Positions 1 through 64,000 of a stretch of 64,000 nucleotides of DNA are shown here, piece by piece. Each line of letters opens with the position of its first letter. The first letter of the stretch is position 1. Under the pieces are notes generated by a model, which saw nothing but the letters and a program-made list of their open reading frames with translations, was not told the origin of the DNA and made no database searches. A program made the position numbers and the translations under genes. The DNA comes from a virus (taxonomy: Duplodnaviria; Heunggongvirae; Uroviricota; Caudoviricetes): the IMG/VR virus record IMGVR_UViG_3300035696_000002. One strand, written 5' to 3'.

Positions 1-2
1 CG

Positions 3-152
3 CAGTCCCACTCCCTGAGTCAGGTGTCACAAGTCCTCGGACACCGTGACCAGAAGACCAGCCTGATCTACCTCCACGAGGAAGACCGGGGCAAAGGTTT
101 GGCGAACCTGACCGCTGCCTTGAACGCCCTAAGCCCCATCGAAAGTCAATAG
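3..152 (+). CDS. tyrosine recombinase/integrase, C-terminal fragment (5' end lies outside the window)
   Basis: Frame-3 translation QSHSLSQVSQVLGHRDQKTSLIYLHEEDRG...SQ* matches the conserved C-terminal LGH-x6-T-x2-Y-x-H region of tyrosine recombinases that carries the catalytic Tyr; stop at 150-152. Confidence 0.55.
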   Translation, partial: QSHSLSQVSQVLGHRDQKTSLIYLHEEDRGKGLANLTAALNALSPIESQ

Positions 153-411
153 CACGACCGTGCCAGCCCGACCCCCACCTTGGGGCCGGGGCACCTTGGT
201 AACTTGCACGGGGGTACCGTGGCCGGGGGCCGGGGAAAACGATACGAGGCCCACCTTTTGCCACTTTTGACCACACCCCGAGATTTGCCCTCGTTGATAA
301 GCAAGGACTTATGGCCCGGCCCCCGGTGCCAAGGTTCGTATCGCCCTCGTCCGGGAAAGTCCGATCAAAGGGTTACGAAAGTGCTTGCCCTCGGACAAGT
401 TCTTTGTTACC
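153..411. other. GC-rich non-coding region with short GGGGCCGGGG-type direct and inverted repeats downstream of the integrase; candidate attP/regulatory region
   Basis: No ORF with convincing codon bias; repeated ggggccgggg, ggccgggggccgggg and ggcccggcccccgg blocks; attP sites usually sit next to int. Confidence 0.2.
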
Positions 412-879
412 ATGGTCACCATGACATGGTACGAATGGTTGTGGCATCGCTATATGATCGTCGCCCTGCGGGTCTACCTGTGGTGGAATAACGTGTGCCC
501 CGAGCACGGCCCGATGAATCGCTGGGAGTCGCCGGGCGGTGGGGGCTGGACGTGCGGTCAGTGCGACGCTGCTCGTGAGCAAGCCCACGCTGAGCGGGTC
601 ACCCGGTGCATGCAAGGGCTGAAGCGTCGCCGTGCCCTGCTGGGCATCACGGTCGTGCTGCTGTCCTTGGGTCTGCTGTCCTGTGCGTCGAAGTCCCGGC
701 CCCCGCATACACGGTTGGCTGACGAACGGTTTACCATGGAGGTCTACCGGATCGAGAACAGCGGTGGGATCACCCGCCCGGTTGTCTTGACCGATACCGA
801 GACTGGGTGCCAATACCTGTGGCTGGATCGTGGCGTCACCCTGATGCCCAAGACTTGCAACTGGGAGAAGGGTCATTGA
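412..879 (+). CDS. hypothetical Cys-containing protein with a central TM segment
   Basis: Track ORF 385..879, started at the first internal ATG; high GC3; contains CPEHG...CGQC and a hydrophobic ALLGITVVLLSLGLL segment. Confidence 0.5.
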   Translation: MVTMTWYEWLWHRYMIVALRVYLWWNNVCPEHGPMNRWESPGGGGWTCGQCDAAREQAHAERVTRCMQGLKRRRALLGITVVLLSLGLLSCASKSRPPHTRLADERFTMEVYRIENSGGITRPVVLTDTETGCQYLWLDRGVTLMPKTCNWEKGH

Positions 880-983
880 GCCCGTGTGTCATCTGCGGTG
901 AGCCCAGCGTTGGTTGTATCGAGACGGACGGGCAGGTGCGGCACTACTGTGCCAAGCATTACGAGGAGCGGGTCAGTGAGTAG
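876..983 (+). CDS. small Cys-rich protein, possible short member of the ZnF-array family
   Basis: Out-of-track frame reads CVICGEPSVGCIETDGQVRHYCAKHYEERVSE*; GC3 about 72% versus about 57% for the overlapping track frame; TTG start overlaps the upstream stop. Confidence 0.35.
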   Translation: MSPCVICGEPSVGCIETDGQVRHYCAKHYEERVSE

Positions 984-1179
984 TTTGCTGCCGCCCCCGA
1001 AGCATGGCTGCACGGTGGTGATCTGTAAGCCGGACGGCGAGTCGTACTACTGTGCGTTGCCGGGTGTGGACTACTGGGTCGGCCCGACCGGGGTGCATTG
1101 CTGGATGTGTGCCGATCACTGGAATGCGTGGCAGCAAGCGAAGGAATGGCACGAGCGGGCAGCGAGTGATAATCCCTAA
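976..1179 (+). CDS. ZnF-array family paralog
   Basis: C-terminal two-thirds of track ORF 886..1179 from a GTG: CKPDGESYYCALPGVDYWVGPTGVHCWMCADHWNAWQQ fits the C...C-x-P-[GA]-V-D-Y-W...C-A-[DE]-H-W core. Confidence 0.45.
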   Translation: MSSLLPPPKHGCTVVICKPDGESYYCALPGVDYWVGPTGVHCWMCADHWNAWQQAKEWHERAASDNP

Positions 1180-1253
1180 GATTGGGATGGGGAGACGGTA
1201 TTATATGTCGCGAAAGCTTCGCGTAAAAATTAAGATGTCCCCGGCCCGGCCCC

Positions 1254-1430
1254 GTGGCTAGGCAGGAGTGCAGTTGGGGCGGGTCACCACGATCTGAGCC
1301 GAGCGATGCTTGGTGCGGCAAGCCAGCGGTTGATTGGTTGACGATCCGGGGTGAACGTCGCTGGCTGTGTGCGTACCATTACGACAATGCCTTGAAGCGT
1401 TGGCCTCGACTGGAGGGTGAACGTGAGTAG
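1254..1430 (+). CDS. ZnF-array family paralog
   Basis: ORF under 60 aa missing from the track: ...ECSLGGSPRSEPSDAWCGKPAVDWLTIRGERRWLCAYHYDNALKRW...; GTG start; coordinates approximate. Confidence 0.4.
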   Translation: MARQECSWGGSPRSEPSDAWCGKPAVDWLTIRGERRWLCAYHYDNALKRWPRLEGERE

Positions 1431-1568
1431 CGTGAGACCGAAGTTCGAATGCGACCGTGGGCTGGGCGGCGGGCTGGCGGCTGGTCATTGCCGTTGCACC
1501 TGCCTGCACACTGTTCATCCGGTCGCCAACCATTTCCCTAATTGTCCCGAGTACAAGGAGGAGAAGAA

Positions 1569-2036
1569 TTGAGCCGGACGCAGCAACAGACCGCCATGCT
1601 CTGCCAGCTTCTCAGGACGCAGAGCGGACGGGAGAAACTGACCGATGCCCTAGTCGGTTCGCTTGAGCGTCGCAAGACGGTGAACATCAGCGGCGTCGCC
1701 CGCCTGCTGGGTGAGGACGCCGGGGAAGAGTACGCGATCTGGGCCGAGCAGTGTTTGCAGGAGGCTGCCGAGCGGGCTGGTGCTCTGATACTGGACAATG
1801 CCACGAGGATCAGCGGCACTCTGTTTCGCTCCGGGGATGACTGGGCGATGCGGGAGAAGGAAGACGGCGAAGTCTACCTGCTCAGGGAAGGCGATCACCT
1901 GATGGTCTATGACCATGACAACGAGCTTTACTGGCAGGGGACGATTCTCGACAGCAAGCGTGAGAAGCAAGAGGGGATTCTGGCTCCCGGCCTGAGGCAT
2001 GGCTGGCGGGTTGAATTGGCGAGGAAAACGGAATGA
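1569..2036 (+). CDS. hypothetical protein
   Basis: Track ORF 1542..2036; an AAGGAGG Shine-Dalgarno at 1555-1561 sits 7 nt before the in-frame TTG at 1569, the likely start. Confidence 0.55.
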   Translation: MSRTQQQTAMLCQLLRTQSGREKLTDALVGSLERRKTVNISGVARLLGEDAGEEYAIWAEQCLQEAAERAGALILDNATRISGTLFRSGDDWAMREKEDGEVYLLREGDHLMVYDHDNELYWQGTILDSKREKQEGILAPGLRHGWRVELARKTE

Positions 2037-2245
2037 GCGGCTGGGTGAGGGAAGCTGATCGTCAGGCAGAGTTGGCCGACGCCAACTTGGAGAAGCTGGC
2101 GAAAGAGTGGATGGAGAAAGAGCGTTGGCCGGAGTACGGTCATGCCAGCTACGGGTTGAGCACGCAGGTGTCGCCCCGCCAACGGCTGACTCACGGCTTG
2201 CTGGTTGATTTCGTCAAGCACTTGCTGAGGGAGGGGATTCTGTGA
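2033..2245 (+). CDS. hypothetical protein
   Basis: Track ORF; ATGA overlap with the upstream gene. Confidence 0.5.
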   Translation: MSGWVREADRQAELADANLEKLAKEWMEKERWPEYGHASYGLSTQVSPRQRLTHGLLVDFVKHLLREGIL

Positions 2246-2415
2246 AGGCACGCATCAGCTACGACAACGTTCTCACCATTGAGAGTGAGAACGAGTATGA
2301 GTTGGAAGACATCGCCCGGTTGATGAGCGAGGGAGCCAAGCACGGCCTCTTTGTGGTCGGCACGGCGTTGGGTGCCAACAAGATGACCGGACACATCGGA
2401 GTGGACAACGAATGA
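2242..2415 (+). CDS. hypothetical small protein (57 aa)
   Basis: GTG-initiated ORF filling the gap between genes (VKARISYDNVLTIESENEYELEDIARLMSEGAKHGLFVVGTALGANKMTGHIGVDNE*); GTGA/ATGA overlaps on both sides. Confidence 0.4.
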   Translation: MKARISYDNVLTIESENEYELEDIARLMSEGAKHGLFVVGTALGANKMTGHIGVDNE

Positions 2416-2705
2416 ACTGCACAGACCCGAAGTGCTACCTCGCCGGGAACGAGCACGAGCACATCTCAGACAAGCCCGGTCGGCCCCCCAAGCCGCCCAA
2501 GGCCCGGCTAACCCGGCCCGTCATCCAGTCCATCGCCAAGCGTGCCGCCGCGAAGGTCATGAAGTACTGGGTGGATGATTTCATGACGACGCACGGCAGG
2601 ACGGAGTACGAGAGCCGGGAGGACGTGTTGCGGACGGTCGCTTACTCGCTCGATCACTTCGCCGATGATACGAGCATCAAGGGGATTTTGGGGCTGGAGG
2701 ACTGA
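2412..2705 (+). CDS. hypothetical protein
   Basis: Track ORF; coupled to its neighbours. Confidence 0.55.
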   Translation: MNCTDPKCYLAGNEHEHISDKPGRPPKPPKARLTRPVIQSIAKRAAAKVMKYWVDDFMTTHGRTEYESREDVLRTVAYSLDHFADDTSIKGILGLED

Positions 2706-2847
2706 TGACGCCGCTTCTCGGTATTATCATCCTCATTGGGCTTTTGATCGACGCCCTGACGACGCCCGAACCAGACCAACGGGTGCGGCGGCTGCTGATC
2801 GTCGGTGCAATGGGATTGATCGTCCTGATTCTGAGATTGGCACGATG
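2704..2847 (+). CDS. small membrane protein (47 aa, 2 TM)
   Basis: MTPLLGIIILIGLLIDALTTPEPDQRVRRLLIVGAMGLIVLILRLAR*; fills the gap between track ORFs. Confidence 0.4.
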
Positions 2848-2857
2848 AGGTGCGGGC

Positions 2858-3070
2858 ATGAGCGATTGTCAGTTCATTGGTTGCGATAAAGCAGCCTGCT
2901 GGTATCTCACCATGCCGCAGGATGAAGTTGAGATCGAAGACGGAGATGAGCCGAGTCGGTTCTGGCTCTGTACCGAGCATTATGACGCCATGGTTGAGTT
3001 CTACCGGGAAGAGGCGATGGAAGACGAGGACAAGTTCGCTGTTGACATACTGGGAGTTAACGCTCTATGA
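2858..3070 (+). CDS. ZnF-array family paralog
   Basis: CQFIGCDKAACWYLTM...PSRFWLCTEHYDAMVEFY. Confidence 0.6.
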   Translation: MSDCQFIGCDKAACWYLTMPQDEVEIEDGDEPSRFWLCTEHYDAMVEFYREEAMEDEDKFAVDILGVNAL

Positions 3071-3282
3071 TCCCGGCCCCGGTACGCGGTGAATGCAACG
3101 ATCTATGGTTTCTTGACGATGATGAGGGTGAGCCGTTTCCCGCTGGTGTGCGTTGGCTTCGTTGCAGTCTGCCCCCCGAACACGAGGGGTTGCATTGCGG
3201 GGTGATTCCCGGTACTTATGATCCGTGGCATCCCGGCCCATTACGGTGTTGTTGGGGGACAAAAGATGAAGTTGAGGCTTAG
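3067..3282 (+). CDS. hypothetical Cys-rich protein, divergent relative of the ZnF-array family
   Basis: ATGA-coupled ORF; ...GVRWLRCSLPPEHEGLHCG... is a degenerate form of the W-L-C-x-x-E-H core. Confidence 0.4.
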   Translation: MIPAPVRGECNDLWFLDDDEGEPFPAGVRWLRCSLPPEHEGLHCGVIPGTYDPWHPGPLRCCWGTKDEVEA

Positions 3283-3481
3283 CAAGGAAGACGGGCGATT
3301 CATGGTCGATAATCCCAAGGCATGTGGTTCGCCCAGAGTCGGCTTTGGCCGGACGATCAGGGAAGCCATCGGCGACTACTTCCACGGGAATCAGAAAGAA
3401 CTCGGTATCGAATTCGATGTCGATAAGTCGGCATGGCCTGCTGAGTTGCGGCGTCGGCGTTGGGAATTGAGCAAGCGATGA
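3263..3481 (+). CDS. hypothetical protein
   Basis: Internal ATG (MKLRLSKEDGRF...) of track ORF 3218..3481. Confidence 0.45.
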   Translation, partial: KMKLRLSKEDGRFMVDNPKACGSPRVGFGRTIREAIGDYFHGNQKELGIEFDVDKSAWPAELRRRRWELSKR

Positions 3482-3672
3482 GCTTCCCCTGCGACTACTG
3501 CGGCAAGACCGCGACCCACACGATTTGCTCTTCGATCACGATTGATGGTAAGTTGATCGAGGAAATGGTTTATCGTGCGTGCGAGGCCTGCTTTCAGGAG
3601 TGGTGCAAGTCTGCCCGTGACAACCGCCGTTTCGACTCAGCAGCGTGGAAAGAACTGGAGTTGGCACTATGA
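3478..3672 (+). CDS. small Cys-rich (CxxC...CxxC) protein
   Basis: MSFPCDYCGKTATHTICSSITIDGKLIEEMVYRACEACFQEW: two CxxC pairs, zinc-ribbon-like. Confidence 0.55.
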   Translation: MSFPCDYCGKTATHTICSSITIDGKLIEEMVYRACEACFQEWCKSARDNRRFDSAAWKELELAL

Positions 3673-3803
3673 AATCGTCTGTACCTTTGCCCTTGTTGAT
3701 GATCGTGTCGTTCATTGGGGGACTGATCGGGGCCTTCCTTGAGAACTGGCACAGGCTGGGCCTGCACGAAACTCTGCGTCAGCTATCGGGGATTTGGCAG
3801 TGA
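3669..3803 (+). CDS. small membrane protein (44 aa)
   Basis: MKSSVPLPLLMIVSFIGGLIGAFLENWHRL...; ATGA overlap with the upstream stop. Confidence 0.4.
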   Translation: MKSSVPLPLLMIVSFIGGLIGAFLENWHRLGLHETLRQLSGIWQ

Positions 3804-4033
3804 GTGATTTCTTCCCTAATCCGTTCGTGCACACGCTGCACGAGTTGAAGAAGTTCCCCACGGTGCTCAAGGTTTACGACTGTCACGACAGCCGGGATAT
3901 TCCGCCCGGTCACCTTGTGATCTTCGTCGATGGGCCTGAGCTTAATGATTTGATCCTCGATTGGCTGCATGTGGGCACCACCGCAGAGTTTATCAATTGG
4001 TCGTTCAGGCCGGAGGAAGCATGGATTCAATGA
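3800..4033 (+). CDS. hypothetical protein
   Basis: Track ORF 3794..4033, taken from the GTG that forms a GTGA overlap. Confidence 0.5.
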   Translation: MSDFFPNPFVHTLHELKKFPTVLKVYDCHDSRDIPPGHLVIFVDGPELNDLILDWLHVGTTAEFINWSFRPEEAWIQ

Positions 4034-4590
4034 AAGCCCACAACGGCATAAACACCGTGGTTGACATCATCCGCATGAGCAACGACAAGAATGCTGCCCG
4101 GAACAACCTGATGGGGTATTTCGGTGCGGCTGCCCCGGCGATGTCCTTGGTCATCGGTGACGTGACTCAGGCTGAATTCGAATGTGGAATGGCTGGGGTC
4201 AAGAAGATCAGCCTCTACAACAAGACGATGGAAGAGATGGTATACTTCCGCGACGTGATGGAAATGCCCGACCCTGTCGATTACATGGGACACACTGAAG
4301 GCATACCGGATGCCTGCAAGCCACTGATACGGTCGATCTCCGTCAAAGAGCCCCACCACGCCCAGATGATCTACGGCATCCCCGACGCAGGGGAGAACGA
4401 GGGCCGTATTCGCAAGATAGATTGGCACGCCTACAGCAGCGAGGCCGAGGGTTGGGCGATGACAAGATTTGAGCTTTTGTTCGGCCCGGTCGGAAAAGAA
4501 CTCATGGATAAGATCGCTGATGCCGTAATTGACGGTATTGAATACCGTGAGAAGTTCTTTCAGGACTTGGTAGACGCCTACGAAAAATGA
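4030..4590 (+). CDS. hypothetical protein (186 aa)
   Basis: Track ORF 3961..4590, started at the ATG that overlaps the upstream stop (MKAHNGINTVVD...). Confidence 0.6.
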   Translation: MKAHNGINTVVDIIRMSNDKNAARNNLMGYFGAAAPAMSLVIGDVTQAEFECGMAGVKKISLYNKTMEEMVYFRDVMEMPDPVDYMGHTEGIPDACKPLIRSISVKEPHHAQMIYGIPDAGENEGRIRKIDWHAYSSEAEGWAMTRFELLFGPVGKELMDKIADAVIDGIEYREKFFQDLVDAYEK

Positions 4591-4781
4591 GCGAGCGGCA
4601 GACGTGCGAGTTTATTGAGAACAACGCTCTTTGTGGCCAGCCTGCGGTGGACTACATCGACTTGGACTGGGGAACTGGGCAGAAACGCCTCTGGGTTTGT
4701 GCTGAGCACTACGACGTGATCGCACGAGCTTACCAAACGGGGGTCTACAGGAAAGAAGACGGAGTGACGATTCACAAATGA
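4587..4781 (+). CDS. ZnF-array family paralog
   Basis: CEFIENNALCGQPAVDYIDLDWGTGQKRLWVCAEHYDVIARAY. Confidence 0.65.
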   Translation: MSERQTCEFIENNALCGQPAVDYIDLDWGTGQKRLWVCAEHYDVIARAYQTGVYRKEDGVTIHK

Positions 4782-5230
4782 AAAAGTCGAAGAACGCCAT
4801 CATCACCAAAGCATTTCGCATCCGCAATCAGGAAGGCAAGTACGCTACACTCCGTGACGGGCAATACGTCCATTTTGTCAATGGCCGTGGGAAAGTCTGC
4901 ATTGGCGAGGCGGCACTGTTCGACTTCCTGTGCGACGTGGAGCGGTACTGCAAGACCTTCAGTTGGAAAGGCAAGTACAAAGACCTCGTGGTCGAAGAGT
5001 ACGATTTCACCCCGGCAAGTACGAAGAACATCATGATCTGGGACAAGCGGGCTAACGCCTACTTCGACATGGTGGAGGAAGAGCACAAGAAAAAGCAGGC
5101 CCGTGCTGATGCCGCTTTCGAGAAGAAATACGCTGGGGCTCCCGACCCGCCGCCCATGCCGAGCTTGAAGACGATTGAGGAAAAGCTCCGTCGTCCGTTG
5201 AAAATCAGAACTGTGGAGGGTAGTCTATGA
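4778..5230 (+). CDS. hypothetical protein (150 aa)
   Basis: Track ORF; ATGA-coupled. Confidence 0.6.
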   Translation: MKKSKNAIITKAFRIRNQEGKYATLRDGQYVHFVNGRGKVCIGEAALFDFLCDVERYCKTFSWKGKYKDLVVEEYDFTPASTKNIMIWDKRANAYFDMVEEEHKKKQARADAAFEKKYAGAPDPPPMPSLKTIEEKLRRPLKIRTVEGSL

Positions 5231-5538
5231 TCGGCCCAGATAATTGGTGTATGGTTAAATGTGCGACCGAAGGTTGCACATCCCCTGAGTGGTTGATGCA
5301 CTGGCCTTGTGAAGGATCAGAGGAAGAGATTCGCAACGGCAAGCACTACTGCACGCCGTGCCGGGCGAAACAGTGGGAGGCCGAGTGCGAAGCTGACCCA
5401 ATTCGCAATTATCCTGTAAGACAGTATGCCAACGTCGAGATCAGGAAGGGCGACCGCGTCCTCACCAAGTCCGCCATCACGACCGCGATCAAGACCGAGA
5501 TCAAGGACAAGAACAAGTTCAAGGGGAAGAAGCCGTGA
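5227..5538 (+). CDS. Cys-rich protein related to the ZnF-array family, with a C-terminal extension
   Basis: CMVKCATEGCTSPEWLMHWPCEG...GKHYCTPCRAKQWE. Confidence 0.5.
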   Translation: MIGPDNWCMVKCATEGCTSPEWLMHWPCEGSEEEIRNGKHYCTPCRAKQWEAECEADPIRNYPVRQYANVEIRKGDRVLTKSAITTAIKTEIKDKNKFKGKKP

Positions 5539-5786
5539 TGGACAAAGACGGGATTCAGATCGCCATCCTCAACAGGTTGGATGCCATGGAGAGCAGTTGT
5601 AATCAGTGGCATCTCTACCACAACGATGGTGTTCTCCGAGGATTGCTCTGGGCCTTCACGGGCACCGATCCCGGCACCCATCTCTCCGATGACGTGCAGA
5701 ACGTCCTCAATCTGGCTGGCTTTGAAACGAAGCTGAAGAACGACAAGGTACTTTGGCGTCGCGAAGGCGAGGAGTGGAGCGAATGA
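5535..5786 (+). CDS. hypothetical protein
   Basis: Track ORF. Confidence 0.5.
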   Translation: MMDKDGIQIAILNRLDAMESSCNQWHLYHNDGVLRGLLWAFTGTDPGTHLSDDVQNVLNLAGFETKLKNDKVLWRREGEEWSE

Positions 5787-6109
5787 ACGCAAGAGAAGCA
5801 CGGAAGAACTCGAAAGCCTATAGGGACAAACTAATTCGCGACAATGCGGCTTGGCGTAAAAAGTATGATGCAGAACAAGCGAGACTGTTCAAGAAGCGGA
5901 AGGCTGAACGCTGGGACATCGTCATCGCCAAGATCGACAAACAAATCAAAGAACTCTCACTCAAAGGACACCGGGAGTTTGGCCTTGAAGAGATTCTATA
6001 TTTCCCCGGCGACGACAGTATCCTGTTTGAAGCTCTCATGCAGCACTACAAGGAAGAGGGATTCGAAGTCAAGGAATACCAAGGATTCGGCCTAAAGCTC
6101 TCATGGTAA
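5783..6109 (+). CDS. hypothetical Lys/Arg-rich protein
   Basis: Internal ATG of track ORF 5753..6109 that overlaps the upstream stop. Confidence 0.55.
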   Translation: MNAREARKNSKAYRDKLIRDNAAWRKKYDAEQARLFKKRKAERWDIVIAKIDKQIKELSLKGHREFGLEEILYFPGDDSILFEALMQHYKEEGFEVKEYQGFGLKLSW

Positions 6110-6276
6110 GACAGGAATGCCAACATTGGGTGACAGCCGCCCACATTCCCTGCGGGAAGCCTGCCATCGAGTACGACAAAAACCTAAACTGGTGGTTGTG
6201 TGCTGAGCATTGGGATCAGTGGATGAATCAAATCAGGGCACGAGAGTTCGAAGGGTCTGCCATGAGGCTGAAGTGA
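6103..6276 (+). CDS. ZnF-array family paralog (57 aa)
   Basis: Not in the track because it is under 60 aa: MVRQECQHWVTAAHIPCGKPAIEYDKNLNWWLCAEHWDQWMNQIRAREFEGSAMRLK*. Confidence 0.55.
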   Translation: MVRQECQHWVTAAHIPCGKPAIEYDKNLNWWLCAEHWDQWMNQIRAREFEGSAMRLK

Positions 6277-6458
6277 ACTACTGTGTCAGGATTGTTGGGA
6301 AGCAGAAAATCCTCATTCCCTATCTCGTGAATGCTGATGAGGATGAGATGTGCGGCAAGCCCGCCGTGTTCAAGTTCACTGGGGCGATTGTTTCGGAGTT
6401 CTGGCTGTGTGCTGACTGCTACGACGAATGGGTGCGAAATGGGTACGTCCATAGTTGA
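6273..6458 (+). CDS. ZnF-array family paralog
   Basis: GTG at codon 22 of track ORF 6210..6458, forming a GTGA overlap: ...EMCGKPAVFKFTGAIVSEFWLCADCYDEWVRNGY. Confidence 0.55.
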   Translation: MNYCVRIVGKQKILIPYLVNADEDEMCGKPAVFKFTGAIVSEFWLCADCYDEWVRNGYVHS

Positions 6459-6633
6459 GCGTAAGATTTGTGCTTACGAAACGTCCAATGGCGAGTCCTG
6501 CTCGAACTGGGCCGTTGACTACATTGTGATTCGCGGTTGCGGTATCCAGCTTGGGGGCGAACCAGACCCCGGTCACGGCAAAATCTGGCTGTGCCCGATG
6601 CATCTCGACAAGTTCGTGGGGTTCTCCACATGA
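6439..6633 (+). CDS. ZnF-array family paralog
   Basis: Internal ATG of track ORF 6331..6633: MGTSIVERKICAYETSNGESCSNWAVDYIVIRGCG...KIWLCPMHLDKF. Confidence 0.55.
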   Translation: MGTSIVERKICAYETSNGESCSNWAVDYIVIRGCGIQLGGEPDPGHGKIWLCPMHLDKFVGFST

Positions 6634-6842
6634 CGATCTGGCTGGGTGAATTTACAGTTTGCTGCCAAGCGATGGATGACGGGAGTTGCGGTTGGATGCC
6701 TGCGGTTCAAGGACATCCGCCCTGTGGTCAGCCCGGCGTTGAGTGGATGGATGAAGACGGCAAACGATTTTGGCTCTGTGCTGAACACGCCGATGCTTGG
6801 GAGAATGCCCGACGCAATCGGCAGATGGCAGGAATGGAATGA
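6630..6842 (+). CDS. ZnF-array family paralog
   Basis: MTIWLGEFTVCCQAMDDGSCGWMPAVQGHPPCGQPGVEWMDEDGKRFWLCAEHADAWENA; ATGA overlap. Confidence 0.6.
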   Translation: MTIWLGEFTVCCQAMDDGSCGWMPAVQGHPPCGQPGVEWMDEDGKRFWLCAEHADAWENARRNRQMAGME

Positions 6843-7057
6843 CAAAAGAACAGTGTGCAATCGTCCGGGCTCGCTGGCGTGAAGAGGCAATGGTTGAGCG
6901 GGCCAAGATGACAGTTGAGGAAATAGAGGAGAGTTTGGCTGCGTCACGTGAACTGATCGCCAAGCCAAAGTTTCCTGACTGGCTCAAGGCTCCACTGCAA
7001 CGCTTCATCGACGAGATGGCAGGCCGCTTGGAGTTGGAAAAGCTTGCCCGGCTATGA
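6839..7057 (+). CDS. hypothetical protein
   Basis: Internal ATG of track ORF 6797..7057; ATGA overlap. Confidence 0.5.
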   Translation: MTKEQCAIVRARWREEAMVERAKMTVEEIEESLAASRELIAKPKFPDWLKAPLQRFIDEMAGRLELEKLARL

Positions 7058-7257
7058 CACGTCGAAAATGTCAGTTTCGTTGGGAAAAAGACAGTGAGGA
7101 ATTCTGCCCTGAGCCCAGCGTAGACTACATTGAAGATCGTGAGGGCAATCGTCGTTGGCTCTGTGCTCTTCACTATGATGAGCAGATGCGGATGGACAAA
7201 ATGATCGACCAGTTGAAGGAAATCCTCTACTGTGCGATGGAGAAGAAACGGAAGTGA
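7054..7257 (+). CDS. ZnF-array family paralog
   Basis: CQFRWEKDSEEFCPEPSVDYIEDREGNRRWLCALHYDEQ. Confidence 0.65.
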   Translation: MTRRKCQFRWEKDSEEFCPEPSVDYIEDREGNRRWLCALHYDEQMRMDKMIDQLKEILYCAMEKKRK

Positions 7258-7442
7258 GAGAGACGTGTCACGCCAAGGACTGTGAAAACCTTTCGGTCGA
7301 TTACTTGGAGACGCCCGGCCCCGCCTACGCGACTTCCAGTGATCCGAGCACTTGGTATACGAGGATTCCGCTTTGTGCCGAGCACTGGGACGAGTGGCAC
7401 AGGTTAGATTCAGACTTACTGGAGACAAAAAATGGGGATTGA
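7254..7442 (+). CDS. ZnF-array family paralog
   Basis: CHAKDCENLSVDYLETPGP...RIPLCAEHWDEWHRL. Confidence 0.6.
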   Translation: MRETCHAKDCENLSVDYLETPGPAYATSSDPSTWYTRIPLCAEHWDEWHRLDSDLLETKNGD

Positions 7443-7707
7443 TTATCACGCAGTGTGCCGCGAAACGAAAGAGTCCATTCGACTGGGAAGACTTTATGAG
7501 TGGGGCGGCGGAGATCGCCGCGAGTGGCAGGGCGATCCGTTGGAGGTTTTGCAGCAGGTCACTGTGGGCTATGGTTATCTGCTCCGGCTTTTGGATTTCA
7601 TGTATGACCGTCAAGGCAAGCTCATCGAAATCCTCTCCGATGATGCTCTCTTCGATTTGAGGCGGCAACATGGCGACTGGAAAGACCTTGAGGAGGCGGG
7701 AGTCTGA
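7432..7707 (+). CDS. hypothetical protein
   Basis: Track ORF. Confidence 0.5.
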   Translation: MGIDYHAVCRETKESIRLGRLYEWGGGDRREWQGDPLEVLQQVTVGYGYLLRLLDFMYDRQGKLIEILSDDALFDLRRQHGDWKDLEEAGV

Positions 7708-7750
7708 AGACCATGAACCCCCTCTACGGCAGAAGTCTGAAGACCATGAA
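7701..7750 (+). repeat. 17-nt direct repeat agtctgaagaccatgaa, two copies 33 nt apart, each ending in an in-frame ATG of the downstream gene
   Basis: Seen directly in the sequence at 7701-7717 and 7734-7750. Confidence 0.6.
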
Positions 7751-7946
7751 TTACTCCTGCGATTGGGGGCGTAATCCCAACAGGCCGGATGATCCAGTCT
7801 TCTGTCTTAGCCCCGTCTTCGACCTGTATGTCAGCGGCGGTGGAGAGGAGCGTTGGTTCTGTGCTGAGCATTTCGATTACTACATGGAAATACGCAAATG
7901 TGCGGTGATGGCGGGCTTCACTTACAAAGGATCGTATGAGCCATGA
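7713..7946 (+). CDS. ZnF-array family paralog
   Basis: ...CDWGRNPNRPDDPVFCLSPVFDLYVSGGGEERWFCAEHFDYY; two candidate ATG starts (7713, 7746) lie in duplicated contexts. Confidence 0.6.
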   Translation: MNPLYGRSLKTMNYSCDWGRNPNRPDDPVFCLSPVFDLYVSGGGEERWFCAEHFDYYMEIRKCAVMAGFTYKGSYEP

Positions 7947-8161
7947 TTTGTCAGTTCTTGAGGTACAACCCAAAGTTCGCGTGCGATCTCCCCGCTGTAT
8001 ACCAGCTTGAAGTCGAAGACGACGCCTATTGGCTTTGTGCTGAGCATTATGACATGTGGGTTGAGTTGTTGAAACAGCTTAAGATGAAGGGGCAGACGGT
8101 CGAAGAGTACGCGGACGAAGTTTGTAAGGCTCTCGACGACGGGACGCTTGACCAGCTATGA
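7943..8161 (+). CDS. ZnF-array family paralog
   Basis: CQFLRYNPKFACDLPAVYQLEVEDDAYWLCAEHYDMW. Confidence 0.65.
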   Translation: MICQFLRYNPKFACDLPAVYQLEVEDDAYWLCAEHYDMWVELLKQLKMKGQTVEEYADEVCKALDDGTLDQL

Positions 8162-8337
8162 GACGACTGTGTGAAATGGCAGACGGCGGCACCGAGAACT
8201 CCAGTCACCCATGCAATGCTGAAGCTGTTGATTATGTGCAATGCAAGACTGGAAGATTGTGGCTCTGTGCCGAGCACTGGGACTGGTACTGGGGCAAGGT
8301 CAGGCAATGCAGCCCTCCAAAATATGAAAACGTGTGA
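8158..8337 (+). CDS. ZnF-array family paralog (59 aa)
   Basis: Not in the track: MRRLCEMADGGTENSSHPCNAEAVDYVQCKTGRLWLCAEHWDWYWGKV...; ATGA overlap. Confidence 0.55.
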   Translation: MRRLCEMADGGTENSSHPCNAEAVDYVQCKTGRLWLCAEHWDWYWGKVRQCSPPKYENV

Positions 8338-8515
8338 GATTTGCATTGGGCATGAAGGCGGCAGGGATTTGGCGTGTGAGGAGTGCAACTGCCACACATC
8401 GAAGCCGTGCGGTAAGCCAGCTATCGAGTTTGAAGAGGACGACTGGGGCCGCACTTACTACTGTGCTGAGCACTGGGACAAACGTCAGAACGGGACACTG
8501 AGCATTTATGGATGA
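8324..8515 (+). CDS. ZnF-array family paralog
   Basis: Internal ATG of track ORF 8171..8515: MKTCEICIGHEGGRDLACEECNCHTSKPCGKPAIEFEEDDWGRTYYCAEHWDKRQN. Confidence 0.6.
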   Translation: MKTCEICIGHEGGRDLACEECNCHTSKPCGKPAIEFEEDDWGRTYYCAEHWDKRQNGTLSIYG

Positions 8516-8678
8516 GCAACAACGAATCTGCATGATGCGGTTGAACAACACGCCCTGCACGAAACCAGCGGTCGATTGGATTGGCGGCAAACTCGATGGT
8601 GGGGAGTTTGGTGAGTTGTGGTGCTGCCAAGAACACCTCGATTACTGGGACAACTTCGAGGCCAACCACACCCTATGA
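8508..8678 (+). CDS. ZnF-array family paralog (56 aa)
   Basis: Not in the track: MDEQQRICMMRLNNTPCTKPAVDWIGGKLDGGEFGELWCCQEHLDYWDNF. Confidence 0.5.
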   Translation: MDEQQRICMMRLNNTPCTKPAVDWIGGKLDGGEFGELWCCQEHLDYWDNFEANHTL

Positions 8679-8911
8679 GACAGTGCGAATGCGTGACATG
8701 GAAGACTGATGAAGTTGGGCCTGAGCGTGGGCCTTTCTATTGTCATGAGATCGCGACCTGTGTGTTGTGGTTTCGGGACAAGTGGTGCTATTACTGTGCC
8801 ACGCATTATGACCAAATCGTAGCTTGCATCAAACGCCGGGCTGCCGACGATGATCCAAGCAACCCGCGTCGGGCCGGGTCTCAAGAGTTGGTGGAGATCA
8901 ACAATCTGTGA
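8675..8911 (+). CDS. Cys-rich paralog, divergent
   Basis: MRQCECVTWKTDEVGPERGPFYCHEIATCVLWFRDKWCYYCATHYDQIVA. Confidence 0.55.
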   Translation: MRQCECVTWKTDEVGPERGPFYCHEIATCVLWFRDKWCYYCATHYDQIVACIKRRAADDDPSNPRRAGSQELVEINNL

Positions 8912-9120
8912 GTGAACATCGTTGCCAATACGCAGTCGGGGTACGCCCAGACATAAAAGTCACCTACATCGGTCACTTGGCTACGTTCCAAGAGAGCCTT
9001 TGTTGCGGTGCCCCGGCCCATTACTGTGCCGACGAAGAGGACGCATTCGCATCACGTTGGCTCTGTGCAGAGCACTATGATCTCTGGCGTCAGTGGCGAC
9101 TAGAGGAACGTGCTCTATGA
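8908..9120 (+). CDS. ZnF-array family paralog
   Basis: ...LCCGAPAHYCADEEDAFASRWLCAEHYDLWRQW. Confidence 0.6.
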   Translation: MSEHRCQYAVGVRPDIKVTYIGHLATFQESLCCGAPAHYCADEEDAFASRWLCAEHYDLWRQWRLEERAL

Positions 9121-9311
9121 ATGAAATTCCCCGGTGTATGTTCCCCGTCTTCGTTAAAGGGGTGCCGGAAGAACAATTGGAGCAGTGTGGGAAGCCAGCC
9201 GTTGAGTTCAACGAAGACGACGAAGGTAAACGCTGGTATTACTGTGCTGAGCACTGGGATAAACGTGAACGAATTCGTTTCATGTTAAGGCAACGAGGAT
9301 TCCACGTATGA
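9117..9311 (+). CDS. ZnF-array family paralog
   Basis: MNEIPRCMFPVFVKGVPEEQLEQCGKPAVEFNEDDEGKRWYYCAEHWDKRERI. Confidence 0.65.
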   Translation: MNEIPRCMFPVFVKGVPEEQLEQCGKPAVEFNEDDEGKRWYYCAEHWDKRERIRFMLRQRGFHV

Positions 9312-9703
9312 CACTGTTCGAGAAGTTGATTCGCCGCTACATCCCATTCAAGGAGATCGGCTGGGCAGAGATCGGGGAGAAGTTCACCCGTTATCAGTTG
9401 CTCAAAACGCGATGGTTTAACATCTACCTCCATCAGCTTTCCGCCCCGAAGTGGCACCCCCAGTGTCACGATCATCCATGGAGTTTCGTTGCGATCCTGT
9501 TGAAGAGCGGGTATCTGGAAGAATCAGTCCGTGACGCGGGCAACGGTGACTGGTATCACGAAGTCAAGGCCCACAAGCCCGGCTCGATTCTCTATCGTCC
9601 GGCTGAATTTTCACACAACGTCATCACACCGTTTGGTACCTCATGGTCTATAATCTTCACAGGCCCGAAGGTGCGGCAATGGGGGTTTTTAACCTGTGAG
9701 TGA
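9308..9703 (+). CDS. hypothetical protein with a possible His-rich metal-binding motif, weakly cupin-like
   Basis: 131-aa ORF inside the array; WHPQCHDHPWSF...E...HKPGSILYRPAEFSHNV carries an H-x-H...E...H spacing. Confidence 0.5.
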   Translation: MTLFEKLIRRYIPFKEIGWAEIGEKFTRYQLLKTRWFNIYLHQLSAPKWHPQCHDHPWSFVAILLKSGYLEESVRDAGNGDWYHEVKAHKPGSILYRPAEFSHNVITPFGTSWSIIFTGPKVRQWGFLTCE

Positions 9704-9881
9704 ACATCTATGCAGTCTTTCTATCGTAGGGGATGAGTGTAACGAGCCAGCAATTGAATCTGTCGAAGCGTCCAACACGCAGGGAGACACGATTCGTGTG
9801 TGGTTCTGTGCCAAGCACTGGGACATGCGGATACGTGCGGCTAAGGCCGCTGTATTGCGGGCATTTCGAAATGGCGACTAG
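9696..9881 (+). CDS. ZnF-array family paralog
   Basis: CSLSIVGDECNEPAIESVEASNTQGDTIRVWFCAKHWDMRIR. Confidence 0.6.
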   Translation: MSEHLCSLSIVGDECNEPAIESVEASNTQGDTIRVWFCAKHWDMRIRAAKAAVLRAFRNGD

Positions 9882-10119
9882 ACCCCCGTGCGGCTGGTTT
9901 GAGAATGGTGAAGAGTGTGGCAAGCCCAGCATTGACCACATGGGTGACTGGTATCTCTGTGCCGAACATCACGATCAACTTGTTCGCGAGACCATCGCGA
10001 TGGCCGATTCCGACGCATGCTTCGTCTGCAATGGGGCTGGAGAGTTCCGTCCAGTTTACGAAGAAGAGACCTATATTTTCTGTCAGGCATGCGGAGGAAC
10101 GGGGAAGAGGCGAGAATGA
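9871..10119 (+). CDS. ZnF-array family paralog with an extra C-terminal CxxC...CxxC
   Basis: Internal ATG of track ORF 9733..10119: MATRPPCGWFENGEECGKPSIDHMGDWYLCAEHHDQ...CFVCNG...CQACGG. Confidence 0.55.
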   Translation: MATRPPCGWFENGEECGKPSIDHMGDWYLCAEHHDQLVRETIAMADSDACFVCNGAGEFRPVYEEETYIFCQACGGTGKRRE

Positions 10120-10295
10120 TCCATACGTGTGGCCATTACGATAATGGGGACACAGTGTGCGGTCGTCTACCCACGCGAGCCTTGCGAGTTGAGGCGTACC
10201 CCGAGGTGGGGTGGTTTACCATGTGGCTGTGCGATCTTCACTATCACGAGCACGCAAAGACGTGGGAAGAGAACGGTACAAAAGTTGAGTATTAG
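10116..10295 (+). CDS. Cys/His-rich paralog, divergent
   Basis: MIHTCGHYDNGDTVCGRLPTRALRVEAYPEVGWFTMWLCDLHYHEH. Confidence 0.5.
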   Translation: MIHTCGHYDNGDTVCGRLPTRALRVEAYPEVGWFTMWLCDLHYHEHAKTWEENGTKVEY

Positions 10296-10310
10296 GAGTA
10301 CAATAGGGCT

Positions 10311-10523
10311 ATGCCTCCTGCCACAATCATCATCGAAGGAATCACCCGCTGGTGGACACGCCGACGCATGAAACAAGGCGTCAAGAAGCTTGCAAACGTT
10401 TGGGGTTACCTGTATTGGCGAGCATGGAAGGATGAGGCCTTAGGCCTTGAGTCAGACATTTCAGGCCTAGCCCTCGTCACCATGACGCTGAACAATCTGT
10501 ACGAGGATTACAAGCAAGTATGA
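10311..10523 (+). CDS. hypothetical protein
   Basis: Track ORF. Confidence 0.5.
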   Translation: MPPATIIIEGITRWWTRRRMKQGVKKLANVWGYLYWRAWKDEALGLESDISGLALVTMTLNNLYEDYKQV

Positions 10524-10729
10524 GCAGGCCCCAGTGTTGCGTTATGCTGCCGAGCGGCCTTTGCCCGGAGCCCGGCATCGAGTTCGTGGAAGTTCTGTGT
10601 GAATGTGAAGACCCGGAATGCCCCGATAGCGGGCGTGAATGGTACTGTGCCGAACACTGGGATGAGATGCACCACGAGTGTGGGCCAAACTGCGAGTTTT
10701 ACGACGATGGCGATGACGATGCTGCTTAG
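10520..10729 (+). CDS. ZnF-array family paralog
   Basis: CCVMLPSGLCPEPGIEFVEVLCECEDPECPDSGREWYCAEHWDEMHHECG. Confidence 0.65.
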   Translation: MSRPQCCVMLPSGLCPEPGIEFVEVLCECEDPECPDSGREWYCAEHWDEMHHECGPNCEFYDDGDDDAA

Positions 10730-10757
10730 TTGGGTGAAGCTCCCCGTCTATCCTGCC

Positions 10758-11015
10758 ATGACTGCCGCCTTCAGGCCTCTGTGGGAGTACAGCGAGAAAG
10801 ACCTCCGCATCCGCAAGATCGAACTGAATCTGGAGCATTTCATTCGCCACGCTCCAGTGACCGGGATTCCCGGAGTGGTTTCACGGGTGGTTCGATATCA
10901 CAACGGCGATGCTGAGACAGTATGGGTCGTGCCCGGCTATCGGTGCCCGGAATGTCACCGCACGTTTTTTGTGGCTGACTGGCTCGATCTGAAACACGAA
11001 TGTTGCTACGAGTGA
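10758..11015 (+). CDS. hypothetical protein with a C-terminal CPECH zinc-ribbon-like motif
   Basis: Internal ATG of track ORF 10599..11015 (a GTG at 10734 is an alternative start). Confidence 0.45.
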   Translation: MTAAFRPLWEYSEKDLRIRKIELNLEHFIRHAPVTGIPGVVSRVVRYHNGDAETVWVVPGYRCPECHRTFFVADWLDLKHECCYE

Positions 11016-11024
11016 GGTATTAGT

Positions 11025-11327
11025 ATGTGGGCATTACAACTGAATCCGATGACGGCGAACGCCGAGACTGTTGTCCCAATAGTTTGTGCGGAGACACCTG
11101 AGCAGCTTTACGAATTCATGAAAGCTGAGACTGTGGAACCGTATCAAGATGGACGTTGGTACAAGGTGTTCCGCAAGGATGGCCCGCTGGAGTGGATGAA
11201 TGCACCAGTAAATGGGCAGGCATTCGTCGGCATTCCAGCCATTGTCGATTTCGGCAATGAAGAGTGCTGGGTTAACGATGCCCGGATCGCATACCAATCG
11301 TTTGTGTCGAACATGAGGAGAATTTAA
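11025..11327 (+). CDS. hypothetical protein
   Basis: Track ORF; GAGGT Shine-Dalgarno upstream. Confidence 0.55.
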   Translation: MWALQLNPMTANAETVVPIVCAETPEQLYEFMKAETVEPYQDGRWYKVFRKDGPLEWMNAPVNGQAFVGIPAIVDFGNEECWVNDARIAYQSFVSNMRRI

Positions 11328-11764
11328 TGGGAACACGTGCAGATTTTTACATTGGTACAGACGTAAACGCTCAATGGCTGGGCAGCATCGCTTACGACGG
11401 CTACCCTGATGGCAACCCGGCATTGCTTGGCAAAAGCATCAAAACGAAGCGGCAGTTTGTCGCCGCTGTGAAGAAGATATTCAAGGGAGTAGACCATTTC
11501 ACCCTACCTGAGTATGGTTGGCCATGGCCGTGGGAAAACAGCCAGACAACGGACTATGCCTACGCTTGGGACGACAAGAAAAAGAAAGTCATGGTCTCGC
11601 GTTTCGGGCGTCCGTACATCACGTTCCATACGTACCAACGAATGAACGAAGAGAAATCCAATCTCTACTATGAACGGGGACAGACTCAGGTTTTTCCCGA
11701 CATGAAAGCCATTCAGAACGTGGACTATGGCCGTCGTTCGGGCGTCATGGTCATCAGTGCCTAA
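11327..11764 (+). CDS. hypothetical protein
   Basis: Track ORF. Confidence 0.6.
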   Translation: MGTRADFYIGTDVNAQWLGSIAYDGYPDGNPALLGKSIKTKRQFVAAVKKIFKGVDHFTLPEYGWPWPWENSQTTDYAYAWDDKKKKVMVSRFGRPYITFHTYQRMNEEKSNLYYERGQTQVFPDMKAIQNVDYGRRSGVMVISA

Positions 11765-11958
11765 TGCCTCAGTGTGAGTGGTACCCCGATGGGCAAACGC
11801 TGTGTCAGAATGAGGCCACACGCAAGGCATTGATTATTGACACGGGCTGCGATTGTGCTACGTGCTTATCGGAGCCACATACGATCTGGATTTGTGATCG
11901 GTGTGCCGAGCTTGCCCCGGCCCACTGGGAAAAACTTGGAGTAGTCGCGAGGTTCTGA
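11764..11958 (+). CDS. small Cys-rich protein, loosely related to the array family
   Basis: MPQCEWYPDGQTLCQNE...CDCATC...WICDRCAELAPAHWEK. Confidence 0.5.
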   Translation: MPQCEWYPDGQTLCQNEATRKALIIDTGCDCATCLSEPHTIWICDRCAELAPAHWEKLGVVARF

Positions 11959-12281
11959 TGGACTGTCAGATGACCAAAGAAGAAGCGATGAAGTATGTGA
12001 GAGGCTGGGGGCCGGAGAAGCTGGCTGAGAACATTGCCTTTTACAACAATGTCATCGACTATTTGACCCAGAAGCATTACCCGGAACTCCGCAAGCATGG
12101 CTACAGTGCAGCCGGGGTTGGGAACGTTCTCCTGTGGAATCGTGACAACGAATTGAAGCAGGCCAAGGGGCCTGAGCCGGGGCCGGATGAGCCTAAATGG
12201 CTGATTTCGGCAAAAACAGCGTATTGGATATTGGGGATCATCGCCAGTATTGTGGCGATCATCACAGCGGTGAAGCGGTAG
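11958..12281 (+). CDS. hypothetical protein with a C-terminal TM helix
   Basis: Internal ATG of track ORF 11901..12281; ATGA overlap. Confidence 0.55.
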   Translation: MDCQMTKEEAMKYVRGWGPEKLAENIAFYNNVIDYLTQKHYPELRKHGYSAAGVGNVLLWNRDNELKQAKGPEPGPDEPKWLISAKTAYWILGIIASIVAIITAVKR

Positions 12282-12601
12282 TGTACGAGCATAACCCAGT
12301 TTGTTCAGGCAGCCCGAGGTATCCACGCGGGGCACGAGGGCACTGTTGTTGCTGCGGTACAAGCGACTTGTACACCCTACGGAAGTTGATGATTGAGAGG
12401 CATGGGATGGATGCTAAGCGTGTTCTGTTCGTGGCTGAATGCCCGCACTGCCGTGAACGTAAAGAGTACCCGTTCGCTGATGAGGTGCCAAAGGAATCGT
12501 TTTGCCAGACCTGTGAGGTCTGGGTGCCAACGGTGGAGTTGTCTTGGGATGGTGTCGATTTCACGAGCCTCCTCCCACCGGATATGACAGGTAAAAGATG
12601 A
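12281..12601 (+). CDS. hypothetical Cys-rich protein
   Basis: GTG start inside track ORF 12197..12601; CPHC...CQTC. Confidence 0.45.
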   Translation: MYEHNPVCSGSPRYPRGARGHCCCCGTSDLYTLRKLMIERHGMDAKRVLFVAECPHCRERKEYPFADEVPKESFCQTCEVWVPTVELSWDGVDFTSLLPPDMTGKR

Positions 12602-12807
12602 ATGCAAGCCCAGCCGTCAAGCCAATCCTCATAGTGAAGCGAATGCGTCACTGGCTGAGGCTCGCCCAGCAGCCTTTCCTCGACAAGCGATACAAACGGG
12701 CTCAAGTTCTCAAGAACTACCGCTATTTGGTCAAGAAGTACCCCGATATTGCGAAGCAGGCTGGGTTGGATGAAACCACGATTCACCGTGAGGGCTTTTC
12801 TTTTTAG
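12598..12807 (+). CDS. hypothetical basic protein
   Basis: Track ORF. Confidence 0.45.
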   Translation: MNASPAVKPILIVKRMRHWLRLAQQPFLDKRYKRAQVLKNYRYLVKKYPDIAKQAGLDETTIHREGFSF

Positions 12808-12830
12808 CGAGGGTGTGGTAGAGTAGGCCC

Positions 12831-13058
12831 ATGTCAGAACAATCACGCAGACGCCCCAAGTTTCTGTTCGGTGCATTGCTCGCGACCGTCGTGTCGTCAA
12901 TCGTCGCGTTCGGCCCGCCAGCCGCGTTGTTCCATTACCTGAAGCCCGAGACTTTCGGGGAACGGCTGTTCATGCTCCTTCCCGTTGGCTTCTTGTTTCT
13001 GGTCATGCTGGTCGTCTCGTTCTTTCTGTGGGTCGCCATCGCCGCCGCATTCGAGTAA
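12831..13058 (+). CDS. membrane protein (2-3 TM)
   Basis: Track ORF; hydrophobic segments. Confidence 0.5.
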   Translation: MSEQSRRRPKFLFGALLATVVSSIVAFGPPAALFHYLKPETFGERLFMLLPVGFLFLVMLVVSFFLWVAIAAAFE

Positions 13059-13061
13059 ACT

Positions 13062-13436
13062 ATGAACGAAGTCATCAAGAAAGATTTGGGTCACACTCCC
13101 GTCGCCAAGCCACTAACGTATCCAACCTACACAGGTGAGAAGCCGATCATCGTGTGTGCTCTATGCCATCTTTCCCAGACATACTGGGAGTCTTTCAAGG
13201 TGCCGTGCACTGGGCCAAAAGCTGATCGAATTGTCTATGTCCCGCTGCCCGGCGACGAGCCGCGAGTTGGCCACGTCTATCATTGGCTCTTTGCTGATGG
13301 GTCGCTTCGCAAGGCATACTCGAATGTGACTGTTGTCCACCCAGTGGGTAATCTTGTCGCCCTGTACGGCAAGGACATGTTCCCCCTCGGCGTGATCCAT
13401 CTCGACAAGGGCGAACAGGTTATCTTCGCCTATTAA
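13062..13436 (+). CDS. hypothetical protein
   Basis: Track ORF. Confidence 0.55.
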   Translation: MNEVIKKDLGHTPVAKPLTYPTYTGEKPIIVCALCHLSQTYWESFKVPCTGPKADRIVYVPLPGDEPRVGHVYHWLFADGSLRKAYSNVTVVHPVGNLVALYGKDMFPLGVIHLDKGEQVIFAY

Positions 13437-13437
13437 C

Positions 13438-13650
13438 ATGGCTCTCGAAAAAGAACTGGCATTGTACGAGAAAATGTACCCCGTGTGGCTCAATCAGTTT
13501 CACGGGAAGTGGGCATTGATCTGTGGGGAAGAGTATGATACGTGGTGCTGCTACGATGATGCCCTTAAGGTTGGCTACCAGAAGTACGGCCTGACCCCCT
13601 TTCTGGTGAAACAGATCACCGTCAAAATTCCAACTCTAGTCACACTATGA
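13438..13650 (+). CDS. hypothetical protein
   Basis: Track ORF. Confidence 0.5.
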   Translation: MALEKELALYEKMYPVWLNQFHGKWALICGEEYDTWCCYDDALKVGYQKYGLTPFLVKQITVKIPTLVTL

Positions 13651-13874
13651 GCGAAGAACAGTTCTGCATGCGGGTGATCGTCCCGAACCACACCGTCGTC
13701 GAAATTCCCATTGCATCCTTTGCAGTTTCAGATTGCCCCAACCTCCCCGAAGCCGACGCATTGCCTGTTTGCGGAAAGCCTGCACGGTTCAACTTTGAAA
13801 GCATGGGCCGTGTCTGGTGGTTGTGTGCTGAGTGCTACGACATGGCTGTGACTGCGGGAGCACTGGATGAGTGA
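13647..13874 (+). CDS. ZnF-array family paralog
   Basis: ...CPNLPEADALPVCGKPARFNFESMGRVWWLCAECYDMAV. Confidence 0.6.
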   Translation: MSEEQFCMRVIVPNHTVVEIPIASFAVSDCPNLPEADALPVCGKPARFNFESMGRVWWLCAECYDMAVTAGALDE

Positions 13875-14145
13875 GGAAAACCCCGGCTTCGCTTATTACA
13901 GCCGCTACGAGCACTTTGCCGAGTCGGAGGAAGGCTGGAGTCCCCGATCAGCCTACGACTTGATGTGCCCGTTTTGTGGGGCCGAGGAGATCGTCATCCT
14001 TGAGGAATGCGAAGACCTCGATCTTTCCTGTGAGAACGCTTCCTACATGATCGGCGATAAAGTTCAGTGTTGGATTTGTAAACGAGAATTCACTGTCACA
14101 CAGGGGTGCTGGAAATACCGTGAGATTACGTCGTCAACCGAATGA
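13867..14145 (+). CDS. zinc-ribbon protein (CPFCG...CWIC)
   Basis: Track ORF. Confidence 0.5.
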   Translation: MSEENPGFAYYSRYEHFAESEEGWSPRSAYDLMCPFCGAEEIVILEECEDLDLSCENASYMIGDKVQCWICKREFTVTQGCWKYREITSSTE

Positions 14146-14500
14146 CAGTACGTGTGGTCAGGCCTCGGTTGCCATGGTCGCGAATGTTCCTGTCAAGCGA
14201 GCCATTGAAGTGTTCGGCCATGCTCACTGCACCCGGACGCAAGAACTGGTCTGGGCTCTCCGCAAACTGAAAATTCGTTGTGCTTCCCGGCTCGAACGCA
14301 GGAAGAAGGCCGTCTCTCTGCCTGCATTTTGCATTATTAGCCTGAAAGTCAGGAGAGATCACGAGGCGTGGCCGAAGAATAAACGTTGGGGACACTGGGC
14401 CGTACTGTACAAGAACCGCATCTATGACCCGGCGTGGGGCATCGACCCGGCTTGGCCTCCCGGTATCCACATCACCTCGTACCTCAGGATCAAACCCTGA
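14120..14500 (+). CDS. putative papain-like (C39-like) cysteine peptidase
   Basis: N-terminal STCGQASVAMV (Cys nucleophile context), later GHWAVLYKNRIYDP (His/Asp); a Cys...His...Asp order like peptidase C39. Confidence 0.4.
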   Translation: MRLRRQPNDSTCGQASVAMVANVPVKRAIEVFGHAHCTRTQELVWALRKLKIRCASRLERRKKAVSLPAFCIISLKVRRDHEAWPKNKRWGHWAVLYKNRIYDPAWGIDPAWPPGIHITSYLRIKP

Positions 14501-14626
14501 TTTGCGAGTCGTTTGACGAAGTCCAGTAACTATGGTAACATTCTCCGAAGTGGAAGGTATCCACGGATTGTCCGCGTGGTTTGCGGAAATTCAAGTAAGA
14601 CTCCCCGCAATTTTTGGTTGGTGATT

Positions 14627-15232
14627 ATGAATGCTGGTACAGCTTATGCTCGAAAATATCAGAAGAGCAATAACGTAAAGGGCCTCTGCAAGTATTGCCC
14701 TCAGCCTCGCGACGGTGAATGCGTCGGCTGCAAACAAGGTGAGCCACTGAATCTCGTTGTGGAGAACACAAAAGAAAATGTTCTACACACCAGCGGCATA
14801 CCGTGCACCAAGAGCGTGTTCTGCTCTGTGCATCACCAGAAAGAACTGGATCGAGCAGCTTCCCGGCGTCGTGCCGCAGGCGAGCCGAAGCGAATCACGA
14901 AAGAAGAAATCTCCGCTCGTGACACGAAAATTCAGGATTTCTATCTGTCGAACCCCACGCTGACCTACACTGAAGTTGCCGACAAACTCAACATCAACAT
15001 CGCAATCGTCAACAAGGCCCTACAGCGTAGCGGCGTCTCTCACAACGAACTGAAGTACAAGGCCATCCTCGAAGCTCTCATCGCAAACCCCGGCGTCAAC
15101 ACTTATCGCATCAGCCGCATGACTGGGGCTGGCAATGAGAAAGTCCGCCGCGTGGCACGCGAGAACAATATCCCGCTTCCCGTCGATGGCCGCAAGCCAA
15201 CTAGCCCAGTAACTCCTGCACTGGAGAACTAA
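14627..15232 (+). CDS. putative DNA-binding regulator (N-terminal Cys cluster, two HTH-like segments)
   Basis: Internal ATG of track ORF 14513..15232; TYTEVADKLNINIAIVNKALQRSG and NTYRISRMTGAGNEKVRRVAREN look like helix-turn-helix segments. Confidence 0.5.
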   Translation: MNAGTAYARKYQKSNNVKGLCKYCPQPRDGECVGCKQGEPLNLVVENTKENVLHTSGIPCTKSVFCSVHHQKELDRAASRRRAAGEPKRITKEEISARDTKIQDFYLSNPTLTYTEVADKLNINIAIVNKALQRSGVSHNELKYKAILEALIANPGVNTYRISRMTGAGNEKVRRVARENNIPLPVDGRKPTSPVTPALEN

Positions 15233-15337
15233 CGTGACGCTTGAGGACTTGCGTTTCAAGCTGCGTGAGCCAGAAACAATTTTCTGGCTGACCATCGCTG
15301 CTATCGTAGCGTGGGTTCTCTTCGTGGTGACACGGTA

Positions 15338-15472
15338 ATGGAATACTGGACTCCATGCCCACCGCCCGAAGATCGGGAAGCGTGGCGTCAGTGGAATAAA
15401 TGTCAGGCCCTCGCAGCGGTCGTTGTGGTGGTGCTGGCAGTCGTGGTTTATCTCATAGTGAGGTTTTTATGA
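15338..15472 (+). CDS. small membrane protein (44 aa)
   Basis: MEYWTPCPPPEDREAWRQWNKCQALAAVVVVVLAVVVYLIVRFL*; ATGA overlap with the next gene. Confidence 0.35.
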   Translation: MEYWTPCPPPEDREAWRQWNKCQALAAVVVVVLAVVVYLIVRFL

Positions 15473-15960
15473 AAAACGGTTTGGGTACTGGCTTAACGTT
15501 TGAAGAAGTGATGGAGTGCGTCCGTCGCGAAAACGAGTACGCGAAGGGTTGGAATAAAGGCGACCGTAAGGTCTCACGAGTCGAAGGCATCGACGATGGC
15601 GACGTTCACTCCGGCACCACCGGGCCTGTCGGGCAGCCGTTCGGTATTGCCGATTGGCACGACTTTGCCGGGAAGTATTTCGAGGAAATCCCCAAGGCCA
15701 TGGCGAGCTACACGCCGGATGGTGGATCAGTCCGCATTCGCATCATCAAGGTCATCGCACTGCTCGTCCGTTGTCTGATGATTTACGGGCGTCCCTCCGA
15801 TCTGGAGCGGCTGGCTGGTAAGTCTTCGAGCGACTTCCCCATTCTAGCTGGTGGTATCAAAGCGTTCGACGCCTTGAGCAATAACCACGGCTGTCTGGTG
15901 CCGACACCGGAGACCCGCAGCCTCCGTAACGAATCACCATCCTGCGATCCGCTGAAATGA
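15469..15960 (+). CDS. hypothetical protein
   Basis: Internal ATG of track ORF 15400..15960. Confidence 0.55.
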   Translation: MKNGLGTGLTFEEVMECVRRENEYAKGWNKGDRKVSRVEGIDDGDVHSGTTGPVGQPFGIADWHDFAGKYFEEIPKAMASYTPDGGSVRIRIIKVIALLVRCLMIYGRPSDLERLAGKSSSDFPILAGGIKAFDALSNNHGCLVPTPETRSLRNESPSCDPLK

Positions 15961-16277
15961 GCTACAAGAACGGCGACGGCATCTATCGTTTAGGTGGCGA
16001 ATTCCCAGTCAAAGCGTCAGAGTTGAAGGCTGGGGAGAGCATCGTAGTCGTCGCTGGCGGCGGCGAAAGCCATCTTTACACGGTCTATCGCCCGCCCCGT
16101 CGCAGGGATGAAAGCCCGATCCAGTACTATAAACGGACTGGGGGCGTCGTGGATGATCGCTACTATTTCCGCCACAAGGGTCGTTATTACTGCAACCCCG
16201 CCCATTGTCGTCGAACGTGGACGGACAAAAAGAAACGCGACGAACATCTCGACATGGCTTACGCGATATTGGGGTGA
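15957..16277 (+). CDS. hypothetical protein
   Basis: Track ORF. Confidence 0.5.
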   Translation: MSYKNGDGIYRLGGEFPVKASELKAGESIVVVAGGGESHLYTVYRPPRRRDESPIQYYKRTGGVVDDRYYFRHKGRYYCNPAHCRRTWTDKKKRDEHLDMAYAILG

Positions 16278-16279
16278 GG

Positions 16280-16507
16280 ATGAAAAGCACGGCCAAGAAG
16301 GTCGGGATCGGTGCAACACTGATGGCAGCCGGGGCTGGGCTGTACTGGCTGTTCAATCACTGCCATCACACCATCAGTCGTCCATTCACGATCAAGAAGG
16401 CAACGTATGTTGTCTGCCTGAAGTGTGGTGCTGAATTTGATTTCGACTGGGGCACACTGACAGTCGGCAAAAAACGAACCAAGGGGACAAAGAATGTTGT
16501 GGGCTAA
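16280..16507 (+). CDS. membrane-anchored zinc-ribbon protein
   Basis: Internal ATG of track ORF 16205..16507; TM helix plus CLKCG. Confidence 0.5.
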   Translation: MKSTAKKVGIGATLMAAGAGLYWLFNHCHHTISRPFTIKKATYVVCLKCGAEFDFDWGTLTVGKKRTKGTKNVVG

Positions 16508-16787
16508 GGCACTACTGATTCTTCTCGATGTGCTGATCTGGGGTTCGGTTGCTTTCTTTGCCGTGTACTCGTTTTACGTCACCTATCGGGGATGGAAACG
16601 CACACGTCGTAAGTCTGTGTTGTCGGCCAATCTCGCGATCACCAGCCTGTTCTTCGCCACGCTCACGGGGTTACGCCACTGGGTGCCTATGACGTTCACC
16701 ATTGGAATGCAAGCAGTGATCCTGCTAATGGGTATTTATTTCATCCGCAAATACAAGCGGCTGGAACAGGTCAAAAATAAAGTTTGA
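16494..16787 (+). CDS. membrane protein (3 TM)
   Basis: Track ORF. Confidence 0.5.
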   Translation: MLWAKALLILLDVLIWGSVAFFAVYSFYVTYRGWKRTRRKSVLSANLAITSLFFATLTGLRHWVPMTFTIGMQAVILLMGIYFIRKYKRLEQVKNKV

Positions 16788-16803
16788 TTTTCTGTTAAGA
16801 TTT

Positions 16804-16824
16804 CGCCCTTCGGGCGGTTATATA
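16804..16824 (+). terminator. hairpin cgccc-ttc-gggcg followed by GTTATATA; candidate intrinsic terminator
   Basis: Seen in the 63-nt intergenic gap, just ahead of an AGGAGG Shine-Dalgarno for the next gene. Confidence 0.4.
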
Positions 16825-16850
16825 GGTAGAGGCTAGGAGGCCTCGATTTC

Positions 16851-17540
16851 ATGGGTACTTTACTTGCATTGTTCGCGGCGGGCACGATTGGCTTCTACGT
16901 ACTGCTCGTCCTCGTCGGAATTCTAATCACTACGCTGGTGGAAAAAGAAGAGGGCTTCTGGGCAACTGTGACCCTCATCGGAACCATCGTCACCCTCAAC
17001 TGGGCCTACAAGCTACCTATCTGGAAAACCATCCAACTGCATCCGTTCTGGACATCAGCGTGGGTTCTCGGCTATCTAGTCGCTGGGGCCGTCTGGTCTC
17101 TTATCAAGTGGACAGTCTCCGTCAAGAAGCAGGACATGAAGTACAAAAACTTCAAGGCCGACTTCCTGCGTGAAGAGAAGGCGACCGAACTCACCCCGGC
17201 TCTGGCTGCCAAGCTGGCAGACAAGCTGGACGGACGGTACGGCAAAGACATTACCGCTGAACCGCCCGTGGCTCGCGATCATCGCAGCAGCCTGATTCGT
17301 TGGGCGACCTACTGGCCATTCAGCATGATCGGTACGGCCCTCAATGATTTCGTCCGCAAGATTTTCAACTACATCTACGAAATGTTGCAGACGACCTATC
17401 AGCGAATCTCCGATCATCTGTTCCGCGAGGCGACAGCCGATATGGAACTTGCTCGCCAATTCAAGGAAGACCAGAAAAAACAGAACAAGGCAGTCGAGGC
17501 TGATCTGGCTGACGAACACGGCTATCGTCGGAATAGATAA
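16851..17540 (+). CDS. membrane protein with a C-terminal coiled coil
   Basis: Track ORF; 3-4 N-terminal TM helices. Confidence 0.6.
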   Translation: MGTLLALFAAGTIGFYVLLVLVGILITTLVEKEEGFWATVTLIGTIVTLNWAYKLPIWKTIQLHPFWTSAWVLGYLVAGAVWSLIKWTVSVKKQDMKYKNFKADFLREEKATELTPALAAKLADKLDGRYGKDITAEPPVARDHRSSLIRWATYWPFSMIGTALNDFVRKIFNYIYEMLQTTYQRISDHLFREATADMELARQFKEDQKKQNKAVEADLADEHGYRRNR

Positions 17541-17677
17541 TGGGCAAGCTGGACAAATTCGAGAAAGGGGTCATCATCTTCCTGATGGCCCTTTTGTTTC
17601 TTACGATCTTCAAGGGTTGCGAAGTGAAGGTCAATATCGACTCCAAACCCTCACCCGCAGTGAAAAGCCAGTATTAA
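17540..17677 (+). CDS. small membrane protein (45 aa)
   Basis: MGKLDKFEKGVIIFLMALLFLTIFKGCEV...; TAATG overlap. Confidence 0.35.
   Translation: MGKLDKFEKGVIIFLMALLFLTIFKGCEVKVNIDSKPSPAVKSQY
17662..17676 (+). promoter_or_regulatory. conserved motif GAAAAGCCAGTATTA (core CCAGTATTA), 5 nt before ATG 17681
   Basis: A 15/15 identity with site 23584-23598; the motif overlaps the 3' ends of unrelated upstream genes, so the match is not protein homology. Confidence 0.45.
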
Positions 17678-17680
17678 ACA

Positions 17681-17782
17681 ATGACTGAACTGAACAAAGT
17701 GCCGGGGACGTGCCCATGGAAGCGAAATGGGTATCCCTGTCCTTACGAAAAGAATGGGTACCCGTGTCCGTATGAACGATGA
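17681..17782 (+). CDS. possible 33-aa Cys/Pro repeat peptide (MTELNKVPGTCPWKR-NGYPCPYEK-NGYPCPYER)
   Basis: Short ORF encoded across a 2x27-nt tandem DNA repeat, directly after the conserved motif; coding status is uncertain. Confidence 0.25.
   Translation: MTELNKVPGTCPWKRNGYPCPYEKNGYPCPYER
17726..17779 (+). repeat. tandem direct repeat, 2 x 27 nt (aatgggtatccctgtccttacgaaaag / aatgggtacccgtgtccgtatgaacga)
   Basis: Seen directly; about 21 of 27 positions are identical. Confidence 0.6.
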
Positions 17783-18341
17783 AGACATCAAGTATCGCAA
17801 GTGCCAAGTGTCCGGTTGCGACTATCGGGAACTGCGTGGCACCCGCATGGGCGACTTCATTGAGGGCGAGTTCGTCTGCCCGGCTCACGCCTTGGCATAC
17901 GTGCTGGAGCATCCAACAGGTTTAGACGCAGGATTTAGACAGGGAGGAAGTATGAAGTTGTTTACGCTGAAAGGCAAGAACAAAACCAAGGCTCAGGTGG
18001 TGAGCAAGACGCCAGAGAAGACCACAGCGGATACGTATGAAGGCAAGACGATCACGATCACTGTCATCGGAAACAAGTCCTACGGTATCTCAGTAGACGG
18101 GCAGGAGGCGGGTTACGCGGTCGGCGATCTGGTCGTCAATGTCAATGGGCCTGTGGACACTGTCGAAACCCTCAGTGGGAACGTCAACGTAGCGGGTGAT
18201 GTCAAGAATATCGAGACCACAAGCGGCAGCGTCGAGTGCGATGATGTCAGCGGTGACATTCAGACGGTGAGCGGCAGTGTAGCATGTGCCAAGGTTAGCG
18301 GCGACATCGACACTGTGTCCGGCAGCGTCATAGTGCGGTGA
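17772..18341 (+). CDS. beta-helical repeat protein (bactofilin/adhesin-like SG-D/N-V...TVSGSV repeats)
   Basis: Track ORF 17727..18341 (start at 17727 or 17772); C-terminal VSGDIQTVSGSV-type repeats. Confidence 0.55.
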   Translation: MNDEDIKYRKCQVSGCDYRELRGTRMGDFIEGEFVCPAHALAYVLEHPTGLDAGFRQGGSMKLFTLKGKNKTKAQVVSKTPEKTTADTYEGKTITITVIGNKSYGISVDGQEAGYAVGDLVVNVNGPVDTVETLSGNVNVAGDVKNIETTSGSVECDDVSGDIQTVSGSVACAKVSGDIDTVSGSVIVR

Positions 18342-18392
18342 GCAGCAAAGCAGAGCGGAAGATGGTCGAAATGATCGCCCGCAAGAGGAAGC

Positions 18393-19094
18393 ATGGAAGC
18401 ACAACTGACAACCCGGCTCGCGGCATTTCACAAAGCGGTCGCAGCAACGCAGCAACGCTACGAGTACGAACAGACACAGATCGAAAGGCTCAAAGCAAAG
18501 ATCACCCAACTTGAGGCTGAGAAGACCCAGCTTGTTAAAGCAGTGGCGTTGATTGACCGTGGCATACAGACCATTTCTGCCAACGGTATCGGGCTAATTG
18601 AGTCTGTCGTCACCAAAGGACTTCGAATCGTCTTCGGTGATGACCAGATCGGCCTCGTGATTGAAAAGAAAGAGGGAGCCCGTGGCAGCAGCTATCGTAT
18701 CCTCGTAAAAGACGACGAGAACGTTGGCGACCCCATGAAGTCGAACGGCGGCGGTGTGCAGAACACCGTGGCCTTTTTGCTCCGACTCATTCTTGCCAAG
18801 CGGTTCAAACTTGCAAAGTTGTTGGTGCTCGACGAGCAGTTCAATGGCGTCTCGCCTGATCGTCAGCCATACGTCTCCGAATTACTCCACCAGTTGACCC
18901 ATCAGTTCGGGTATACTATCCTATGCGTCACGCACCAGCCGATTTTGGCCCGGCAGGCTGACGCTGTCTACAGACTTGTGGCCAAGACGAAGCCCCCGGC
19001 ACTTTGTAAGCTGGAGGGTGCTGAACTGGCAGAGTTCAAGAAGGGGCTTGATGGAACCGCTACAGAAGATAGTCAAGCTGAAGTCGCTCAGTGA
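18393..19094 (+). CDS. ABC/SMC-type ATPase C-terminal half (SbcC/Rad50/RecN-like), with no Walker A
   Basis: N-terminal coiled coil; signature-like SNGGGVQ, Walker B LLVLDEQ, D-loop SPD, H-loop CVTHQP; no P-loop anywhere in the ORF. Confidence 0.55.
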   Translation: MEAQLTTRLAAFHKAVAATQQRYEYEQTQIERLKAKITQLEAEKTQLVKAVALIDRGIQTISANGIGLIESVVTKGLRIVFGDDQIGLVIEKKEGARGSSYRILVKDDENVGDPMKSNGGGVQNTVAFLLRLILAKRFKLAKLLVLDEQFNGVSPDRQPYVSELLHQLTHQFGYTILCVTHQPILARQADAVYRLVAKTKPPALCKLEGAELAEFKKGLDGTATEDSQAEVAQ

Positions 19095-19626
19095 GATCAT
19101 TGAGCGGGCTCGCGATCTCATCCGCCGCCATCGTCGTCGCTTCCTAAAGCGTAATCTGCGGCCCTGTCCTTACAACTGCAAACTGGCTGATATGATGGGA
19201 CACAAGGTTATTGGTTGCTCCACGTGTGGGAGCACCGACCCCGATCAGTGTAAGCAGGCAAACAAATTCGTTCCGATGTTCACGAAGGAAGAACTGGCAA
19301 AGCAGTTCGCCGACTCCCTCCGCGATCCTCAAGTGCTTCTGCGAGACTATCGGGACTTGACCGTGTTTCTGTGGATACTGGGCGGGTTCGACCAACAGGT
19401 AGACGAGCATATTGTCTCGGGAATGGAGAGTAATGACACTGGAAAACGCAACGAAGGTGCTGAAGTTCTACAAGATAATTCTGGGAATAGGGCTGCTGGC
19501 GTTCGTGATGTGGGTGAACATGACGCAGGCCCGGACAATCGAGCAACAACGCACGGAGCTTCGATCCCAATTACAGACGACAACCGAGGCAACGTTAAAA
19601 CTCGGGGCGTGTCAGGCAAAGCTTAA
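19051..19626 (+). CDS. hypothetical Cys-rich protein; the 3' third is probably not coding in this frame
   Basis: ATG inside track ORF 18976..19626; GC3 is high up to about 19430 and then collapses where the ORF overlaps the membrane-protein gene below. Confidence 0.3.
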   Translation: MEPLQKIVKLKSLSEIIERARDLIRRHRRRFLKRNLRPCPYNCKLADMMGHKVIGCSTCGSTDPDQCKQANKFVPMFTKEELAKQFADSLRDPQVLLRDYRDLTVFLWILGGFDQQVDEHIVSGMESNDTGKRNEGAEVLQDNSGNRAAGVRDVGEHDAGPDNRATTHGASIPITDDNRGNVKTRGVSGKA

Positions 19627-19639
19627 CGAAAAGAAATGA
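19433..19639 (+). CDS. small membrane protein with a coiled-coil tail (holin/spanin-like topology)
   Basis: ATG inside track ORF 19412..19639; high GC3 in this frame; TM helix ILGIGLLAFVMWV. Confidence 0.5.
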   Translation: MTLENATKVLKFYKIILGIGLLAFVMWVNMTQARTIEQQRTELRSQLQTTTEATLKLGACQAKLNEKK

Positions 19640-19908
19640 ACCTTCATGAGTGCATACCGCCATCCCTGTGCTGGGGTATAGAGGCTGTTGAAGCCCACAC
19701 TACAGCCCCAGTTTACTGTCCGTATGATGGGCTCAGGATGACGGAGAAGTTTCGTGACGCCCGCAGTGACGAAGGACTGCAAGTACGTTTACTGATTTGT
19801 CCCCAGTGTGGCCACGAAATATTTCAAATGTATACGGATGAAGAGTTTGCTGATCCCAAGGATAACGCGAATTGTAGGTGTAAGGGATGTCGAAATCTTC
19901 AGAGATAA
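19636..19908 (+). CDS. zinc-ribbon protein
   Basis: CPYDG...CPQCGHE...CRCKGC. Confidence 0.5.
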   Translation: MNLHECIPPSLCWGIEAVEAHTTAPVYCPYDGLRMTEKFRDARSDEGLQVRLLICPQCGHEIFQMYTDEEFADPKDNANCRCKGCRNLQR

Positions 19909-20726
19909 GCGTTGCCAATCTCATCAAGGATGTTGATACTTGGTACGCCAATCTCCCCATCACCGATCCACAGATTGTTGAAAAGGCAAACGTGGCGGGT
20001 AGGGCGTGGGACAAGATTGGCGTCACCCGAGATCGCATCATTGCTGTGCGGGGCTGGAAGCCAGCACTGCCTTTGATTGAGAAAAATTTTGATTCGCTTC
20101 TCCGCGAGTTGGGTATTTTCTATTGCCCCAAGAAAGTCAGGGAAGTCGGCCCGGCATTCGTATTCCCTTTGCGGGATTACAAAGGGACGATCAACTACGC
20201 CCAGACAAAGCCACTTGAGGGAAGCCCGCTGTCTGGGGACGGCAAATTCAAGTATCACTACATTGGCGAGGAGCCGAAAGGGCCGCGTTGGTTCGGTAAT
20301 ACACCGGAGATGTTGCAGAAAGTGGTCAATTCCAGCCTGTTGATCGTGGTGGAAGGCCCTTTCGATTTGCTTGCAGCCCGGCTTGTTGCTCCTATAGCCC
20401 CCATCATGTCCCCGCTCACCAAGACTTTGGGCAAGGAGCATATTGCTTTTATCCGCATGCTGGGTATTAAGAAGCTGATCCTGCTCTACGACAACGAGAA
20501 GCCGGATTTGGCCAAGGGCAAGAAGCTGGGGGCGGGCAATGCGGCTGCCAAGATTCAGGTCAAAGAAGTGCAGGAGGCCTGTGAGGGCCGGGTTTCAGTG
20601 GAATCCATGACATGCCCGGCAAGTGACCCCAGCAAGGCGTTGGAGAACTTTGAGGACGCAGAGCAACTGAAGCTTCTCTTGAGAAAGTTCAACGTAGTTC
20701 CTACGACGGTGGATGACGATGAGTGA
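19887..20726 (+). CDS. Toprim-domain protein (DnaG-primase-like catalytic core)
   Basis: LLIVVEGPFDLLAARL (conserved Glu) and KLILLYDNEKPD acidic motif, in Toprim order. Confidence 0.55.
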   Translation: MSKSSEISVANLIKDVDTWYANLPITDPQIVEKANVAGRAWDKIGVTRDRIIAVRGWKPALPLIEKNFDSLLRELGIFYCPKKVREVGPAFVFPLRDYKGTINYAQTKPLEGSPLSGDGKFKYHYIGEEPKGPRWFGNTPEMLQKVVNSSLLIVVEGPFDLLAARLVAPIAPIMSPLTKTLGKEHIAFIRMLGIKKLILLYDNEKPDLAKGKKLGAGNAAAKIQVKEVQEACEGRVSVESMTCPASDPSKALENFEDAEQLKLLLRKFNVVPTTVDDDE

Positions 20727-21057
20727 TTTCGATCTGATATTGGCGATCAACACGGAGATCAAGAACGACCCCAAGTCCCCCGTTTTCGATCAAAAATTCG
20801 ATCCGCTTGACGAGATCGCCGTGGAAATTGTACTATTAGAAGCCGACCATCTGGTCGATAGCTACATGGAGCAGTACCGCATCAGGTATCGTGACAAGTT
20901 CACTGACCCTGCCAAGTACGACGCCCTCGAAGAAGAATATCGACTGAAGCTGCGATCAGGTATTAGGGAGTCCGTCGCGTTCGCACGCGAGGCTATTAAG
21001 GACTACTACGTACCAGACCCGAGTGAAGACGAGCCGGATGACGACGGAGGGGTATGA
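20713..21057 (+). CDS. hypothetical acidic protein
   Basis: Track ORF. Confidence 0.55.
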   Translation: MTMSDFDLILAINTEIKNDPKSPVFDQKFDPLDEIAVEIVLLEADHLVDSYMEQYRIRYRDKFTDPAKYDALEEEYRLKLRSGIRESVAFAREAIKDYYVPDPSEDEPDDDGGV

Positions 21058-21242
21058 AAGTTCCGAAGAAAGCAAAGCCAACACAACGTGAGAATTTCAC
21101 CGATCATGATGCACGACTGCTCGATGAGATTCGCAGGGAATTGGATAAGCTCGTTGATGGACTTATCAGTGTTGGGCCGGGCGGGATTAAACTCCTGTTC
21201 GAGCAAGCTGTATCGACTGTGGTTCTCAGGAGAACGAAATGA
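21054..21242 (+). CDS. hypothetical protein
   Basis: Track ORF. Confidence 0.45.
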   Translation: MKVPKKAKPTQRENFTDHDARLLDEIRRELDKLVDGLISVGPGGIKLLFEQAVSTVVLRRTK

Positions 21243-21583
21243 AGGCAGCAGTGCGGCGGGTTAAGACCCGCACCAAAGAACGTCCGAATGCTAAGCTCCG
21301 CAAGGCCGGGGCTGTACAGTTCAGGGAACTTGAGAAAGACCTCGTAGAGGGCAAGACGAACGTCGTTGTCCTCGATTTAACCGGGCATCCGAAGCCCGTC
21401 ACGGCCCACATCATTGCGGGCACCGTCGATGAGCGAGCCATGGCCCGCCGTGAACGTCTGAGCAAGCTGGAGAAAGCGATCAGGAAGGTTGTCGAGGAGT
21501 ACGACATCGAAGGCGAGATTACCAAGGTCGCATTCATCCTCGGCGAAGAAGACGAGACTGCTCCTTTCGAGGTCAAGGTATAG
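21239..21583 (+). CDS. hypothetical protein
   Basis: Track ORF. Confidence 0.55.
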   Translation: MKAAVRRVKTRTKERPNAKLRKAGAVQFRELEKDLVEGKTNVVVLDLTGHPKPVTAHIIAGTVDERAMARRERLSKLEKAIRKVVEEYDIEGEITKVAFILGEEDETAPFEVKV

Positions 21584-21585
21584 CT

Positions 21586-21756
21586 ATGAACTGGGGTTCA
21601 AACTACGGAACGTGCAAACTGTGCAAATGCGGCGAACGAATGAAACAGCATGCTATGCTTTCGGGGATCGGCACCGCTCCACTTAATCGGCAAAGCTGTG
21701 AACGTCGCCGCTGGTGGAATTTCTGGAAACACGATCCAGACTGCCGTATTAGCTGA
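21586..21756 (+). CDS. small Cys-rich protein (56 aa)
   Basis: MNWGSNYGTCKLCKCGERMKQHAMLSGIGTAPLNRQSCERRRWW...; fills the gap; TGATG overlap. Confidence 0.35.
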   Translation: MNWGSNYGTCKLCKCGERMKQHAMLSGIGTAPLNRQSCERRRWWNFWKHDPDCRIS

Positions 21757-21995
21757 TGGCACGACCAGTCTGCCAAGCCGCACTCCTCGGCGGAGAACAG
21801 CCGATGGTTTCGTATGCCCCACCCTTGCAACCGTTGTTCAAGTGGAAAGAGTACTGTGGGCGTCCTGCGGTGGATTATCAGTTGATGGATGGCATCAAGT
21901 ACTGGCTGTGTGCCGAACATTGGGACATGGCGAATGAGGATCGAGAACACACCTGTATCAACGGGTACGGTGTAGTGAGCGATCTAGTGAGGTGA
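21756..21995 (+). CDS. ZnF-array family paralog (dispersed copy)
   Basis: ...EYCGRPAVDYQLMDGIKYWLCAEHWDMANED. Confidence 0.6.
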   Translation: MARPVCQAALLGGEQPMVSYAPPLQPLFKWKEYCGRPAVDYQLMDGIKYWLCAEHWDMANEDREHTCINGYGVVSDLVR

Positions 21996-21998
21996 AAT

Positions 21999-23267
21999 AT
22001 GGGCGTTGATACACACAAGGTTGAAGTAGTACCAATCAAGCTGGAGCCACATCCCGACCCGGAGACTACCTCCCTGTCGATTGTGAAGGTCTACAACTTT
22101 CAGGTCGTAGTCCGCACAGCGGATTGGCTTGGGGTGGAGAAGGCAGCGTATGTCCAGCCGGACAGCGTCATGCCTGACACGCCGGAGTATCGCTGGCTGA
22201 AGGATACGGGCACGACCCGCACGATGCGGAAGACCCTCGAAGAACAGAAGGCCGCAGGCACGATCACGCCTGAGGAGTATGAGCAGCAGTCTGCCCTCAT
22301 TGAGGAGCGTATCGACAAGAACACGAAGCGTCTTCGCGTAACGGTGATGAAGCTCCGTGGTGTGCTCTCCATGGGCATGTTGCTCCCGGCCCCGGAAGGT
22401 GCTGAGATCGGCGATGATGTTGCCGAGCGTCTGGGCATCACTCACTACGAGCCGCCAATCGAGGAATATCTTGAGCCCGGCAAGAAGCCGAAGCATCAGG
22501 GCGAGGACGTTGCTCCGCCGCCCTCGATGATCTATGCCCCGGAGTACGACGTGGAATCTGTCTACAAGTATGCTTCCGCGTTCGAGGCTGGTGAAATGGT
22601 CGTTGTGACCGAAAAGATCGACGGTCAGAACGCCCGCTTTGTGGCGATGCCGCGTCAGCCCAAGACTTTCATCGTTGCACCGGACACTATCCCGGTGGAC
22701 GAGGTCATGCAGCTTCGTGCTCACATCGACGAGTGCGGGCCATGCGGGGAAGGTGCTGCTCCGGCCATCGACTACGAGAGTCCAGTGTTCAAGTACGAGA
22801 TTCACGCTGGCTCCCGCAAGGAATGGAAGATGGAACTGGGCGGCTCCAACTGGTGGAGGGTTCAGAAGCAGGTTCCATGGATCGTGGAGTGGCTGTACGC
22901 CAACCCGGAGAAGGTTCTCTACGGGGAGACCTACGGCTGGGTTGCACCTTTGCGTTACGGTGCGACTGTGCCCGGCACCCTGTACTTCCGTGCGTTCGAC
23001 ATCCTCGAAGGCATGGAATGGATGGATGCCGAGAAGTTCATCACGGTCTTGCCTGAGACCCAGCGTGTCCCGCTCCTCGGCGTCATGCCGTTTGATTTCG
23101 AGAAGCTTCAGAAGCTCGCTGAAGGGCCGTCCCTTGTGCCGGGTGCCAAGCACATGCGGGAAGGCATCGTCATCAAGCCTGTGAAGGAACGCAAGCACTA
23201 CCGTCTGGGCCGCGTCATGGTCAAGATGGTCAGTAACAAGTACCTCGAAGAGCAGGGAAAGCGATAA
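21999..23267 (+). CDS. ATP-dependent RNA/DNA ligase-like nucleotidyltransferase
   Basis: Motif I KIDGQN (lysine nucleotidyltransferase KxDG), later EGIVIKP (motif IV/V-like). Confidence 0.55.
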   Translation: MGVDTHKVEVVPIKLEPHPDPETTSLSIVKVYNFQVVVRTADWLGVEKAAYVQPDSVMPDTPEYRWLKDTGTTRTMRKTLEEQKAAGTITPEEYEQQSALIEERIDKNTKRLRVTVMKLRGVLSMGMLLPAPEGAEIGDDVAERLGITHYEPPIEEYLEPGKKPKHQGEDVAPPPSMIYAPEYDVESVYKYASAFEAGEMVVVTEKIDGQNARFVAMPRQPKTFIVAPDTIPVDEVMQLRAHIDECGPCGEGAAPAIDYESPVFKYEIHAGSRKEWKMELGGSNWWRVQKQVPWIVEWLYANPEKVLYGETYGWVAPLRYGATVPGTLYFRAFDILEGMEWMDAEKFITVLPETQRVPLLGVMPFDFEKLQKLAEGPSLVPGAKHMREGIVIKPVKERKHYRLGRVMVKMVSNKYLEEQGKR

Positions 23268-23268
23268 C

Positions 23269-23604
23269 ATGCTCGATCAACCACCCGGCTGGGTAATGGT
23301 GCTCATCTTCTTTTTGATGGTGGGCACCGGAGCCGCCGTTGTTGCAATGGCGGTGACCTTCCTCGTCTTCTTGGTGCAAGGCATCAAGAACTCAGGGAAA
23401 TCGGATGAGGATGACTCTGGCGGCGGCTGGGGCGGCAGTGGTGGTTGGACGAATGAGCCAATCGGGCCTCCTCCGGGCGGCGGTGGTGGAGGCGGACTCG
23501 ACCCCGACATGGTTGAGTTTCATACTGAGTTAGACTTGATCGGGAAGACGATTCATATTCCTGTGGAGTCTCACGAGGAGCACGAAAAGCCAGTATTACA
23601 GTAA
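23269..23604 (+). CDS. membrane protein with a Gly-rich low-complexity segment
   Basis: Track ORF; N-terminal TM helix; GGGWGGSGGW...GGGGGGG. Confidence 0.5.
   Translation: MLDQPPGWVMVLIFFLMVGTGAAVVAMAVTFLVFLVQGIKNSGKSDEDDSGGGWGGSGGWTNEPIGPPPGGGGGGGLDPDMVEFHTELDLIGKTIHIPVESHEEHEKPVLQ
23584..23598 (+). promoter_or_regulatory. conserved motif GAAAAGCCAGTATTA, 21 nt before ATG 23619
   Basis: Identical 15-mer to 17662-17676. Confidence 0.45.
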
Positions 23605-23618
23605 GAGGATCAAGAATT

Positions 23619-23903
23619 ATGGGCGGTAAATTACGCAGCACCGAGATTACGCTGTTGGGCAGTGGCCCATTCGATGAACCAGAGCGGGAACAGGAAGTCG
23701 AGGGCAACAAGTTTCAAGGGGTTCAGTTCCAACTAACTCTCGACATGCTTCGGCGTCTTGGGGCAGAGATCATCAAAGGCGAATTCACAACTGAGCAGGC
23801 AAAGGCTTTCGTCCTGCTCCATGGCCAAGAATTTCAGGCCAAGCTGAACTCACAAGCAAAGCTTTTCATTCGAGAGAAGCTGGGTAAGTTGGGGTCACTC
23901 TAA
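23619..23903 (+). CDS. hypothetical protein
   Basis: Track ORF. Confidence 0.5.
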   Translation: MGGKLRSTEITLLGSGPFDEPEREQEVEGNKFQGVQFQLTLDMLRRLGAEIIKGEFTTEQAKAFVLLHGQEFQAKLNSQAKLFIREKLGKLGSL

Positions 23904-24229
23904 TGCCAAGAGAAATCGGTACCCGCATTGGAGCCGTCTCGCATTCTGACAAAGATACCATTTACATCTTTGGCTTTGGCACCTACGCTGGGGATGAAGT
24001 TCCAGAAACCGCAGGCGGCTGGATGGCGGAAGGGTTGCGTGAATACAACATCCCGAATCCCAAATTGGTTCTCGACAGCGGCAAGGTAGTCTGGGGCTGC
24101 GAGTGTTGGTGGGGCTCAGAGGAACGGGTGCGTAAGGAACTCGAAGGCCGCACGGTAGTTGAAATTGATATCGACGAAGCACGGAGGGCTGCCAGTGAGG
24201 GACAGGAACAAACACAAACTGACAATTGA
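23903..24229 (+). CDS. hypothetical protein
   Basis: Track ORF. Confidence 0.5.
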   Translation: MPREIGTRIGAVSHSDKDTIYIFGFGTYAGDEVPETAGGWMAEGLREYNIPNPKLVLDSGKVVWGCECWWGSEERVRKELEGRTVVEIDIDEARRAASEGQEQTQTDN

Positions 24230-24833
24230 GATCGACAACCTGACGGAAGCTCAGGTCATTGCCCTCAACGATTTACTTGCTACGTGGGTGCAGCTTGGGA
24301 GTTGGGGCTCCTCGCGTGACACCACTTTCTTTGCTGACGGCGACGGCGATTTCCAGCCCAAAATTCTAGTGAACGGGGAAAAGCCTAAGCTCACGAATCT
24401 ACTCCCCCGCGACCAATTTTGGAAGAGCGGACACCATGGCGATTACCGCATTGACTACGACTGGATCGGATGGAAACTGGCGGCAATCGAGGAGGCTGAG
24501 AACTCCTGTACAAAGGCTCAGCCCGACCGCACCAAGAAGTACCACGACTTCCCCCGCAACAGGGATGCTGAGACTCCGTGTGACAACGGTTGTGGGTTGC
24601 TTTGGAAAGAGACCCCATACTACTCTGCCCCGGTGGACTGGACAATCACACCCCACATGCCCGCGTGTGCAGAAGGCGGCACGAGTTGCACATATTGCGG
24701 CAAGGCCTATAATGACACAATCCATGTCAGCGGCCCCCTTGAGAAAGCAGAGTCCGCCCAACTCTCCCAAGCGTCTGACAAAGAGTATCCGTCACGACTG
24801 ATGCCCGGCCAGTTTCCAGACGGAACTTATTGA
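24159..24833 (+). CDS. hypothetical Cys-rich protein (224 aa)
   Basis: Track ORF; start uncertain (a GTG near 24195 is an alternative). Confidence 0.5.
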   Translation: MKLISTKHGGLPVRDRNKHKLTIEIDNLTEAQVIALNDLLATWVQLGSWGSSRDTTFFADGDGDFQPKILVNGEKPKLTNLLPRDQFWKSGHHGDYRIDYDWIGWKLAAIEEAENSCTKAQPDRTKKYHDFPRNRDAETPCDNGCGLLWKETPYYSAPVDWTITPHMPACAEGGTSCTYCGKAYNDTIHVSGPLEKAESAQLSQASDKEYPSRLMPGQFPDGTY

Positions 24834-24840
24834 GCACAGC

Positions 24841-25002
24841 ATGAAAAAGTTTGGTACAATCGAAGAGTACGAGGCTTACTACTTCCCCAAGGATGTAGCC
24901 GCCCGGCGTGACCGCCGCCTTCGTGAAGAAGACCCAGAAGAGTGGCAGCGTCAGCAACGGGAGAAGGCCATCAACGACCTTATGAAGAAGGTGTTCGGAT
25001 GA
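24841..25002 (+). CDS. hypothetical small protein (53 aa)
   Basis: Fills the gap; ATGA overlap with the next gene. Confidence 0.35.
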   Translation: MKKFGTIEEYEAYYFPKDVAARRDRRLREEDPEEWQRQQREKAINDLMKKVFG

Positions 25003-25385
25003 GATACAGACCAGTTGAAACCCACCAGATTATCGCCGTGCAGTACAAGAAGGCCAAGGCAGGCACCGAGGCTGTTCAACGAAACGACGGCATTCCCTCC
25101 AGTTATCGCCGTGGCGGCGAACTGTTCGCCCACACTGGCGTGGAGCAACGCTATTTCCAAGTCCGCAGCAAGCTGCTAGGTGACTGCGGGCACAAACACA
25201 AGACCGAACAAGCCGCTGATCCCTGCCTTCGTCGGATGAAGGCTGAGTGGTCTGCCCTTCGCTCTAAACAATCCAAGCGTAACTGGAAAGCTCGTCGGGC
25301 GGCTGGCGTCGCAGTCACCGAACGTCGCAAAGCCCCGCAACAGCCGTATCTGTCCGGCGTTCTTGGGCTGGGGGCAGAACTCTAA
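24999..25385 (+). CDS. hypothetical basic protein
   Basis: Internal ATG of track ORF 24942..25385. Confidence 0.5.
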   Translation: MRYRPVETHQIIAVQYKKAKAGTEAVQRNDGIPSSYRRGGELFAHTGVEQRYFQVRSKLLGDCGHKHKTEQAADPCLRRMKAEWSALRSKQSKRNWKARRAAGVAVTERRKAPQQPYLSGVLGLGAEL

Positions 25386-25681
25386 TGCCCAGCTTACTCA
25401 CAGTCGCCGCCGAATACGACAAGCACGCCAATCGTCTCGTCAATGCTGATTGGACAAAAGGCAAAGATGGCAAGCTGAAACCCACATATCAGCACGCCGT
25501 TGAGTATTATAGAGAGATGGGTGACAAGGTTCGTGCCTTGATTCGTCCTGAGGATACGGAAGAGACCGAGACCCAGTGGCAGCTTGAAGCTGTCCGCACG
25601 GCCCCGGTAGAGGCACCTAAGGTGTCGGCGAAGGATAAAGTCGCCAACCCGAAGGAACTCATAGAGAAAGTGAACGCATGA
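25385..25681 (+). CDS. hypothetical protein
   Basis: Track ORF. Confidence 0.5.
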   Translation: MPSLLTVAAEYDKHANRLVNADWTKGKDGKLKPTYQHAVEYYREMGDKVRALIRPEDTEETETQWQLEAVRTAPVEAPKVSAKDKVANPKELIEKVNA

Positions 25682-25974
25682 TTGATGACTCGCTTGAGTT
25701 GAAGATGAAGGCAGTAGCGGACACGGCAACGCCGATAGTTCAATCCCTGCTCCAACCGCTCATTGGGCAAAAAATCACCGATGGGCTGTTCGCATCAGCA
25801 ACTCAAACGATCACATCGAAGCTGGCTGCCGCTGGCCTTGAAGTTGTCAATAGTGCGTTCGAGCCGATGCCAAACTGCACGGACGTGCTTTTCCGCATTG
25901 ATCTCCGCCTCCCGTCGAACAAATCACTTCCCATTGTGAGCATGACATTTTGGGTTCGTTCTGAGGTACGCTAA
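25678..25974 (+). CDS. hypothetical protein
   Basis: Track ORF. Confidence 0.5.
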   Translation: MIDDSLELKMKAVADTATPIVQSLLQPLIGQKITDGLFASATQTITSKLAAAGLEVVNSAFEPMPNCTDVLFRIDLRLPSNKSLPIVSMTFWVRSEVR

Positions 25975-27233
25975 TGTTTGGACGTGGTAACTGGGCAGTA
26001 TTCGGCGTGACGCCTGAGTCCGTCAAGAACTTCCGCAAGGCCCTCGATGGTATCGGGGACGAAACTGAGACTGACATTCTTCAGGCCCTCGCTCTTCAGA
26101 AAACCAAGAAAGAATCTGTGCCCACGCAGGGCATCAACCCATTTGAGCATCCACGGCTGGATGAGCCCAATGATGGCATCGACCATCCACTCACGTCAGT
26201 GGACTTCGCCCTCGACCGAAACTATCAGACTGGTGACGGCAGCCCTAAGCCAGCCCCCACGCAGTTCGGCATGTGGGTCGTGTTCAACGACTACGAAGAC
26301 GTGACCGACCCGGCGTCCAAGAAGGAAGCCATTGCCTACAAGACGGCTGGCAGGCCCTTCAAGTTCCTGAACAAGGATGAGAAACAGCAGGTTGAATCCG
26401 CTGTGAAGGCCGGGGCCGTTGTCTCGCGTAAACAGGTTCCTGTGCTCATAGACTTCCCCGATGGTCGAGCTTACGCTGCGACCACCAACAAGGACGAGAT
26501 TTTGGCAATCCAAGACGTGCTTGACACACTTGGGGCCGATTGTTTTGCTCTGGCGTGGCAGTTCGGCAGCTTCGATTGGCCGAGCAAGTTCCTGAGCCAC
26601 ATCGCGGAAAACACAAAGTTCTCCGAGGAAATGCGTGAGCGAGCAGAGGAGCTTGCCAAGTCCAAAGACGGCGAAGTGCCAAAGTTGAACGACAAGGTTA
26701 TGGAGTCGATTGTCTCTACGTTCTTTGCCCTTGCTCCGCTGGATACTGGGCTCTGGGGCGGGTTGACTTCCCCCACACGTATTCGCATCTTCGACATGGA
26801 GCCAATTGGTGTATCACAGCCCAGTGCTGCATTCATTCTGCTCGACGAAAAGGATTTGAATTCTTCGGTCGCGGCTGCCTCGGTGATCTTCCAGAACATC
26901 GACAGCAGGATAAACAAAAAGACTGACGAAGAAGTGCAGGTACGCATCAACGTGTTGGCCATGGATGTCAACGACAACCTGAACAACCTTGACGCCGGGG
27001 CCGGACTCTTGAAGGGGTTTGATCTGCCCCAGTTCAAGAAAGAGATCAAGACCGCCGTTAAGGCCGGAACAGTGACCATTGCCGACTATTGGCGGATGTG
27101 GCTCGTTGCTATGCGTGAAGGCGTCTATACCTTCACGGACAACGTTGCTGAAACTTTACAGCTTGATATCAAAAAAGTCGGGCTCCGGGTTTTTGGTGAG
27201 AAGGAAGCCAAGACGGAAAAGGCCACAGTATGA
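25974..27233 (+). CDS. hypothetical protein (419 aa)
   Basis: Track ORF; uniform high GC3. Confidence 0.65.
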   Translation: MFGRGNWAVFGVTPESVKNFRKALDGIGDETETDILQALALQKTKKESVPTQGINPFEHPRLDEPNDGIDHPLTSVDFALDRNYQTGDGSPKPAPTQFGMWVVFNDYEDVTDPASKKEAIAYKTAGRPFKFLNKDEKQQVESAVKAGAVVSRKQVPVLIDFPDGRAYAATTNKDEILAIQDVLDTLGADCFALAWQFGSFDWPSKFLSHIAENTKFSEEMRERAEELAKSKDGEVPKLNDKVMESIVSTFFALAPLDTGLWGGLTSPTRIRIFDMEPIGVSQPSAAFILLDEKDLNSSVAAASVIFQNIDSRINKKTDEEVQVRINVLAMDVNDNLNNLDAGAGLLKGFDLPQFKKEIKTAVKAGTVTIADYWRMWLVAMREGVYTFTDNVAETLQLDIKKVGLRVFGEKEAKTEKATV

Positions 27234-27499
27234 AGTTTGAAGAGGTAACACCAGACAAGCTCCTGAATTTTCTGAAGGCCCACGCTGAGAACCTGTTGAA
27301 GGAACTCGATGGCGTGCGTGACAGATTTTACAACTCAGTCGAAAACGGTAACACCATTGCGGCGGCTGATGATTTCAAGATCATGGTGCAACTGCAACGA
27401 GAACTGGTTGCTGCGGTGACCGAGTACTCAGCGGGCCGCGAATACGTCGCACAGCAAGAGGCATTGGCTGAGGCGATCAAGGATTTGCCCAAGAACTAA
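27230..27499 (+). CDS. hypothetical protein
   Basis: Track ORF. Confidence 0.5.
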   Translation: MKFEEVTPDKLLNFLKAHAENLLKELDGVRDRFYNSVENGNTIAAADDFKIMVQLQRELVAAVTEYSAGREYVAQQEALAEAIKDLPKN

Positions 27500-27795
27500 T
27501 GTTTGGCTGGCTCAAAGACGAATGGTGTTTCTTTTTTCACAGCCGGATTCCGGTTGTGCAGCGGGCTGAGTTTGATGGCAACGGCGGCTTCAGCAGCTAC
27601 ACTAAGTACGTTTGCCCGATATGTGAGCCCGAAGAGTTGCGAGGGGCCTGCTTCACGATGACAGAAGGCGGAGTTTACACCACCCGAGGCAAGATCGACC
27701 CCGGTGGGTTGGAGTACATGCAAAAGATCGAGAAGGAGTACAAAGACGCGGTGCATCGAGATCACGTCAAGCGAGGCATTGTATCTGACGAATAG
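27499..27795 (+). CDS. hypothetical Cys-containing protein
   Basis: Track ORF; CPICEPEELRGAC. Confidence 0.5.
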   Translation: MFGWLKDEWCFFFHSRIPVVQRAEFDGNGGFSSYTKYVCPICEPEELRGACFTMTEGGVYTTRGKIDPGGLEYMQKIEKEYKDAVHRDHVKRGIVSDE

Positions 27796-27797
27796 TA

Positions 27798-28163
27798 GTG
27801 TGGCCTTTCAAGCCTTTCAAACCGCATCCGAATCTCAGGAGTGAGATCAACAATGCGATTATGGAGAGCGAGCTTGCTGGCGGGGCGTACCTCAGCAGGC
27901 TGGCGGTGGGCAGAAAACTGCTCGTACAAACACGCAATACCCTGTACAGTATCGAACGCCGGGCGGACGGCCTGTACATCTCAGGAAACGCCAAATTCTG
28001 CCCAAAACCAGTGAAGTGCAAAATTCCCGGTTCCAACTTCGGAGGTAGCATGCTGAAGATGGACTTTGTGGGTCGTGGCCTGTACATGGAATTCACCACG
28101 GAAGACCACCCCACGGTTATCTGCACATCGCAAATTCAAGAAATCACAGAGGTTAACTTATGA
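27798..28163 (+). CDS. hypothetical protein
   Basis: Track ORF. Confidence 0.5.
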   Translation: MWPFKPFKPHPNLRSEINNAIMESELAGGAYLSRLAVGRKLLVQTRNTLYSIERRADGLYISGNAKFCPKPVKCKIPGSNFGGSMLKMDFVGRGLYMEFTTEDHPTVICTSQIQEITEVNL

Positions 28164-28936
28164 AGAAGGGTTTTACACGAATCAGAGTATTGGTGGATCG
28201 TTCGGGCTCCATGAAGAGGATCGCAGCGGCCACTGTTTCAGGCATCAATGAATTCATCACGGCACAGAAGGCTCAGCCGGGTGACGCTGAATTGGACGTA
28301 ATCCAGTTCGACGAAGACGGAGGAAAGCTGACCTACGAAACGATTCTCAAGGGCAACCTGAAGAGCATCGCGACGATCACAGACGAACAGTTCGACCCAC
28401 GCGGTATGACGCCGCTGCACGACGCCATGGGCCGCACGATCAACGAACTTGGAGCCGAGCTTGCCGCTCTGCCTGAGTCCGAACGCCCGGAGAAGGTCAT
28501 TGTGACCTTCGTTACGGACGGTCTTGAGAACGCCAGCAAGGAATTCAAGGCTGACCAGATCAAGGCAATGGTTGAGCACCAGACAAGCAAGTACAACTGG
28601 AGCTTTTCCTACGTCGGGGCCAATCAGGATGCTGTCCTCGTCGGCCAAGAACTGGGCTTCTCTCCGCTGCGTTGCATGTCGTTCACATCCGACTCAGTGC
28701 ACACGAAGAGTGCTTTCTCCGCCGTTGCGGCCTATGCCAGCAGCGTGCGTAGTGCAGACCTCCACGATGTGCAGAAGATGGGCTACACCGATGCAGATCG
28801 TGCGTCCAGCTTGGACGAAAACGATCCGGTCGCACAGGGCGTGAGCAGCAATAACGCAACCAAAATCCCGTTCGTGCCTAAGAGTCGCGGGCCGATCAAG
28901 ACGGGCATTCCATTCGTTCCAAAGGACAACCAATAA
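28160..28936 (+). CDS. von Willebrand factor A (vWA) domain protein
   Basis: MIDAS-like DRSGSM near the N-terminus; a later TFVTDGLEN segment follows in the usual vWA order. Confidence 0.6.
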   Translation: MKKGFTRIRVLVDRSGSMKRIAAATVSGINEFITAQKAQPGDAELDVIQFDEDGGKLTYETILKGNLKSIATITDEQFDPRGMTPLHDAMGRTINELGAELAALPESERPEKVIVTFVTDGLENASKEFKADQIKAMVEHQTSKYNWSFSYVGANQDAVLVGQELGFSPLRCMSFTSDSVHTKSAFSAVAAYASSVRSADLHDVQKMGYTDADRASSLDENDPVAQGVSSNNATKIPFVPKSRGPIKTGIPFVPKDNQ

Positions 28937-28937
28937 C

Positions 28938-29387
28938 ATGTTCCCGCTTCTCGACGTTGACACCATCGTTATGAAAGACACAGCGACCGTTCTGTTGGGT
29001 CGTTCAAACCGAGGAATCACTGCCGGGAAGTGGGTCATTCCGGGCGGGCAGATCGGCGGCTTCGAGTCCATCAAGGACGCCTCTGCCCGTACCATTTTGC
29101 AGAAGACGGGCGTGGTCATCAAAGAGCAACGTCTGCTCTTCGTTTCAGAAACAGTCAACAAGGAAGGCAACGATCACCGTGTCATCCTGTACTGCCTCGG
29201 CAACTATTCAGGCGGTATGCTCACAGCAGGTGAAGGCCTCTCCGAAGTCCGATGGGTTGACGTGCGTGACCTCGGCAATTATCAAGATGAAGGCATGGGC
29301 GAGATGTCGGTCAGTGCTTTCGCCAAGTTCGCGGAGTGGGTTCGTGCAATGGCTCCTTCCATGGCACGCTCTGGTACGATCAACTAA
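28938..29387 (+). CDS. NUDIX-family hydrolase (divergent Nudix box)
   Basis: GKWVIPGGQIGGFESIKDASARTILQKTG resembles GX5EX7REUXEEXGU with substitutions. Confidence 0.5.
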   Translation: MFPLLDVDTIVMKDTATVLLGRSNRGITAGKWVIPGGQIGGFESIKDASARTILQKTGVVIKEQRLLFVSETVNKEGNDHRVILYCLGNYSGGMLTAGEGLSEVRWVDVRDLGNYQDEGMGEMSVSAFAKFAEWVRAMAPSMARSGTIN

Positions 29388-29404
29388 TCACACGGAGAAA
29401 TAGT

Positions 29405-29878
29405 ATGAGTCGTGAAGTTCGCAGGGTTCCCCCTAACTGGGAACACCCGAAAGAGGAGAAGTACGATTTCTTTCGGCGGACAACTGAGGAACGATATAAG
29501 CCACTGCATGACGGCTACAAAAGGGCTCTGGCTGATTTTGCCGAAAAGATTAAGACTGACGGCCTTGAAGAAGCGATTGACTGGTACGGCGGCGGGCCGA
29601 AAAAGGAAGACTACATGCCGGACTGGCCAGCCGGGGAGCGTACCCATTACCAGATGTATGAGACATGCTCCGAGGGAACACCGATCAGCCCAGTATTCGC
29701 GACCCCCGAAGCGTTAGCCCACTGGCTGGCTGATACTGGGGCCTCATCCTTTGCCGATAGAACGGCGACGTATGAGCAATGGCTTCGCGTGTGCAAGGGC
29801 GGCTGGGCCGTTTCCGCAGTTATGGTGCCCGGCAAAGGAATCGTCTCTGGCGTCGAAGGTCTCTCAGATACCGAATAA
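29405..29878 (+). CDS. hypothetical protein
   Basis: Internal ATG of track ORF 29336..29878. Confidence 0.55.
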   Translation: MSREVRRVPPNWEHPKEEKYDFFRRTTEERYKPLHDGYKRALADFAEKIKTDGLEEAIDWYGGGPKKEDYMPDWPAGERTHYQMYETCSEGTPISPVFATPEALAHWLADTGASSFADRTATYEQWLRVCKGGWAVSAVMVPGKGIVSGVEGLSDTE

Positions 29879-29879
29879 T

Positions 29880-29888
29880 CCAGTATTA
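29880..29888 (+). promoter_or_regulatory. conserved motif CCAGTATTA, 8 nt before ATG 29896
   Basis: taaTCCAGTATTAAcc, immediately after the upstream stop. Confidence 0.4.
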
Positions 29889-29895
29889 ACCTTGC

Positions 29896-30180
29896 ATGAA
29901 GGTACCCAAGAACCCCTACGCCCGGTTTGCGTTCTTCTACGCATCTGAGCTATTCTCGTTTTTCTTCATCGCCTCAAACTTCCGTGCACTGGCGAAGGGC
30001 CTGTACTTTTGGACAGCCGTCACGGACATGACCTTGGTATTCCAAGGCATGCTCATCACGAAGCTCATGATCGAAGACGAGAAGTCACGGGACTGGGTTT
30101 CTATCATTGCCTTCACTGTCGGCGGGGCCTGCGGGTCTCTGTTATCAATCTGGGTGACAAAGCACCTGTTCGGGAGTTAA
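29896..30180 (+). CDS. membrane protein (3 TM)
   Basis: Track ORF. Confidence 0.5.
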   Translation: MKVPKNPYARFAFFYASELFSFFFIASNFRALAKGLYFWTAVTDMTLVFQGMLITKLMIEDEKSRDWVSIIAFTVGGACGSLLSIWVTKHLFGS

Positions 30181-30190
30181 GATAGGTCTA

Positions 30191-31255
30191 ATGAGTCTTG
30201 TTTCCCAACGTCCGTGTAACTGGTCTGAGATCGTCGGTCAGAACCGAGCCATCGAGATCATCAAGGCAGCCATCTCCCACCCCGAATTTCTCAATCGTGG
30301 ATTCATTCTCAAAGGCCCCACAGGCGTGGGCAAGACCATCACCGCAATCGTCATGGCCCGTGCCCTGATGTGCACCGGAGGCGATCCGTTGGGTTGCGGC
30401 ACATGCGACTCCTGTAATCTCCGAACCCACAACTTGCTTGAAGTGGATGGTGCTCAGTATGGCGGGCACAGCCGGGTAAAGGAACTGATCGACTTCGCTG
30501 CGGTTGCCCCAATAGACAGTAAGCGGCGTGTGGTGATTGTGAATGCCGCACACCTACTCACGAAGGATGCTTGGTCAGTCTTTCAGCGGCCTCTTGAAGC
30601 ACCAGCCAACGCTTCTGTATTCATCTTCGTTTCAAGTCAGGGGGATGAGATCGAGCACTCGATTCGTTCCCGCTGTTGCGTTGTCGAATTCCATCCGGTA
30701 GCCGCTGACAAGATGCTGGGTACCCTGTCAAATCTGGCATCGAACAACAACATCACGTACAAGCTGGAAGCCTTACAGTACATCGCCCACGCAGCGAAGG
30801 GGATTGTTCGTGACGCTGTCCAATGGCTCGATACAGCCGCCACGCTGGGGGAAGTGACAGTTGAGAACGTTCGAGGTGTGGTGGACAATTCACTGGAAGA
30901 TTTGTGCAAAAAATTTCTACTGTCCGTTGCGTCCCGCGATATGACTCTGTCTGTAAAATTAGCAGATGAAATTGGAATCAAGACCACGCCGGGGAAGGCC
31001 ATCGAAATGATGCTCTCGGTTTATGGTAGGTCGGTGTTTGGTGGGGAAGAACTGCGAAACATTTACCTCGGCCTGCCCGCCGTTGGGGACGTGACCAACA
31101 TCCTCATCAAGTGGAGCCACGCACCACACGGATTGCCTTCGGATGCTCTTCCGCTGCTCGCATTCGAGCTTTTGACCACCAAGAAGGGTGCGATCCCCAA
31201 GCCAGCCCCGGCCCCTGTTCCTGAGGCCAAAGCAGCCTCCGTACTGGACGACTAA
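30191..31255 (+). CDS. DnaX-like (DNA pol III tau/gamma-like) AAA+ clamp-loader subunit with a zinc module
   Basis: Walker A GPTGVGKT, then CTGGDPLGCGTCDSC (zinc module as in DnaX); the Walker B position reads VVIVNAAHLL, not hhhDEXH. Confidence 0.6.
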   Translation: MSLVSQRPCNWSEIVGQNRAIEIIKAAISHPEFLNRGFILKGPTGVGKTITAIVMARALMCTGGDPLGCGTCDSCNLRTHNLLEVDGAQYGGHSRVKELIDFAAVAPIDSKRRVVIVNAAHLLTKDAWSVFQRPLEAPANASVFIFVSSQGDEIEHSIRSRCCVVEFHPVAADKMLGTLSNLASNNNITYKLEALQYIAHAAKGIVRDAVQWLDTAATLGEVTVENVRGVVDNSLEDLCKKFLLSVASRDMTLSVKLADEIGIKTTPGKAIEMMLSVYGRSVFGGEELRNIYLGLPAVGDVTNILIKWSHAPHGLPSDALPLLAFELLTTKKGAIPKPAPAPVPEAKAASVLDD

Positions 31256-32155
31256 ATGGATTTGATTGTCGAGACAGATATCGGGCGAGACCCGGACGAT
31301 TTCTTTGCCATCTGCTACCTCGTAGCTGCTGGCATCAACATTCGAGCCATCACCATTTCACCGGGCGATCAGGATCAGGTTGCTGTCGCCAAGTTTCTCT
31401 GCACTCAGTTGGGCCTGAACATCCCAGTGGGCGTGGCCGATGTCAACCGTCAGAAATCGAGTGTAGGTGGAATGCACACCGCCATGCTCAAAAAATACGG
31501 CTTCACCTTACGGCATCCATCAGATGGGCAGGGCTGGGCAGTTATCCGGGATACGATGGAGAGCTACCCGGATAGCGAATTGTTCATCATCGGGCCTCCG
31601 CAGAGTGTTGGTGCATATCTGGAAGGGCCGTGGGTAGTGCACCGTCCGTTCTACCAGATTTGGATGCAAGGTGGTTTCGTGGGCTATGATGTCCATCAAC
31701 ACCCAGTGAAAGTCAGGCTGCCCAAGTTCGAAGGCAAACGCAGTGTAGGCACGTTCAACATGAACGGTGATGTAGTCGGCACGCAGCGTATTCTTGCTTT
31801 GCCCGGCGTTGCCCGCCACTTCATTGGGAAGAATGTGTGCCACACGATTGAGTATGACCGAGCCCGGCACGCCAAGGTGACAGCAGTGCCGCCGCAAAAT
31901 CGGGCCATGGAACTTCTGCACGAAGGCATGACGATGTATTTGGCGAAGCATGACAAGAAATTGTTCCACGATCCCGCAGCCGCCGTCTGTATGCTGCACC
32001 CGGAGATCGGGACGTGGATCAATGGAACACTGTTTCGTGAGGGCTCCGGCTGGGGTACCGAATACGTTCCGCCACGGACGCCGGGGAAGACCGACCAAAT
32101 GCTCGTGGACATCGACTATGATAGACTATGGCAGCATGTAACTGAGGGATCATGA
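31256..32155 (+). CDS. inosine-uridine-preferring nucleoside hydrolase (IU-NH) family protein
   Basis: N-terminal ETDIGRDPDD matches the IU-NH DxDxxxDD motif. Confidence 0.6.
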   Translation: MDLIVETDIGRDPDDFFAICYLVAAGINIRAITISPGDQDQVAVAKFLCTQLGLNIPVGVADVNRQKSSVGGMHTAMLKKYGFTLRHPSDGQGWAVIRDTMESYPDSELFIIGPPQSVGAYLEGPWVVHRPFYQIWMQGGFVGYDVHQHPVKVRLPKFEGKRSVGTFNMNGDVVGTQRILALPGVARHFIGKNVCHTIEYDRARHAKVTAVPPQNRAMELLHEGMTMYLAKHDKKLFHDPAAAVCMLHPEIGTWINGTLFREGSGWGTEYVPPRTPGKTDQMLVDIDYDRLWQHVTEGS

Positions 32156-32985
32156 GACACAGCGACCTGTTCGATTTCATCAAAGAACGTCATGCGATCT
32201 ATACCCGGCGTCAGCAGGGCATCAAGAAGCCATGGACGTATGACCACATCCTTCAGAATTACCGTTTCTGCAACGTGTATCGCGAACTCGATACTGTGAC
32301 GCAGTGGATCGCTAAGAACTGGCGTGATCCGAACACCAACGATAACAACGTGTGGTTCGCCATGGCAGTCGCCCGTCTCGTCAATTGGCCGGACACCATG
32401 GAAGCTCTTGGCTATCCCGTGCCGTGGAATCCGAAACATTTCATAACAACATTGGCAGGCTTGAAGATGGCAGGAGCAAAAGTCTTCACGGGGGCCTACA
32501 TGATTCCTGCCGATGCAAGATACACATCAAAGGCGGAGTCCATCGCTACCGCAGTGCTCACCCCGATGTGGGAGAAACGGAATTACATCTACGAGGCGAC
32601 TGACTGTCTCGCCCACTTCCATCACCGCTTGATGAAGTTCAACGGTATGGGCAGTTTCCTTGCCGGGCAGGTCGTATGCGATGCCAAGTACACGACGCTG
32701 CTTAGAGACGCCTCGGACTGGGAGACGTGGGCGTGTTCCGGCCCCGGCAGCCGTCGCGGACTCAATCGAGTCGCGGGTCGCCCGGTCAACGCACCATGGA
32801 AAGAGAGTGACTGGTTTAAGACCCTGACGGAACTCAAGCAGGTCATCGACATTCTGGTTGTGGACGCAAACATGCCAGCCATTCATGCACAGGATTTGCA
32901 GAACTGCCTGTGTGAATTCGACAAGTACGAACGAGTCAGATTAGGAGAAGGGAAGCCTCGCAGCAGGTACCCCGGAAAGCCATGA
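32152..32985 (+). CDS. hypothetical enzyme-like protein (277 aa), ATGA-coupled to the nucleoside hydrolase
   Basis: Track ORF; conserved-looking YRFCNVYRELD and W/H/D-rich segments; family not recognised. Confidence 0.55.
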   Translation: MRHSDLFDFIKERHAIYTRRQQGIKKPWTYDHILQNYRFCNVYRELDTVTQWIAKNWRDPNTNDNNVWFAMAVARLVNWPDTMEALGYPVPWNPKHFITTLAGLKMAGAKVFTGAYMIPADARYTSKAESIATAVLTPMWEKRNYIYEATDCLAHFHHRLMKFNGMGSFLAGQVVCDAKYTTLLRDASDWETWACSGPGSRRGLNRVAGRPVNAPWKESDWFKTLTELKQVIDILVVDANMPAIHAQDLQNCLCEFDKYERVRLGEGKPRSRYPGKP

Positions 32986-33218
32986 TGAAGGCCACAGACC
33001 GCAAAATTTCGCAGCTACGCCTTGTGATGATTTACCTTGCACAGGAGGGCATCAAAGAGTTCCCGGAAGATGTACGAGTCCTCGCCGATGCCAAATCGCT
33101 GGACGATTTGACTGAACAAGAGGCGGAGACGATCATTCAATCGTGCTACCGCAAGCTACGGCAGCATCTTGGCCTACCCGAGCCGCCCCCTGATCCCCAG
33201 CTTCCGCTTGCAGTTTAA
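32982..33218 (+). CDS. hypothetical protein
   Basis: Track ORF. Confidence 0.5.
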   Translation: MMKATDRKISQLRLVMIYLAQEGIKEFPEDVRVLADAKSLDDLTEQEAETIIQSCYRKLRQHLGLPEPPPDPQLPLAV

Positions 33219-33344
33219 GTACTCCTGCACGTAGCCCTTGTAGTGCACCAGCGACCGAGCGGTGCCCCACTTCCGCTTGCAGCCGAGGATGTATCGGCGA
33301 TAGCACACCATCACGTGTCTCGCTTGTTCTAGCGGGTCTCTCAT
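33174..33344 (-). CDS. small basic protein (56 aa), divergently transcribed; candidate regulator
   Basis: Internal ATG (MRDPLEQARHVMVCYRRYILGCKRKWG...) of track ORF 33174..33455 (-); GC3 is high only downstream of this ATG. Confidence 0.4.
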   Translation of the reverse strand: MRDPLEQARHVMVCYRRYILGCKRKWGTARSLVHYKGYVQEYLNCKRKLGIRGRLG

Positions 33345-33509
33345 TTCTTCCCCTTGTTCCAGTATGGAGTTTTGCATCCGGCACAACGGACGGGGGTGAG
33401 TGTTTGCCAAACCCCGTCCACGAGGTTCAAGTCGGGGCACCATGTGTGCCCGCACCGATCACAGGTGCATTCCTTGGCCTCGACGGCTATGGTTCTGATC
33501 GCCATTTTG

Positions 33510-33531
33510 AACTTAAGTGTACACTCAAGTT
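33510..33531. promoter_or_regulatory. imperfect 22-bp palindrome aacttaagtGTACACtcaagtt (operator-like) in the divergent intergenic region
   Basis: Seen directly; ACTTAAGT and GTGTACAC are each perfect palindromes; the region is AT-enriched. Confidence 0.45.
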
Positions 33532-33548
33532 ACAGTTTTGTCAAAATC

Positions 33549-33557
33549 CCAGTATTA
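33549..33557 (+). promoter_or_regulatory. conserved motif CCAGTATTA, 7 nt before ATG 33564
   Basis: aaaatcCCAGTATTAcat; a possible -35 element (ttacag) lies 17 nt upstream of TATTAC. Confidence 0.4.
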
Positions 33558-33563
33558 CATAGC

Positions 33564-34916
33564 ATGATTCTGGAATACGGCCCGATTGAGAAACTTCAAG
33601 GCCTCCCATGGTACATGGTTGAGGTTCGATCCGAAAAGACTATTGAATCCACGATGCGTCGCGTTGGGAACGCCCTCCACGGTATCTTTCGGGACGAACC
33701 CATCGAGATATTCATCCCGGTTGTGCGTCGCGATTTGGACGTTTTTGAGTTGTCCACACAAGTGTACTGCTTTGTTCGCGGCACCAGCACTGGCTTCCCG
33801 GCTCTGTTGCGGCTTAAGAGCGTGACTGGAATCGTGGGCCTAGTCACCGAAGGCGACACCAACAGGCCCTCCAAGGCTCTTCAATGGCCCGACGCGGACG
33901 TTCAGAAACTCATCTCTGACGCCGAGGAGGAGCATCGTAAGCGTGCCATGGGCATTGAGGTTGGCAGCTTCGTTCGCATCTTGAATGGCGAGACCCGAGA
34001 CTACTGTGGCGTCGTGGAGATCATCGGCGACGGCAAGGCTGTCGTAAGAATCACCCTCCGCACCAAGTCGATTCTGCTTGAGACCCCGATTCGCAACTTG
34101 CTAAACCTTGGTGAAGTCGCCCCAGAGCGGCGAGTCTATTACTACGGCCCACTCGTAGACCAGCTAATCAAAGACAACCCTGAAGACGGCCCCAAGCTGA
34201 TTGAGGAAGACCTCCACCTCGACGAACCCACACCTCAGATCGAGGTGCTGGATGAGCCGCTGCCGGAGCATGAGCCCAAGAAGCATTCCCGCCAGCGTAC
34301 TGTCACGGCCCTTGTGAAGAAGCTCGTCATGCTGGAGAACAAGACCAACCCCATGGAAATCGCCAAGGTGGTTGTCGAGTCTTTGAAGAGAGGCGACATC
34401 AAGGCACCAAAGAACCTCTTTATCGTCTACTGCATCATCAAGGATCATCTCATGCGAGAGCACTTCCGCAAGCTCGATCCGACGATTAAGAACTACCGTG
34501 AAGTGATCCACAAGTACGGCAAGGAGTTCAAGTTCTCGGCCCAACAGATCGCAGCCCTTGATCCGGCCCTCGGCATCCCTGTGCAGTCTGCGGATTCTGA
34601 GGAGGATGAGCCGATAGTCGAAGAGCCGACTATAGAAATCCCTATTGAACAGCCGAAAAAGTCACGCAAGAAGAAGGCTGAGGCTGCCGCTGCTGAGGTC
34701 AAAAAGATAGAGAAGCCCGGCAAGAAGATTCACAAAAAGCAGCGGAAAGCAAGTACTGACACGTGCGGCGAATGCTATCACCCACGCAGCGAACACAACA
34801 AAACTGCGAAGGGCAACTGGGCTCGCTGCAAGGGTAAGACAAATCCCAAGCTGCACCCGTGGATCGAAGGCGTAAAGCCGTGCTGGTGCAAGCGGTTCAA
34901 AGAGAAGGCGAAATAG
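33564..34916 (+). CDS. NusG-like transcription factor paralog (NGN-like region plus KOW), with a long Lys/Cys-rich C-terminal extension
   Basis: KOW motif GSFVRILNGETRDYCGVVEIIGDGKAVVRITL; start taken at the ATG after the non-coding leader of track ORF 33354..34916. Confidence 0.55.
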   Translation: MILEYGPIEKLQGLPWYMVEVRSEKTIESTMRRVGNALHGIFRDEPIEIFIPVVRRDLDVFELSTQVYCFVRGTSTGFPALLRLKSVTGIVGLVTEGDTNRPSKALQWPDADVQKLISDAEEEHRKRAMGIEVGSFVRILNGETRDYCGVVEIIGDGKAVVRITLRTKSILLETPIRNLLNLGEVAPERRVYYYGPLVDQLIKDNPEDGPKLIEEDLHLDEPTPQIEVLDEPLPEHEPKKHSRQRTVTALVKKLVMLENKTNPMEIAKVVVESLKRGDIKAPKNLFIVYCIIKDHLMREHFRKLDPTIKNYREVIHKYGKEFKFSAQQIAALDPALGIPVQSADSEEDEPIVEEPTIEIPIEQPKKSRKKKAEAAAAEVKKIEKPGKKIHKKQRKASTDTCGECYHPRSEHNKTAKGNWARCKGKTNPKLHPWIEGVKPCWCKRFKEKAK

Positions 34917-34917
34917 T

Positions 34918-35664
34918 ATGGCAACAGCACCCGTCACAGGTTCAACTCCCGGACTTATCCGCACATGGCTGCTCGACCATGAACGGATCGTTATCATCCT
35001 CATCCTTGCTGGCGTGTTCTGGTGGGGCTATGGCAAGTACGCCGACATCCGGCTTCAGCATGACAACGCGGCCCTCGCACAACAGAAGCTCATTACTGAC
35101 GCACAGGTGAAGGCAAACCAACAGTTGGCCCAACAGGTCGCCGATGACGCGGCTCAGATGAAGGCCTTGTCCGATAAGGTTGAAGCCCAGAATCAACAGT
35201 TGGCGAACGCTAACATTGCATTGGCGACGGCTTTGTCAAAGCAGCAGAAAACTGACGCCAGCTTGCCGCCGACCGATTTGGCCCTACGCTGGGATCAGCT
35301 TGTACCGTCCATGCCCGCAGGTGGGGTCACGGTTGCCCAGAATGGCACCATGACAGTCACGCAGGCCGGGGCCGTTGGTACAGTTCAGCAGCTTGAGAAA
35401 GTTCCTGTATTGACTACTGAGTTGGCCAACGAAACAACAGAGAAGCAGAACGACGATCAGCTTCTCGTTTCCGCGAACAAGAGTATCTTCGACCTCAACA
35501 ACCAAGTCGCCGGAGCCACGAAACTCGATGCAGACCATCAACAACAGTGCACCGAGCAGATCAAAGTTGTAAAGGACGAAGCCCGCAAATCCAAGCGTCG
35601 CTGGTTCATCATCGGCTACGTTGCTGGATTCTTGTCCCGTCAATTTATTGGAAAGGGCCTGTAA
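34918..35664 (+). CDS. membrane protein with a long periplasmic coiled coil
   Basis: N-terminal TM, Q/A-rich heptads, C-terminal hydrophobic segment. Confidence 0.55.
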   Translation: MATAPVTGSTPGLIRTWLLDHERIVIILILAGVFWWGYGKYADIRLQHDNAALAQQKLITDAQVKANQQLAQQVADDAAQMKALSDKVEAQNQQLANANIALATALSKQQKTDASLPPTDLALRWDQLVPSMPAGGVTVAQNGTMTVTQAGAVGTVQQLEKVPVLTTELANETTEKQNDDQLLVSANKSIFDLNNQVAGATKLDADHQQQCTEQIKVVKDEARKSKRRWFIIGYVAGFLSRQFIGKGL

Positions 35665-35678
35665 TTTTTCAGGCAAAT

Positions 35679-35687
35679 GCAGTATTA
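35679..35687 (+). promoter_or_regulatory. variant motif GCAGTATTA, 18 nt before ATG 35705
   Basis: atGCAGTATTActtagcaggagatcaccATG. Confidence 0.35.
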
Positions 35688-35704
35688 CTTAGCAGGAGAT
35701 CACC

Positions 35705-36106
35705 ATGACTGTTCTGTTTCTACTCGATAACCGCGAATGGGTAGCTGTTGCCCCTGAGGCACTTCAGCTTCGCCAGATTTCACAGCCCACCGATGACAAG
35801 CCCGAAGCCCCCTATACTGTCGGCCTCGGAATTGAAGTCACCGTTCCCGTCAACAAGGAAGATGGCACGCCCGACACAAACGAGGACGGCACGCCGAAAA
35901 CCCAGCAGGCTTTCCGCCCGCTCATCAACTACGGTGCTTTGCTGACCAAGATTCCGGCTCCCGCTGCACAGCCCATTCAGGCTGTAGCTGTGCCCGCTCC
36001 TGCGGCTCCGGCTGCAACTCCGGCCCCGGCCCCTGCCACGGCTGAAGCAGAGCCGACCAAGGCCAACGGCTTGGCGACGAAGAAGGCCAAGAAAAGCGGC
36101 AAGTAA
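35705..36106 (+). CDS. hypothetical protein with an Ala/Pro-rich C-terminus
   Basis: Track ORF. Confidence 0.55.
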   Translation: MTVLFLLDNREWVAVAPEALQLRQISQPTDDKPEAPYTVGLGIEVTVPVNKEDGTPDTNEDGTPKTQQAFRPLINYGALLTKIPAPAAQPIQAVAVPAPAAPAATPAPAPATAEAEPTKANGLATKKAKKSGK

Positions 36107-36328
36107 ATGGACGGCTACATCCGAACTATCCCGCTGGAGTTTTGCCCCACAATTGGCGGGGCACTGTTTTACCTCGGAGATTCTTCGGACGATTTTGACC
36201 CCATGTTACAGCTTCGTTTTTGCAATGAATTCAGGCAAAAACTCACCTTCGAACAGAAGGAACGGATTGCCCGAAAGTTGCTTTTGCTCGCTGTAGACCT
36301 CATCAATGAGGAAGGTGGACTGCAATGA
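36107..36328 (+). CDS. hypothetical protein
   Basis: Track ORF. Confidence 0.5.
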   Translation: MDGYIRTIPLEFCPTIGGALFYLGDSSDDFDPMLQLRFCNEFRQKLTFEQKERIARKLLLLAVDLINEEGGLQ

Positions 36329-36939
36329 AAGTAACCAAAACATCAATTCATCGGCTCACGATTGAGAAAGACTGCGGCTGCAAGGCAACACGCGAGTACG
36401 AAGACCAGCTTTACAAGAAACCTATCGCGGATGCCAAGTTCTCCGGCTGCGAAAAACACAGCCGTGGTGCTGTCGCCGAGTTCGCCGGAGAGATGCTGAT
36501 CGAGGCTCTGCACAAGGAAGCCGAGCAAGCGAAGCTCACTTACGCCCCAATGCGTCAGGTGGAAGAGGGTGATAGTGGCGGCGTCACAGCTTCGGGCGAG
36601 AGCGTCCAAGCTTTGGGCGTTGTCGGCCTACCGAAGCGAGACACCAACAAGCCCCGGCGTGATCCCATGGCCATCACCAAGGTCTCCGTGGATCGGCCCA
36701 CACCCAAGACTGCGGCTGCGTTCGCTGCGGCTGGAGTTCCGGGTGAACCACTGCCCCCGACCGAAGTTATCAAGACCCAAGACGGTATCGAAGTTAGTAC
36801 CGAGATCGGCGTCGAAGCACCGGAAGACCCACGTTTGTCCGGCCTCGTCGAAGACACTCTGGGCGGACTGGACTTCTTGGATCAGGACGATGCCAAAGGT
36901 CAGGGCGTCGCACAACGCTTCTTGGATCAGGCGGAGTAA
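36325..36939 (+). CDS. hypothetical protein (204 aa)
   Basis: Track ORF. Confidence 0.55.
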   Translation: MKVTKTSIHRLTIEKDCGCKATREYEDQLYKKPIADAKFSGCEKHSRGAVAEFAGEMLIEALHKEAEQAKLTYAPMRQVEEGDSGGVTASGESVQALGVVGLPKRDTNKPRRDPMAITKVSVDRPTPKTAAAFAAAGVPGEPLPPTEVIKTQDGIEVSTEIGVEAPEDPRLSGLVEDTLGGLDFLDQDDAKGQGVAQRFLDQAE

Positions 36940-36941
36940 TC

Positions 36942-37121
36942 ATGAAAGACGGCACAGTCATCAACGGCTATCACTACCAGCACGACGAGATCGTTGGACG
37001 AGTGTGCCGCCCAGTTCACTACTCCAACGCACAGGACGGCCCGCGTCCGTACATTCAATGCGATAAGGATTGCGAATACTGTGAACAAGAACGACTCGCT
37101 GAAACCCCACGACGGTTTTGA
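36942..37121 (+). CDS. small Cys-rich protein (59 aa)
   Basis: MKDGTVINGYHYQHDEIVGRVCRPVHYSNAQDGPRPYIQCDKDCEYCEQ...; high GC3; not in the track. Confidence 0.4.
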   Translation: MKDGTVINGYHYQHDEIVGRVCRPVHYSNAQDGPRPYIQCDKDCEYCEQERLAETPRRF

Positions 37122-37380
37122 AGGTGGTCGCCAGCCCGGCCAATGTGAGTTTGGTAAGTACTGCTGCGGCGGCACCTGCCGTCGCTACTGCCACAGACCC
37201 GCCACTAAGTACCTCGACTTTAATCGACCAGAAGAGGAAGTAAAGAACGGTCGCCTCGGGGGAATCCATCTCTGCACCAAGCACTACGCCGAGGAGCGGG
37301 GACACTTCGATTATCGCCGTGAAGAATTCCTGTCCGCTCTGGTACAATATGGGGTAAGGCGGGAGCAAACCAATGTTTGA
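37081..37380 (+). CDS. Cys-rich protein, distant relative of the array family (CxxxxC...HLCTKHY)
   Basis: GTG inside track ORF 36994..37380; high GC3. Confidence 0.45.
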   Translation: MNKNDSLKPHDGFEGGRQPGQCEFGKYCCGGTCRRYCHRPATKYLDFNRPEEEVKNGRLGGIHLCTKHYAEERGHFDYRREEFLSALVQYGVRREQTNV

Positions 37381-37867
37381 ACGATTCACGGAACCAGCAC
37401 GTCGAGCAATATTCTTTGCCCGGTACGAAGCCTCACAGTACGGCTCACCCTACATTGAACCGGGACATCTGCTACTCGGTTTGCTTCGCGAAGACAACAA
37501 ATTCTTCAAGGCTCGTGGGCTAACTCGTCAGCAAATCGAGAAGACACAGGCCCTCAACAAATTCCCCGGTGAACGCATTCGCACGAGTGTTGATCTACCT
37601 ATGGCAAATACAACCAAAGAAGCCTTGAGTGTGGGCGTGCAGGTAGCGGATACGCTTGGCTCACAGCGTGTGAGCATCGAACATCTTTACGCCGGGGTGT
37701 TGAAGGCGGAAAAGGAAGAAATCGCCTACACAACTTTCATAAAGGAACTCGAAGCGGCGTCCAACCCTGTGGTGAAGATGGCCGCAAAGAAGTCCTCACT
37801 TCAACTGACGGCTGCCGAAGAACAATTGATCTTGGCTTTGCGATCCCTTCGTAAGGAAGCACAATGA
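37373..37867 (+). CDS. Clp N-terminal (Clp_N) double-repeat domain protein with no AAA+ module
   Basis: MFERFTEPARRAIFFARYEA...EPGHLLLGLLRE is typical of the ClpA/B/C N-domain; only 164 aa. Confidence 0.6.
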   Translation: MFERFTEPARRAIFFARYEASQYGSPYIEPGHLLLGLLREDNKFFKARGLTRQQIEKTQALNKFPGERIRTSVDLPMANTTKEALSVGVQVADTLGSQRVSIEHLYAGVLKAEKEEIAYTTFIKELEAASNPVVKMAAKKSSLQLTAAEEQLILALRSLRKEAQ

Positions 37868-38163
37868 GCATCATACCGGGCATCTATGCCATCGACAACG
37901 GGTGTGATAGGTGTGACCGCCCCTCTGGGGTGCCACACAGACCTACTTGTTCTGCTGCCGACAACAAGCCTCCGAAGAGTGCCGATGAATGGCTGGAGGC
38001 CGAACTATATGGGCCGGATGGCTACACCGAACATTTGCGTTGGGTCGCCCGACGTTATGCTACAATGCTGCTACGGGAGCGGAGCCGTGGGAAAAAAGAC
38101 ACCAGCAAAGTTAAACGCTCACACAAAAAAGCGGGCCGAGCAGCGGTACGGTCTAACGCTTAA
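37864..38163 (+). CDS. hypothetical Cys-containing basic protein
   Basis: Track ORF; overlaps an alternative-frame ORF; GC3 is mixed. Confidence 0.4.
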   Translation: MSIIPGIYAIDNGCDRCDRPSGVPHRPTCSAADNKPPKSADEWLEAELYGPDGYTEHLRWVARRYATMLLRERSRGKKDTSKVKRSHKKAGRAAVRSNA

Positions 38164-38449
38164 CAAAGACGACCGCCGCGAAATCATCCAGAAAATCCAG
38201 ACCAATCAGGCTCAGTACGTGGGCCGATCCTCGCTTACTCGCTCCCTGTGGCAGGTTGAGCACGAGGGGCAGACGATGAACGTTGTCTACGATAAGCCCC
38301 GGCATACCCTGTGCACCGCCCTACCGACCGACGCCCACGAGTTTCAGAAGTCCGCCATGGTTCAACCCGAGGAACCCAAGCAGGCATCGTCAATACGATC
38401 TCAGATCACGGAAGAATTGACGCGGCTGTGGTGCGACGAAGAAAAATAA
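37886..38449 (+). CDS. hypothetical protein; the true start is probably internal (about 38070-38280)
   Basis: Track ORF; GC3 is convincing only in the 3' half. Confidence 0.4.
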   Translation: MPSTTGVIGVTAPLGCHTDLLVLLPTTSLRRVPMNGWRPNYMGRMATPNICVGSPDVMLQCCYGSGAVGKKTPAKLNAHTKKRAEQRYGLTLNKDDRREIIQKIQTNQAQYVGRSSLTRSLWQVEHEGQTMNVVYDKPRHTLCTALPTDAHEFQKSAMVQPEEPKQASSIRSQITEELTRLWCDEEK

Positions 38450-38451
38450 AA

Positions 38452-38471
38452 GGGCGAGCCGAAGCCCGCCC
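38452..38471. terminator. bidirectional hairpin GGGCGAGC-CGAA-GCCCGCCC between convergent genes; a T-run follows it on the minus strand
   Basis: Seen directly; the minus-strand reading gives hairpin plus TTTTATTTTT downstream of the OMP gene. Confidence 0.55.
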
Positions 38472-38490
38472 TGAGTGAACCCCATCGCCA

Positions 38491-39288
38491 TTAAAACTTG
38501 TACTGCACCAGAAAGTCCGCCGTCCCCATCACATGACGGCTGTGATCCTGTGCGTAGAAGTCCGGTGGATTGCACAGCGGATATTCTGACGCCGGGGTGC
38601 CGCATGGCTCTGTGATGGTTGTGTGGAACTCGTAGATGCCATACACGAACCGGGCACTCCAGTGCTTTGAGTATTCCGGCGAAGGCATGAAGATCGTGAT
38701 CTCAGGCCCCTGCACGCCGTTGCCGCAGCCCTGACAAACGAAGCCGGGGCTGGTTGGGGTTGCCGGGTAGGAGACTGACTCGTGCTGCGGGGGCAGGAGG
38801 TAGAGCACCTGTGCACGCATGTTGAAGTCGCCGTTCGAGAAGTGATGGAACCAATCCTTGCCGCCGCCAAACTGGTAGCGAATGTCGCCCTGTTTGACCG
38901 CTTGGAAGAAGTTCGTGCCCTTGGTGTAGTTGCTGGTGATTAACTCATTCCACCGCATGCCGCCGCCGAAGTACCAGTTGCCCTGCTTGTAGCCGCAGAA
39001 CCCGGCAACGTAGTCGTCATGGCCCTTGATGTTGTTCTCGGTACCATCGTTGGTCTTTTTACCGTTGTCGATGGCGACGTAGGTATCGCACACCGCGTGC
39101 TTCCCGTTCAAGTAGAGACCACCCTGCCCACGGACTGCAACGGCCCCGTAGCCGTTCGGCATCAGTGAAAGCCCACCAGCGACGTAAGGATGGGGGATGT
39201 AGGACTCGTAGGTTTTGGGTTGAGTGGACTGAGCGACCATGGAGAGGCAGCACAGGCACATCAGCAACAGAATCGTGGTGGTTCTCAT
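38491..39288 (-). CDS. secreted outer-membrane beta-barrel protein (signal peptide, C-terminal ...YKF)
   Basis: Signal MRTTTILLLMCLCCLSMVAQS; alternating aromatic/Gly-rich beta-strand pattern; terminal Phe typical of OMPs. Confidence 0.55.
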   Translation of the reverse strand: MRTTTILLLMCLCCLSMVAQSTQPKTYESYIPHPYVAGGLSLMPNGYGAVAVRGQGGLYLNGKHAVCDTYVAIDNGKKTNDGTENNIKGHDDYVAGFCGYKQGNWYFGGGMRWNELITSNYTKGTNFFQAVKQGDIRYQFGGGKDWFHHFSNGDFNMRAQVLYLLPPQHESVSYPATPTSPGFVCQGCGNGVQGPEITIFMPSPEYSKHWSARFVYGIYEFHTTITEPCGTPASEYPLCNPPDFYAQDHSRHVMGTADFLVQYKF

Positions 39289-39372
39289 AGGTGTTTCCCT
39301 CGGTTCGGACGTATTAAAACGATCTTGGCCTACACTAGCACTTACCGTACCATCCTGTCAAGCAATATCAGC

Positions 39373-39547
39373 CGTGCCACTTCACTCCGCCGAAATGCAC
39401 GATTGTCAACGCAAGGCTCAACCAAATGATTCCACAGAACGCGGCGGCTCCGGCCAGTCCGTCGTTGCGACCGAACAACCAGATAATCAGGGCGAACAGG
39501 AAGCCGATAACGCCCAAGGCAACGCAGATGGCCGCGAGGATGCTCAT
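39373..39547 (-). CDS. small membrane protein (58 aa, 2 TM)
   Basis: MSILAAICVALGVIGFLFALIIWLFGRNDGLAGAAAFCGIIWLSLALTIVHFGG...; stop/start overlap with the upstream gene. Confidence 0.4.
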
Positions 39548-39789
39548 AGCAGCCCGGCGTTGCGGAACGCCTGAATCTGTCCGGCCTTACGTTGCTGGTC
39601 AAGATAATAGAGGATCGCGGGAATGCCGTACACGTAGAACACCACGATGTTGGCAACCGCTACCAGCCCGAGGAACCAGATGGATTGAGTGAACGCGAGG
39701 AGGAGCGGGAGCCCAAACCATGCGGCGACCGCTACCCCGAGAATCTTTGCGGCCTTAACGGCCAAGGACATCTTGTTAGTTTTCGTCAA
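39544..39789 (-). CDS. membrane protein (81 aa, 2 TM)
   Basis: Track ORF. Confidence 0.5.
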   Translation of the reverse strand: MTKTNKMSLAVKAAKILGVAVAAWFGLPLLLAFTQSIWFLGLVAVANIVVFYVYGIPAILYYLDQQRKAGQIQAFRNAGLL

Positions 39790-40123
39790 TTGGGCCTCCC
39801 AAAACTCGATTCACAATCCGCTTGCTGGCGTACACGCGGAATTTCGGATCGACAATGATCTCCCCGGTGCTGCCGTAGCACAGGACGTAGGTGCGGGAAC
39901 TGTGGATGTAGTCCATCCCGGCGTCGATGGTGATCCACGGATCAAGACCGCAATCACCATGGGCATCATCCGTGAGGTAGATGTACAGCGTTTCGTCTAC
40001 AAGGTTCTCGAACGCCCATTCGGCGGTTACCGCTTGGCGACCGCACTGGTCGGCGGCATAAGCCCCCGGATCGTCGCTGGCGTCCACGTAGGTGTGTTTG
40101 ATGACTCCGTCTAGCTTAGCCAT
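39776..40123 (-). CDS. hypothetical protein
   Basis: Track ORF. Confidence 0.5.
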   Translation of the reverse strand: MAKLDGVIKHTYVDASDDPGAYAADQCGRQAVTAEWAFENLVDETLYIYLTDDAHGDCGLDPWITIDAGMDYIHSSRTYVLCYGSTGEIIVDPKFRVYASKRIVNRVLGGPIDEN

Positions 40124-40469
40124 TGCTCACTTCCAATTCTTCGCCAATGCCGAGGTTGATGTTCTGCGGCATCTGGAACATGGGATTGTCCAAGCCGTAG
40201 ACACCGATGATGATGGCGATAGCGAACGCCCGGTCGGTGATGGGAAGGCCCTTTGCGATGCTGCCTGACATGGTACCCGAGGCCTTCGTGTAAGTCAGTT
40301 TCTCTTCGGCCATGCGGCACAGGTCAACGATGTCCATGTTCGCGTAACGCGGCAGGGACAACAGGACAGGGATGATTTCGGCCTTGACCTTCAACGGCTG
40401 ATCCGTTTCGGACACGGCACTCGCCCATCCGTAGAACTTGCTGTCACGTGCGTGTTGAGTACCCGACAT
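40116..40469 (-). CDS. hypothetical protein
   Basis: Track ORF. Confidence 0.5.
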   Translation of the reverse strand: MSGTQHARDSKFYGWASAVSETDQPLKVKAEIIPVLLSLPRYANMDIVDLCRMAEEKLTYTKASGTMSGSIAKGLPITDRAFAIAIIIGVYGLDNPMFQMPQNINLGIGEELEVSNG

Positions 40470-40918
40470 TATTGACCCCCAATCTTGCTGCCGATTTGAC
40501 TGAATACGTTGCCAGCCTGAGAACCGATCAGGTGAATGGTGCCGATAGCGATGACGAGGATGACCGCCAGCATGACGGCATACTCAGCAACGTCCTGCCC
40601 ACGTTCATCACGCCACGCGGCGACAGCCTGTTCACGGGTGAATCCGAACTTCTTCATCAACTTCCCAACCGCGAAGGCCGCGAACTTGGGGTAACGAATC
40701 GTGGCGATGAACTTGCGGATGGCTGCCTTGGTCGGCGGCTTCACTTTCTTGGGGAAGTCGGACGGATGGTAGCCATGGGTGCCATCAACCTGTACGTGCG
40801 TGCCGCCGACGCAGCCAAGCCACGCGATGGGGTCGGCCTTGGTCGCACGGCGAAGTACGCCGATGCGTCCACCGCACTTAGGGCATTCCCGATCTCGAAG
40901 GTTGAGTCGCTTTGCCAT
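40469..40918 (-). CDS. zinc-ribbon domain fused to a C-terminal Flp/Tad-type pilin module
   Basis: N-terminal CPKCGG...C; C-terminal RDERG-QDVAEYAVMLAVILVIAIGTIHLIGSQAGNVFSQIGSKIGGQ matches the Flp prepilin G/XXXXEY site plus the hydrophobic core and a short polar tail. Confidence 0.55.
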   Translation of the reverse strand: MAKRLNLRDRECPKCGGRIGVLRRATKADPIAWLGCVGGTHVQVDGTHGYHPSDFPKKVKPPTKAAIRKFIATIRYPKFAAFAVGKLMKKFGFTREQAVAAWRDERGQDVAEYAVMLAVILVIAIGTIHLIGSQAGNVFSQIGSKIGGQ

Positions 40919-40920
40919 AC

Positions 40921-41094
40921 CTATTTCGTCTCCTGTGTATGTCGCTCGTTACGGTACCGGGCGACGAGAATCCACGCTTCTCCGGCTTTCAGATTGAACT
41001 TCATTTGCATGCGTCCAACCATTGCCTCCGGCTTGAGGTTCGGTTGGGCGGTACGCCACATGTCCAGTGCGTCACGATGTTGCTGTGTTAGCAT
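40921..41094 (-). CDS. hypothetical small basic protein
   Basis: Internal ATG of track ORF 40921..41202 (-). Confidence 0.4.
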   Translation of the reverse strand: MLTQQHRDALDMWRTAQPNLKPEAMVGRMQMKFNLKAGEAWILVARYRNERHTQETK

Positions 41095-41399
41095 GCCCAC
41101 TCCGTTGCGTCCGGGATGGTGTCGCTGTTGTCGGCTTCCGCCCGGAACCGCTCGATATGTTTTTCGCAGAAGGCGTTCAACTCCTCCAGCGAACCAAACC
41201 ACGGCGTCAGCGTGCAGCGGTAGAGCCCGGCTTCCGGCTCCGCTTCCGCTCCGATGGCGAGAACGGCCTTCACGCGGGTCTCGTCCTCAGCATCGGACAG
41301 GGCCTCGATGTCTTGGAGGATGTACAGGTCGAACAGGCTGCACACTTCCTCGACAAAAGGTACGTCCGCGAGTTTGCCGTTCGTGTAGTCGTGACGCAT
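41088..41399 (-). CDS. hypothetical acidic protein
   Basis: Track ORF. Confidence 0.5.
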   Translation of the reverse strand: MRHDYTNGKLADVPFVEEVCSLFDLYILQDIEALSDAEDETRVKAVLAIGAEAEPEAGLYRCTLTPWFGSLEELNAFCEKHIERFRAEADNSDTIPDATEWAC

Positions 41400-41755
41400 T
41401 ACTTCTTTCCTTTCTTGCTGCCGAACAACTCCGCCATACCCTTCATGTATCTCACTTCCTTGCGGATATCAGTCGCCGTCAGGCGGTTGGCATACTGAAA
41501 GTGCCAGCGGTCATGCACGGCAAGGTGAATGAGTTGGACAGGCTTCAACGAGAACACGACGTACTGAGCGTACCCGTCGCCCACCGGGAACCGCACGATC
41601 TCGCCAGCCAGTTCGCTGGAGCCATTGTCTTTGGCATACTTCACAACGTCGGCGATATGCTTCTGCGTCGCCTTCTCGTATGCCTCGAAGTCGAACGGAT
41701 GGGTGATCTCTGGAGCCGCACCCACTTCTTTCGGAGCCGAGTAAATCTTTGCCAT
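41399..41755 (-). CDS. hypothetical protein
   Basis: Internal ATG (MAKIYSAPKE...) of track ORF 41399..41806 (-). Confidence 0.5.
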   Translation of the reverse strand: MAKIYSAPKEVGAAPEITHPFDFEAYEKATQKHIADVVKYAKDNGSSELAGEIVRFPVGDGYAQYVVFSLKPVQLIHLAVHDRWHFQYANRLTATDIRKEVRYMKGMAELFGSKKGKK

Positions 41756-42582
41756 TACCGCACCCCCTGAGCCGCCTTTTCCAACTGGCGGCGGAATTTG
41801 TTCCAAGCCACTTTCGCGGCCTGTTCTTCGTCCAGCATCCCATCCTGATAGTAATCGTCTTTGTGGTTCAGCTTGTATTCCTCGACCAGAACTTTGACAG
41901 CGGCATCGTCGATGATGACGGCCACGGGCTGAGCCGGGGCGTACAGGGCGGCAGCCGCCTCACGTCCGTTGATCCGGTCACGCACGGCACTCAGGGATTC
42001 CCCCTTGCCGACGAACTTGCCATCCTGAAACACGGTCTCCAAGTGCGAAGTGTCCGGGGCAACAGTGTGGCTCACCTTGTAGGAATCGGTTTTGCGAATC
42101 GGGTCGATACCCGGCAGCGTGGCGGCGAACCCGGCGTTGACCAAGTGAATGCACTCGGGGCCGAAGCCAGCTTCGATTGATTCGGGCACGGTCAGCGGAC
42201 GAGCACAACGACCGCAGCGGCCCTCGTGGTATACTTCGAAAATGCCGAGGCTGCCACGCTTGAACGACTCGAAAGCCGCGATGAAGTCCACAACTGACGG
42301 AGCAGACTTTCCGGCACGGGCCTTCTGTCCGCCCCAAATGAAGCCCTCTTTCTTGATGAAGCCGATGTAAGCGTAGTCGCGGGTGTTGTCGGGGCCGTTC
42401 AGGAGAGCGACGAAATGGCACGAGGGGTCATTCGGATTGCGTTTTGTTGCTTCGGTGACCTTATACGTGTGACGTTCACCAGACTCCGTGTTGCGGAGGG
42501 TGAAGATCGCGTTGCCAGCGAGGATGAACTTCAAAGTGTTGACGGCTTCTTTGAGTTGCCCGGTCTGGACTGTGTCGCTCAT
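41755..42582 (-). CDS. hypothetical protein with a CxxC...GPxC zinc-finger-like motif
   Basis: Track ORF; GRCGRCARPLTVPESIEAGFGPEC. Confidence 0.55.
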   Translation of the reverse strand: MSDTVQTGQLKEAVNTLKFILAGNAIFTLRNTESGERHTYKVTEATKRNPNDPSCHFVALLNGPDNTRDYAYIGFIKKEGFIWGGQKARAGKSAPSVVDFIAAFESFKRGSLGIFEVYHEGRCGRCARPLTVPESIEAGFGPECIHLVNAGFAATLPGIDPIRKTDSYKVSHTVAPDTSHLETVFQDGKFVGKGESLSAVRDRINGREAAAALYAPAQPVAVIIDDAAVKVLVEEYKLNHKDDYYQDGMLDEEQAAKVAWNKFRRQLEKAAQGVR

Positions 42583-42649
42583 GCCTATAGTATACTGGTT
42601 CCGGGGATGTTTTGTCCAGTAGGTAACCTGTAGTCAGGAAAGGACTTAC

Positions 42650-42835
42650 ATGGGGTTTTTGATTCGAATGATCGTCTTTCTGCTGTGGAGCGGCATGGCC
42701 TGCCTGATGATCGGCCTGCTGACCAGCCCACAATTTGCTGTCGCAGTTTTTCTCCTATTCGCAGTATTCACTAGAAATACTGTCATCCATGGTGGTATAG
42801 TGGAAGACAGGGACAAGGAAGACAGGGAGGACTGA
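42650..42835 (+). CDS. small membrane protein (2 TM), holin-like position
   Basis: Track ORF; sits directly upstream of the endolysin. Confidence 0.45.
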   Translation: MGFLIRMIVFLLWSGMACLMIGLLTSPQFAVAVFLLFAVFTRNTVIHGGIVEDRDKEDRED

Positions 42836-42836
42836 A

Positions 42837-43055
42837 TTGTTCAAAATCGAAATCGGTAAGCTCAAGTACACCTACCTCGTCGGAGCCCACACCGTGGGCA
42901 TCATCCCTCCAAGCCGACACAAGCACATCGCCACAATTCAAGAAGTTCGCGGGGATCGCAAAAATCCCCACACCGGAGTCAACAACGGCAGTTGTGATTC
43001 CATACTGTTGCCGGAAGAAATCGCAGCGTATATACTTAAGCTGAGACTCAAATAG
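42837..43055 (+). CDS. hypothetical protein
   Basis: Track ORF. Confidence 0.45.
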   Translation: MFKIEIGKLKYTYLVGAHTVGIIPPSRHKHIATIQEVRGDRKNPHTGVNNGSCDSILLPEEIAAYILKLRLK

Positions 43056-43056
43056 T

Positions 43057-43857
43057 ATGGCTCAACTCGATCCAGAACGTGAGGCGGATAGGGCTGCCGG
43101 GAAGGCGGCACTCATTCTGCTATTCGTTTTCATCCTGCTGTTCATCCTTCTGTTCGGGATTGTGCCAGCCGCCCACGGGGTATCCCTCGTGCCCGGCCAA
43201 CCCGCCAAGAAGCACCACCGCCAAAAGAAGCAGAAGCAGCCCTCGTGGTTTGACTACCGGGTTTTCATTCCATCGCACGAAAACCTGCTGGCTCAGAATG
43301 CCGCCATCGACGAGATGGGACTGCCTCGCATCCGGGATGACCAGTCGTTGAAGTCGTTGGAAGCGGAAGCTGCCCTTGTGCCGATCACGGACAACGAATA
43401 TGTCAGAGTGAGCCCGAAGCTTGAGACTAAGCGACGCTACTGTCGCCCATGGGTTGACGCCTTCCTCCAAGAGTTGGGGCGGGACTACTACACCAAGTTC
43501 GGAGAACCCATTCAAGTCAACTCCGCCGTCCGTACAGTCAAGACACAAAGCTGGCTGCTGCGTTGGAACCACAACGCGGCCCCGGCCCATGGAGAGACCG
43601 CATCGGCCCACCTTGCGGGTGTCGCTGTAGACCTGCAACGCAGGGGATTGACCCGAGAAGAAATCCGTTTCATTCAAAAAGAACTCCTGACCTTCGCGAA
43701 GATCAACATGGTGATCGTTGAAGAGGAGTTGAAGCAGCCATGTTTCCATGTCGTAGTCACAGAGGATTATCCTGTGCCGCCGAAGATAAATGTGGTAATC
43801 TCAGAGGAAGAACAACGGAAGGTGCTCAATGGAATCCTTAACGATCCAACAAAGTGA
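43057..43857 (+). CDS. peptidase M15 (VanY/L-Ala-D-Glu peptidase-like) endolysin with an N-terminal signal-anchor
   Basis: SAHLAGVAVDL matches the M15 SxHxxGxAxD zinc motif; N-terminal TM ALILLFVFILLFILLFGIV. Confidence 0.55.
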   Translation: MAQLDPEREADRAAGKAALILLFVFILLFILLFGIVPAAHGVSLVPGQPAKKHHRQKKQKQPSWFDYRVFIPSHENLLAQNAAIDEMGLPRIRDDQSLKSLEAEAALVPITDNEYVRVSPKLETKRRYCRPWVDAFLQELGRDYYTKFGEPIQVNSAVRTVKTQSWLLRWNHNAAPAHGETASAHLAGVAVDLQRRGLTREEIRFIQKELLTFAKINMVIVEEELKQPCFHVVVTEDYPVPPKINVVISEEEQRKVLNGILNDPTK

Positions 43858-44308
43858 CGCGGAGAAAAACCTCTGGAGTGGGGAACAGATTCAGGCCATG
43901 CTGGATACCGAAATCCAGTACAAGGATTGGCGGTTCGTTGTCAGCCAACGCGATGTCCAGACGGGCGGGATATGGGACATCGACCTCCGGCTCCGTGCTG
44001 AGTGGATCGGTGCCGATGCTGAGACCGGGAAGCCGGAAAAGCAGCAATCACGCTGGTGGCCATTGTCCAAGCACATGGTCAAGACAGAAATAATCCAGAC
44101 CGCTTTCCTGTGCGTCCTCAAGGCCGAGGAGCACGAAATCCGCGAGACTTTCAAGTATTTCATCCGGGAATCCCATGACGGCAGCGGTCGTTGGGCAGCC
44201 CCATTCAACTCCCACATTCACATTGACGCTTTAGCACGAGCATCGCACGACGTGGATGTCCGGCAGGACACCCGCCCCGAGGCCCCGAAGAACCAGCGGA
44301 GGGAGTAG
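43829..44308 (+). CDS. hypothetical protein
   Basis: Track ORF; start may be the internal ATG at 43898. Confidence 0.5.
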   Translation: MESLTIQQSDAEKNLWSGEQIQAMLDTEIQYKDWRFVVSQRDVQTGGIWDIDLRLRAEWIGADAETGKPEKQQSRWWPLSKHMVKTEIIQTAFLCVLKAEEHEIRETFKYFIRESHDGSGRWAAPFNSHIHIDALARASHDVDVRQDTRPEAPKNQRRE

Positions 44309-44508
44309 TGGTAGAACACCACCACGAGCGGTGTCACAACTGTGGTCAGCCCTTCGACCATGAGCTACTGGACTTCCTGTCCTGCGAACTCAACGAGTGC
44401 TACCGCTGTACCATGATCGACGAGAAAGATGCTTACCGCCGTCTCAGGGAACTCCGGCAGCGGGGGCAGATCGACGCCATACCGATGGCGACAACCACGA
44501 TCCAATGA
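44308..44508 (+). CDS. small zinc-ribbon protein
   Basis: CHNCGQP...CYRC. Confidence 0.45.
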   Translation: MVEHHHERCHNCGQPFDHELLDFLSCELNECYRCTMIDEKDAYRRLRELRQRGQIDAIPMATTTIQ

Positions 44509-45152
44509 CCAGACAAGCCAAGATTGCAGTCGTCACCGTTGTGGTGCTGTCGGTAGCCCTCGGTATCGGGCTCTACCTCTTCATCCGGCATCGGCAGGCC
44601 GTTCTCAAAACGAGAACAACTGTCCCCGTTTTGAGTACAGTCGTACCCAATTTGGGGTCAGGTGTCGGCCCCGGCCCCGGCAAGTACTGGCACCATGACG
44701 GCGTGCTCTTGCCCAACCCCCAACTGACGCCGGGCGAAGTCCGCACCACAGACAAGGCCGTGATCTGTGGGGAGAGTGCTCAGGACTTCCGGGATACTTC
44801 AGAGAAGTTGAAACGTCAAGTCTATGACGAGTACGACACGGCCCCGCATCAGGGAACCTGTGCGGATACCACACGCATGACCAAGGGCAGCAAGAAACAC
44901 CCACCCCACCAAGTCACTGAGGCCTGCGAGGTTGACCACGTTATCTCCCTTGAGTTGGGCGGTGCCGATACGGAAGCCAACCTGTTCCCTCAGCCCTACA
45001 ACCCCGGTGTGCCCGGTGCCCACTCCAAGGATCAGGTGGAGAACTGGCTGCACAGGCAAGTTTGTGACGGCTCGATTTCCGTGGAAGATGCTCAGAAAGC
45101 GATTGCAAAAGATTGGTATCAGGTGTATCTTGATAATCATCTAGGACGGTAA
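44505..45152 (+). CDS. membrane-anchored protein with an HNH-like (His-Me finger) nuclease motif
   Basis: Internal ATG of track ORF 44397..45152; N-terminal TM; EVDHVISLELGGADTEANLFPQ resembles the HNH D-H...GG...N core. Confidence 0.4.
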   Translation: MTRQAKIAVVTVVVLSVALGIGLYLFIRHRQAVLKTRTTVPVLSTVVPNLGSGVGPGPGKYWHHDGVLLPNPQLTPGEVRTTDKAVICGESAQDFRDTSEKLKRQVYDEYDTAPHQGTCADTTRMTKGSKKHPPHQVTEACEVDHVISLELGGADTEANLFPQPYNPGVPGAHSKDQVENWLHRQVCDGSISVEDAQKAIAKDWYQVYLDNHLGR

Positions 45153-45155
45153 CCC

Positions 45156-45536
45156 ATGGACTTCAATAAACGCGGCGTTTCGGTTTCGGTGGACTTACTC
45201 ACCCTGTCGATTATTGCTCTGCTCGTTGCAGGTCTCGGCCTCGGCTACTTGAACTACTCCGCCACGCGGGCTGCCGCTCTCCGACCAATCATCAATGTCG
45301 AGCCGTGCAAGGTCGCGAACCCGTCAGTGAACGTAGAGAACAACCTGCCACGGCCTCGGGTCATCATCAAAGTCATTCAGGCCCCGGCCCCGGCTGCTCC
45401 GGCACCAACCAACGAGAATCAGGCCCTCCCCTCCCCTTCTGAGTACCGAACGGAAGTCACGGTGATTGGGCATCGCATACCCGATTCGTTGAACCACCCC
45501 ATTCCGCGTGAACAGGCTCAGGTGGTTTTGCCGTGA
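45156..45536 (+). CDS. membrane-anchored Pro/Ala-rich protein
   Basis: Track ORF. Confidence 0.5.
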   Translation: MDFNKRGVSVSVDLLTLSIIALLVAGLGLGYLNYSATRAAALRPIINVEPCKVANPSVNVENNLPRPRVIIKVIQAPAPAAPAPTNENQALPSPSEYRTEVTVIGHRIPDSLNHPIPREQAQVVLP

Positions 45537-45718
45537 AATACAAGATCACAGTTGAAGTCACAGAACTCGATGAGCACGGCAACCCCAATCAAGGTGAGCA
45601 GTATTGGGCGTTGAAAAAAGTAGGCACGCTGGCGGAGATCGCCCCGGCCATGAAAGAGATCGGTGACCAAATTGAAAAGACGTTTACCAACCCAATCCCA
45701 ACCCCAATCGCAAATTGA
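45533..45718 (+). CDS. hypothetical protein
   Basis: Track ORF. Confidence 0.45.
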
Positions 45719-45728
45719 AAGGCCACGT

Positions 45729-46322
45729 ATGTCCCTAGTTCCTATTGTCATTGAGAAGTCCGGTTACAACGAGCGTGCTTACGACATCTACTCACGCCTG
45801 TTGAAAGACAACATCATCTTCATCGGCGAACCGATTGACGATCTCGTTGCGAACAGCGTCATCGCCCAGATGCTCTTCCTCGCCCAAGAAGACGACGAGA
45901 AGGAAATCGAAATCTACATCAACTCACCGGGCGGGTCTGTCACAGCCGGGCTGGCAATTTACGACACCATGCAGTACGTGAAGAACGACATCGTCACGGT
46001 CTGCGTCGGTCAAGCTGCATCCATGGCAGCCATCCTGCTGGCGGCTGGCACCAAGGGCAAACGTTTCACCCTGCCCAATGCCCGAATCATTATCCACCAG
46101 CCCTCGGTCTGCCACATTGGCGGACAGGCTACGGATGTCGAAATCGCCTCGCGGGAACTGCTGCGTATGCGTGAGAAAAGCATCAAGATTCTCGCCAAGC
46201 ACACGACCACCAAGGCCGACCAAATCAAGCTGGACATCGAACGGGACTTCATCATGGAGCCGGATCATGCCAAGGAATACGGCATCATCGACGGGATCGT
46301 GGAGAAAAAGCGGAGATCGTAA
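45729..46322 (+). CDS. clpP: ATP-dependent Clp protease proteolytic subunit
   Basis: Catalytic-triad contexts GQAASMAA (Ser), IIIHQP (His) and DIERDFIM (Asp); typical ClpP length and order. Confidence 0.8.
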
Positions 46323-46612
46323 TGGGTAGGCGGATAATCGACGACCATTTGGCGAAGCTGGAAGTGGAGTTCTTCAACAACGTTGAACTCCACGAAGGCT
46401 GCTACCACGGCTACATCGGCACGGATGCAAAACGTCCGTTTGGCAATCAAGATGTCGAGGACGACATCCTCGAAATTATTGGGGCGACGATGGAAGGCGA
46501 CGATGGCGACGGGCCTTGCTGGAGCAGCAAGCAACGGAAATACGCCATGGAGCTATTCACTGCTTTGCCCGATCATCTGCGGAACAAGTATGGAAGCCGG
46601 GCACGAGAGTAG
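46322..46612 (+). CDS. hypothetical protein
   Basis: Track ORF. Confidence 0.5.
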   Translation: MGRRIIDDHLAKLEVEFFNNVELHEGCYHGYIGTDAKRPFGNQDVEDDILEIIGATMEGDDGDGPCWSSKQRKYAMELFTALPDHLRNKYGSRARE

Positions 46613-46641
46613 TTGACAGGTAACCACTCCAGTGTTACTAT
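46613..46641 (+). promoter_or_regulatory. sigma70-like promoter: TTGACA, 17 nt spacer, TACTAT; the -10 is embedded in the inverted repeat ccagtg...cactgg, then a GGAGGAAGG Shine-Dalgarno
   Basis: Seen directly in the 54-nt intergenic region upstream of the SPFH gene. Confidence 0.5.
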
Positions 46642-46665
46642 AGTCACTGGAGGAAGGTTACTTCT

Positions 46666-47571
46666 ATGGGAATCGTTTTCTTTCTGATGTTTATCGCCCT
46701 GCTAGGCGTGGGCGTGTTCCGCTCTCTCGGTATCACCAAGGACTCTCGCACGGATGATATCTCTCTGCATTTCTCGGCCCTAAAGGGCGTTCCGTTCTAC
46801 ATTGCCTCTGTTCTTGTCTTTACCCTCTGGCTTTCGTTCACCACGGTTGACACAGGCTATCGCGGCGTCGTGCTGCGGTTCGGTGCCACGACCGGGCGAA
46901 CGCTCGATCCGGGGCCGCACTTCATTCTCCCGGTCGCTGAGTCTGTGGCACGGGTCAACGTTCAAACCCAGATCGTGAAACCAGACGAGATGGCAGCGTC
47001 GCATGACCTTCAGATCGTGCACACGCAGGTCACCCTCGCCTACTATCAAGACCCGGCCTACGCTGGATATGTCTACTCACAGCTTAGCGACGATGCTGCA
47101 ACCCGTATCATCAGCCCGGCCATCCTCGAAGCCATCAAGGCAGTCACCGCCAAGTACGACGCTGAGCAGCTTGTTGCAAAGCGTGCCGAAGTGCGTGATG
47201 GCATCGAAGACTTCGTGAAGCAACGCCTGACGCCTCACCACATTTTCGTGGACTCGGTGAGCATCACGGACTTCAACTTCTCCGATGACTACAACAAGGC
47301 CATCGAAGCGAAGGTGACCGCTCAGCAGAACGCCCTCAAGGCCCAGAACGATCTGACCCGTATCAAGATCGAAGCTGACCAGAAGGTCGCGGCTGCCGAG
47401 GGTGAAGCGAAGGCTCTGGCGTCCCAGAAGCAACAGATCACGCCGGAACTGCTCCAGCTTCGTACCATCGAAATGCTGAACAACAAGTGGGATGGACATC
47501 TGCCGGAGAACTACTACGGCGGCACCGCTCCTCTTCCCATGATGGATGTGCTCAAGAACCACAAGCAGTAG
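46666..47571 (+). CDS. SPFH/band-7 (prohibitin/HflKC-like) membrane protein
   Basis: N-terminal TM, then GYRGVVLRFGATTGRTLDPGPHFILP and a long coiled-coil tail typical of band-7 proteins. Confidence 0.65.
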   Translation: MGIVFFLMFIALLGVGVFRSLGITKDSRTDDISLHFSALKGVPFYIASVLVFTLWLSFTTVDTGYRGVVLRFGATTGRTLDPGPHFILPVAESVARVNVQTQIVKPDEMAASHDLQIVHTQVTLAYYQDPAYAGYVYSQLSDDAATRIISPAILEAIKAVTAKYDAEQLVAKRAEVRDGIEDFVKQRLTPHHIFVDSVSITDFNFSDDYNKAIEAKVTAQQNALKAQNDLTRIKIEADQKVAAAEGEAKALASQKQQITPELLQLRTIEMLNNKWDGHLPENYYGGTAPLPMMDVLKNHKQ

Positions 47572-47573
47572 TC

Positions 47574-47804
47574 ATGGAAAACACCTACACGGATGCGAGT
47601 GGCAAAAAGTACCACGCCACTCGCGTCATTCACCCTCAGCCGCTTCCGCCCGATGTTTACATTGTCGGGGCTGACTGTTATATCGGCTGGATATGCGTCT
47701 GCCGTACCTGTCAAGACGGCGTGCGGGCGACCTACAAAACCGGGCAGACCAATTATGTGGACTACCTGCCATGGGGCAATGGGATAGAAAAGCTGGAAGC
47801 ATGA
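47574..47804 (+). CDS. hypothetical Cys-containing protein
   Basis: Internal ATG of track ORF 47487..47804. Confidence 0.5.
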   Translation: MENTYTDASGKKYHATRVIHPQPLPPDVYIVGADCYIGWICVCRTCQDGVRATYKTGQTNYVDYLPWGNGIEKLEA

Positions 47805-48223
47805 GTCGATTCCACGTAGTTGACGATCATTGCAGCATCGCCGGGGGCGAAGACTATGGTGCCTTCGACACTCGCGAGCAGGCAGAAGCGGCGATTTCAG
47901 AAAAACGTAATACAGGAATCAAAGGTGGATGCCGTTGTTGTCGTGGCTGGATGATCCAGACCTGTGAAGACCGGATTCGAGTCCACCTTGGTTGGACAGA
48001 ACGTCAAGAAGCCCGGTTTACTCAATTCAAAGAGAACCCAAATGCACCGCTGACGTATGCGGACTTGATGCATTATGGCCCTCAAGACGGGGTCGAGCGA
48101 GAACTCACAGCCGAGGAACTGGCATCCCACAAATGTCACGATTACGATCCCGTTTCGTTCATGGAACGGTTACACGCGGCTCGTGATAGAATGTGGAAGA
48201 AAGAATCTAAGAAGGAGGATTAG
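47801..48223 (+). CDS. hypothetical protein
   Basis: Internal ATG of track ORF 47693..48223; ATGA overlap. Confidence 0.5.
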   Translation: MSRFHVVDDHCSIAGGEDYGAFDTREQAEAAISEKRNTGIKGGCRCCRGWMIQTCEDRIRVHLGWTERQEARFTQFKENPNAPLTYADLMHYGPQDGVERELTAEELASHKCHDYDPVSFMERLHAARDRMWKKESKKED

Positions 48224-48226
48224 ACT

Positions 48227-48418
48227 ATGACAGTGATGACGATCTGCGGAGCAGTACACGAGGCATCTGGAAGTGTCTGCACCCGCGAAGAGAACCACAC
48301 AGCCGACTCTGATCCCCGAGTGCAGCAGCATCTTGCCAGCAACGGGGTGAAGTGGCCAACGTTGCATGAGCTTGACCCGCACGAAGGCTACAACGACGCA
48401 GTACTCCACCGCATGTAA
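48227..48418 (+). CDS. hypothetical protein
   Basis: Track ORF. Confidence 0.4.
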   Translation: MTVMTICGAVHEASGSVCTREENHTADSDPRVQQHLASNGVKWPTLHELDPHEGYNDAVLHRM

Positions 48419-48462
48419 GCTTCCCGGACTACCCGCCCCATATATGAGGGGCGGGAGAACGG

Positions 48463-48687
48463 ATGGCAATCCGCATAATCCACCAGATCAACTCCGAATG
48501 CGACATCTTTGTCGAACGCAAAGGTCGCGACCACGTAATCGTCCGCATTACAGAAAGAAACTCAGAACTACCTGATCCTACAGACTTTGAAATTGAAGGG
48601 CACCCAAAACACATCAGCGAAGCCCTCGCTACCATCGCCGGAGTCCTCGTCCAGATCGAAGAACTCATCCAAAAGGAACCGTCGTAG
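48463..48687 (+). CDS. hypothetical protein
   Basis: Track ORF. Confidence 0.45.
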   Translation: MAIRIIHQINSECDIFVERKGRDHVIVRITERNSELPDPTDFEIEGHPKHISEALATIAGVLVQIEELIQKEPS

Positions 48688-48691
48688 ACGC

Positions 48692-48961
48692 ATGGGCAAG
48701 AAGTTAGGGGTATTTCGCTGCTTTTACTGTGACCGACAACTCAGTCGGCAAAAGAAAACCCGTGACCACATGACTCCCAAGAGCCGCAACGGCAGCAGTG
48801 CACCACGCAACATCGTGGATGCATGCAGGCCGTGCAATAATTTGAAGGGATGTTTGACGCTGGATGAATTCCGTATGGTGATCGCGTACCGCATGGGAAT
48901 CGCACACAAGCCGGAGTTCAAATTTCCCGGCGAACTGCGACGCGAACACGCCGGAGCTTAG
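48692..48961 (+). CDS. HNH endonuclease
   Basis: CFYCDRQL...TRDHMTPKSRNGSSAPRNIVDACRPCNNLKG is a classic HNH (CxxC...DH...N...CxxCN). Confidence 0.7.
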   Translation: MGKKLGVFRCFYCDRQLSRQKKTRDHMTPKSRNGSSAPRNIVDACRPCNNLKGCLTLDEFRMVIAYRMGIAHKPEFKFPGELRREHAGA

Positions 48962-50142
48962 TACTCGTATCCAGTCAGCGTCAGGTTGATGACGTTTGTC
49001 GTCGCTTGATCCAAGTGGCTCAGGCCGATACTCACCGTACCATTACCTGCGATTTCCAAACCATCCGGGATGTCCATGCTCATCTGTCCACCAACGCCTG
49101 TTGTTGCCGAAATGCCGAAGACTTCTGGGCATTGAACGAGGACGGGGCTAGTCGCGATTGTAGCTCCCGCTGTATTGGAACGCAGAGTGACACGGGAGAA
49201 CGGCACAGCAGCCGCACCTGCACGAACGCTTACGGAAATGTTTTGAATGCGGAGGGTCTTGCCTGACGTGATCGTGTAGCTGGTTACACCTGTTGTCACC
49301 GTCCCACCCTTGTTCTGTGACAAAGAGAATATTGTTTCAGATGTGACACCCGCTACCGCTGTTGCGGAAAGTGTGACGGCGGTACGGCCTGCGTCCTTGA
49401 GTTCCTGTACAGAGAAGCCCGTAGAGCCCTGTGTGCCTTTTGTGAGGGTGGTGCCGACGACTGTGGCATTTAGCAGGGCCGCATTGCTCTGCCCAACTGT
49501 CGGGACAGGTTCAAGGCTAACCTGAGAGCTTTGAATGATGAAGGTGACAGTGCCACTCCCTGTAATCGGGGTCGTCAAATTCACACGAAGATAGGCAAAG
49601 CCCGCTGTGTCAAATTCGAACGAAGAAGTGCCGAGAGTGGAGTTCCACGAAGTTACGGCATTATACGCACTCGCCTGTGCTCCCTGAATCGGCAACCAGT
49701 TAGCCCCGTCTTGAGAGACCTGAAAGGCGATGACGCCTGCCGAAACAGTTCCCGAAACGACGAAGCCGACTTGCACGTTGTTCTGCCCGTTGAGTGGCAG
49801 AGTCCACGTGGTGTTCGTCGCAGTCGCGGAAGTCCATGCTTGTGTAGTGCCAGAAAGTGTGCCTGAGTTATAGGCCAACAAAATCGTCGCGGTTCCTTCC
49901 CCTGTCCAAGGGCCTGAAAATGTTAGGACAATGTTTCCGAATCCGTCGAGCGTGGGAACGTATGTGGGCAAGTATCCGTCCGGGTTGATTGCCGTGGCGG
50001 ATGTTGGGAGTGTGCCTGAGTTGACAACTACGGCAGCTTGCGGGGCAAACGCGAACAACTGGTTGAATGAGTAGGTGAAGACAGTGGAAGAACCATCTCC
50101 GACAAGAGTGAGTGCCACTGCAACTGTTTGCTGAATTGCCAT
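48958..50142 (-). CDS. fibre-like structural protein paralog (394 aa), probable tail fibre/receptor-binding protein
   Basis: Shares the N-terminus MAIQQTVAVALTLVGDGSSTVFTY and the C-terminus ...NLTLTGYEY with the 971-aa gene; T/S/G/A/N-rich; carries a repeated beta-domain. Confidence 0.6.
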   Translation of the reverse strand: MAIQQTVAVALTLVGDGSSTVFTYSFNQLFAFAPQAAVVVNSGTLPTSATAINPDGYLPTYVPTLDGFGNIVLTFSGPWTGEGTATILLAYNSGTLSGTTQAWTSATATNTTWTLPLNGQNNVQVGFVVSGTVSAGVIAFQVSQDGANWLPIQGAQASAYNAVTSWNSTLGTSSFEFDTAGFAYLRVNLTTPITGSGTVTFIIQSSQVSLEPVPTVGQSNAALLNATVVGTTLTKGTQGSTGFSVQELKDAGRTAVTLSATAVAGVTSETIFSLSQNKGGTVTTGVTSYTITSGKTLRIQNISVSVRAGAAAVPFSRVTLRSNTAGATIATSPVLVQCPEVFGISATTGVGGQMSMDIPDGLEIAGNGTVSIGLSHLDQATTNVINLTLTGYEY

Positions 50143-50178
50143 TTTGGATTGTCCCCTTTGATTAGGGGAGCGAAAGTT

Positions 50179-53100
50179 TTATTCTTCCGTCCACTCAATC
50201 CAAACATCGCCAATGGGCGTCGTACCCACAGCACTGACGCAGATACCGATAAAGTCGGACGTGCCGCGTAAGACCAAGGTCTGATCGTTATTGATCCCAA
50301 AGTTCCACTCGATGAGGGGGATGTCTACGCTGACTGCTGCGGTCACGATTTCATAACGTTCAGTTGCGAGCACGTATACGTTCGTTGCGGTGGTGATAGC
50401 CGATGTGGTTGCGAACACAGTTGCAGTGTTGGCTGCATTGTTGGTATCCAACTTGCCAACTGTGACGCCGCCCGTACCCGCACCGCCGCCTGAAATCGCC
50501 GAGAAGCGGCGAAGGATAACGTCGCATGCAGTGCCAGTTCCCGCCGATGCGGAGAAGCGGATTTTTGTGATACGGACGGTCTTGGTGCTGCTCCCCGTGA
50601 CATAAATGGTGGGTATCGTAGATGATCCGAGCAGCGTGTAAGCCACAATGCCCGCACGATAGGTCTGCTTGCGGCCTTCTTGGTTGATGTAATGGCTACC
50701 CGTAGTATCAACCTGCTGGGCAACCTGCTGCCCCGTGGTGAGGGTGGGGGCGGTGGAATTGTAAGTCCCCATCGGGGAGTTCACTGAAGCAGCGTTAACA
50801 GTCGCCCAGTACGGCGTGACTGAACCACCAGCCGTGGTGGTGCTGACTTGCAGACGCAGCCCTGTGTAACCGTACAAAATGATTTTGAACGCACGGTTGG
50901 TTGACGCAACTAGCGTGTAGGGTAATGTAATCGGCAGCAAGCTCGTTGGGTCAATTACGCAGCTTGCGGGAATCGTAGCCCAGTTGATGCCGTCAGCCGT
51001 AACTTGGAATGTGATCGCACCAGCCGAGATACCTGAACCTTGGTCGAGTTGCACCATGTACGCTTGCGGCTGCACGCCGGAGCCGGGGGAGTCAATAGTC
51101 TGGAACGTGCCGGAGGTTGTACCCGCAGCCCATGTGGTACCAGTTGTGAAGTTCTGCCAAGGCTCAGTGAAGACCGGGGCAATGACTTCAACGGATGCAG
51201 GGTTGACAGTCGAGCGTACAAGCACTGTGCCTGTGCCCGACGTAAACGTGGTGCAACGAACACGGAAGTGGGTGAAGCCAGCCGCGATTGTGCTACCTTC
51301 AAAGTTCGTGTTCGGTGAAGCCGCACCTGTAAATGTCGATGCTTCAGAGGACGTACCCGTAAGGTGAATATACTGAGCTTGCCAAGTCGTACCGCCGTCC
51401 GTGGATGCTTCCGTGACAACCGTTCCAACGAGGGTTCCTGACATCTGGACACGCAACGAGGACGCTCCGACAACCGGGAACACAGCAGCGGAGTTTGCAG
51501 TTGGAGTCCCTGAAACTGCGTTCTGACCGTTTGCCCACGTGACAGACGTGGAGGCCGCGTCAGCAGCGGTGATGTTGATGGCGTTCGATGTGTTGTCGGT
51601 GTAGACGCTCTCAGTAGTACCGAACGAACCACCACCCATAACCATCGTGATGTTCGTGGCATTGGTGGTGTTTAGAACTTCAGCTTGGTAGTTCCAGTTG
51701 GTCGCGTAAGTCCATGGCGTCGTGCCTTGGTTCGGCACAACGATGGTGTGCATCACAACCCAGTTGCCATCGGGGCTAAACACTTCAAGAACAATTGATG
51801 CCGCACCCAACCAGCCGCCACGCAGACGGTACAGGTTTAGGTTCGTTAGGGTCAGGGCTGTTGGAGTGCCGCCCTGAGTGAATTTCGAACCAGATGACCC
51901 CGTGCACTGATCGCCACTGAAGCTCGCACGAGCAACGGATGGGGCGGAGTTGGCCGAGAAGCTGCCCTGTCCCGTTCCAGCCTTGAAATAAGAGATACCG
52001 AATGTCGTACCTTCAAAACCAACGCATACGCCGTTCGTTGGCGTGTTTACTGCACCTGTAAGAGCACCGATACGCTGATGGGATGCTGCCACACCCGTAG
52101 TGAATGCCGCCGTGAAATAGAAATACCACTCGTGCGACACACGGTAGTTCATTCCATACGTGGATTGCAGGTTGGCACTGGTGCTCGCTGCCGCAGTCGT
52201 TGCAAGGGTGACCGAGCCATTGCTGTAGGTTGCAGTGCCCGTCGTACCTGTCAACTGGGTTAAAGCAGTGTTCTGTCCTTCGGAGAAGTCCTGTTGCCAT
52301 TGCGAGTTGCGGATGCAGTGGATGATGTCACCGAAAGAATCCAATGAACCATTCTCAGCGATCTTCAGGTTGCCGAGAATGTCCATCTGCAACTGTGCGG
52401 GCATACCCTGCGAATATGTAGTGGAGGCGTTGTCCTGCTGTACGGCAGCGGCGACAACCAGTGGCTCACCGATGTAATCATCGTCAATCTGGACACGGTC
52501 TGTGTCGATGAAGTAGGTGTAGTCAACCAATAAACTCGTGGAGCTAACGGGGGCAGTGCCGCCGTTTAATGTGTAGTAAACCACCTGCATCGCATTGTAT
52601 GGGCCGGGGATGTGCAGGGTATTCGTGGCAACGACAACACCGTCAATCAGCAGCGTAGCTTGGTTCGCCGAGAGACTGATTGAATACGTGTGGTATGTGC
52701 CCGAGTTGGTGCCGAGCGGGTATGTAAATGCTGTGGTCTGCGTATCTGTCGCAGCCGAGGACGACTGAGTGATGAAGTTGCCCGTTGTGTTGGTCGTACC
52801 TGACAGCGAAACGACAGCAGTGTAGTTCGGCGTGCTGCTCAGGGTATCTTGGAAACCGAAGACCACGGTCTCGTTTGCGATACGCTGAGAGACTTCAACA
52901 TAGGTCTGAAGCAAAAGCGGCAAGTAATCAGCCTGTGCACCGATGATGCCTGTGAACGCCGAGGCCGTAGTGCCTGAGGCAATTGTCAGGACAGAACTTG
53001 CGACGGCGAACGAACCACCGGAACCTGTTAAAGTACGCCAGTTCGTTACCTGACCCGCAGCGGTGGTCGCGGTACCCGGATAGTTGGATACGAGTTGCCC

Positions 53101-55191
53101 CTCGGATGTGTTGACGATGTAGTTGAGTTGCGTCCAGTCGGTTTCTGGATCGGACGAAATCTTGATATACTGACCGATCTTGATCGCCGTGCCGTTGCCA
53201 TTACCGAACTCTGGCGAGGCGGACGTGACAAGAGCAGAGCTTGCCGTAGTGGTGATGTTGGCCCCGATGGTTGTGTTCAGCGATGTACCTGAGAAGTCAT
53301 CGCGGAAAGAACCTTCGTCCGTAAACACCGCACTACGTGTGATGGAGTTGCCGACAGCGTCGATAGCTTCACTGGATGAAAGCGTGGTGCCATAGTTACC
53401 GGGGTCAGGCACAAAACCAGACGTAATCAGAGCATTGTTGTCAACCTGTAATTGTCCCGTCGTGTTCAAGCTCAGCGGATTTAACGTAGCGTTGCTGTAG
53501 GCTGCTTGTGCTGAGGTTGTCCAGCCGCCCGCCATCGAAACCAGCGGCGGCTCGCTCGCGGTACCGATCAAACCACTGGTAAGGGTGGAAGGGTCGCCGA
53601 TCTCGTTTGCACGTAGTGTGCAGGTTGCGGTGCCCGACGTGAAGGCCGACACGCGGACGCGATAGTTGGATGCACCCGCCACACCGATAATACTCTTTGA
53701 GGTTGCGGTGTTGGATGAACTGAAAACAATAGTTTGCTGGATGACGTTGGTCGTCGGGTCGTTGAAGTAGGTGCCGACCCATGTCGTACCGCCGTCCAAA
53801 GAGCATTCAGCAATGATGGTGCCGATAAGAGTTCCAGCCGCCAAGAACATGCCGACGTGGGTGTAACCAAAAGCGTTAATCGTTGCAGCGGCGTTCAGGG
53901 CGTTCAGGGTACCCGGTGTACCAACCAAGTCTGCAAGGGCACCAGAGGAGAACGAACCTGTGACTTTCAGGTTTCCGTTAAGGTCAGTTTGGAGGGCGGT
54001 GAGATCACCAGAAGTGATTGTCGGGGCCGCAGAGTTGTACACACCGCCGACCTGAATTACGTTTGCAGGTGCGGTTGTGTTCTGGGCCGCATCTACGATG
54101 CCGCCAGCATTGCCAACGATGCGAGTTGTCCACGTCCCGGACTGTTGAGCAACCACACTTAAGCTGGCGTTGGTAATGAACGCCTCAGGGGGTGCAATAT
54201 AGCTCGTCGATGACTGAACGGTGACGTTGCCCGTGCCAGTGATGGCAGCCGTTAAACGGAGCCGCAGGTAGGGGTAGCTGCGGACATCGAATGTTAGAGC
54301 GAACGGAGTTGCCAGACCGTTGAGGCCGAAACTGGAAAGGTTTGTCTGTCCCCCGTTTTCCAGCCCGCTGATCGAGAACCAGTTGGTGCCGTCCAAGCTG
54401 GCATCGAATACCACAGTACCGCCTGTCAGCGAGCCGCTAGGAACAAACGTAGTTGTTACGGAACCCAGAATCGTGTTCGTAATAATATTCTGCGTAGCAC
54501 CGTTGGTACCGTTCGTCGAGTTCCAAACGATGACGGAGGTGTTTGTGCCTCCCGGCATGTTCGTGACAGAAGCGTTGACGCCGAACACGTTCCCGGTCGG
54601 AGCCGTACCGTAGGCTGTGACGGTTCCAGTGAGGGCCGTGCCGTTGAACGAAGTAATGTCTGTCTGAGCCGCATAGACCGTCCCGGTCGGGTTGACACCT
54701 GTACGGCCTCGGAGAGTACCACCGATGTTGACACCCTGATAGTCTGCCGAAGCTGGGACAGCCGACCCTGTTGCCGAAGCCGCTGCGTTGCCGCTGGAGC
54801 CGCCCGTGATGTTGACATTCAGTGATGAGCCCGTAGCAGTGAGAGCAGTTCCAGTCGCGTAAAGGTTGGTGGGCGGAACTGGTGTAGCGGAAGAGGACGT
54901 TACCGCCCCCGAGGTAAAGAGCAAATCGACTTCGAACGTGTACTGCACGTTGTTCGTCGGTGCAGCCGTGAACGTGATAGTGATGTTCCCGTTTGCGTCT
55001 ACTACTGCACTGGTGATCGCAATCGGAGGATTTGGGACTAGAACAGCAGACGGAACAGTGCCGTTGGCGACGGGCGGGTTAGAGCCGCCGACGCCGTTCT
55101 GATAGAGGTTCTGTGCCGGGAAGACGAAAGTCGTTGAGCTTCCATCTCCCAGCAGTGTGATCTCAATTGGAACTAACTGCCGTATTGCCAT
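50179..55191 (-). CDS. giant fibre-like structural protein (1670 aa)
   Basis: Uninterrupted 5 kb ORF; the paralogous N-terminus MAIRQLVPIEITLLGDGSSTTFVF; highly T/S/G/A/N/V-rich; several copies of the ...DG-x-NW...ITGTGxVTV domain. Confidence 0.65.
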   Translation of the reverse strand: MAIRQLVPIEITLLGDGSSTTFVFPAQNLYQNGVGGSNPPVANGTVPSAVLVPNPPIAITSAVVDANGNITITFTAAPTNNVQYTFEVDLLFTSGAVTSSSATPVPPTNLYATGTALTATGSSLNVNITGGSSGNAAASATGSAVPASADYQGVNIGGTLRGRTGVNPTGTVYAAQTDITSFNGTALTGTVTAYGTAPTGNVFGVNASVTNMPGGTNTSVIVWNSTNGTNGATQNIITNTILGSVTTTFVPSGSLTGGTVVFDASLDGTNWFSISGLENGGQTNLSSFGLNGLATPFALTFDVRSYPYLRLRLTAAITGTGNVTVQSSTSYIAPPEAFITNASLSVVAQQSGTWTTRIVGNAGGIVDAAQNTTAPANVIQVGGVYNSAAPTITSGDLTALQTDLNGNLKVTGSFSSGALADLVGTPGTLNALNAAATINAFGYTHVGMFLAAGTLIGTIIAECSLDGGTTWVGTYFNDPTTNVIQQTIVFSSSNTATSKSIIGVAGASNYRVRVSAFTSGTATCTLRANEIGDPSTLTSGLIGTASEPPLVSMAGGWTTSAQAAYSNATLNPLSLNTTGQLQVDNNALITSGFVPDPGNYGTTLSSSEAIDAVGNSITRSAVFTDEGSFRDDFSGTSLNTTIGANITTTASSALVTSASPEFGNGNGTAIKIGQYIKISSDPETDWTQLNYIVNTSEGQLVSNYPGTATTAAGQVTNWRTLTGSGGSFAVASSVLTIASGTTASAFTGIIGAQADYLPLLLQTYVEVSQRIANETVVFGFQDTLSSTPNYTAVVSLSGTTNTTGNFITQSSSAATDTQTTAFTYPLGTNSGTYHTYSISLSANQATLLIDGVVVATNTLHIPGPYNAMQVVYYTLNGGTAPVSSTSLLVDYTYFIDTDRVQIDDDYIGEPLVVAAAVQQDNASTTYSQGMPAQLQMDILGNLKIAENGSLDSFGDIIHCIRNSQWQQDFSEGQNTALTQLTGTTGTATYSNGSVTLATTAAASTSANLQSTYGMNYRVSHEWYFYFTAAFTTGVAASHQRIGALTGAVNTPTNGVCVGFEGTTFGISYFKAGTGQGSFSANSAPSVARASFSGDQCTGSSGSKFTQGGTPTALTLTNLNLYRLRGGWLGAASIVLEVFSPDGNWVVMHTIVVPNQGTTPWTYATNWNYQAEVLNTTNATNITMVMGGGSFGTTESVYTDNTSNAINITAADAASTSVTWANGQNAVSGTPTANSAAVFPVVGASSLRVQMSGTLVGTVVTEASTDGGTTWQAQYIHLTGTSSEASTFTGAASPNTNFEGSTIAAGFTHFRVRCTTFTSGTGTVLVRSTVNPASVEVIAPVFTEPWQNFTTGTTWAAGTTSGTFQTIDSPGSGVQPQAYMVQLDQGSGISAGAITFQVTADGINWATIPASCVIDPTSLLPITLPYTLVASTNRAFKIILYGYTGLRLQVSTTTAGGSVTPYWATVNAASVNSPMGTYNSTAPTLTTGQQVAQQVDTTGSHYINQEGRKQTYRAGIVAYTLLGSSTIPTIYVTGSSTKTVRITKIRFSASAGTGTACDVILRRFSAISGGGAGTGGVTVGKLDTNNAANTATVFATTSAITTATNVYVLATERYEIVTAAVSVDIPLIEWNFGINNDQTLVLRGTSDFIGICVSAVGTTPIGDVWIEWTEE

Positions 55192-55220
55192 GAATCATCC
55201 TTCAATCAGGAATCTGTAGT

Positions 55221-58136
55221 TTAGTATTCGTAACCAATCAGCGTGATCGTGACCGCACCGTTGGTGGTACCGCTCACCATGCTGATGCCAACCTGCTGAC
55301 CGCCTGCGATTTCCATGCCGTCAGGGATACTCTGTTCCGCGTAACCTGCGTTGTTGGTTGAACCGCTGCTGGAGACCAGCAACCCGGCGACAACCTGAGA
55401 TGACGTGGTAACAGTCGTACCTGAACGAACACGAACCTTGACGTACTGAACGGTGGAGTTCGTTTCCTGAACTGAAGCGTACAATCCCTGCAAGCGAAGC
55501 GTCTTACCCGTGGTGACGGTGTAAGTTGTCGCCGCAGCCTGACCCGTGCCGCCCTTGTTGACTGCGATGCTGATGAGGGCTTCTGCCGTGATCGAGGTGA
55601 TTGCGTCAGTGAACCATACCAAGTAGGTACGGCCAGTGTCCTTACCTTCACGAACTGTGAGAGGCCCGGTTGCCGTTGCTTGTGCCGCGTAGCCAACCGT
55701 GACCGTACCCGTACCAGTGATAGCCGGGGACAGACGCACACGGAAGTATTGCCAACCGCTGATGTTGAACGCGAAGCTGATGTACGTCGAAGGCTGGAAC
55801 GCATAGGACGAAACCGCAGAGCCGCCTGCCGGGTTGACGCCGGAGATGAGCACCCAGTTCGAGTTGTCGTTCGAGACTTCGAAGTTGATTGCACCGCCCG
55901 TAAGTGTGGTGGTCTGGTTGAGCGTGACAACCACGGTGTCGTAAGCGAACGTTCCGTTGACCAAGACGACAGCGGTGTTGTTCGTCGTCGCCGAAGTCCA
56001 CGATGCCGCTGCCGTGTTGCTCGTACCTGCCTGACCGACCGCGATAGGCGTGTTCGGGGAGATGCTGACAACCAAGGCTTGGTCAGCAGCGACCGCAGCC
56101 GTGGAAGCGGCCTTGACAGCCGCCGTGTTGCCGCCCTGAACGATGGACGAGAGCAAGCCGTTGCTGGCAGTCATCGCTGCACCGTTTGCAGACGCGATGT
56201 CCGTCAGGATCAAGCCGTGGCTGTCCAACTGGAGGGCAGAGTTCTGACCCGCCGTCAAGGCAGAGGTCGTACCTGTGGCGTTGTTGAACGTGCCGCCGAC
56301 CGAGATGTTGTTTGCGGGGGCCGTAGCAGCCTGTGCCGCATCAAGCGTGACGGCAGTTGCACCCGAGATGGCGACCTTCGCCACACCGTTTGCACCAGTG
56401 ACAACGGCGTTACCGTTGATCTGGGTGAGGTTCTGTGACCATGGAGCACCACCTTGGTTGGCGGTGACAGTGCCGCTCACCGTGACCGTGTTGGTCACGA
56501 ATGAGTTGACGCCCATGACCTCGGTTCCGGTCGGAGCCGTACCGTAGGCGGAAACCGCAGCCGTGATGGCAGTGGTACCGTCAGTGATACGCATGAAGAT
56601 CGGGTTAGCCGTGGTGTTGGCTGCTGCCGTTGCCGAGATCGGCACCGGGTTCGTGGCGGAAACAGCATTGTTGCCAACGAACAATTCGGCATTCGTGCCG
56701 AGAACCTTACCCGTGGCTGCCGTTCCCCACGTGGTGATGGCGTTTGCCGTGAGAACGTTGGTGCCATCCGAGAGGTTGGTGAACAGCGGGTTGGTGCCGC
56801 TGAGTGTCGCACCGTTAACCTGTGCAACGTTGACAGCGAAGTTGCCCGTGCCTGCGTTCGCCGTTACAGTACCAGTTACGGTGACTGTGTTGGTGACGAA
56901 AGCGTTGACTGCACCGACGTTGCCTGCTGGGGCTGTGCCGTAAGCTGTAGCTGCGGTAACCGCTGTGCCGCCCCACTGCGAGATGTTGACAGAGGATGCA
57001 GAAGCAGAAGGTGTGATGATTGCGTAAGGCAGAACCGACCAGTTCGGTGTGACTGTACCTGTGCCCGTAATGGCGGTACTCAGGTTCAAACGAACGGCTT
57101 GGAAGCCCTGCATCTGAATCAAGAATGCTGCGTTCGTGCTGGTGACGAACGTGTACGGGTTCGTCAACTGAGCGAAGGTCTGCGGGTTGAGAAGCTGGGC
57201 GACTGGGATGCTTACCCAGTTCGAGCCGTCATAGGTTCCTTGGAACGTGACCTGACCACCAGTAAAGGTGCCGGATGATTGGTCAAGCTGAACGACGATG
57301 GCCGGGGCACCCAACGGTGCACCGATTGTGGCTGTGCCAGTCGGGTACTGGAATGTGCCGCCAGTGGTGCCAGAGTTCCACGTCGAGCCTGCCTTGGCTT
57401 GAACGCCGGGGAACGAAAGCTGGTTGCCAGATTGATCGGCCTGCAACGACATCGTCTGCCCGTTGGTCGGGGCGGGCTGTGTCGTGTTGTACTGCTGAAG
57501 GACGCCTACACCATTCGTTGGTGCGGTGCCTGCGGCAAGCGTGGCATCAAGAGTTGCACCAGTGTTGCCGACCATGCGGGTCGTCCACGTGCCGCTCTGG
57601 GTTGCTGCGACTGTACCGCTGACTGTGACGGTGTTCGTCACGAATGCGTTGACGCCGATTACGCTGACTGCACCCGGCGAAGTTCCATAGTTCGAAGGTG
57701 AGCCGAGAGCCACGCTGTTCCATTGGGTGATGTTGTCAACCCATGGTGATGTGCTCTGCGTGACTGCGACCGTACCGCTGACGGTCACGGTGCTGGTGCC
57801 GACGAGTGTGACGTTCTGCGTCTGTGTCGGAGAGGAAGACGTTGCACCACCGGAAGTGAAGTACAGGTCAACTTCCAGTGTGTATTGCACACCGTTTGAT
57901 GGGGCCGATGTGAAGGTGATCGTGATGTTGCCATTTGCATCAACCGTCGAAGATGTGATTGGGACTGGCGGGTTGTTGACGACAACCGAACCCGGTGGAA
58001 CAGCAATGCCGGAGCCGTAGGGGATGGAGCCGCCCACGCCGCCCTGATACATATTCTGAAGGGCGTATGTGAATGTGGTAGAGGAGCCATCACCAACCAG
58101 CGTGATGAGAATCGGTACTATCTGTTTAATGGCCAT
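55221..58136 (-). CDS. large fibre-like structural protein (971 aa)
   Basis: N-terminus MAIKQIVPILITLVGDGSSTTFTY, C-terminus ...VTITLIGYEY; internal near-duplicate VTVSGTVAxxQ segments. Confidence 0.65.
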   Translation of the reverse strand: MAIKQIVPILITLVGDGSSTTFTYALQNMYQGGVGGSIPYGSGIAVPPGSVVVNNPPVPITSSTVDANGNITITFTSAPSNGVQYTLEVDLYFTSGGATSSSPTQTQNVTLVGTSTVTVSGTVAVTQSTSPWVDNITQWNSVALGSPSNYGTSPGAVSVIGVNAFVTNTVTVSGTVAATQSGTWTTRMVGNTGATLDATLAAGTAPTNGVGVLQQYNTTQPAPTNGQTMSLQADQSGNQLSFPGVQAKAGSTWNSGTTGGTFQYPTGTATIGAPLGAPAIVVQLDQSSGTFTGGQVTFQGTYDGSNWVSIPVAQLLNPQTFAQLTNPYTFVTSTNAAFLIQMQGFQAVRLNLSTAITGTGTVTPNWSVLPYAIITPSASASSVNISQWGGTAVTAATAYGTAPAGNVGAVNAFVTNTVTVTGTVTANAGTGNFAVNVAQVNGATLSGTNPLFTNLSDGTNVLTANAITTWGTAATGKVLGTNAELFVGNNAVSATNPVPISATAAANTTANPIFMRITDGTTAITAAVSAYGTAPTGTEVMGVNSFVTNTVTVSGTVTANQGGAPWSQNLTQINGNAVVTGANGVAKVAISGATAVTLDAAQAATAPANNISVGGTFNNATGTTSALTAGQNSALQLDSHGLILTDIASANGAAMTASNGLLSSIVQGGNTAAVKAASTAAVAADQALVVSISPNTPIAVGQAGTSNTAAASWTSATTNNTAVVLVNGTFAYDTVVVTLNQTTTLTGGAINFEVSNDNSNWVLISGVNPAGGSAVSSYAFQPSTYISFAFNISGWQYFRVRLSPAITGTGTVTVGYAAQATATGPLTVREGKDTGRTYLVWFTDAITSITAEALISIAVNKGGTGQAAATTYTVTTGKTLRLQGLYASVQETNSTVQYVKVRVRSGTTVTTSSQVVAGLLVSSSGSTNNAGYAEQSIPDGMEIAGGQQVGISMVSGTTNGAVTITLIGYEY

Positions 58137-58146
58137 TGTCTATTCC

Positions 58147-59007
58147 TTATTGTTCGATTCCGCACGCGATTACACGCACGTTGCCAGCATTCAAACTAGA
58201 ACTCAAATTCACGTTGAGAACATTGTTGGGAGCCAAACTCAAATACCCGTTTGACCCTAAGTCAATCCAACCCGGACTCACAGGCTGGAATACCCTCAGT
58301 CCGGTAGAGGGAACGTAAACGTCATGAGCAAAGGGCATCGGTGTCACTCCATCTTGGAAGGAGACCGTAAGCACCCCCTGCAACAACTGCGAGGCATTCT
58401 GCGTAACCTCTACTAAATAACGCTGTAGTCTGAAACTCTTCCCGCTTGCCGGAGTCCAAATCACTGCATTCCCAGCACTTGTGAACTGTCCTGTATAGAA
58501 CACATTAGGCTGGGCCGGGAAGTTGGTGACCGTCACGATGCCGTCAGCATTCTCAGGGTTTTTTGACAGTAGTGTTGAGTAAATCGTGGCTGATCCGGTG
58601 CCGCTGATGGTGACCGAAAGCCGGACACGAGTCTGCTGGAAGCTGCCCGTAACGACTAGGAAGACTGCATCGGTGTTCGCCTGAAGTGTGTACGTACTGG
58701 GCAGCATTGTGAACGTAGCCGGATCAAGGATGAAGCCGGGAGGCATTGCCTGCCAGTTGATGCCGTCATAAGTGCCTTCAAAGACCACGGCCCCACCAGT
58801 GATGGTGGAGGTTTGATTGATCGCAACTGTAGTCGCCTCGAATCCGCCAGTTGTCACGAGACCAACAATGGTGTTGATGAGAGTCGCACTCGTCCATGGA
58901 GCGGCAACGCTGGGGATCGCAGCCGGAGACGCGACAACGTACAGATTGCCGAGTATGTCTACGTTTGCTAGATTTCCGCTACTGCCGCTTTTGATGATGA
59001 TCGACAT
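58147..59007 (-). CDS. structural protein (286 aa) carrying one copy of the shared beta-domain
   Basis: VVFEGTYDGINWQAMPPGF...RVRLSVTISGTGSATI. Confidence 0.55.
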   Translation of the reverse strand: MSIIIKSGSSGNLANVDILGNLYVVASPAAIPSVAAPWTSATLINTIVGLVTTGGFEATTVAINQTSTITGGAVVFEGTYDGINWQAMPPGFILDPATFTMLPSTYTLQANTDAVFLVVTGSFQQTRVRLSVTISGTGSATIYSTLLSKNPENADGIVTVTNFPAQPNVFYTGQFTSAGNAVIWTPASGKSFRLQRYLVEVTQNASQLLQGVLTVSFQDGVTPMPFAHDVYVPSTGLRVFQPVSPGWIDLGSNGYLSLAPNNVLNVNLSSSLNAGNVRVIACGIEQ

Positions 59008-59009
59008 AA

Positions 59010-59810
59010 TTATTGTCCTGTGACGTTAATGAGGTACCTGCCCCACGAATTTTGCGGTGCATAGCTCACCACGTCGAACCCAACACCCGGCACGATATTC
59101 TCTGCATACGCTACGAGGCCTTCAACAATCGTGTCGTCCGGGCTGTGATCTGGCGTCATGCCAGCAAAGGGGTTGCAAAGGATGATGCTGCCAGCGGTCA
59201 CCCACGTCTGCCCGGTGACTGTAGTCCGTGCAATATCGCCCTCATTTCCTGCTGAAAAGCCGAAATCCACTTCCACCTGTAAGAAATTTCCGGTGCCGGA
59301 TGGGGCAGGCTGCCATTGAGCGGTCGTTGAACTTGTGGAGACCAGCGTCTCGTTGGCCCCTGTCGGAGTATTCGTGATGGATACGCCGACCAACTGGTTT
59401 GCATTGACGACGCCTGTGCCAGTAAAGGTGAGCATGGCACCCGAGCCCACGATCATGTCCGCTGTCGTGTTCGTGCCGCTCGTGATGTTGCTGAATGCGG
59501 TCGAGACTGTCCCGGAGCCGCTGATCGTGATACCACCAAAGGCATCGGCGGTGATCGTGATGTTCGGCCCGGCGATGAAGTTGGCGATGTTCTGTACCGG
59601 GGTCGGAGTCCCGTTTACCTCGATCAGGAGACCTGAAGGAATCGGCGGCAGGAGGGAGGGGTCGATTTTCCCATCCGGCCCGAGCAACACGATGTCGCCT
59701 GCCTGAGCCGGGGTTCCACCGACAGAGACCGCAGCCAGCAGCCATTCAGTCCAGAACCGTTGGCCGGGCTTATCTTTTCGATTGACGACAACTGACCAGA
59801 TCGTTTTCAT
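59010..59810 (-). CDS. structural protein (266 aa), beta-rich
   Basis: Track ORF in the same operon; T/S/G/N-rich. Confidence 0.55.
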   Translation of the reverse strand: MKTIWSVVVNRKDKPGQRFWTEWLLAAVSVGGTPAQAGDIVLLGPDGKIDPSLLPPIPSGLLIEVNGTPTPVQNIANFIAGPNITITADAFGGITISGSGTVSTAFSNITSGTNTTADMIVGSGAMLTFTGTGVVNANQLVGVSITNTPTGANETLVSTSSTTAQWQPAPSGTGNFLQVEVDFGFSAGNEGDIARTTVTGQTWVTAGSIILCNPFAGMTPDHSPDDTIVEGLVAYAENIVPGVGFDVVSYAPQNSWGRYLINVTGQ

Positions 59811-60571
59811 TACTGGAACAATGCCTCCATGTCATAGATGAACTTGGAGCCGACAATCCCAGTGAGTTGCCGTGGGGCCTGCGAAGGAGAGACGTTGCTT
59901 TCTGCATAGAACAGCCAGACTGTGCGGGTGTTGGGATCAATGACTTGTGCCCCGCCCGGCTCCGCTGTTGGGCCGTAGGTTGTCAGCGTCACTGTGCCTG
60001 TATCGCTGAGGTTGCTGTAGTCGGCGTGGGTGAACGCGGCGGTGAACGCAGCTTGACCGTAGCTTTCCAGCAACGTGGTGCTCAAGACCGTGACCGTCTG
60101 CCCGTTGAGGAAGGCCTCTGCCGTCCCATTCAGGGTCACCGTTTCCCCTACGCTGAACAGATTAGTAAGGGGAGTGTGCGGGCTGGTGCATGTCACCGTC
60201 AGCACATTGGAAGAAATGGAAGTGGAGACGATATTTGCAACTTGAGTGTAGTTCGCGGTGAACTGAGAACTGGTCGCCGAGGCAACGGTGAGCAAGACCG
60301 TGTTGAGGAAGAACGCATTCGTGAATCCGACCAGCAAAACAACCGAGCCGGGCTTCAGGTTGTTCGGTGTGGTGACGGTCAGCACGCCCCCGGCGTAGGT
60401 AACGCTGGCGACGTTAGGACTGAGGATAATCGGCTGAGTGGCTTCAAGATACTGGAAGGGGAGAGCGACGATGGTCTCACGTCCGGTCGGGTCTAACGTC
60501 GGGTCTGGTTTGTAAATCCAGTAGGCCGCGTGGATAATAGTGTTCGTCTGAAACCCGTACAGGTTCGCCAT
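59810..60571 (-). CDS. structural protein (253 aa), first gene of the minus-strand operon
   Basis: Track ORF; T/S/V-rich. Confidence 0.55.
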   Translation of the reverse strand: MANLYGFQTNTIIHAAYWIYKPDPTLDPTGRETIVALPFQYLEATQPIILSPNVASVTYAGGVLTVTTPNNLKPGSVVLLVGFTNAFFLNTVLLTVASATSSQFTANYTQVANIVSTSISSNVLTVTCTSPHTPLTNLFSVGETVTLNGTAEAFLNGQTVTVLSTTLLESYGQAAFTAAFTHADYSNLSDTGTVTLTTYGPTAEPGGAQVIDPNTRTVWLFYAESNVSPSQAPRQLTGIVGSKFIYDMEALFQ

Positions 60572-60739
60572 GGTGCTCCCAAGTTAAGCCGGGCACACGT
60601 CACCCGTGCGTCCGTGCTGAGCCTGACTTGTGGTTGGGCCGGGCTCTACTTAGGGAGCGAAAAACTGCATTTTCAGCAGCTTGCGATGCCCTTTTGGCAC
60701 TAGCCAAAATGCCCCGAGAACCCGTATACTGTAGATATC

Positions 60740-61027
60740 ATGTACCCTACCAAACAGCCGACCGAAGCCGAACAGAAAGTTGCTGATGCGATAATGCAGC
60801 ATGTCAACGGTCATGGTTTGCACCCCGAGGGTGTGGTCTCTGCCATGGCACGCGATCACCGAACCCTCCAGCAGCACATGACTCGCCTCGCGGTCGAATG
60901 GTTCGAGTACCTTGCCGCTCTGGAGCCGGGCCAATACGATCTCCGCAACGAAGCCAGCGTCCAGTTGGCGAAGGCGATAGTCGCGTCGCCTGAGTGGGAG
61001 GAGCGGAAACGCTTGCCCTATGTCTAA
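60740..61027 (+). CDS. hypothetical protein
   Basis: Track ORF downstream of a TATACT -10-like element. Confidence 0.5.
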   Translation: MYPTKQPTEAEQKVADAIMQHVNGHGLHPEGVVSAMARDHRTLQQHMTRLAVEWFEYLAALEPGQYDLRNEASVQLAKAIVASPEWEERKRLPYV

Positions 61028-61217
61028 ACTCACCTTCACGCAAGGCCGCAGGGATATCGTGGTGTCGCTCGACGACAAAGTCGTGGGCTTCATCAAGCGT
61101 GTGCCATGGGCACCTGAGGGCGGCATCGGCTACCAGTATTTCCCTAAAGATCAAAAGACGGGCGGGGAAAAGTTTCCGACTCTGCGGGAGTGCAAGAAAT
61201 CTCTGGAGGCTCAGTGA
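61020..61217 (+). CDS. hypothetical protein
   Basis: Track ORF. Confidence 0.45.
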   Translation: MSKLTFTQGRRDIVVSLDDKVVGFIKRVPWAPEGGIGYQYFPKDQKTGGEKFPTLRECKKSLEAQ

Positions 61218-61582
61218 AGCTGACGAAGGCACAGAGGGCGGTTCTCCAGCGAATGGCTGACGGACAGTTCGGTACCGAACTCCGCACGCCGGACGCCGTC
61301 ATGTGGGGATGGAACCGCGACGACTCTCCGATCAATTCCACGGTCGTGAGAAACTTGCTCCGCGTCGGCTACCTGTTCATCGACCGCACCAAGGGACTTT
61401 TGTTTGCCACGGGCCGAGGCCGCGACGCTTTGAAGATGGACACCCCGGAACTCAACCGTAGTTCGGCACAGCGAGTGCGTCGTGCGTTCGAGCGGGATGC
61501 AAAACGTCAAGCCAGCTTGAAGGAAGTGCGACAGTACGCACCCGGCTACATGGAAGCCGAGAAGGGGTTACGCAAATGGTAA
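61214..61582 (+). CDS. hypothetical basic protein, possibly DNA-binding
   Basis: GTG forming a GTGA overlap inside track ORF 61190..61582. Confidence 0.45.
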   Translation: MKLTKAQRAVLQRMADGQFGTELRTPDAVMWGWNRDDSPINSTVVRNLLRVGYLFIDRTKGLLFATGRGRDALKMDTPELNRSSAQRVRRAFERDAKRQASLKEVRQYAPGYMEAEKGLRKW

Positions 61583-61794
61583 GGTTCATCGGTGGTTTTC
61601 TTTTCACACTCGGAATCTATCTGATCGCTGTTGGCTTCCTGCTCTTCGTCGGATGGGTGGTGTCTCGGGGCCGAATGCCACGCGACATCAAGAACCACAC
61701 GATCAGCATCCGCCTGTTCTTCCTGAGCCTGACCGCAGAATTTTGTGCGGCCCTCAGCATTTTCTTCGGTCATGTTTTCATGGGGGTGCGATAA
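61576..61794 (+). CDS. membrane protein (2 TM)
   Basis: Track ORF. Confidence 0.45.
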   Translation: MVRFIGGFLFTLGIYLIAVGFLLFVGWVVSRGRMPRDIKNHTISIRLFFLSLTAEFCAALSIFFGHVFMGVR

Positions 61795-62360
61795 TGTACC
61801 GTTACAATCCAGTTCAACATCCGGTCAACCAGTTCACGTGGAACCACGACGGCGACAATTTTTACGGCCATGCTGAAACCAAGGCATCCCTCCAGACCAT
61901 TAAGGTTGGCGACAAGGTGTGGGTCGGCGATTCACAGTTCCCGTGCAAGGATGGCATCAAGACCGTCAGCCGCCTGACTGACACGCTCATCATCGTGGAC
62001 AAGGGCAGCGAGTACGAACGGTTTGACCGCCTCAAGTACGGCTACCAGAAACGCGGCGGCATGTTCAAGTCCAGCATCACTGGCATCGCTACACCTGCCG
62101 AAGTCACGGCCTACGAAAAGGAACAGGCCCGGAAGAAGGCCGAGCAGGACGAACGCGACCGCAAGCGTGCGGCACGCGAAGCCAAGCAGAAAGAACTCAA
62201 TGCCCTGTTCGAGGGCCGGAAGCTTTACGTTGTACCAGACCACGACGACGATGGGAAGCCTCAGACGTGGACGGTGCATGTCCACAACCTGACCGAGTCA
62301 GAAGTGCGAGGCATGGCCTCACTCGTCGCGGCTGCATCCCTCTTCAAGGAAGGAAAATAA
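61794..62360 (+). CDS. hypothetical protein with a charged coiled-coil middle
   Basis: Internal ATG of track ORF 61653..62360. Confidence 0.55.
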   Translation: MYRYNPVQHPVNQFTWNHDGDNFYGHAETKASLQTIKVGDKVWVGDSQFPCKDGIKTVSRLTDTLIIVDKGSEYERFDRLKYGYQKRGGMFKSSITGIATPAEVTAYEKEQARKKAEQDERDRKRAAREAKQKELNALFEGRKLYVVPDHDDDGKPQTWTVHVHNLTESEVRGMASLVAAASLFKEGK

Positions 62361-62587
62361 TGCCACGCATCTACAACTCAGCGAGTGATCCCATCGACTT
62401 CTGCAAGCGATGCTTTCCGAAGTCGGAAGCCAATGCCGAGAAGCAGTACGGCGACGTGGCCAAGACTGGCGAGGGGCCGGACGGTCGCGGCAACTGTTAT
62501 GGCTACAACGAAGAGCATCCGCCGTATGAGGAGTGTGACTACAACTGCGAGAAGTGTGGCAAACTCCTGACGGAGAATGACAACTAA
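62360..62587 (+). CDS. small Cys-rich protein (CxxC...CxxC)
   Basis: Internal ATG of track ORF 62267..62587. Confidence 0.5.
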   Translation: MPRIYNSASDPIDFCKRCFPKSEANAEKQYGDVAKTGEGPDGRGNCYGYNEEHPPYEECDYNCEKCGKLLTENDN

Positions 62588-62854
62588 GTGAACGCACATC
62601 AATTCATTTTCGGCGACCGCTTCGAAGAGTGTGTCGTTTACATCATCAACGAGGCGTGCAAGAAGAACACTCGTGAGGCTTTCAAAGAGGCCAAGACGAG
62701 GATCGACGGTATCCGGCTCCTGTTGCACTGGATGTCCGGCTCCGGGGGCGTGCCGATGCCCACAGCGTTCCTGTTACTGCGAAACGAGATGAACAACTTG
62801 GATCGCATCATAGAATCACCTGACGGCTGTTTGCCGAAGAAAGGAAGCCAATGA
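62588..62854 (+). CDS. hypothetical protein
   Basis: Track ORF (GTG start). Confidence 0.45.
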   Translation: MNAHQFIFGDRFEECVVYIINEACKKNTREAFKEAKTRIDGIRLLLHWMSGSGGVPMPTAFLLLRNEMNNLDRIIESPDGCLPKKGSQ

Positions 62855-63396
62855 GACCCGGACTGGCACTGGAACAAGAACTGCGGCGGATGACCATGGG
62901 AATGACCATGGGCAGCACGAAGTTCTTCCTGCCCACTCAACTGTTCTACAAGTGGATGAAGAAGAACTACGGCAGCCGCCGTGTCTACAGCGTGGGTGCC
63001 GGGGCCGGGCATGGCGTGAAGGGCCTGAACATGGCCGGGGTTGAGACCATCGGCCTCGATATCTTCCAGCACTCCAAGCAGGAATACCCGGTGCTGATCG
63101 CGGACGGCACGGCCTACGGCTACGACGAAGGATCAGTGGTATACGTCGCCCGGCCCTGCCACGGCAACTTTTTCACGGATGTAGTCGAGCGTGCTCTGGA
63201 ATGCAAAGTCCATGCTATACTGTACGTAGGCTTGGAACGAAACATTGAAGAGGACTTCGGCGATTACTACGACCAGTTCAAAAAAGAAACGGTGGGTGTC
63301 GGCGAAGATGGAGAAGGAATATGGCGACTAATCCCCTCGATCTCATCGACCCGAAAAGCTTCTCGGAACCGCTCTGCCAAAAGATTCAGGAGCTAA
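62851..63396 (+). CDS. class I SAM-dependent methyltransferase-like protein
   Basis: VYSVGAGAGHGVKGLNMAGVETIGLDI matches Rossmann motif I (xVGxGxG) plus the acidic motif II. Confidence 0.45.
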   Translation: MRPGLALEQELRRMTMGMTMGSTKFFLPTQLFYKWMKKNYGSRRVYSVGAGAGHGVKGLNMAGVETIGLDIFQHSKQEYPVLIADGTAYGYDEGSVVYVARPCHGNFFTDVVERALECKVHAILYVGLERNIEEDFGDYYDQFKKETVGVGEDGEGIWRLIPSISSTRKASRNRSAKRFRS

Positions 63397-63551
63397 ACCT
63401 GTATCTGCTGTTGCGGAACGATGCGGGTGGAATTCTGTTGATGAACGACGTGGTGACGGAGTTGGTAACTCTCTTAACGGGGTTGAATCATGGGCGAAGG
63501 ATGGAAGAGGGCGGTCAAGGCAGCGAAGGCTTCACGCAAGCCAAAGGCTAA
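63321..63551 (+). CDS. hypothetical protein; overlaps both neighbours
   Basis: Track ORF with reasonable GC3 that overlaps the methyltransferase 3' end by 75 nt. Confidence 0.3.
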   Translation: MATNPLDLIDPKSFSEPLCQKIQELNLYLLLRNDAGGILLMNDVVTELVTLLTGLNHGRRMEEGGQGSEGFTQAKG

Positions 63552-64000
63552 GAAGCCAGCGGCCCATACGATTCTCACTGCTATCGTGGTCGATTTCATG
63601 GGCCATGGGTTCGGCGAAGTGACCCGTGAGGACGAGATCGAAGAGCACAAGGAACGTTTCAGCGAGTTCGTGACACCCGCGAAGCTGAAACCCTACACCC
63701 CGATGTCCACCTATCCCGGCGAACTCAAGCCGGGTACCGATCTGGTGATCTACGACTTCGGCGGGTTGATGCCCGGCTCCGAGTCCCTGATGACCAACAA
63801 CGCCCGGCACCTGTTGCAGTGGGCTGCCGACAACCCGAATTCGCTGGTGGTGATCGTCTCCACATTCAGCTACGAGAACTGTGTGAAGTACGAGGCCGAG
63901 GAGTTGGGCCTGACCGATCTGCACAACATCGTCGCTGACTCGTCCATGGGCGGGTTCGATCTCGCTGACCCGGACAAGCAGAATCCGTGGTACAAAGGCA
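63489..64000 (+). CDS. hypothetical protein (3' end lies outside the window)
   Basis: ORF open to the window end: MGEGWKRAVKAAKASRKPKAKKPAAHTILTAIVVDFMGHGFGEVTREDEIEEHKERF...; the track's minus-strand ORF 63532..63924 is its antisense shadow. Confidence 0.5.

Follow-up and report, generated by a model that had tools for sequence, protein, structure and literature searches.

Bacteria use Tad pili to adhere and to sense surfaces, and phages adsorb to them. Phage proteins that affect a host pilus have been described in another setting: Tip, Aqs1 and PfsE are small proteins (PfsE is a small inner-membrane peptide) that bring about superinfection exclusion; they bind the pilus ATPase or platform, and the pili concerned are those of type IVa in Pseudomonas rather than Tad pili. 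A full-text search for pilins encoded by phages or other viruses turned up no virus with a major Tad pilin, and two general overviews of the jumbo phages are silent on pilins. The core of the class III signal peptide by which prepilins are recognised is a leader that ends in Gly, followed by ~20–25 hydrophobic residues with Glu at +5 (and, in Flp pilins, Tyr at +6); prepilin leaders vary in length, are cytoplasmic and are cut on the cytoplasmic face, and the peptidase TadV is without a methylase domain (PMC10191384). In the Caulobacter Tad pilus the N-terminus of the subunit is buried and its C-terminal end points outward (PMC11067988).

The window analysed here, a 64,000-nucleotide stretch of DNA, belongs to a ~463-kb phage genome (463,051 bp contig, ENA ERZ27256877 k141_2995943). 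Its open reading frame at 40469..40918 on the minus strand begins with ATG, ends with TAA and encodes 149 amino acids, in which a zinc-ribbon protein continues in frame into an Flp (Tad) prepilin module; direct translation of the C-terminal end gives ...W-R-DERG/QDVAEY (the slash marks the predicted cleavage site), then a hydrophobic helix and a polar tail. The fused pilin module is confirmed as a real observation, and the JGI name for the protein is 'Flp pilus assembly pilin Flp'. An assembly chimera or artefact was rejected because eight independent contigs encode the identical 149-aa protein; they come from assemblies of JGI, ENA and Logan, and four of the contigs measure 0.2–1 Mb. The two parts of the protein have disjoint sets of homologues, one matching only the N-terminal domain (down to E = 3.5e-50) and the other only Flp (E = 1e-16 to 1e-9), and the whole protein gave nothing significant against Pfam, NCBIfam or PHROGs. 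Neither half had a match, by nucleotide or protein comparison, among the deposited phages of INPHARED or the plasmids of PLSDB. A joint MAFFT alignment of both halves, which set 'AEYAV' under 'AAFAV', was left out. AlphaFold models one continuous helix, residues 95–147, that crosses the domain junction. The first-pass annotation had placed an N-terminal domain of about 105 aa ahead of the pilin; a separate zinc-ribbon domain is indeed found there, and since the domain boundary falls at W102/R103, the number of residues that precede the cleavage site in the direct translation is 107.

The pilin module opens with the leader-proximal prepilin recognition motif D104-E-R-G107 (40598..40609, minus strand). 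Cleavage, predicted after Gly107, would leave a mature pilin of 42 aa, Q108–Q149 (40472..40597, minus strand), with Glu5/Tyr6, a hydrophobic helix and an exposed tail ending ...QIGSKIGGQ. The Glu at +5 and Tyr at +6 are followed by a hydrophobic stretch of 19–21 residues, EYAVMLAVILVIAIGTIHLIG, and a 17-aa polar tail, and E112-Y113 together with the hydrophobic transmembrane or pilus-core helix (40523..40585, minus strand) lie within the AlphaFold helix 95–147. The sequence ...DERG/QDVAEYAVMLAVILVIAIGTIHLIG has the core features of a class III signal peptide, and the mature part, 42 aa long and helical in the AlphaFold model, is a small subunit of the expected kind (about 40–60 aa, a single helix and no globular domain). 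The leader, by contrast, is not the expected short one of about 10–30 aa; 107 residues precede the site, of which 103 are the independent zinc-ribbon protein. Across 25 family members the Gly, Glu and Tyr of the processing site show little or no variation, and every phage and host prepilin compared has DE-x-G. A scan of the window's six-frame translation for the motif alone (G-x4-EY plus a hydrophobic run) gave one occurrence, and none of 200 composition-matched resamples contained it.

Searched against a database of 5.8 billion sequences, the pilin tail matches JGI-named Flp pilins with E = 1e-16 to 1e-9, and the module is 70–93% identical to Flp modules. The claim of an Flp/Tad pilin module made in the first-pass annotation is supported, the C-terminal 46 residues being a true homologue with the recognition and cleavage site intact. 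The Pfam check that it had proposed came out differently: against Flp_Fap (PF04964, gathering threshold 32.2 bits) the whole protein has no match at E <= 10, and the isolated tail, which covers positions 2–45 of the 46 in the profile, remains sub-threshold at E = 0.041 and 14.1 bits. At E <= 1 the profile matches 15 of the 25 family members (best E = 2.7e-5). A significant Flp_Fap match, chosen beforehand as the refuting test, is therefore literally missing for the query, yet this test is evidently too strict, because none of the ~120 matches listed in the database search, JGI-named Flp proteins included, carries a precomputed Pfam domain, and yet the family heads canonical tad operons (below). 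In the PDB the pilin family profile has weak matches to 8u1k (E = 0.13) and 8u2b (E = 0.22) with an exact Glu5/Tyr6 register, and hhalign against mature Caulobacter PilA is also weak (E = 1.2e-4, probability 55%); the module aligns over 35–37 residues with the 45-aa Caulobacter PilA.

The N-terminal domain, residues 1–103 (40610..40918, minus strand), consists of a zinc ribbon (C12, C15, C36, H41) and a small helical bundle. The sequence CPKCGG occupies residues 12–17, Cys36 and His41 are the partner ligands, and in the AlphaFold model (pLDDT 84 for this domain) the four zinc ligands sit on two beta-hairpins. Among 26 homologues the first zinc knuckle, C12-P-K-C15 (40874..40885, minus strand), is at least 90% conserved, and both residues of the second half of the site, C36...H41 (40796..40813, minus strand), are invariant. 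Twenty-seven homologues of 87–117 aa (P0001–P0027) match this domain only, with E = 3.5e-50 to 3e-24 and 62–82% identity from residue 1 to about 102, and they end in ...REQAVAAWKARV followed directly by the stop. With its C-x2-C ... C-x4-H ligands and a helical C-terminal part ending ...REQA.AAW, the domain is a full-length member of a family that elsewhere forms a complete stand-alone protein of ~105 aa, common in large phages. This family (P0001–P0027) has no significant counterpart in Pfam, PHROG or NCBIfam, and the structural neighbours of the domain revealed no informative fold. The domain has 23 K+R and 8 D+E, a net charge of about +15. Simple loss of a stop codon between adjacent genes in the relatives of the N-terminal domain was considered and rejected, as those relatives are without flp within 6 kb.

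Translation could in principle also begin inside this domain, at Met88, which would give a 62-aa prepilin with a 20-aa leader (MKKFGFTREQAVAAWRDERG) and make the long fusion a by-product. Met88 is at a suitable distance, and the length and charge of such a leader are like those of host leaders, but only GGGAAG is present 3 nt 5' of the Met88 ATG, as opposed to GGAGG about 12 nt 5' of the flp gene of the related phage locus L100, and the promoter scan found no promoter-like site inside the gene. In addition, the segment K-L-M-K-K-F is conserved in relatives without the Flp tail and therefore did not evolve as a start site, and we consider internal initiation very improbable.

A pilin family of the Terriglobia (Acidobacteriota) is 71–81% identical to the phage protein over the module, and positions 1–16 are essentially the same. 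The host pilins sampled come from Ca. Sulfotelmatobacter and Acidobacteriaceae MAGs and have the consensus M..LLW.DE.G/QDIAEYAVMLAVILVIVVGTIRLIGSNANNVFSQVGSAIQ. At about 12 Terriglobia loci the pilin gene is directly 5' of genes for RcpC/CpaB (100 bits), a secretin (158 bits) and a ParA-like TadZ, and the same pilin-headed tad operons include a T2SSE ATPase (216 bits) and two T2SSF genes. At two loci, L032 and L061, a Peptidase_A24 gene (59.6 bits, cut-off 26.5) lies immediately 3' of the pilin gene, and the Terriglobia pilins that adjoin a TadV-type peptidase are 73–75% identical to the phage module. Judged from this gene context and the Glu5/Tyr6 register, the pilin-module family is a real Tad pilin family, and by pilin similarity alone the host lineage is likely Terriglobia. 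The pilin claim had been made to depend on a tad system in the likely host, and Terriglobia do have tad operons and a TadV-type peptidase beside related pilins. Host pilin genes encode short leaders, of 10–25 aa in the host and stand-alone phage versions taken together; some of the host genes stand first in a tad operon, and the others are orphans next to a HisKA_3/GerE pair. No tad genes were found near the fusion among the called genes of about 20–64 kb and the sampled ORFs of 1–20 kb, and no A24 active-site motif was found in the 64-kb window (of a genome of about 463 kb) or in the phage flanks.

Phage and host pilins differ at positions 17, 18, 22, 27, 29, 35 and 38 and by a C-terminal extension. 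The overlap with host pilins is 0.92 for positions 1–16 versus 0.73 for positions 17–38, and the tail QIGSKI is present in 20 of 30 phage-context modules versus 0 of 82 host modules, so the phage modules are evidently a distinct sub-family that differs from the host mainly in the outward-facing C-terminal half. Recent capture of flp from a host was rejected because synonymous sites are saturated relative to the host genes.

The window is collinear with loci on 332–465 kb contigs in which flp occupies the same slot. There it is found stand-alone with a leader of 10–12 aa (L090, L092 and L100), beside a separate gene for a protein with two membrane helices (2-TM; L093 and L095), or fused to that 2-TM gene (L006, L008, L009 and about 20 database proteins); fusion to the zinc-ribbon protein is seen only in the window's lineage, as one identical protein on all eight contigs. 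The 2-TM fusion partner has an acidic linker and a CGDP[DN]CxEC knuckle, and the N-terminal domain of the window's protein was not found within 8 kb of the 2-TM-Flp loci. A search of the rest of the 64-kb window for another copy of flp, the 2-TM gene or the N-terminal domain found none. DE-x-G/QD[VI]AEY is present in all four flp states. The stand-alone protein P0122 (52 aa) has a mature part identical to the window's pilin at 39 of 42 residues, and nucleotide homology to the stand-alone flp of L100 starts exactly at codon D104. The phage pilin modules have dN/dS values of about 0.1–0.3, with pS of 0.5–0.9 (saturated) and pN of 0.09–0.34, and among phage copies the module is evidently under purifying selection. 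The idea of a one-off mimic gives way to a lineage-specific fusion of an flp gene that is carried clade-wide at the same locus and of which a near-identical stand-alone 52-aa version exists. The fusion gene is, on these comparisons, a zinc-ribbon gene plus flp, the gene for a major Tad (type IVc) subunit, and flp is a fixed-locus gene in a clade of ~330–465 kb Terriglobia phages.

The limitation of the zinc-ribbon fusion to one lineage with an identical protein on all contigs, the unfused state of the closest flp, and the small indels by which split and fused 2-TM/flp forms are interconverted could all be read as signs of a recent accident, neutral or mildly harmful, in which a small deletion took the zinc-ribbon stop and the flp start and impaired the product or products. 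The frame is nevertheless intact on eight contigs from several samples, translational coupling to the next gene is preserved and both halves keep all conserved residues. N-terminal fusions to flp are moreover tolerated in the long term, because 2-TM-flp fusions persist across lineages with saturated synonymous sites. We give an accident little credence.

That the genome is a phage genome, as first supposed, is borne out by a head-maturation protease (phrog_94, E = 1.6e-40) and by syntenic IMG/VR contigs of 332–455 kb (332,300 bp and, for UViG_3300032770_000001, 455,708 bp). The window also encodes an RNA ligase and a clamp loader, no capsid, portal or terminase gene was seen within its 64 kb, and with a genome of >200 kb and phage hallmark genes the virus is a tailed huge phage (jumbo phage or megaphage). 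The fusion gene is part of a probable transcription unit at 38451..42618 on the minus strand, drawn from gene calls on the identical JGI contig and a promoter and terminator scan, which place a promoter-like site at 42618-42589 and a terminator-like hairpin at 38472-38451 (both minus strand). The unit includes, all on the minus strand, a DUF6011 gene (41755-42582), genes of 118, 103 and 57 aa between it and the fusion, genes of 117 and 115 aa after the fusion, a small 2-TM protein (39544-39789 in the ORF list; 39544-39771, 75 aa, in the JGI-contig gene call), a second small 2-TM protein (39368-39547) and a signal-peptide protein (38491-39288), and it is collinear with L006, L008, L009, L090, L092, L093 and L095. 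Elsewhere in the window, the ORF at 6652-7671 (minus strand) has no gene on record and is probably a shadow ORF. The ATG of the 117-aa partner gene (40116..40469, minus strand) overlaps the flp stop (TAATG). Its homologues are directly 3' of flp in L006, L007, L008 and L100 and also, by conserved motifs in translations, after flp in L009, L090 and L095; it has only 11 homologues, none of them annotated, and an AlphaFold pLDDT of only 60. PADLOC identified nothing among ten operon proteins, and Rfam, tRNA and tandem-repeat scans of the 64-kb window gave nothing relevant.

Divergent from the operon is the gene for a membrane-anchored DUF5715 protein with weak matches to endolysin PHROGs (E = 3.5e-4). 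Together with the two small 2-TM proteins and the secreted protein of the operon, this neighbour would suit a lysis cassette in which the small hydrophobic peptide is a holin-like or antiholin-like protein. A holin, however, would have no need of ~80% identity to host pilins or of invariant cleavage and assembly residues, the peptide has a single transmembrane helix, and no holin family was matched; we find a function in lysis highly doubtful.

The best reading of the fusion is, in our opinion, that host TadV cuts after Gly107 and so yields an assembly-competent 42-aa pilin with an altered surface plus a zinc-ribbon protein, and we rate the chances that this is right and that it is wrong about equal. 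The C-terminal hydrophobic helix would enter the host inner membrane so that the short tail lies outside and the basic N-terminal domain remains cytoplasmic, as is usual for prepilins; the charge of the domain (23 K+R against 8 D+E) fits this topology. A host A24 prepilin peptidase of the TadV/CpaA type, which strips everything N-terminal to the conserved Gly at the cytoplasmic face, would then cut after Gly107 and set free a 107-aa zinc-ribbon protein, of near-identical length to its stand-alone relatives, and a 42-aa membrane pilin. This pilin would combine a host-like assembly core (positions 1–16, Glu5, Tyr6) with a phage-specific outward C-terminal half, and its uptake by the host Tad machinery would alter the surface or the supply of pili during infection. 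In-frame fusion of an upstream gene to flp would cost little because the peptidase removes any leader, and flp could therefore become joined to different upstream genes in different phage lineages. We infer membrane insertion, cleavage, pilus assembly and a benefit to the phage from the features described above; release by a host prepilin peptidase had been the second of two suggestions in the first-pass annotation and is the one that we favour. The folded 103-residue domain right before the recognition motif, and the helix modelled as continuous over residues 95–147, might hinder access of the peptidase.

The continuity of that helix across the junction, and the position of the hydrophobic segment at the extreme C-terminus as in tail-anchored proteins, would also agree with an uncleaved protein in which the Flp helix is no more than an inner-membrane tether for the zinc-ribbon protein and its descent from a pilin has no importance in the window's lineage. 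Such a tether leaves unexplained the stand-alone flp genes and the fusions of flp to the 2-TM protein, which has membrane helices of its own, and at odds with it are the retention of DERG/QDVAEY and of the extracytoplasmic tail, the 39/42 identity of the mature part to stand-alone P0122 and the fact that 27 relatives make do with the zinc-ribbon protein in soluble form, at ~105 aa. We regard it as improbable.

Poisoning of the host pilus was the main suggestion of the first-pass annotation: the phage pilin or the uncleaved fusion might be a poison or decoy that obstructs TadV or the Tad platform, or might cap the growing filament, so that pili would be lost and pilus-dependent phages barred from superinfection. 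Small phage proteins do inactivate type IV pili in other cases (Tip from D3112, Aqs1 from DMS3 and PfsE from Pf4), the recognition site is kept in all variants, and bulky N-terminal additions such as the zinc-ribbon or 2-TM domain could make slow or non-productive substrates. To our knowledge, however, the known phage pilus inhibitors are not pilin homologues, and L090, L092 and L100 carry a plain short prepilin with a 10–12 aa leader and without any bulky addition. Divergence affects the exposed half only, with no variation in the assembly core, Glu5 or Tyr6, as would be expected if the subunit still has to polymerise; the strictly conserved assembly core fits an assembly-competent pilin better than a poison, and we think the latter unlikely.

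From processing by the host a wider proposal can be framed, which we put forward tentatively and would expect to fail in some part. A clade of Acidobacteria phages (~330–465 kb, from peat soil) would encode a Tad pilin that host TadV matures and the host machinery assembles into a new pilus surface, which would block rival pilus-dependent phages or keep adhesion; flp would be a fusion-tolerant gene to which upstream genes are repeatedly fused, and the host enzyme would resolve the precursors. If true, this would mirror lysogenic seroconversion at the level of the pilin. Should host enzymes mature and assemble the phage pilin, it would represent a new viral route to the remodelling of a host surface organelle and a new case in the Acidobacteriota, a phylum with barely explored virology, and pilin similarity would become a concrete host-linkage marker for uncultured ~460-kb soil phages. 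If the fusions are processed, their repeated occurrence would be a natural test of how long or how folded a cleavable prepilin leader can be, relevant both to what A24 peptidases accept as substrates and to the design of cleavable membrane-targeted fusions.

Among described systems, the Flp/Tad pilins (Caulobacter crescentus PilA, 8u1k; Flp, 8u2b) share with the phage protein the DE-x-G/x4-E-Y processing site, in an in-register alignment, and a mature peptide of about 40–45 aa that consists of one helix and lacks a globular head. The phage protein differs from them in that it is phage-encoded, has no tad genes nearby and falls below the Pfam threshold, and in that a folded 103-aa zinc-ribbon domain replaces the leader of 10–20 aa and the exposed tail is QIGSKIGGQ. 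With the 2-TM-Flp fusions and stand-alone flp genes of other huge phages (P0028–P0036, P0042, P0045 and P0058; L090, L092, L093, L095 and L100) it has in common the locus, the downstream partner and the sub-family, and the mature parts are up to 93–95% identical, but the N-terminal partner in those phages is a 2-TM protein or none, and the zinc-ribbon partner is found only in the window's lineage. The long-leader type IV pilins (type IVb; Streptococcus sanguinis) show that prepilin peptidases tolerate variable leader lengths (PMC10191384). In those pilins the leader is unstructured and spans a few tens of residues, whereas that of the fusion is a folded protein in its own right, with more than 100 residues.

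The 149-aa reading frame at 40469-40918 on the minus strand (ORF list) runs from ATG to TAA, and its direct translation divides into an N-terminal part (residues 1-103, 40610-40918), the tetrapeptide DERG (residues 104-107, 40598-40609) and the C-terminal segment QDVAEYAVMLAVILVIAIGTIHLIGSQAGNVFSQIGSKIGGQ (residues 108-149, 40472-40597), all on the minus strand. The translation therefore places Glu at +5 and Tyr at +6 after Gly107, followed by a hydrophobic stretch of ~20 residues and a 17-residue polar tail, and so bears out the layout of cleavage glycine, EY pair, hydrophobic helix and polar tail described in the first-pass annotation. A six-frame translation of the window contains the bare motif a single time, and no instance arose in 200 composition-matched resamples. 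Across JGI, ENA and Logan assemblies, eight contigs (four with lengths of 0.2-1 Mb) encode an identical 149-aa protein, which rules out an assembly chimera as the source of the fusion. When homologues of both halves were sought among 5.8 billion proteins they fell into two disjoint sets, one per half, and no second protein with both halves was found there.

In the first set are 27 proteins of 87-117 aa whose similarity is confined to residues 1 to ~102 (E as low as 3.5e-50, identity 62-82%). These relatives terminate in "...REQAVAAWKARV*", so outside the fusion the N-terminal part stands as a complete protein. They cover this domain alone and conserve the ligands C12, C15, C36 and H41, in agreement with the zinc ribbon first annotated there. 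The AlphaFold model of the fusion (pLDDT 84) combines a pair of beta-hairpins with two short helices and one long helix spanning residues 95-147. The N-terminal domain is strongly basic (23 K+R versus 8 D+E), and none of the family or fold libraries searched gave it a function.

The second set comprises ~90 proteins similar to the last ~45 residues alone (E from 1e-16 to 1e-5, 47-93% identity), many of them named "Flp pilus assembly pilin Flp" by JGI. The whole 149-aa protein has no match to Pfam Flp_Fap, and the isolated tail, while covering the whole model, scores 14.1 bits against a cut-off of 32.2. This low score reflects a weakness common to the whole pilin family: none of the tail matches listed has a precomputed Pfam domain, and 15 of 25 family members touch Flp_Fap (best E = 2.7e-5). 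The family profile aligns with the solved Tad pilins 8u1k and 8u2b in exact Glu5/Tyr6 register at a weak E of 0.13-0.22, and an hhalign comparison with Caulobacter PilA yields E = 1.2e-4 at a probability of only 55%. By the Pfam criterion alone the tail is not Flp; its descent is read from the genomic context of its cellular homologues. In a scan of 185,579 species genomes, from which 80 loci were kept, the cellular modules nearest to the tail (71-80% identical) came almost entirely from peat, bog and palsa MAGs of Terriglobia/Acidobacteriota, with two of the 80 loci binned as Binatia. At about 12 loci the pilin gene lies directly 5' of genes for RcpC/CpaB, secretin, a ParA-like TadZ, a T2SSE ATPase and two T2SSF proteins, and at two loci (L032 and L061) a Peptidase_A24 gene follows it immediately (59.6 bits, cut-off 26.5). 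By descent, then, the Flp module belongs to a true Tad-pilin family, the sense in which the "bona fide" pilin of the first-pass annotation stands, and the likely host lineage, Terriglobia, possesses both Tad machinery and a prepilin peptidase. Acidobacteria Tad systems with a secretin have been reported earlier (PMC4793230).

We note that at about 50 of the 80 loci flp is an orphan directly 3' of a kinase-regulator gene pair, HisKA_3 histidine kinase and GerE-type response regulator (for example L096 7438-9937 and L097 7444-9943), which suggests that this pilin is controlled by a dedicated two-component system. Where flp heads a tad operon in Terriglobia, a conserved 485-541 aa protein with 7-8 membrane helices and no Pfam match is encoded immediately upstream, beside GT87 glycosyltransferases (L036 6282-7907, L060 6226-7770 and L032 6160-7617); it may have a role in pilin modification.

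The window is collinear with related phage contigs, with the DUF5715 gene and a 72-aa gene on one strand and DUF6011, a 103-aa gene, the Flp-ending gene and a 117-aa gene on the other. Four states of the flp slot occur across this clade: (a) a stand-alone flp with a 10-12 aa leader (MKSLWNDERG in L090, MLKYLWKDESG in L092 and MKSLFTDERG in the 52-aa protein P0122 of L100); (b) a short flp a few bases 3' of a separate gene for a protein with two membrane helices (2-TM; L093 ~7100-7484 and L095 7580-7975); (c) the 2-TM gene fused in frame to flp (L006 8001-8432, L008 8001-8459 and L009 8001-8474), as also in most of a further 20 database proteins in which 90 or more residues precede the module; and (d) the zinc-ribbon fusion, seen in the window only. 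Besides its helices the 2-TM protein has an acidic linker as well as the Cys knuckle CGDP[DN]CxEC, and its separate form ends "...DRSL*" just upstream of flp. In either kind of fusion, what precedes the Flp leader probably binds metal. No 2-TM gene was found in the window, and no flp lies within 6 kb of the zinc-ribbon gene of relatives. The mature part of P0122 is identical to the window's at 39 of 42 positions, and nucleotide homology between its contig and the window begins exactly at codon D104, which puts the fusion breakpoint at W102/R103. The Tad-pilin mimic first proposed is recast, and retained in part only, as a lineage-specific fusion of an flp gene that is conserved in these huge phages. 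Its being known from one lineage favors a recent accident, which we consider improbable. Internal initiation at Met88 is hardly credible, as Met88 lacks a ribosome-binding site (GGGAAG 3 nt upstream versus GGAGG ~12 nt upstream in L100) and no promoter-like site lies inside the gene.

Among eight phage flp copies synonymous sites are saturated (pS 0.5-0.9), pN is 0.09-0.34 and dN/dS, where computable, is ~0.08-0.3; comparisons with host genes likewise give saturated synonymous sites and lower pN. These values mark the module as old in the phage clade and constrained, and they rule out a recent capture of flp. The tail QIGSKI(Q/GGQ) is found in 20 of 30 phage-context modules and 0 of 82 host-MAG modules, and the 15 modules nearest the window's are all in phage context, so the phage copies form a sub-family of their own. 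Mature positions 1-16 are essentially equal in phage and host (frequency overlap 0.92), and the positions that discriminate (17, 18, 22, 27, 29, 35 and 38) fall within the C-terminal half, where the overlap is 0.73. In Caulobacter Tad pili the N-terminus faces the filament core, with the C-terminal end directed outward (PMC11067988).

The contig containing the window is 463,051 bp long, and its syntenic IMG/VR contigs are 455,708 and 332,300 bp; at the nucleotide level the window's genome resembles no deposited phage. It encodes RNA ligase, clamp loader, NUDIX, nucleoside hydrolase and Band_7 genes and many small genes without known function; the clearest phage hallmarks of the window are a ClpP-type head-maturation protease (45663-46322, plus strand; phrog_94, E = 1.6e-40) and the adjoining Band_7/stomatin-like protein (46666-47571, plus strand). 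We read the genome as that of a huge phage of Terriglobia, the host being assigned from pilin similarity only. Two very large ORFs of 1670 and 971 aa (50179-55191 and 55221-58136, minus strand, in the block 48958-60571) match nothing in Pfam or PHROG and may be structural or tail proteins. On the plus strand, ~5200-14500 has no coding-strand ORF of at least 150 aa over ~9 kb and is densely packed with 70-145 aa genes lacking known function, a pattern also seen in large-phage early regions. Near the clamp-loader gene of a related ~458-kb contig sits a 794-aa gene whose intein and LAGLIDADG signatures are faint (L006 11922-14306, L007 5671-8055). Only 9 of 2.9 million IMG/VR contigs carry the Flp family. 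Two IMG/VR contigs, of 102 and 37 kb, have a short flp outside the megaphage synteny (L091 7986-8144, downstream of a DUF5317-like membrane protein gene, and L094 5269-5424); either viruses acquired these genes independently or the viral bins contain host DNA.

The 117-aa gene (40116-40469, minus strand), whose ATG overlaps the flp stop codon (TAATG), has a homologue 3' of flp in every phage locus examined; its product has only 11 homologues among 5.8 billion proteins, none annotated, and its AlphaFold model reaches a pLDDT of just 60. The operon also encodes small two-helix membrane proteins (39544-39789 and 39368-39547) and a signal-peptide protein (38491-39288). Divergent from it lies the gene for the DUF5715 protein (43057-43857, plus strand), which has an N-terminal membrane anchor and weak endolysin PHROG matches (E = 3.5e-4). 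Together these genes may form an envelope or lysis module; a lysis role for the flp product itself, suggested only by the endolysin-like neighbor and the small membrane proteins, is very unlikely.

Prepilin leaders vary in length, are cytoplasmic and are cut by the A24 peptidase on the cytoplasmic face, and TadV has no methylase domain (PMC10191384). With a basic domain in the cytoplasm and the Flp helix behind it, the fusion would, if inserted in the membrane as predicted, have exactly prepilin topology, and a 2-TM protein with its second helix leading back to the cytoplasm would fit equally well. From these rules and this topology we propose that host TadV would cut the fusion after Gly107, releasing the zinc-ribbon protein, close to its native length, along with a 42-aa pilin, which the Tad machinery of the host could polymerize into a pilus with an unchanged core and a phage-specific surface. 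Since anything N-terminal to the glycine would be trimmed, fusions of upstream genes to flp would cost little, which would account for their recurrence. The pay-off might be evasion of rival pilus-dependent phages, sustained adhesion or another benefit. What we observe directly is the architecture, homology, synteny and selection, together with the tad genes and TadV of the host lineage; insertion, cleavage, assembly and pay-off we infer, and we hold the whole chain with middling confidence. A phage pilin acting as pilus poison or peptidase decoy is less likely, and indeed unlikely, given that the clade includes plain short prepilins and that the assembly residues never vary. We think still less of an uncleaved tail anchor, which leaves unexplained the stand-alone flp genes, the fusions to an already membrane-embedded protein, and the conserved cleavage site (DE-x-G|QD[VI]AEY is retained in all four slot states) and external tail.

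We found no description of a phage-encoded Flp pilin in the literature; pilins are not mentioned in the broad treatments of jumbo phages that we checked, nor in a study of Acidobacteriota viruses. Tip, Aqs1 and PfsE are phage anti-pilus factors, and unlike them the phage fusion is a pilin homologue. From a Tad prepilin it differs in falling below the Pfam cut-off and in lacking a short N-terminal leader, but its tail descends from one and, as proposed here, would work alike.
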